DNA of 26,971 nucleotides from Macrostomum lignano (Eukaryota): NCBI GenBank assembly GCA_002269645.1, contig NIVC01005075.1, positions 1-26,971 of the forward strand. Direction: 5' to 3'. The position numbers were made by a program, and so were the translations under genes. Each line of letters begins with the position of its first letter. Position 1 is the first letter of the stretch. Below the pieces are notes generated by a model. The model saw only the letters and a list, made by a program, of their open reading frames with translations. It made no database searches and was not told where the DNA came from. Below, piece after piece: positions 1 through 26,971 of the stretch.

Positions 1-29
1 TGAGGACAATGGTGTGAGCTCATTATCTC

Positions 30-190
30 CTACTTCTTACAGACTCCTGGATTCATTCTACTCCTTACAGACTCCTGGCTCCATCTACTCCTTACAGACT
101 CCTGGCTCCATCCTACTCCTTACAGACTCCCGGCTTCATCCTACTCCTCGCTCCATCCTACTCCTTACTGACTCCCGGCTTCATCCTACC
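30..190. repeat. Minisatellite, 27-28 bp unit (ctactccttacagactcctggctccat), about 6 degenerate copies
   Basis: Direct reading of repeated actccttacagactcc motifs. Confidence 0.85.
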
Positions 191-203
191 CATACCTTGG
201 CAG

Positions 204-322
204 ACAACTTGCTCACGTCGACCATGGATTGGTACTTGGAAGTTCGAAACGCAGACAGATTGAAACGGTTCGCAGAGCCCATTGTGCCAGATTCTCTTAA
301 TCTGAAAGCGGCAAAATGGTAG
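204..322 (+). CDS. Probable terminal coding exon of an unidentified gene entering from the left (..DNLLTSTMDWYLEVRNADRLKRFAEPIVPDSLNLKAAKW*)
   Basis: Acceptor-like ccttggcag ends at 203; open frame to TAG at 320-322; AATAAA at 392-397; donor-like gtgtga/gtgagc at 12-19 with the 27-bp repeat lying between as intron. No family recognised. Confidence 0.4.
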
Positions 323-641
323 TACAGGGGGGGGGGGGTTATTATCCTATAGCTCTTAGTCAATGCTCCAGGAGTATAGATATATCCTAGCAATAAAGTT
401 AAGGAACAACATAATTACTTGAATAATGACAAAATATTCAAGTATTACAAAATTACCTGGCCGAAAAAAAGGACACGCGCTAAAAGTATAATTCGATTAA
501 AAAAAACAAGATTTGTTGTATATAGAAATAAACACGCAAGCAACCCAAAGAGATCCATGCCAAATAAAAATGTTATTGTGCTTGAATACTGGATAGGATA
601 AGTCCTCTAAAAAGAACGAAAGCACGAGAGCTTAATTTTAA

Positions 642-930
642 CTATCGATTATCTGGCTGGCCCTCAACCACCACCCCAATCTTTTCTATCCCTGCTAGCC
701 CCACTTTATTACTGTTGGCTTGCGGTTCTTCACTAGAGCCTTGCGATAGGCTATCGATTATCTGGCTGGCCCTCAACCACCACCCCAATCTTTTCTATCC
801 CTGCTAGCCCATTTTATTACTGTTGGCTTGCGGTTCATCACTAGAGGCTTGCGATAGGCTATCGATTATCTGGCTGGCCCTCAACCACCACCCCAATCTT
901 TTCTATCCCTTCTAGCCCCACATTATCAAT
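642..930. repeat. Tandem repeat, ~108-109 bp unit, 2 full copies plus a diverging third
   Basis: ctatcgattatctggctggccctcaaccaccacccc starts at 642, 751 and 859. Confidence 0.92.
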
Positions 931-1682
931 GCTTTCTTGCCGTCCTTCATCAGCAGTGTCTTGTGCGTTTGGGTAAGTCTATCGATTTTCCAGTTAGCTC
1001 TAGATAAAACTTTGCTATTATATAAATTAGCAGACTACCGCCTTCTTTAACTTTAATTGACCTTGAGGTGCAACATGATTATATGATTATTTAATGCTTG
1101 TTCATTGAGAGATTAGTAAATTAGTGAGATCATTAATCTCAGCGAGATTAGTAAACGAAAACAAAACATAAAACTAAAATTGACCGAACAAACAAGCAGG
1201 CAATTAATGTTTTAGTACTACAAGTACTACATACATACTACACAGCCAATTAACAAAATTGCATAGAAATAAAACATTGAAAAAACGAACGATTCCCCGT
1301 TCAAGACAAGCCATGGGAATGTTGAAAGCGACTAAAATGAATTAGCTATCTACCGCTCAAAGAAGAAATTAAATTTCTAATTAAAGACAGAATACTCGTC
1401 CCTGAACCATGCTACTTCTACAAGTAGAATGAGGCAAATCACTTAATAGTAGAGGGTTGCACTTGTTTCTCCAAATGTATTCAACCAAGCACACGGTAAC
1501 TAAGGCTGCTGTATTGAGAGTCATATCAGCAAACGCGTTGATTGTTCAAAAACAATCGGCAATAATCATAGCCTTCAAACTGCGCCATAAACTGAAGGCG
1601 ATGCAATCCGATGCAGCAGGAAACACACTTACACTTTGAGAGCGCGGGATTTGGGTACTTGGTGAAGCTGACGGGTTGCCGC

Positions 1683-1731
1683 CTATAGCAACCTCGATTT
1701 AGTTGTTGGCGACTTGCGCGCTGTTGCAATT
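1683..1731 (-). CDS. CDC14: Candidate terminal exon of CDC14 (R|IATARKSPTTKSRLL*)
   Basis: Minus-strand acceptor ttttgtag (AG at 1733-1732). Phase fits a phase-2 donor at 4070 if the suspected missing base at 4191-4194 is restored. Ends in TAG at 1685-1683. No homology evidence for this tail. Confidence 0.35.
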
Positions 1732-1960
1732 CTACAAAACGCGGCACACGAGATTTACATCACGCTTAGGTCTAATATGGATTACCTCTAGAACCAGCCG
1801 ATCCACTCTAACATCCATCTACATGTACGAGTAGACTAAGGCGTTGAAGTTCATCTCGTGCTAATCTCGTGTGATTTGGAGCCGATTCCCGACAATTTAT
1901 CAGCGGCATTTTCTTACGGCGATTTGGCTAAGGCGAGAAGCGATTCTCCCGGTGGTTAAG

Positions 1961-2675
1961 AGACGGTTCTCACAGTGAGTTTAAGGCAACTCTCATGGTG
2001 ATCTAGAGGTGGTTCTCACAGTGAGTCTAAGGCAACTCTCATGGTGATCTAGAGGCGGTTCTCACAGTGAGTTTAAGGCAGCTCTCATGGTGATCTAGAG
2101 GTGATTCTCATGGTGATCTAGAGACGGTTCTCACAGTGAGTTTAAGGCAACTCTCATGGTGATCTAGAGGTGATTCTCATGGTGAACTAGAGACGGTTCT
2201 CACAGTGAGTTTAAGGCAACTCTCATGGTGATCCAGAGGTGATTCTCATGGTGAACTAGAGACGGTTCTCACAGTGAGTTTAAGGCAACTCTCATGGTGA
2301 TCCAGAGGTGATTCTCATGGTGAACTAGAGACGGTTCTCACAGTGAGTTTAAGGCAACTCTCATGGTGATCCAGAGGTGATTCTCATGGTGATCTAGAGA
2401 CGATTTTAATGGTGATCTAGAGACGATTCTCATGCTGATCTAGAGACGGCTCTCATGGTGAACTAGAGACGATCCTTATGGTGATCTAGAGACGATTCTC
2501 AAGGTAATCTAGAGACGATTCTAATGGTGATCTAGAGACGATTCTCATGCTGATCTAGAGACGGCTCTCATGGTGAACTAGAGACGATTCCACAGTGATT
2601 TTGAGGCGACTCTCCGGTAATTTAGAGGCAATTCTCACAATGACTTATAGACGCTTCTCACGGTGATTTAGAGAG
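1961..2675. repeat. Minisatellite with 23-bp monomers organised as 46-bp dimers, then 69-bp trimers, then monomers
   Basis: Monomer A ttctcacagtgagtttaaggcaa, monomer B ctctcatggtgatctagaggtga. Anchors at 1961, 2007, 2053 (46 bp apart) and 2122, 2191, 2260, 2329 (69 bp apart). Confidence 0.9.
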
Positions 2676-3633
2676 GGTTTTTTACTAACTGGGATTTTGG
2701 AATGGACTTTAGATCTATTATGTCTATTAAGTCTATTATCTATTATTATGTGTAGTATCTATTAAGGGACAATTAGACTTTATTGAACTTATTAATTTAC
2801 AAGAAAGTTCTAGCGAAAATCGAACATTACAGAATGGAATAGATTACTAGTCAATTTCGCCCCTATTTCCTACTCAAAGAGTCTCAGAAAGAAAACAATT
2901 ATCTCACTAGTTGAGACACATCAAGCATAGTCAGGCAAACACAGTTAAAATTGAAAAGCAAAATTTATAATAAAAAAATCAACGATCTAAAAGTCGTAGA
3001 CAATAATTATGCTCCAACTCATTATAACAGAAGAAATGATAATGAAATAGCACATATAGTCGAATGAAATAAAAATGAAAAGAGGCAACAGAGAGACACA
3101 GCATTTCCTAAGCGTGTTTTAAGAAATAGTTGAAGCGCACAGAGAGGTCAGACAGACAGGCAGACAGGCAGGTTTGCAAGACTCATCTCTCTTTCTCTCG
3201 TGCTTAACAATTAGGAGACAAAAAGCACAGAGATGGCCATCTATTATTTGCGATTTCAAATTCATTCCGGTCTCACATATGCACTAAATGTAGGTGCAAG
3301 GTTGATGCAACGCCCTATAGCTTTTGTCTGAAGCTCGAGCTCGAGAAGGGGTAAAGCGAGTCTAGCTTTGGCGTAAAACCGGCCGCGAAAAAATGCAGGT
3401 TGAAATGACAGAACAGAGTTAGAGAGAAGAGATAGGGCCAATAGTTTACACTGGGAAAGGTAGGAGAAACCAGTTCGAGTTTCTCTTTCGTAGCCCAGCT
3501 ACCATTCATTTTTCTCTGGCATGGAACTATTTCGCACTTTTACTTTAGTTTAATAAGCTTTTAGTGACTGAAATATTCATTTATTCATTTATTCAGGGCA
3601 CAAAAACTTGAAGAAAAAAGGACGCAGAGGCGA

Positions 3634-4010
3634 TAATCTCAGGGACACAAAAGCGCCAATCTCCGAGGCAAGGGACGCCAACCTCAGAAACATAGGGGCG
3701 CCAATCTCAGAGACAGGAGCGCCAACCTCAGAAACATAGGGGCGCCAATCTCAGAGACAGGAGCGCCAACCTCAGAGACACAAGGGCGCCAATCTCAGAG
3801 ACACAAGGGCGCCAATCTCAGAGACAAAAGGGCGCCAATCTCAGAGACACAAGGGCGCCAACCTCAGAGACACAAGGGCGCCAATCTCAGAGACACAAGG
3901 GCGCCAACCTCAGAGACAGGGGCGCCAACCTCAGAGACACAAGGGCGCCAACCTCAGAGACACAAGGGCGCCAACCTCAGAGACAGGGGCGCCAACCTCA
4001 GAGACAGGGG
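3634..4010. repeat. Intronic minisatellite, 20-23 bp unit (gggcgccaa[t/c]ctcagagacacaa)
   Basis: Repeated ggcgccaa-ctcaga core; lies just past the CDC14 donor at 4069. Confidence 0.92.
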
Positions 4011-4069
4011 CTTCAACAATAAAATCGACAAATCAGTAAAACTGACGGTCCACAGCAGGCTGCACTCAC

Positions 4070-5087
4070 CGCCTATCGTGCCGCAGCACTGTGGCCGACG
4101 AATAGGCCGGCGGCCTGGCAGCATACGAGGACGCACCAGCCGTTGATGCCGTGCTGGCTGTCGGCACCGAAGTCGACGTGACCAGACGAGCCCCGGGCCG
4201 CCAGTTGACGTTGTAGAGGTAGCGGCCCGAATTTTGGCCCGATGCTGATAGTCGGCGGACGGTGCGCCAGTTGAGGTCATCGCCACTGTAGACGCTGTAG
4301 ACGTTCTTGACAGATTGGGCCGGCCGGAGGACGACAGCGCCGACGTTGATGCCGGGTGCGCCAGCCGGATGCGTCGGTTCCGCTCGGCCTTGGCGTGGTT
4401 CAGCCGGTCGCCCTGGGTCTCCTCTTCGTTCTCGTTCACAACAGCCGGCTGGCTGGACGACGGCTGGTGAAAGCCGGCGCTCATGCTGCGCGTCACCGGG
4501 CCCTGCAGCGGGCGGCCCGCGGACAGAGCGGAGGGCGCGGTGCCGCCGCCGCCGCCGCCGCTGCTGCCGGAATCGCGGTTCTTGCGCGCCCTGAGCAGAT
4601 CGCCCTGCAGCCAGCACTTTGCCTGCTGCGACTCCAGCCAGTCCTGCTGCGGGCCAAGCACGGACCCCGGTCGGCAGATGCGGCACCAGGCGATGGACTC
4701 GGCGGCTGTCATGCGGTAATGCTTCATCAGGTAACAGGCGATTAGGGTGCCGGTGCGGCCCAGTCCGGCCTTGCAGTGGACTGCAACGGCGCCCTGCGTC
4801 TCCTCTGAGATGCGCAGGAACTCCTGCATGATGTCATCGGTGGGACAGGAGCCGTCAACAAAGAACAAATCGTAGTGCCGAAAGCCGGCCGCCGTGAACC
4901 GTTTGGCATCGTAGAGGCGCATGTTCAGCCGCACTACTGTGGTGACGCCGTGCTTGCGAAAGTAAGGAAAATACGCCTCCGGCGTGTGCAGCGGATAGCC
5001 GTCCCGCAGGCTGCTCTGCTCGTGTGGGCCGCAGAAGGCGATAAATTTGCCGGGAATGATCCAGTTCAGGTCGCCGTTCTCAACTTG
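4070..5087 (-). CDS. CDC14: CDC14 phosphatase, large exon: catalytic DSP domain plus Ser/Thr/Ala-rich tail
   Basis: Translates [22 protein letters not shown]...[24 protein letters not shown]...[49 protein letters not shown], the CDC14 signature with intact HCx5R loop (4755-4778), followed by TQGDRL. Acceptor tttcag (AG at 5089-5088), donor gtgagt at 4069-4064. Probable 1-nt indel at 4191-4194. Confidence 0.96.
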
Positions 5088-5117
5088 CTGAAATGGGTTG
5101 ATTGCCGTACATTATTG

Positions 5118-5626
5118 CACACTGACAGCGGTGACAGACTGGGATAGAGCACACTGACAGCGGTGACAGACTGGGATAGAGCACACTGACAGCGGTGACA
5201 GACTGGGATAGAGCACACTGACAGCGGTGACAGACTGGGATAGAGCACACTGATAGCTGTGACAGACTGGGATAGAGCACACTGATAGCTGTGACAGACT
5301 GGGATAGAGCACACTGACAGCGGTGACAGACTGGGATAGAGCACACTGACAGCGGTGACAGACTGGGATAGAGCACACTGATAGCTGTGACAGACTGGGA
5401 TAGAGCACACTGACAGCGGTGACAGACTGGGATAGAGCACACTGATAGCTGTGACAGACTGGGATAGAGCACACTGACAGCGGTGACAGACTGGGATAGA
5501 GCACACTGACAGCGGTGACAGACTGGGATAGAGCACACTGACAGCGGTGACAGACTGGGATAGAGCACACTGACAGCGGTGACAGACTGGGATAGAGCAC
5601 ACTGATAGCTGTGACAGACTGGGATC
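5118..5626. repeat. Intronic minisatellite, 32-bp unit (cacactgacagcggtgacagactgggatagag), ~16 copies, two variants
   Basis: Near-perfect tandem copies; variants acagcggtg and atagctgtg; fills almost the whole CDC14 intron 5088-5648. Confidence 0.97.
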
Positions 5627-5648
5627 GCCTCAAACGCGACTAACTTAC

Positions 5649-5858
5649 CTCATAGTGCTCGTATTCTTCAACGTTGAAATTTTCAAAGTTAAAAAAGCCG
5701 TGTAGAAGAGCTTTGCTAACCGCGTGCAGGCAGTCCAGCAGGGTCAAATTGTACGTGCAAATGCCGTAGCTGGCGTCCCGGAACGGCAGATAGTGCAGGC
5801 CGGAGCCGCCAACCAGAGGCATGTAGGCCTCTTCCGGTGTTTTCTTCAGGTAGATAAT
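5649..5858 (-). CDS. CDC14: CDC14 exon ([70 protein letters not shown])
   Basis: Matches the CDC14 N-terminal domain motif PFRDAS-G-C-Y-LT-LDC; acceptor AG at 5860-5859, donor gtaagt at 5648; 210 nt, phase 0/0. Confidence 0.96.
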
Positions 5859-6372
5859 CTAAATTAATTGCGTTAGGGTTTCGCAGTACTCAGCTGGATA
5901 GAAGTGTGGATTATGACTTGGGTTGCATAGCCAGCAGTTGAAATCTGATCACTTCCTCCAAAAGGCCGAATAAGCAGTGAGAAATTTGATGAAGGACAGA
6001 GTGAACTGTATATACTTGTGGCTAGAAATTGGTTTACTTTTAAATTTCGACCCGAAAGACATTCAAAAACGATCGATAAAAGCCTGTTTTAAACAAATAT
6101 TTCTATCGGTATTTTTTGTGCCTGTAGAATATTAACAATACACAATATATATAGTATCTTCAACACTACAGCACAGACAAGAGAGCACTAGCGAGTTGGA
6201 ACCGAACACTGGGAAGGGGGTGTGGCAGCTGTTTTCTTTCTGGCCATTCGGGAAGAAAGAAAGAATTGCAAAAGCAGACTAGAAGAACTAGGAGGCTACG
6301 GGAGCAGGAATGAACCACACGAGACCAGAGCAAGTATGAAAATTCAATATCTCTAAAGTGTCATTTGCATAC

Positions 6373-6541
6373 CTGATAAGCTCCGACCAAGAAGGCAGCG
6401 TTAGCTCTCTTCTTAGGATTGACGCACGTGTAGTGCACTATTCGCTTCTTGGACAGGGAGAACGATTTGAACTTCTTGTTGAGCCTGCAGCAGTACTTGT
6501 ACAGCATGGCCAGGTTGAGCGGCCCGAAATCTGCGTAGAAG
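6373..6541 (-). CDS. CDC14: CDC14 exon (N|[56 protein letters not shown])
   Basis: Hallmark [11 protein letters not shown] and KRANAAFL motifs; acceptor ttcag (AG at 6543-6542), donor gtatgc at 6372; 169 nt. Confidence 0.96.
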
Positions 6542-6654
6542 CTGAAATGCGGGGCGCATCGGGTGCACTAAAATACCACTAACCACCTGCAAGTTGCGAT
6601 GCAAGCTACTATTGCATGCAGAAGCACAAATATCTGACAATGGCCTGGGTATTG

Positions 6655-6868
6655 GCAGTAATAATATTTAATAACAATAATAACTTATTACACCTGCCCA
6701 CCCTCAATTACCCCAGCTAATGCTGGCACCCATTTTACAGCTGGGTGAACTGAAGCAATGCAGAGTCAAGTGTCTTGCTCAATTACACATTGTTCCAGTG
6801 GGAGCGGGAATCGAACCCCCGACCTTAAAAGCTGTGAGTCTGACACTCTAACCACTAGGCTGCAATCC
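6655..6868 (-). mobile_element. tRNA-derived SINE with CORE-like central domain and TTA-rich tail
   Basis: Minus strand reads gcagcctagtggttagagtg (Pol III A box) ... ggttcgattcc (B box, 6817-6807), then gagcaagacacttgac...cagttcacccagctgtaaaatgggt (resembles the CORE-SINE core), ending in ttattattgttatt. Confidence 0.8.
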
Positions 6869-6914
6869 CGAATCTTAAGAGCAATGGCAGTATAACTGAG
6901 GAAGTTGGGTAATG

Positions 6915-7144
6915 GCAATGTACTGATACCTGAGCAAGTGAGTAGCTGCAATGTACTGATACCTGAGTAAGTGAGTAGCTGCAATGTACTGATACCTGAG
7001 TAAGTGAGTAGCTGCAATGTACTGATACCTGAGTAAGTGAGTAGCTGCAATGTACTGATACCTGAGTAAGTGAGTAGCTGCAATGTACTGATACCTGAGT
7101 AAGTGAGTAGCTGCAATGTACTGATACCTGAGTAAGTGAGTAGT
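6915..7144. repeat. Intronic minisatellite, 33-bp unit (gcaatgtactgatacctgagtaagtgagtagct), ~7 copies
   Basis: Near-perfect tandem copies immediately next to the SINE head. Confidence 0.96.
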
Positions 7145-7184
7145 CGCAGTCTACTAATTGTTAATGCTGACTAAATTTACTTAC

Positions 7185-7275
7185 TTGGCATACACCAGCT
7201 CATCATCAATGGAGAAGTAATGTGTGCTGTTGGTGCTCTTTGGAGTTGTCTGCAGAGTAGCAAAGTAAAATCGAT
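7185..7275 (-). CDS. CDC14: CDC14 exon (D|[29 protein letters not shown]|N)
   Basis: Matches CDC14 DRLYFATL...HYFSIDEELVY; acceptor tttag (AG at 7277-7276), donor gtaagt at 7184; phases agree with both neighbours. Confidence 0.93.
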
Positions 7276-8624
7276 CTAAAAATGTAAAATAAGATTAGCA
7301 AATCAGTTAGACAATTCAAAATACTTTCAAAATAATAAATTTCTTAAAAGTACTCGCCTATAGACATTCAAAAGCTAAGCAAATTTATTAAAATATCTGA
7401 AATATCCGATCTTTTTGGCTATTTGAAACAAAAAATTATTGTTGAATAACTCTATTGTTTCTTTAAAGGGGCTAAGGTTACTAATATTAAACTAAAGATA
7501 ACAATCATAAGCCAATATATAGTAAAGGATTTTTAGTATATAGGATATTTAGATTAGAATTTTTTATTTTAATAAAAGTTTTATTGCTATTTTCCTAATT
7601 ATTAAACTATTAGATAGCAATTTATAATTCACTAGTATAAAAAAATATATACAAAGCAATTAATTGCAAATGTTTATAAAAATGCACATGCTAATAACAA
7701 TGTCACAGTTAATTTTTTCATTTATAATCACTATAACTATAACTATTAAGCAGCAAGCCTATTTCTTATAGATAAGATATATATAGAAAAATAGCAAATA
7801 GCTTTCATAAGACCATAAAAAGTAGATACATATTGAAATGAGTAGCTTAATGATAAAAGTATATATTCACAATCTACATTGATTAAGGCTCTAGCTTATC
7901 TAGTTGTCTCTAATTTAAATTCTTTAAAAGCAAAATATAACTCTAATATTTTAAACCAAATTTTTATGCTAAAAGACAATTTAATAATAGACAATTTGGT
8001 AATGGATAATTCAGTGACACTCAAACAAAGATAGTTTTTTTTTAATTTTTAATCATATGTTTTAAAAGGCTTTTGTCAATTTTATATTGCCTAACTCTCA
8101 TAAAACTTGGTCTCAACCAATAAATGAATATAATTATGGCTAATTTTAAAGTATTATATTTTAAAATATAATGTTCTAGGCATTGTTTATTATTAAAATG
8201 ACAATTTTATTGTTTAATTTATTAATTATATAGAATAGAATAAGGCTAAAGAGTTGCAACAAGCAATATAAAAATATAAGGTACAATTTGAACTTTCATC
8301 ACAATGCCATAGGGCACTAGGTTTTTTTGTGCAATAAGGATGCCAAATCATATCTTAAAATTAGACCTTGGATATTATTTTGCATTCTAGTTTGCATTTG
8401 CATTCAGATAGGGTATATTTTCCTTTTATATAATTTATTTGTCTAATATATTAATAAATTCTATTATTACCAAATGTTTAATCCTTTAAATACTTGTCAT
8501 TAGATTTATCACATACTCATATATCTTATATTACATACTATTAATATATATCTAAATTTATAGCATAAATAACATGATATAGACTTAAGCTTAATACTTA
8601 GCCAACTAAGCCATATGGTAATTG

Positions 8625-8745
8625 GTTGTTTTACCCCTAAACCATTTTGGCCTTATGTTTTGCCCCTAGACCATTTTGCCCATAGACAATTTTGCCCATA
8701 GACCATTTTGCTCCTAAGCCAATTTAGTCACAATAGTTTAGCCAA
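8625..8745. repeat. Short degenerate ~15-bp array (accattttgcccatag)
   Basis: Repeated ccattttg/ttttgccc motifs within an AT-rich intron. Confidence 0.65.
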
Positions 8746-9060
8746 GGTTGAGGCAAATGCCTAGACTTGCAGAAAGTTGACAGATTTTTTTCTTGAAACT
8801 TTTTATGAAATGCTATATGTCTTTAGATTATCATTAGCAAATTTATTATTAATTTCAATCACAACTCACAAATTGTATTATAATTATAAAGAAAAATGGC
8901 TTTGATTATTATGTAGTTTATTGCAAGTATGCTCCTAGAAAAATAATAACATTAACAATACTTTTATGATCGAGCAGCAAATTGTACTTGTGTCGCAGCA
9001 TTTATATCATATTAGACCTAAAGTGCAGGTTATAAATGACAATTTGAATTTTACACTTAC

Positions 9061-9133
9061 CTTTTATAATTTCAGCTGCACTGACAACTACTGATGACAA
9101 AGATTCGTCATCATTAAAGATTCCTTCTTTCAT
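9061..9133 (-). CDS. CDC14: CDC14 5' coding exon (MKEGIFNDDESLSSVVVSAAEIIK|D)
   Basis: ATG at 9133; AAEIIK-D aligns with the CDC14 xCEFMKD position; donor gtaagt at 9060 in phase 1, matching the next exon. The frame stays open to an acceptor at 9171-9170, so the N-terminus may be longer. Confidence 0.8.
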
Positions 9134-10138
9134 CGAAAACTCTCTTGTTGGTCGAACCTGCTTAACCCCCTGTAAAATTTATACAAGAAGTCTTAAAAAT
9201 CTAAATAAATTTAATTGTCTTTTAATAAAATCTGCATGAAATCGGCAGTGCAGGTGCAAACTACAAAATGTTAGTAGGAATGAATAAATATAATACAATA
9301 TATGTTATATATCTAAATATATATATCTTCGACTTAAGACTTATTCTCTAGCTCTAGACCATATACATCAATTACAATCTCTTTAATTCTAAATTTGAAA
9401 CAAATTTAAATTTTGCGAAAATAGGAACATCGGCGTCCAAAGCGATAATTGAAGTATAACAATTTAACTTTTTCATTAGACTAATCCATATACTAAAAAT
9501 AGAGCTACTAAAAAAGCCGATAGCTTTTTGCTTATTTATATATTCCTTACAGATTGTGTTGGTTCTGTGATGAATAGTACGCAAAGCATATGTACGTGTG
9601 TGCATTTCTGCTCTTCTAACTCCTTGGTTTTTGGATTTGACGAAAAAGAAACCGACTGGATGGTGTTGAAATTCAATTTATTTAATATATCTTTGTAGTG
9701 ACAAACCTGAAAAACCAGCAAATCTCATTCTTCTGTATTCTTCTGTTTCTACATATATAATATTCATATGAAGTTACTTATTGTTGTAGATGCATGTCGA
9801 TACACATGATATATGTGCACATGCGCAGCAAAAGACGAAAGTAAATAGATTTGAGTTTTCTTTGGTCCGTACATGTAATAAAGGATGATTAGTATAACGT
9901 ATATACTTACTTAAAGTAGTCCTTCATGCTGTGATACCGTACCGCGGATATATGTGCATTAAATTCCAAAACATATATACGTGGTCCTTGTCGCAAGCTT
10001 GCGTAAATCGATGCATTATACGCAGGTAGTCACAGGTAAGCTACGACTCGTCTCAATGTTGTAGTGTCTCTGTCTATTAGAACTCGCAATGCAGCAACAC
10101 TTCGCGAGAATTTTTCTATGGTACTTACTTTTGCGAAA

Positions 10139-10384
10139 TCGCCCATCATAAACCCGAAATATCACAAACTCGAAATATCATAACTCCGAAAGTTCTAGCA
10201 ATGTCCAACCCTATTTTGGCTTTCGGAGTTGTGATTTTTCGGGTTTATGATATTTCGGGTTTATGATGGGCGTTGCTAACACTTTCGGAGTTATGATGAT
10301 ATTTCGGGTTTGTGATTTTTCAGCGCTAATGAGCAATGCTATTTTGGCTTTCGGAGTTGTGATTTTTCGGGTTTATGATGGCGA
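10139..10384. mobile_element. Foldback/MITE-like inverted-repeat element built from 15-bp subrepeats (tttcgggtttatgat)
   Basis: 10141-10192 is a near-perfect reverse complement of 10220-10271; further right-arm copies at 10282-10320 and 10348-10384; outer ends tcgcc(c)atcataaacccgaaa / tttcgggtttatgatggcga. Confidence 0.7.
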
Positions 10385-10484
10385 CCCCACTCGTCCAACC
10401 CCTCCTTTCTTCTCCACTCAACCCCCTTTAGTTGAATTTACTCGTTACCCGTATAACCGTTTGGGCCCTGCGCCCCACTTACCA

Positions 10485-12421
10485 ACCGTTTCTTCGCTCG
10501 CACGGACGTATTCAGCATGCCAGTGAAGTATGAGACAGACCAGGCCTATGGGCTAAGGTCTGCGATGCTCCACGCCTGCCCCTATCTTCAGCAGGTAAAG
10601 GCTGGTGGGAGGTCTGCACCCTCTATTTGCCGCTGGCAGCCGCAGACCCCTTCCCACGTAGTTTCGCAAGCCGACCCAGGGGTACCCGTCCCCGCGAGTG
10701 TTCAAGGCAGACCCTAGGGCTGCCGGACTGACTAGGCTCCGGCGCTGGGAACCCATCTAGTGGCTTTTGCCGAACTAGGGTATGCAGGTTTGGCTCGCCA
10801 GTCCGCAGGCCGTGGTACTGCTCAACGTACCCTCTAATGCCTAAGGTGTTCGACCGTGCCGAGGGTTGGAAGGCCGGGGAGTAGTCCGGTCGCTAGCGGT
10901 CCCCCTCCTGGTGTCGGGCCAGCCTTGAGGGTTCTTTTGGCCTACTTCCGGTCAGGTGGAGCAGCCGGGTGGGTACCGCTCCCCTTTGAGGGTAGCCTAC
11001 CAACCTTTATCATGGCCTTCGAGCCGACTATGGATAATCAAGCTAATTCTAGGGACGGGGACCCTTCTAAACCCCAACCTCAGTCCGACGGACCGGCCGG
11101 CCCTGCTGGCAGATCCCAACCGACTGATTCAACTGTGGCAAAGGGAGGACCGGCTGGCTCTGCTGGCAGATCCGACCAGAGAGCTACCAAAACCAAAGTA
11201 CCCAAAGACCTGCCAGCTCTACTGGTGGATCTAAGGGAACCGCGGGCTCTGAACCTAAAGGACCGGCCAAATCTGGCAGATCCGACGAAGCTCAGCGGGC
11301 TCGGCTTGAGCGCAAACGCGCTAAGCAACGCGCCAAAAGGCAGGCCAAGAAGGGAGCCGCGGGGGCCAAAGTGGCGGCGTCCACCATGGATGCTGAAGCG
11401 ACTGGCGTCCCAAGGCAACCAGACGGGCCGGCCGGTGGAAGCTCCAGTAGTTCGCCAGGGCGCTCCCTGGAGATGCTGCTGCGGCTGCTGAGGCCGAAAC
11501 CATGGCGCAACAAATAGCCACTGCCAACAAGGAGGTTCCTTCGGGAGCTACCTTTGCGGCGAAGGCCAAGGCCAAAATCCCGGGAGTGATCATTCAAGGT
11601 CGCGACCAGGACTGGACCACTGGTCAGCTTCAAAATGTGTGGAGTGCTATTGACTCCTATCTGATTGAGCTGACTGTCGAGGAGGGAATCTCCATTGGCA
11701 TTGAGCGGATGGTGCTGCGAAGCACATTCGTTCTTATTGCTCCCAGCAGTGAGGAGGACGCTCAGCAGCTGCTCCAGCGGCTGACGACGGTCTCCTTGGA
11801 TGCTGACCTCGGTGGAGCCCTTTTTCTTCGCGAAGGCCAGCGTCCAAAGAGTCCCTACGTGGTTTTTGTCCCCGCAAAGAGCACCGCAGCTGGACAAACG
11901 TTATCCTGGCTGTGTCATCGACTCGCGAATCAAAGCGTGGATCAGGACCCAGCACCGCTCGACTTGGGCGAACTACACTACCTGCATGCAATCCAGAGGC
12001 ACTGTCCCTCAGCCCTCTCACCAGCTCCGGAAGCTCGTCCTGCGCCTCTCGAGCAGCGACATCCGGGCTGCCACCATGACCCTCTCAGGTCACGGCTGCT
12101 TCTGTCAGCATCTGTCCCGCCTTTACGCGAGCCAGACTCACTTACCTCGGGCCACACACATCTATTACTGAAGCGTGCAAACCCGAAAACTTTAATTAGC
12201 TCATGCGCTACATGTACCTCTGGGCCCCCGCAGGGCTGAACTCTCCTTTCCAGAGAGCACCATAGCTGCTGGCGACAGTAGGGGACCTCCCTGGGCGGCG
12301 CCAACCCTTCGTCCATAGCGACGCATCGGCCGTTTAGGGATTAGCGGAATGGGCGTTCGTGCCTTCCCGCTGTGTCCCCCCGGGACAGCCCTGCAGCTAC
12401 GTCAAGTAAGACCGTTTCTTC
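10485..12421 (+). mobile_element. GC-rich retroelement-like insertion bounded by 11-bp direct repeats ACCGTTTCTTC; carries only an ORF1/gag-like gene
   Basis: ACCGTTTCTTC at 10485-10495 and 12411-12421; sharp GC-rich block between AT-richer flanks; no RT or endonuclease motifs seen. Confidence 0.6.
11010..12239 (+). pseudogene. Frameshifted non-LTR retrotransposon ORF1-like protein (resembles DUF4780-type ORF1 of R1-like elements)
   Basis: Switching frames near 11200 and 11460 gives four GPAxxAGRS-type repeats, a basic segment (SDEAQRARLERKRAKQRAKRQAKK), TFAAKAKAK, then a globular region (W..ID.YL.EL...LIAPSSEEDAQ.L...P..PY.VFVP...L..RLANQ). Family assignment is from pattern memory, not a search. 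Confidence 0.5.
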
Positions 12422-12982
12422 AATTCTAGCTAAATAACACTATAGCTAATTTCTATTATTTTTCTCTCGAATTACGCTGCTTCTACAGAAGATACTAGCT
12501 GCGTGCCGAACATTTTTCCTTTCCAGGCTCAAATTATTCAATGACCTGTACAGATTTCATCAATTGTAAGTAGAAGCACTTACCCTCTCAGATTCAGGCT
12601 ATCAATCTTTGGCTTATTATAGTTCTCAGCTGTGGCCTTGACATCAGGGTGATTACTCAAAGCCTGAAGACAGTCTCTCTGTAGATGCCTAACACTCGGG
12701 GAATTGCTGATTTTGTTATTATAGTCTGCAGGAACTTGTAGGAAGCAGGATGGACTGTGGTGCTGCAGAAGGCATGAAGATGCGAGTATCTCACTAAAAT
12801 ACGCCAGATTTTCATTTTTTAAGTTCGAAAGCCTTATTAGCTGCTCAATAAGACAATTTAGCTTTGCAAAAACAGCCTCTTCAGCTGAGGTGTCCGAATC
12901 TTTGTAGCTCTTGGCTTACAGCCTAGCTGGCATTGGAATGACATGTCTTCAAAAAGGAAGCCGAGTGTCACTCACTGTGGTG

Positions 12983-13074
12983 AGCGAAGCCAAGGACCAC
13001 TAGAAGTTACCGTTGTGAGTTACAAAATCGGTCGTGAGTTACAACGGTAACTTCTAGTGGTCCTTTAGCGAAGC
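12983..13074. mobile_element. 76-bp MITE (12991-13066): 25-bp perfect inverted arms, 8-bp target-site duplication AGCGAAGC (hAT-like)
   Basis: aaggaccactagaagttaccgttgt (12992-13016) and its exact reverse complement (13041-13065); AGCGAAGC at 12983-12990 and 13067-13074. Confidence 0.85.
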
Positions 13075-13827
13075 AACAACCAAAGAGGCTTCCTGGAACT
13101 GCGTAACATGAAAAATCGACCTATAAAAAACGACCTATACTCTCGTATACGAGCTAAGCATAATTATCGATAGTATTTTATAATTAACAAAGCAATTTAA
13201 GCAATCAAAAGCAGGTGCATGTATACATGTAGATCTAGAAGCGGGTAAACCATCTCGATGGTTGCTTTGAGATGAGTTGGAATCAGTGACCAAATTCGGC
13301 TGGCCTTCTGTTAGCTAACCAAACCCCGGGCCAATGTTACACACACCCACGCAAGCCCACATATTCAGCTGAAGTGGCCGGCCCGTCTCCCTTCGAATCA
13401 GTTTAGGACTGTATCGACTGTTTGCCCACTGCGCCCATCCCCTCATAAGTCAACTGATCGCGTTAGATTGGCCCATGGCCCAGGCCCAAGATGCCATTTT
13501 ATAATCGGCCCTCCGTGGCCACGATTCTTCCTCTCCCACTTACCTGCCCGAGCCTCAGTCAAGGTCAGAGCCGTCTAATAATTATTGCCTGTCAGGTTCT
13601 TTGGAAATTCAATCAGCTCTCCGGTTTTAGGTCACCACCGTAAGTTGTATTTTAACCTCTTCTGGGCCAGGGTCCAACTCTTACCTGCTGGTGCACCTTG
13701 CAATCTGGGTCAATACGAACATGCACACCAGTCATTCGAGTCGTTTAGGACTTATGATTGTACGTGTATACAACATCTCACCTGTTTCCACCAACCCACA
13801 AAAAATCCAGAAGTGATTGCGCAAGTC

Positions 13828-14283
13828 ATGCACCCAGTCTCTGCCGTTGCCTCATCGTCCGCCATCCTGACTGTCAGCTACCTGGCCCTGCTGATCTGCT
13901 CCGCTGTCGCTGGCGTCAACGCTGATTCGACGATCGACGCCACTCGCCGATCCTGGGATGACGGGCCCGGCCTGTCGCTTCGGTCGGCGGACTTCGATAT
14001 GACTTCCGGCTATCCGGCCATCGGCAAACGCCTAGCCGCTGTCCGCTTTGCCCACTACTACGTCGACCACGACGTCGACGAGGTTGGCATGAGTCCCGAA
14101 GCTGGCACGCCATCAGTGAGTCGTCGGGAATATCAACAGCTTCGAAGCGCAGTGGTCCAGCTGGCCCAGCGTCTGCTTGATAATCCGCGGCGGCAGCGGC
14201 TGATGCGACAGCGACATTTGTGGCAACCGACTGAGGCTCGGGTTGTCAACCTGCTGCTGTCGCGAGGCGGTAGGCGCACTTAA
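13828..14283 (+). CDS. Secreted neuropeptide prohormone (151 aa) with signal peptide and two amidation/cleavage sites
   Basis: ATG 13828 follows acceptor atccag (13810). Hydrophobic N-terminus (AILTVSYLALLICSAVAG-VNA); RR-SWDDGPGLSLRSADFDMTSGYPAI-GKR; further RR sites; C-terminal ..ARVVNLLLSRG-GRR; GC-rich coding-like block. Confidence 0.8.
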   Translation: MHPVSAVASSSAILTVSYLALLICSAVAGVNADSTIDATRRSWDDGPGLSLRSADFDMTSGYPAIGKRLAAVRFAHYYVDHDVDEVGMSPEAGTPSVSRREYQQLRSAVVQLAQRLLDNPRRQRLMRQRHLWQPTEARVVNLLLSRGGRRT

Positions 14284-14767
14284 GCCGGCCAACTGGGTCC
14301 AGGGGCATCTCGTCTGACTGGATGAAGAATTCATTTTATCACATTCACTTTGGGTCCGCTATTTTGCCGTCGGGCTTATTAATAGCTGGAAAGAAATCCT
14401 CAGCAAGTTTGCTACTGGCCATCCAGAGGATCCTAGCAGGTACCCATCACAAATAATGGCGGACAGGTACAAAATACTTTAGATTACGCTAGAAAAAGAT
14501 CAGGGTACTAAGGGTAGTTTTGCGAGTTGTTACAAAGCACATTGGGCCGCCGATGACGAGAAGCAGACATCGCCGATTGTGCGTCTTTGTCTTGACAAAC
14601 CTTCTTTGAAAATATACGTTCACAACTACAGCACGAATTACTTCAGTTCCGACTGACGCAGCTGTACTCAACCAAATGTGTTCGACACTTATTTTTACAA
14701 TTGTTCTTCTGAAAGATAATTACAAAACGGAAATACTCCGCGAAACCCACAAACCCAAGGACACGCG

Positions 14768-15937
14768 CGCCGGCTGTCCGGAAATTCGTGAGAATGTGTC
14801 AATCGAGCAAGAAAGAAGCAAGCTGTTGACATGGTGCACAGATAATTTCAATATTAGACTCATACTAGCAATCAGCGCCCCCGTTGGGGAGCCATAATGC
14901 AGTACAAGTTTTTTAATAAACTACATGTTGCGTCTCTTTGCAATATACCTCAGCAGGCCCTTGTAAGCCTTGACATGTCAGCAATTCCCCCCACAAGCCT
15001 CGCATGGGAAAAAACGCGAGCGTAAAAAAGTGCCCGGAAAATAGCGTGCTTTACCTCATATAGAGCATTTATATACGATGCTCGTATATCCCATAGACAA
15101 TTGGTTGAAAAATGAAGCTCACAACTTGACTAACTGCTTGGAATAGCGGGCAATATAAGGCTCACACCATGCTCTATGCGCTCAATAACCAACGCAACGC
15201 AGTGATCAAGATTGCAAATTTTGACAGGCATTTCTTCAAAATGGAAGACTTCTAGACTTATGCCAATGCTAGATACAGTCCTGGAATCTGCGTTATCAGT
15301 TGTCATGACGAGCTACTCAAAGTTTTTGGAGTTGCGGCACCAGTCAGTCAACGGTTTACAGATGGTACTTAGAGTTCCGTGATGAAGCAGTTCCCCTGGC
15401 CTCAGCTCCTCGGAGCTCTTGTTGAAGAGGATTCAAAGGTTTATATCAGGGACCTCGTTGAATTTTTGGAATTTAGAAGAACAACAGTGCACAAAATTTT
15501 GACGGAGAATTTGCACCTTCAAAAAGTTTCTGCTGTCTGGGTTCCGCACGCTCTCTCCGAGGAGAAAAAGTTCGCAGGCTTTTTTACAACGAGGGCATGG
15601 AAAAAACTTTTTTGACAAGTAAGAGGTGGAAGATGAGACATGGGTGCACCTGAACGACACTGGCACAAAGTAAAAAACAGGTGCTGGCTTAGCCAAGGGG
15701 ATCATCGACCACATTCAGCGACCACAAGGAAGTTCGAGAAGCTGCGTTGCAGTGGGCAAGAGGGCCTTGACGAAGATTGCTTGAAAAGAGAGGTTCAGCG
15801 ACTCGTTGACCATTGCCAAGCTGTAATCAACACAAGGGGCGGGAGATCATATTACCAACTAGTACTGTTACTGTATTTTCCGACAGTTCTGACTGCTTTT
15901 TTAAGATACATTCTCACGACTTTCCGGACAGCCGGCG
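14768..15937 (+). mobile_element. Non-autonomous, internally deleted Tc1/mariner element with 30-bp TIRs
   Basis: TIRs cgccggctgtccggaaattcgtgagaatgt (14768-14797) and 15908-15937 match 29/30; TA follows the right TIR. Transposase remnants: HDELLKVFG..STVYRWYLEFR, TVHKILTENLHLQKVSAVWVPHAL, and C-terminal LVDHCQAVINTRGG..Y. Confidence 0.9.
15270..15860 (+). pseudogene. Degenerate mariner transposase: HTH domain plus WVPH linker plus C-terminal end; DD34D core missing
   Basis: WVPHAL at about 15538-15555; frameshifts and stops; only ~250 bp between the linker and the C-terminal motif, far shorter than a catalytic domain. Confidence 0.85.
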
Positions 15938-16852
15938 TAATAACAAGTTGCCTTGCAGTACTCAGTCTTCTAAGTAGTACTGAGAGCGTTTTAGCTGCAA
16001 TAGGCCATCAATTTCAACTGTCAATGTCCAAGGATCGCTAGACGTCCTGGGTGCGTAAGGACGTAGCATTCGCGTTGCTTACAAATACAATAACGAGAGA
16101 GAAAACCTACATTTTAAAGCACTTAATGGACGATTTTTATGCTATTACCCTTCTGAAATGCTATTACGGCGATCACATGAAGCTAGCGCATACAGTACAT
16201 GTATGAGTCTGGTCCAAGGTGGCTTCATCAGTTTAGCGACTAAAAAATCAAGAGAAATGCTACTGGAGACTTGTCAAACGCACTGAAACGCCTGGAGACT
16301 GTCTTTTTTCAAGATAGATTTTTCATGTCTGCGGTAAAACTCAAATTTTGATGCCATGCATTCGACAAAAGTTCTATAAAGAGCATTCAGTACTTTCACT
16401 TTACCAGCTTCCAGACGATGTTTTTATAAACTACTCGTAATTCAATTCAACATATTTTAACTGAAATTCAACCTTCAACCTGCAGGTGCAGCGGTAACTT
16501 TCATTGGCCCCTGTCGCTGGCGCCGATGCTATTGAAATCATGGTTCACTTTGACACACTGTGTATAAAAAGTACGCAATCTGTGTGCTTGAAAGTGCGAC
16601 AGGTGATTGTTTTGCAATAAATTTTCAATCAGAAAGAGTAAAAGTGAACGGCATTTGCTATCAGCTAGGAACAGACCCACGATCCTGGACGCGACTTGAT
16701 CAAATCACTGAGCAGCTGCCAAATAAGAAATGAAATGTGAAATCTCTTATTTCAGCCCCAGGCAGACTTTCGGCTCTGCTCTATTAATCCCGTCAAGATG
16801 AGCTGAGCTGGGACTGTTACCTGCACTCTTATTCCTATCTTTAGGCTTATTC

Positions 16853-18492
16853 CTGTCTCATAGCTTAGTAATGATGAGAATTAGCTGTCTCATAGCTTAG
16901 TAATGATGAGGCTTAGCTGTCTCATAGCTTAGTAATGATGAGAATTAGCTGTCTCATAGCTTAGTCATGATGAGAATTAGCTGTCTCATAGCTTAGTAAT
17001 GATGAGACGTAGCTGTCTCATAGCTTAGTAATGATGAGGCTTAGCTGTCTCATAGCTTAGTAATGATGAGGCTTAGCTGTCTCATAGCTTAGTAATGAAG
17101 ATAATGATGAGCTGAGCTGTCTCATAGCTTAGTAATGATGAGGCTTAGCTGTCTCATAGCTTAGTAATGATGAGGCTTGCTGTCTCATAGCTTAGTAATG
17201 ATGAGGCTTAGCTGTCTCATAGCTTAGTAATGATGAGGCTTAGCTGTCTCATAGCTTAGTAATGAAGATAATGATGAGGCTGAGCTGTCTCATAGCTTAG
17301 TAATGATGAGGCTTAGCTGTCTCATAGCTTAGTAATGATGAGGCTTAGCTGTCTCATAGCTTAGTAATGATGAGGCTTAGCTGTCTCATAGCTTAGTAAT
17401 GATGAGGCTTAGCTGTCTCATAGCTTAGTAATGATGAGAATTAGCTGTCTCATAGCTTAGTAATGATGAGGCTTAGCTGTCTCATAGCTTAGTAATGATG
17501 AGGCTTAGCTGTCTCATAGCTTAGTAATGATGAGGCTTAGCTGTCTCATAGCTTAGTAATGATGAGCTTAGCTGTCTCATAGCTTAGTAATGATGAGGCT
17601 TAGCTGTCTCATAGCTTAGTAATGATGAGGCTTAGCTGTCTCATAGCTTAGTAATGATGAGAATTAGCTGTCTCATAGCTTAGTAATGATGAGGCTTAGC
17701 TGTCTCATAGCTTAGTAATGATGAGAATTAGCTGTCTCATAGCTTAGTAATGATGAGAATTAGCTGTCTCATAGCTTAGTAATGATGAGAATTAGCTGTC
17801 TCATAGCTTAGTAATGATGAGAATTAGCTGTCTCATAGCTTAGTAATGATGAGAATTAGCTGTCTCATAGCTTAGTAATGATGAGAATTAGCTGTCTCAT
17901 AGCTTAGTAATGATGAGGCTTAGCTGTCTCATAGCTTAGTAATGATGAGAATTAGCTGTCTCATAGCTTAGTAATGATGAGAATTAGCTGTCTCATAGCT
18001 TAGTAATGATGAGAATTAGCTGTCTCATAGCTTAGTAATGATGAGAATTAGCTGTCTCATAGCTTAGTAATGATGAGAATTAGCTGTCTCATAGCTTAGT
18101 AATGATGAGAATTAGCTGTCTCATAGCTTAGTAATGATGAGCTGTCTCATAGCTTAGTAATGATGAGAATTAGCTGTCTCATAGCTTAGTAATGAATGAG
18201 GCTTATCTGTCTCATAGCTTAGTAATGATGAGAATTAGCTGTCTCATAGCTTAGTAATGAATGAGGCTTATCTGTCTCATAGCTTAGTAATGATGAGAAT
18301 TAGCTGTCTCATAGCTTAGTAATGATGAGAATTAGCTGTCTCATAGCTTAGTAATGATGAGAATTAGCTGTCTCATAGCTTAGTAATGATGAGAATTAGC
18401 TGTCTCATAGCTTAGTAATGATGAGAATTAGCTGTCTCATAGCTTAGTAATGATGAGAATTAGCTGTCTCATAGCAATTAGTAATGATGACA
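16853..18492. repeat. Satellite, 32-bp unit ctgtctcatagcttagtaatgatgag[aa/gc]ttag, ~50 copies
   Basis: Highly homogeneous tandem array; the gaggcttag variant dominates the 5' half and the gagaattag variant the 3' half. Confidence 0.98.
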
Positions 18493-18885
18493 CTCAGATT
18501 TTGAAGTGTGAGGAGAAACCGGTCAAATTATGGTCACAAGTTTCTAGCAAGCGCAGATGTCTAAGGATAATCTGCTACACAGTTTTTGGTAATTGGTCCA
18601 ATTACGTTTCCTTTGACTGCTCATAATTCGATGCCTCTGTGTCCGCAACAGGCTTATCTTTACGTGTCCGTGCATCTTTTTATTTTCCACACTGCTTTAC
18701 AGGAAAATTCCAGTTGAGTTTAAAGCAGTCTGAGTCCATTTTTGTCGAAAATCACTCTAATATTATTGGCCACTTACTCTGGCCAATCAGCAATCTTCCG
18801 TGAAGTTACCTGAAGATTTAAGATCACTCCAAAGCACTGAATAAGACAGCGTGTGTGTGTGGACGACTTTAAAATTGATTTTCTA

Positions 18886-18918
18886 ATGTCAGTCAAAAGC
18901 CTAATCAACACAGTGAAG
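18886..18918 (+). CDS. Candidate first coding exon of the GPCR (MSVKSLINTVK)
   Basis: ATG at 18886, open to AAG|gtaggc donor at 18919; phase 0 matches the acceptor at 21733. No homology support. Confidence 0.45.
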
Positions 18919-19009
18919 GTAGGCTGCATTGCTTCATTTAAATTTGTATTTGTATTGAGTACTCTACTTTTGGCATCCAGCTAATTACTCAAGCCATTCT
19001 TATATATAA

Positions 19010-21733
19010 TCATTATGTCACCATTCTACTCAATGTCAGCCATCAATCCACTCATTCTCAGGCAACAATCTACTCATTCTCAGGCATCAATCTACTCATT
19101 CTCAGACATCAATCTACTCATTCTCAGGCATCAATTTGCTCATTCTCAGGCATCGATCTACTCATTCTCAGGCATCAATCTACTCATTCTCAGACATAAA
19201 TCTACTCATTCTCATACATCAATCTACTCATTCTCAGACATCAATCTACTCATTCTCAGGCATCAATCCACTCATTCTCAGGCATCAATCTACTCATTCT
19301 CAGACATCAATCTACTCATTCTCAGACATCAATCCACTCATTCTCAGGCATCAATCTACTCATTCTCAGACATCAATCCACTCATTCTCAGGCATCAATC
19401 TGCTCATTCTCAGACATATCAATCTACTCATTCTCAGGCATCAATCTGCTCATTCTCAGACATATCAATCTACTCATTCTCAGGAATCAATCTACTCATT
19501 CTCAGGCATCAATCTGCTCATTCTCAGACATATCAATCCACTCATTCTCAGGCATCAATCTGCTCATTCTCAGGCATCTATCTACTCATTCTCAGGCATC
19601 AATCTACTCATTCGCAGGCATCAATCTACTCATTCTCAGACATCAATCTACTCATTCTCAGGTATCAATCTACTCATTCTCAGGCATCAATCCACTCAGT
19701 CTCAGACATCAATCTACTCATTCTCAGACATCAATCTACTCATTCTCAGACATCAATCCACTCATTCTCAGGCATCAATCCACTCATTCTCAGGCATCAA
19801 TCTACTCATTCTCGGGCATCAATCTACTCAGTCTCTGACATCAATCTGCTCATTCTCGGAAATCAATCTACTCATTCTCTGACATCAATCTACTCATTCT
19901 CAGGCATCAATCTACTCATTCTCAGACATATCAATCTACTCATTCTCAGGCATCAATCTACTCATTCTCGGGCATCAATCTACTCATTCTCAGACATATC
20001 AATCTACTCATTCTCAGGCATCAATCTACTCATTCTCAGACATCAATCTACTCATTCTCAGGCAACAATCTACTCATTCTCAGGCATCAATCTACTCATT
20101 CTCAGACATCAATCTACTCATTCTCAGGCATCAATCTACTCATTCTCAGACATATCAATCTACTCATTCTCAGGCATCAATTTGCTCATTCTCAGGCATC
20201 GATCTACTCATTCTCAGGCATCAATCTACTCATTCTCAGACATAAATCTACTCATTCTCAGGCATCAATCTGCTCATTCTCAGACATATCAGTCTACTCA
20301 TTCTCAGGCATCAATCTACTCATTCTCAGGCATCAATCTACTCATTCTCAGACATATCAATCCACTCATTCTCAGGCATCTATCTACTCATTCTCAGGCA
20401 TCAATTTGCTCATTCTCAGGCATCGATCTACTCATTCTCAGGCATCAATCTACTCATTCTCAGACATCAATCTACTCATTCTCAGACATCAATCTACTCA
20501 TTCTCAGGCATCAATCCACTCATTCTCAGGCATCAATCTACTCATTCTCAGACATCAATCTACTCATTCTCAGACATCAATCCACTCATTCTCAGGCATC
20601 AATCCACTCATTCTCAGGCATCAATCTACTCATTCTCAGACATCTATCTACTCATTCTCAGGCATCAATCTGCTCATTCTCAGACATATCAATCCACTCA
20701 TTCTCAGGCATCAATCTGCTCATTCTCAGGCATCTATCTACTCATTCTCGGGCATCAATCTACTCATTCTCAGGCATCAATCTACTCATTCTCAGACATC
20801 AATCTACTCATTCTCAGGTATCAATCTACTCATTCTCAGGCATCAATCTACTCATTCTCAGACATCAATCTACTCATTCTCAGACATCAATCTACTCATT
20901 CTCAGGCATCAATCTACTCATTCTCAGGCATCTATCTACTCATTCTCGGGCATCAATCTACTCAGTCTCAGACATCAATCTACTCATTCTCGGAAATCAA
21001 TCTACTCATTCTCAGGCATCAATCTACTCATTCTCAGACATATCAATCTACTCATTCTCAGGCATCAATCTACTCATTCTCGGACATCAATCTACTCATT
21101 CTCAGGCATCAATCTGCTCATTCTCAGACATATCAATCTACTCATTCTCAGGCATCAATCTACTCATTCTCAGACATACCAATCTACTCATTCTCGGGCA
21201 TCAATCTACTCATTCTCAGGCATCAATCTACTCAGTCTCAGACATCAATCTACTCATTCTCAGGCATCAATCTACTCATTCTCAGACATCTATCTAGTCA
21301 TTCTCGGGCATCAATCTACTCATTCTCAGACATCAATCTACTCATTCTCATACATCAATCTACTCATTCTCAGGCATCAATCTACTCATTCTCAGACATA
21401 TCAATCTACTCATTCTCAGGCATCAATCCACTCATTCTCAGACATCAATCTACTCATTCTCAGACATATCAATCTACTCATTCTCAGGCATCAATCTACT
21501 CATTCTCAGACATCAATCTACTCATTCTCGGAAATCAATCTACTCATTCTCAGTCATTAATCTACTCATTCTCAGACATATCAATCTACTCATTCTCAGG
21601 CATCAATCTACTCATTCTCAGACATATCAATCTACTCATTCTCAGGCATCAATCTACTCATTCTCAGACATCAATCTACTCATTCTCGGAAATCAACCTA
21701 CTCATTCTCAGTCATTAATCTACTCATTCTCAG
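19010..21733. repeat. Satellite, 22-bp unit catcaatctactcattctcag[g/a] (24-bp catatcaat variants), ~120 copies
   Basis: Continuous tandem array; source of the spurious 760/384/248-aa ORFs; the last unit ends in the AG preceding the GPCR exon. Confidence 0.98.
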
Positions 21734-22091
21734 ACATTCCACCCCTCTTCCTCCGGTCCCCGCCAGCCTGATGGCAACCTCAGCCAGCACCAGCTGATGC
21801 AGCTGCTGCACCAGAAGCTGTTCGGCCCGCGGCAGCTCAGCAGCTCGGATATTTTTCTACTAGCTCTGTACTCGGCCATCGTCCTGTTGTCGGTCGGCGG
21901 CAACGGCCTGTTCCTGTTTCTGAGCTTCAAGTATAGCGGCCTTCGACGCCACACCTCCTACATCATGATGAGTCTTGCTTGCTCAAACCTGCTCGTTGCC
22001 TGCACCTGCCTGCCAGTGTCAGCCGTGAAAGTTTTTTATAACACCTGGAAACTAGGCGGCACTGCCTGTCGATTAGTCAGTTTCATTGAAG
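21734..22091 (+). CDS. Class A (rhodopsin-like) peptide-type GPCR, exon covering N-terminus, TM1, TM2, ECL1 and start of TM3
   Basis: TFHPSSSGPRQPDGNLS (N-glycosylation sequon)...LLALYSAIVLLSVGGNGLFLFL (TM1 GN)...SLACSNLLVACTCLPVS (TM2)...WKLGGTACRL (WxxG..C); donor GAAG|gtgaat at 22092. Confidence 0.88.
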
Positions 22092-22129
22092 GTGAATACT
22101 GTTGTAACCTCCAGGTTTGGACCATATTG

Positions 22130-22840
22130 ACCTTAAGCTAAAGGATTACTGACCTAAGCCATGAAAAAGCCCTAATAAACTTGAGTTTTAGTGTCATAGT
22201 GACCTTGAGTTTTTTGGCCACAATGACCTTGAGTTTTGATTCCAAAATCACCTTGAATTTTTGGGCCAAAATGACCTTAAGTATTGGGGCCAAAATGACT
22301 TTGAGTTTTGGGGCCAAAATGGCCTTGAGTTTTGGGGCCATTCCATGAGTTTTATGGGCAAAAAGACCTTGAGTTTTGGTTCCAAATGACCTTATTGATT
22401 TATGGGGCCAAAATGACCATGATAATTGGGGCCAAACTGACCTTGAGTTTCGGGGCCAAACTGACCTTGAGTATTGGGGCCAAAATGACCTTGATTTATG
22501 GGGCCAAACTGACCTTGAGTGTTGGGCCAAAATGACCATGATAATTGGGGCCAAACTGACCTTGAGTTTCGGGCCAAACTGACCTTGAGTATTGGGGCCA
22601 AAATGACCTTGATTTATGGGGCCAAACTGACCTTGAGTGTTGGGGCCAAGATCACCTTGATTTATGGGGCCAAACTGACCTTGAGTTTCGGGGCCAAACT
22701 GACCTTGATTGTTGGGGCCAAAATGACCTTGAGTTTCGGGGCCAAAACCTTAGTCCTGAGTCTTGATTGGCTCTAATAGACCTTGAGTTTCGGGAAACTG
22801 ATTGAGTGACCTTGAGTTTTCGGGCTAAAGTGACCATTGA
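22130..22840. repeat. Intronic minisatellite, ~21-22 bp unit (ggggccaaa[a/c]tgaccttgagttt)
   Basis: Repeated ggccaaaatgaccttga / ggccaaactgaccttga, with degenerate edges. Confidence 0.93.
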
Positions 22841-23446
22841 GCTACAATTACGGGAACGTAGTGGCCTAGAGTCCTGAGAACATTATGATTTGATAGAAGG
22901 GTGAGTAAGACGAGGTTAACTTGCAAGATGTCGGTATTGACGCATGCGGTAGAGCTGGTGCAAGGAAATGAATGGCTGAATAATGAATGGACCAGACATA
23001 CAGAAATTATGGCAACTTGTAGGACAAAAAAACTTTATAATATAGGGGTGTTGAGTCAAAGGGCAGAAAGAGAGGGATAGAGCAATCTGGCATATTGAAT
23101 TCTCAGTGAGCAGGTGAGAGCTCAACCAGTAGTAGCAGCAACATACCACGCGCTAAAACATTCTTAATTAGGGCTTTTCAATCAGCAATTTGCTTTGTTC
23201 TGAGCTGCAGAATGCTCTCGTAAAAATTCGAAAATCCCTTCTGTAGTAGCAGTCCGAACTAATAACTGGGGTTCGAGAGCGCGGCCTCAGGTCATTTTAA
23301 AGAAGCTAGTAGTCCTTACTGAGCTTCTTTGTAAAGATTTACACGACTGGCGTCATTTCCATGAAGGTCACGTGCTTTGTTAATTATCAGTTCTAGCAAT
23401 AAAATACACAGTGTTAACCCCTTTTTAAATGACGCCTTCTCTGCTG

Positions 23447-23476
23447 ACAGTGTGTGTGTGATTCTGCATCCTGACA

Positions 23477-23519
<43 letters not shown>

Positions 23520-23979
23520 TGTGATTCTGCATCCTGACACAGTGTGTGTGTGTGTGTGTGATTCTGCATCCTGACACAATGTGTGTGTGTGTGTGTGTGA
23601 TTCTGCATCCTGACACAGTGTGTGTGTGTGATTCTGCATCCTGACACAGTGTGTGTGTGTGATTCTGCATCCTGACACAGTGTGTGTGTGTGATTCTGCA
23701 TCCTGACACAGTGTGTGTGTGTGATTCTGCATCCTGACACTGTGTGTGTGTGTGTGTGTGTGTGTGATTCTGCATCCTGACACAGTGTGTGTGTGTGATT
23801 CTGCATCCTGACACTGTGTGTGTGTGTGTGTGTGTGTGTGTGATTCTGCATCCTGACACAATGTGTGTGTGTGTGTGTGTGTGTGTGATTCTGCATCCTG
23901 ACACAATGTGTGTGTGTGTGTGTGTGTGTGATTCTGCATCCTGACACAGTGTGTGTGTGTGTGATTCTGCATCCTGACA

Positions 23980-24013
<34 letters not shown>

Positions 24014-24162
24014 TTCTGCATCCTGACACAGTGTGTGTGTGTGTGTGTGTGATTCTGCATTCTGACACAGTGTGTGTGTGTGTGTGATTCTGCATCCTGA
24101 CACAGTGTGTGTGTGTGATTCTGCATCCTGACACAGTGTGTGTGTGATTCTGCATCCTGACA

Positions 24163-24196
<34 letters not shown>

Positions 24197-24399
24197 TTCT
24201 GCATCCTGACACAGTGTGTGTTTGTGTGTGATTCTGCATCCTGACACAGTGTGTGTGTGATTCTGCATCCTGACACAGTGTGTGTTTGTGTGTGATTCTG
24301 CATCCTGACACAGTGTGTGTGTGATTCTGCATCCTGACACAGTGTGTGTGTGTGATTCTGCATCCTGACACAGTGTGTGTGTGATCCTGCATCCTGACA

Positions 24400-24457
<58 letters not shown>

Positions 24458-24850
24458 TTCTGCATCCTGACACAGTGTGTGTTTGTGTGTGATTCTGCAT
24501 CCTGACACAGTGTGTGTGTGATTCTGCATCCTGACACAGTGTGTGTGTGTGATTCTGCATCCTGACACAGTGTGTGTGTGATCCTGCATCCTGACACAGT
24601 GTGTGTGTGTGTGTGTGATTCTGCATCCTGACACAGTGTGTGTGATTCTGCATCATGACACAGTGTGTGTGATCCTGCATCCTGACACAGTGTGTGTGTG
24701 TGTGTGATTCTCACCCTGACACAGTGTGGGAGATTCTGCACCCTGACACAGTGTGTGTGTGATTCTGCATCCTGACACAGTGTGAGTCAGGATGCACCCT
24801 GACTGTTTGGGATTCTGCACCCTGACTGTATAGGATTCTGCATCTTGACA
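23447..24850. repeat. Compound satellite: constant gattctgcatcctgacaca block separated by variable-length (GT)n, ~37-39 units
   Basis: Units counted by eye; GT tracts range from about 3 to more than 30 dinucleotides; degenerate units and one inverted copy (tcaggatgca, ~24787) at the right edge. Confidence 0.97.
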
Positions 24851-25596
24851 ATGCGTTGGAGATTCGACTTCTTGAAGTTTGGGATATTCCTCATCCCCAC
24901 AGCTCCGCTTAGCGCATATTTTTTGTGCATATTTTAACAGCCTCAACTATTTGCCGCAAGAGAATTGAAGAGAAGATCGAAGCTCCCTAAGGCAGGGTGA
25001 GTGCTTCGAGATCCCTTCTTCCGCTGTTAGAAAAGGGAAACTATTCCCTATCAGACAGAAACGCGGAGGAAGGAAATCCCGCTGATTTGGGGATGCGGCG
25101 GTGTCGGTTGGAGCGATATAAGCAGCCAGGGGTCAGGCTGATCAAATTGGAAGTTCACCATAGATAAGAAGTAATTTCTCGGTTCAGCGGCAGAGGGAGA
25201 GATCTGAGCTGACGGCTGAAGACCGTCCGCAGCTCAGGAATTCCGTCTCAGGGCATATTGAGCTGCAGGTTGAGGAGTAGGGGGAGAGCAAAGTTCGTGT
25301 CTGAGTGGTCAGACAGTGTTTGCTTCCCTTGAGAATGGAAGCGATTAGCTGCTCGACTTTCTTATATCATATCAAAAACTTCCCAGGCAATATGGCATAG
25401 AACTCGTACAGTCCAATTGACATGCTTTATTACTACTTGCTATTAAGTAGCTTGAATTCTCGAAACTGTGCACAATTTACCTTGGAGATTGGCCCTTGTC
25501 CATCTAAAAGACATCTGCTTAGAGTCATGGACTACTTAAAAAAATCCTTGGCCGAAATCACGGAGCAAACATAATCCCCCCCAACTGACTCCGCAG

Positions 25597-26464
25597 GCTG
25601 GCCCTGTGCGTTAACAGTTTCCTGGCCCTGTGCGTTAACAGTTTCTCCCTGGCGTCCATTGCAATTTTGCGCGCCCGTCAGAGCGCCACTACAGCGGCGC
25701 CGCCGCCGGACCAGGTGAGCAACAACTCCAACCTGCGCCGGGTGGTGGCAGCCACGTGGCTTGGCGCCCTGCTGGTCTCCACGCCAGCCCTGTTCGCCTT
25801 CAGTCTGCAGCCGGTGAACATGCCGGTAGGAGGTGACGGCCGCGGCAACTCGTCCCGCAGCCAAGACGTTCACTACGTGTGCTCGGAGGATCGCAGCAAC
25901 CCGGTGGGGCAGAAGGCCTACTCAGCCTACTTCCTAGTGCTGCTGTTCCTGTCTCCCTGCGTGGTGCTGGCTTTCTCATACGGCGTCACCGCTCGATTCT
26001 TGTCCAGACAGTTCGGCCGCTTGACCGGCCGCCGGCTGCAGGCGGCGACGTCTCTCGGACAAGCGACCGCCGCGCTGGAGGAACAGCCAGAAGAGCTCCA
26101 GGAGCAGCAGCCACGCCTGGCCCTGACCAACCAGACTTCCGTAGCATCTGGCGGGCCGCTGAATCGGCAGCACCGGCAGACGCGCCGGCTGCACCGTCGG
26201 ACGGTGAAAACTCTCGCCGTACTGGTGGGCTGTCTTCATCGTGTGCTGGTTCCCCAAAGATCTGATCATTCTGTTGCAGGATTTTGTGCTGGAAAACCGT
26301 GGCGTGGACGCCGTGAGCCCCCTGATAGAGATTTACCCGTACAGTCAGGCCCTAATTACCTGCACAGCGCTCTCTGCCCGTTCCTGTACTGGTGCCTCAG
26401 CCGTGTGTTTCAGCACTACGTCAGAAAGGCATTCTCCAGGCAGCAGCCAGAGCAACGCCAATAG
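25597..26464 (+). CDS. GPCR terminal exon (TM3-TM7 and C-tail), interrupted by two compensating 1-nt indels
   Basis: Acceptor ccgcag (25596). LALCVNSF x2 then SLASIAILRA (TM3), VVAATWLGALLVSTPALF (TM4), C in ECL2, AYSAYFLVLLFLSPCVVLAFSY (TM5), RTVKTLAVLV-[shift at 26227-26229]-AVFIVCWFP (TM6), QAL-[shift at ~26354]-NYLHSALCPFLYWCLSRVF (TM7); TAG at 26462-26464. Confidence 0.88.
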
Positions 26465-26542
26465 TTATGAAACTGCGGCCTAAGCTGCTCTCAATGCTCT
26501 ATGATTGATGATCTTCTCGAAGCCACTTTTCTGAACTCGAAA

Positions 26543-26659
26543 AATAAAATTCATTTTTTCTCTCCAAAGTTCGGCACGCCCCCTTGGCTGGCACTCGGTG
26601 AGACTATTTAGGCTTTTAGCACTCGCTCGCCTCAGCTTGTTTTATTTTTCTGCAATAAA
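26543..26659 (+). promoter_or_regulatory. Candidate polyadenylation signals of the GPCR
   Basis: AATAAA at 26543-26548 and 26654-26659 downstream of the stop codon. Confidence 0.4.
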
Positions 26660-26777
26660 AAGCACACTTTGTACTGCATAACACTACCGGCAGGAATACC
26701 AGACAATTCCCCCTTCACAGTTTTGCAGACACGGACTAACTTTTTATTGCGCACCTTCTCAAACAAGAATCAAGTCG

Positions 26778-26969
26778 CTAGCCCTCCAGACCGTCGAGAT
26801 ATTCGACGATTCTGCCAGAAGTCGGATTTTTCCCATTAACGCCAGTGTATTCATACACCCCTGTGCGCCAATCAGCACTGCGCCTCAGTGCAGCCTTGCC
26901 AAGCCTCCAAATTTCATCAGCACGTCGACCGCATGTGTCTGCATTAGCTCTAACTTCGTTGGTCACTAA
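26778..26969 (-). CDS. 3' end of an unidentified convergent gene (..VTNEVRANADTCGRRADEIWRLGKAALRRSADWRTGVYEYTGVNGKNPTSGRIVEYLDGLEG*)
   Basis: Only open minus frame at the window edge; protein-like composition; AATAAA on the minus strand at 26748-26743, 30 nt after the stop. Confidence 0.45.
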   Translation of the reverse strand, partial: LVTNEVRANADTCGRRADEIWRLGKAALRRSADWRTGVYEYTGVNGKNPTSGRIVEYLDGLEG

Positions 26970-26971
26970 CC

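Follow-up and report, generated by a model that had tools for sequence, protein, structure and literature searches.

A neuropeptide-precursor-like gene and a divergent peptide-type class A receptor gene as probably independent neighbours in Macrostomum lignano

Genes for a peptide and for its receptor or sensor are linked in the P/R mating-type loci of basidiomycetes and in the bacterial agr/com operons, where the linkage is conserved across both species and alleles and is functionally explained. Flatworm prohormones of the npp/spp type are known from planarians, Macrostomum and parasitic flatworms, and the flatworm-specific orphan rhodopsins comprise PROF1/Srfb, Rho-L/R and the fwRhods, the last delimited by E > 0.01 against non-flatworms (PMC6114109). 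No turbellarian, M. lignano included, yielded fwRhods in the pipeline of that study (PMC6114109). The M. lignano genome has 72,846 annotated genes and 180-312 Mb of duplicated sequence in its assembly, the GenBank genes for assembly Mlig_3_7 were built from a genome-guided RNA-seq assembly, and polycistronic precursors make up ~7 % of transcripts (PMC5730564).

The window analysed here is the whole of contig NIVC01005075.1 (26,971 bp) of Mlig_3_7, and six sister copies were found for the contig or its gene set. The window carries a precursor-like gene and a class A GPCR gene, both on the forward strand, as the preliminary description had reported, and these are read, with a probability of about 0.7, as two independent neighbouring M. 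lignano genes. The features of the locus are:

13540 to 13639, forward strand: non-coding 5' exon of the precursor-like gene (5' limit approximate; donor C/GTAAGT at 13639/13640)
13640 to 13810, forward strand: 5' UTR intron of the precursor-like gene, 171 nt (GTAAGT...TCCAG), deduced from the junction in P0003 and the window sequence
13828 to 14283, forward strand: coding sequence of a 151-aa neuropeptide-precursor-like protein, BOX15_Mlig032804 family (open reading frame; annotated from RNA-seq)
15379 to 15615, forward strand: degenerate mariner/Tc1-like transposase relic with second HTH and WVPH motif (PDB match)
16853 to 18490, no strand: 32-bp satellite, ~51 copies (TRF)
18886 to 18918, forward strand: putative, hypothetical first receptor exon (ATG...AAG/GTAGGC), from sequence only
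19025 to 21737, no strand: 22-bp satellite, ~122 copies, just upstream of the first verified receptor exon (TRF)
21734 to 22092, forward strand: receptor exon for the N-terminus, TM1, TM2 and the start of TM3 (Pfam 7tm_1, E 3.8e-10)
22093 to 25596, forward strand: receptor intron, ~3.5 kb (limits from exon matches; satellites by TRF)
25597 to 26464, forward strand: receptor exon for TM3 to the C-terminus (Pfam 7tm_1; tblastn of models P0004 and P0005)

The precursor-like gene possesses an intact 151-aa open reading frame at exactly 13828-14283 (+), and identical copies of the protein are annotated on three contigs. The gene is transcript-supported, because the GenBank genes of the assembly come from genome-guided RNA-seq (PMC5730564), and P0003, an NCBI partial CDS from a sister copy, runs through the 13540-13639 exon with the junction ...GHH/QVIAQVMHP. 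The CDS has a GC content of 62 %, compared with 45-50 % in its flanks, and a coding-like periodicity (GC1/2/3 of 0.68/0.51/0.68). The protein has one hydrophobic stretch near its N-terminus (residues ~11-32), carries basic sites at RR40, GKR66, RR99, RR121 and GRR148, and lacks Cys, and AlphaFold2 gives no folded domain (mean pLDDT 42). Two products are predicted. One, SWDDGPGLSLRSADFDMTSGYPAI-NH2, is bounded by RR40 and GKR66; the other comes from the C-terminus and ends in ...VVNLLLSRG-NH2 ahead of GRR148. The preliminary description had named the gene an orphan prohormone, and both words are borne out: no homologue outside M. lignano was found among 1.84 billion representatives and no Pfam family matched, while the signal-like segment, the dibasic sites and the Gly-Lys-Arg and Gly-Arg-Arg sequences of this transcript-supported protein are prohormone-like. 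Small size, a signal-like segment, mono- or dibasic sites, Gly amidation donors, an acidic spacer, and the lack of Cys and of a globular fold are all common to npp/spp-type prohormones, whereas the searches found no sequence relationship of the 151-aa protein to any family of theirs, and its predicted peptides are single-copy with unusual C-termini (Ile-amide, Gly-amide).

Anatomy is the sole basis for assigning the protein as a putative precursor. Gene 1 (13.54-14.28 kb) is read as a transcribed gene of restricted taxonomic range whose product, a small secreted protein, is built like a neuropeptide or peptide-hormone precursor. Its signal peptide would be cut near residue 32, a convertase would cleave at the RR/KR sites, and carboxypeptidase action followed by amidation at Gly66 and Gly147 would yield a 24-residue ...GYPAI-amide and a helical C-terminal ...LLSRG-amide peptide. 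It is possible, but unlikely, that the ORF instead encodes a secreted or membrane-anchored small protein of another kind that undergoes no neuropeptide processing, or even that the gene is young, taxonomically restricted and perhaps without function. The lack of a homologue or family would suit such a protein, as would the presence of each putative peptide once only; dibasic sites are common in Arg-rich sequence, the C-terminal third of the ORF is Arg/Gln/Leu-rich, and the C-terminal helix shows no significant likeness to CRH/DH44/ELH peptides. However, the candidate peptide ends directly precede GKR and GRR, the acidic spacer and the lack of Cys and of a predicted fold argue for a precursor, and the divergent copy on sister contig L002 keeps the predicted mature peptide unaltered while the signal-peptide end and the spacer differ, albeit in small numbers.

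The receptor coding sequence lies on the forward strand and terminates with a stop at 26462-26464. Pfam 7tm_1 matches the ORFs of both exons, and the frame-corrected receptor covers the whole profile (1-260/260, E 3.6e-35). The first verified exon has an open frame from 21719, its first ATG at 21797 and the donor GAAG/GTGAAT at 22092/22093, and a tblastn match to the paralogue P0005 spans 21764-22093 at 65 % identity. This exon is 100 % identical in sister contig L003; in L002, its coding part has four synonymous changes and one conservative (non-synonymous) change, and the intron has one change. Two satellites fill the intron, one with a 24-bp unit (22180-22747) and one GT-rich with a ~31-bp unit (23450-24784), both by TRF. 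A receptor gene extending from 18886 to 26464 had been proposed, and the end agrees with the stop codon, but homology support begins only at 21734/21797. The hypothetical exon at 18886-18918 is of phase 0 and matches the acceptor at 21733/21734 in splice signals and phase, but neither homology nor a transcript backs it, and paralogue models begin within the next exon.

The best PDB relatives of the receptor are NPFF2R, CCK1R/2R, QRFPR, OX1R/2R, BB3 and NPY1R/2R, and the best 60 PDB matches are all (60/60) receptors for peptide or protein ligands. D2.50 is replaced by Asn, DRY by Leu-Arg-Ala and NPxxY by Cys-Pro-x-x-Tyr (CPFLY), and the receptor is thus aptly described as an atypical, peptide-type class A GPCR. 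An older, paralogous receptor (UniProt A0A1I8GA70 / A0A1I8G696 / A0A1I8GW28), 62-67 % identical, keeps SNLL and ILRARQ, that is, Asn2.50 and Leu-Arg-Ala. A large-database search with the receptor returned only fish GPR39, at 21-24 %. The vertebrate beta-group receptors for NPFF, QRFP, CCK, orexin and NPY match best (E 1e-21 to 1e-15) and share with the flatworm receptor the 7TM layout, the Cys3.25-ECL2 Cys pair, W4.50, P5.50 and CWxP; identity is only ~22-25 %, however, with no named orthologue assigned, and N2.50, LRA, CPFLY and a long Gln/Arg-rich ICL3 set the flatworm receptor apart. With the orphan rhodopsins PROF1/Srfb, Rho-L/R and fwRhods it shares divergence, altered 'ubiquitous' motifs and the lack of a clear orthologue (PMC6114109), but by the E-value limit it would lie outside the fwRhods because significant non-flatworm matches remain. 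Gene 2 (at least 21.73-26.46 kb), with two coding exons, is a lineage-diverged class A receptor that belongs with the peptide receptors (beta-rhodopsin group, NPFF/CCK/QRFP/orexin/NPY-like), and its coupling may be unusual because its micro-switches are non-canonical (N2.50, L3.49-R-A3.51, C7.49).

In this contig, the receptor has no continuous reading frame and exhibits three breaks, all at short homopolymers: the donor GAAG/GT at 22092/22093 is of phase 1 but the acceptor CAG/G at 25596/25597 needs phase 2, a GGG run at 26227-26229 has an extra G (+1 shift), and a TT run at 26356-26357 lacks a T (-1 shift). An exact 24-bp tandem duplication in TM3 (25598-25621 = 25622-25645) was checked directly. 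Consensus indels from long reads are the likeliest source of these breaks, perhaps combined with a genuine 24-bp duplication in a copy that is redundant. Alternatively, this receptor copy could be a pseudogene in decay, within a redundant region of recent duplication, and there would then be no functional receptor beside this precursor copy; the three frame defects, the duplication, which is in frame and adds eight residues to TM3, the missing annotation of the receptor gene on the contig and the extent of duplicated sequence in the assembly (PMC5730564) all lend it something. It is nevertheless improbable, given that every frame defect falls in a 2-3-nt homopolymer, a typical site of long-read error, and that no substitution creates a premature stop. 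Similar 1-nt indels, the predominant kind of difference among the gene copies, are scattered through the sister copies of the precursor, where models P0001, P0002 and P0003 are each cut off by a different frameshift. Comparison of sister contig L003 with the window gives 11 gap positions per 900 bp and not one substitution, and its first receptor exon is the identical one. The model P0004 (UniProt A0A1I8IKR7) has the 3' receptor exon uninterrupted and with otherwise identical residues, including ...LAVLVAVFIVCWFP... and ...SQALIYLHSALCPFLY....

A0A1I8IKR7 is itself a chimeric model that wrongly joins the receptor exon to the precursor. It links ...LLSRGG to LALCVNSF... via a donor, GCG/GTAGGC at 14271/14272, that shares its phase with the receptor's own exon donor, and polycistronic precursor transcripts do occur in M. 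lignano (PMC5730564), as would suit co-transcription of the two genes with SL trans-splicing or a truly spliced chimeric mRNA. This is very improbable: the model also takes in an unrelated upstream ORF (11.1-11.9 kb) and omits the TM1-TM2 exon, so that a non-functional 5-TM protein would result, and the splice would cost the precursor its C-terminal Gly-Arg-Arg. In the NCBI annotation, which is RNA-seq-based, the precursor ends as a separate 151-aa CDS, and the satellite-filled 7.5-kb gap is unlike a compact operon.

A public model that fuses both genes could also mean read-through transcription, an observation that counts against independence.

The receptor exon follows the precursor stop at a distance of 7.46 kb in the window, 6.14 kb in L002, 7.36 kb in L003 and >10 kb in L004, and no other recognisable gene lies between. 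The preliminary description gave a gap of 5-7 kb holding a mariner remnant and a satellite. The lower figure falls away, as the verified gap is 7.5 kb rather than 5 kb because the homology-supported receptor starts at 21734/21797 and not at 18886. The 32-bp satellite is confirmed, and its array exceeds 7 kb in L004; the relic stands but weakly, with Mos1 transposase residues 74-125 as its best PDB match (marginal E 0.03) and no Pfam transposase match. The 22-bp satellite is additional, occupies only ~0.47 kb in L002, and lies in the receptor upstream region or a hypothetical first intron. The spacer is a junk-like relic with expandable satellites, and is neither a compact regulatory unit nor an operon.

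Every sister contig that extends far enough shows the precursor-receptor linkage, but it recurs only in contigs that are 98-99.5 % identical and that, judging from this identity, are duplicates or haplotigs of one locus; their linkage is therefore uninformative and no independent evidence. Fasciola hepatica has 135 rhodopsin-type receptor genes (PMC6114109), and a rough estimate, with the receptor number taken from other flatworms, puts chance adjacency of a precursor-like gene and one of several hundred flatworm rhodopsin-type receptors at a few per genome. The ...GYPAI-amide or ...LLSRG-amide peptide could in principle be the ligand of the adjoining receptor, with linkage maintained by co-evolution of the two lineage-specific partners or by regulatory chromatin common to both. 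The shared strand, the want of intervening recognisable genes, the grouping with peptide receptors and the absence of an orthologue of either partner from the searched databases accord with such a cognate pair, yet it is decidedly unlikely, as the spacer of 6 to >10 kb varies in length and is filled with satellites and a transposon relic, and the number of such neighbours expected by chance is not small. The predicted peptides differ from the RF/RY/F-amide-type ligands of the nearest receptor relatives, a weak argument because receptor identity is only ~22-25 %. The transcript-based NCBI annotation has the precursor and not the receptor on this contig, which repeat or frame filtering could also explain.

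Two observations count against a chance reading. Adjacency of a peptide-precursor-like and a peptide-receptor gene is uncommon for any one pair, and the NPFF/CCK-like receptor and the orphan precursor are both lineage-restricted or divergent, as expected of a co-evolving pair.

A co-regulated ligand-receptor module, for which adjacency is the whole support, is possible but unlikely, and chance adjacency is the better-supported of the two. Chance in a gene-dense, heavily duplicated genome is the simplest account of the proximity, and the adjacency is, provisionally, best read in this way. Unlike the genes of the P/R loci and of agr/com, the M. lignano genes are separated by 7.5 kb that includes satellites and are known as a pair by adjacency alone; what they have in common with those systems is a small gene for a processed peptide, here predicted, adjoining a gene for a peptide receptor.

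The precursor-like gene and the receptor gene both lie on the plus strand of the window; the preliminary description likewise had them on one strand. The features of the locus are the following.

1984-2673: minisatellite array
3638-4006: minisatellite array
5117-5625: minisatellite array
6915-7143: minisatellite array
13640-13810, plus strand: 5' intron of the precursor-like gene, placed on the window from the splice junction of a sister-copy protein, P0003
13828-14283, plus strand: precursor-like coding sequence, 151 aa
16853-18490: minisatellite array, 32-bp satellite, in the spacer between the two genes
19025-21737: minisatellite array, 22-bp satellite, in the spacer, upstream of the receptor exon
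22092/22093, plus strand: receptor splice donor GAAG/GTGAAT, read from the sequence
22180-22747: minisatellite array
23450-24784: minisatellite array
25596/25597, plus strand: receptor splice acceptor CCGCAG/G, read from the sequence

The prohormone gene that had been proposed corresponds to a real ORF with exactly the coordinates proposed. The GC content of this ORF is 62%, compared with 45-50% in its flanks, and its codon-position GC of 0.68/0.51/0.68 is similar to that of the receptor exons. An exact look-up finds the identical 151-aa protein annotated on three contigs of GCA_002269645.1 (Mlig_3_7), NIVC01005075.1 among them, and the M. lignano proteins that match the ORF are named BOX15_Mlig032804g3, g4 and g6. 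In P0003, the NCBI coding sequence of a sister copy, the coding exon is preceded by a spliced 5' exon (junction ...GHH/QVIAQVMHP). The protein has a single hydrophobic stretch, at its N-terminus (residues ~11-32), where the Kyte-Doolittle value peaks at 2.49; AVAGVNA/DS comes next, and no cysteine occurs after the stretch. Basic sites at RR40, GKR66-68, RR99, RR121 and GRR148-150 flank candidate peptides, with Gly as the amide donor. Processing at these sites is predicted to release SWDDGPGLSLRSADFDMTSGYPAI-amide and a C-terminal peptide that is helical, rich in Arg, Gln and Leu and ends in LLSRG-amide, along with an acidic spacer; the candidate amidated peptides are SWDDGPGLSLRSADFDMTSGYPAI-NH2, SADFDMTSGYPAI-NH2 and ...VVNLLLSRG-NH2, the last of which would be split by the internal site RR121. 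A single-sequence AlphaFold2 model contains helices and no folded domain (mean pLDDT 42), and this predicted lack of fold, weak evidence in itself, is compatible with a propeptide.

The precursor had also been called an orphan, and the database searches agree. No homologue outside M. lignano was found by a word-indexed search of 5.8 billion clusters or by HMMER run exhaustively against 1.84 billion representatives, no relative was found by a scan of metagenome contigs, and no Pfam family was matched even at E 10; the only copies found were those of M. lignano, and the protein matched no known peptide family. The predicted peptide strings were absent from the searchable literature, as was the gene identifier from the papers and the two supplementary tables searched. 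A likeness of the C-terminal helix (LAQRLL...RRQ) to CRH/DH44/ELH peptides was considered and rejected: Smith-Waterman comparison with four family members gave p = 0.05-0.88 over 2000 shuffles, there was no match to the Pfam CRF family, and neither CRF nor urocortin was matched in the PDB. The stretch FDMTSGY, which we had taken to be possibly orcokinin- or pedal-peptide-like, was likewise set aside, being single-copy and amidated and finding no database support. 'Orphan, prohormone-like' is thus a fair description of the gene, based solely on the anatomy of the predicted protein, and this transcript-supported orphan can be marked as a candidate neuropeptide precursor.

The receptor gene had been placed at 18886-26464, and both the gene and its strand are borne out. 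Two plus-strand ORFs match Pfam 7tm_1, one at 21797-22141 (TM1-3) and one at 25667-26464 (TM4-6), with E values of 3.8e-10 and 4.8e-08 for the two raw exon ORFs, and two UniProt models from M. lignano, aligned by tblastn, put the exons at 21764-22093 and 25622-26461. Two satellites fill the 3.5-kb intron between them, one of 24 bp and one GT-rich of ~31 bp. Support was found for no start at 18886; the hypothetical first exon there (18886-18918) would merely fit in phase with an acceptor at 21733/21734. The reading frame of the receptor opens at 21719, and its first ATG is at 21797. An N-glycosylation motif conserved between the window (NLS) and a paralogue (NFT) lies upstream of this ATG, and the start Met of the paralogue aligns with an Arg in the window.

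As written in the window, the receptor is not translatable and has no intact ORF. One codon base is left by the donor where the acceptor frame calls for two; an extra G (+1) in GGG at 26227-26229 puts TM6, with its CWFP motif, out of frame; and the TT run at 26356-26357 lacks a T (-1), after which the frame is regained before TM7. P0004 (UniProt A0A1I8IKR7), a public M. lignano model and the only intact reading of the receptor 3' exon, reads through this exon without these defects (...IEG/LALCVNSFSLASIAI..., ...LAVLVAVFIVCWFP..., ...SQALIYLHSALCPFLY...), and this protein is the one cross-check on them, as the sister-contig sequence retrieved ends before that exon. All three frame defects fall in homopolymers of 2-3 nt and similar indels are rife in the sister contigs, so assembly error is the likelier explanation. 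The 3' exon also contains an exact 24-bp tandem duplication (CTGGCCCTGTGCGTTAACAGTTTC twice, 25598-25621 = 25622-25645) that would add LALCVNSF to TM3; it is missing from P0004 and from the paralogue, and could be a genuine lesion or allele of a redundant copy or else an assembly artefact.

Indels of this kind recur across the sister copies. Mlig_3_7 is a long-read-based and highly redundant assembly, with 180-312 Mb duplicated (PMC5730564), and six sister copies of the locus (L001-L006) were retrieved, all of them 98.3-99.5% identical to the window and collinear with it. Nearly all differences of L001 and L003 from the window are single-base indels, and a 900-bp comparison with L003 contains 11 gap positions and 0 substitutions. 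L002 does carry substitutions and is a truly diverged copy. A different frameshift cuts each of the truncated NCBI precursor proteins P0001, P0002 and P0003. The same single-G deletions are present in two sister contigs at a time, in L001 and L002 at window position 14104 and in L001 and L003 at 14372, and one recurrent single-G deletion shortens the precursor to 96 aa (P0001); such deletions could be systematic homopolymer errors or true shared alleles. Where the signal segment of the precursor ends, L002 has lost 3 nt relative to the window and carries two replacements; elsewhere in the precursor it differs by one spacer replacement and one synonymous change in the peptide, numbers too small for a selection test.

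The GenBank genes of Mlig_3_7 derive from a genome-guided RNA-seq assembly from which non-coding and repeat-overlapping transcripts were filtered out (PMC5730564). The receptor gene is absent from the NCBI annotation of NIVC01005075.1 and, because of these filters, its absence says little about expression. The NCBI gene listing for 3828-24283 contains the precursor and no other gene. A CDC14-type dual-specificity phosphatase gene occupies 1-9100 on the minus strand, with the ORF at 3954-4934 as its 3'-terminal coding exon; the corresponding protein on sister contigs has 564-565 aa and DSPn and DSPc domains. The locus exemplifies how the indel noise and satellite-filled introns of Mlig_3_7 can break or hide real genes, and the unannotated, non-canonical peptide-type receptor is an addition to the M. 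lignano gene set.

The frame-corrected receptor matches the whole of the Pfam PF00001 7tm_1 profile (1-260/260, E 3.6e-35). Its closest solved relatives are NPFF2R, CCK1R, CCK2R, QRFPR, OX1R/OX2R, BB3 and NPY1R/2R, followed by the neurotensin, opioid and CXCR4 receptors, and the best 60 PDB sequences are all receptors for peptide or protein ligands, with no amine receptor or opsin among them. In a large-database search the only matches were fish GPR39 and proteins like it (21-24% identity), a profile search of a large database returned the paralogue only, and a metagenome scan for receptor relatives yielded nothing new. Membership of the flatworm fwRhod/PROF1 group was rejected, as the receptor has significant non-flatworm matches (criterion from PMC6114109). 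In comparison with NPFF2R, the receptor keeps N1.50, the Cys3.25/ECL2 Cys pair, W4.50, P5.50 and CWxP (CWFP), and is altered at D2.50, which is Asn (SNLL), at DRY, which is Leu-Arg-Ala, and at NPxxY, which is Cys-Pro-Phe-Leu-Tyr (CPFLY). The canonical micro-switch set (N1.50, D2.50, E/DRY, W4.50, P5.50, CWxP, NPxxY) is consequently incomplete. By homology the receptor belongs to class A, and it is non-canonical in its activation motifs, in line with its earlier designation as an atypical peptide-type GPCR.

N2.50 and the LRA motif are also present in the paralogue (P0005, P0014 and P0015; UniProt entries A0A1I8GA70, A0A1I8G696 and A0A1I8GW28; 62-67% identity), whose models end before TM6, such that the comparison covers these two motifs and C7.49 lies beyond it. 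Comparison of the window with L002 across the first verified receptor exon gives four synonymous changes and one conservative change in its coding part, a sixth difference being intronic. The motifs shared with the paralogue and the mostly synonymous divergence of L002 together argue that the unusual motifs have been conserved in a small clade of Macrostomum receptors and do not reflect decay. All three paralogue models end in ...YQTRKLQKR(T), just short of TM6, which may mark an intron of the paralogue that has no counterpart in the window gene; alternatively, the TM6-TM7 exon of the paralogue may have been missed.

The two genes had been described as co-oriented and about 5-7 kb apart. They are co-oriented neighbours, and the verified gap is slightly larger: in the window, the stop codon of the precursor and the first verified receptor exon are 7.46 kb apart. 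The interval contains no ORF with a family match. It had been said to consist of a mariner remnant and satellite: two satellite arrays are present, of 32 bp and 22 bp, and the mariner-like relic is marginal, with Mos1 as its best match at E 0.03 and no Pfam match. L002 contains about 0.47 kb of the 22-bp array against 2.7 kb in the window, and L004 contains >7 kb of the 32-bp array against 1.6 kb in the window. Because the arrays differ so greatly in length, the precursor-receptor distance differs among copies, being 6.14 kb in L002, 7.36 kb in L003 and >10 kb in L004. Minisatellites, with periods of 22-69 bp, are unusually dense throughout the contig, and several yield long spurious ORFs.

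P0004 joins the two genes in a single protein of 699 aa, consisting of an ORF at 11085-11894, the whole precursor as far as LLSRGG (13801-14271) and the receptor 3' exon (25622-26461). It leaves out the TM1-TM2 exon and keeps TM3-TM7, and its donor, GCG/GTAGGC at 14271/14272, has by chance the same phase as the donor of the receptor itself. Two helices and the precursor amidation site would be missing from the product, and in the RNA-seq-based NCBI annotation the precursor stands as a gene of its own. P0004 is very likely a gene-prediction artefact, a mis-predicted fusion of unrelated pieces, and A0A1I8IKR7 can be flagged in UniProt as a chimeric gene model. Its N-terminal part is formed by overlapping long ORFs (MAQQIATANKEV..., PTDRPALLADPN...) at 10856-12239 on the plus strand, which match no Pfam family and may be transposon-derived. 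Polycistronic precursors make up approximately 7% of M. lignano transcripts (PMC5730564), and the precursor and receptor may be read through as one such transcript; P0004 is the only hint of this, and both the separate annotation of the precursor and the 6.1 to >10 kb of satellites between the genes speak against it.

The receptor follows the precursor in every copy that reaches far enough, namely the window, L002 and L003, and this recurrence carries no weight, because the contigs are copies of one locus. Flatworm rhodopsin-family repertoires reach several hundred receptors, with 135 in Fasciola, for example (PMC6114109), and M. lignano has 72,846 annotated genes (PMC5730564). On these figures, and with an assumed M. 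lignano GPCR count, the neighbour of a random gene would be a rhodopsin-type receptor roughly 1% of the time, and a genome holding precursor-like genes by the dozen would be expected to show between one and a few such adjacencies by chance, again as a rough estimate. Chance adjacency is the best explanation of the linkage (confidence of about 0.7); what lies between the two genes is junk.

The preliminary description had raised two possibilities, a co-regulated, lineage-specific signalling module and chance adjacency. In one version of the former, a young and physically linked cognate pair would consist of a neuropeptide gene restricted to Macrostomum and a divergent peptide receptor whose activation motifs have been rewired. 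Adjacency, across a variable satellite spacer, is all that speaks for such a pair, and the nearest relatives of the receptor bind RF-, RY- or F-amide-type peptides (at 22-25% identity, a weak guide), whereas the predicted products are an Ile-amide and a Gly-amide. A search of the literature for reported linkage of neuropeptide and receptor genes returned nothing relevant, and a cognate pair is judged very improbable. If true, it would be a rare case among animals in which the genes of a neuropeptide and its GPCR are linked in cis, would illustrate the birth of new peptidergic channels, and would provide a ready candidate for deorphanisation in a transgenic, RNAi-tractable flatworm. Each gene belongs to a known kind, the one encoding a neuropeptide-precursor-like protein and the other a class A peptide-type receptor.
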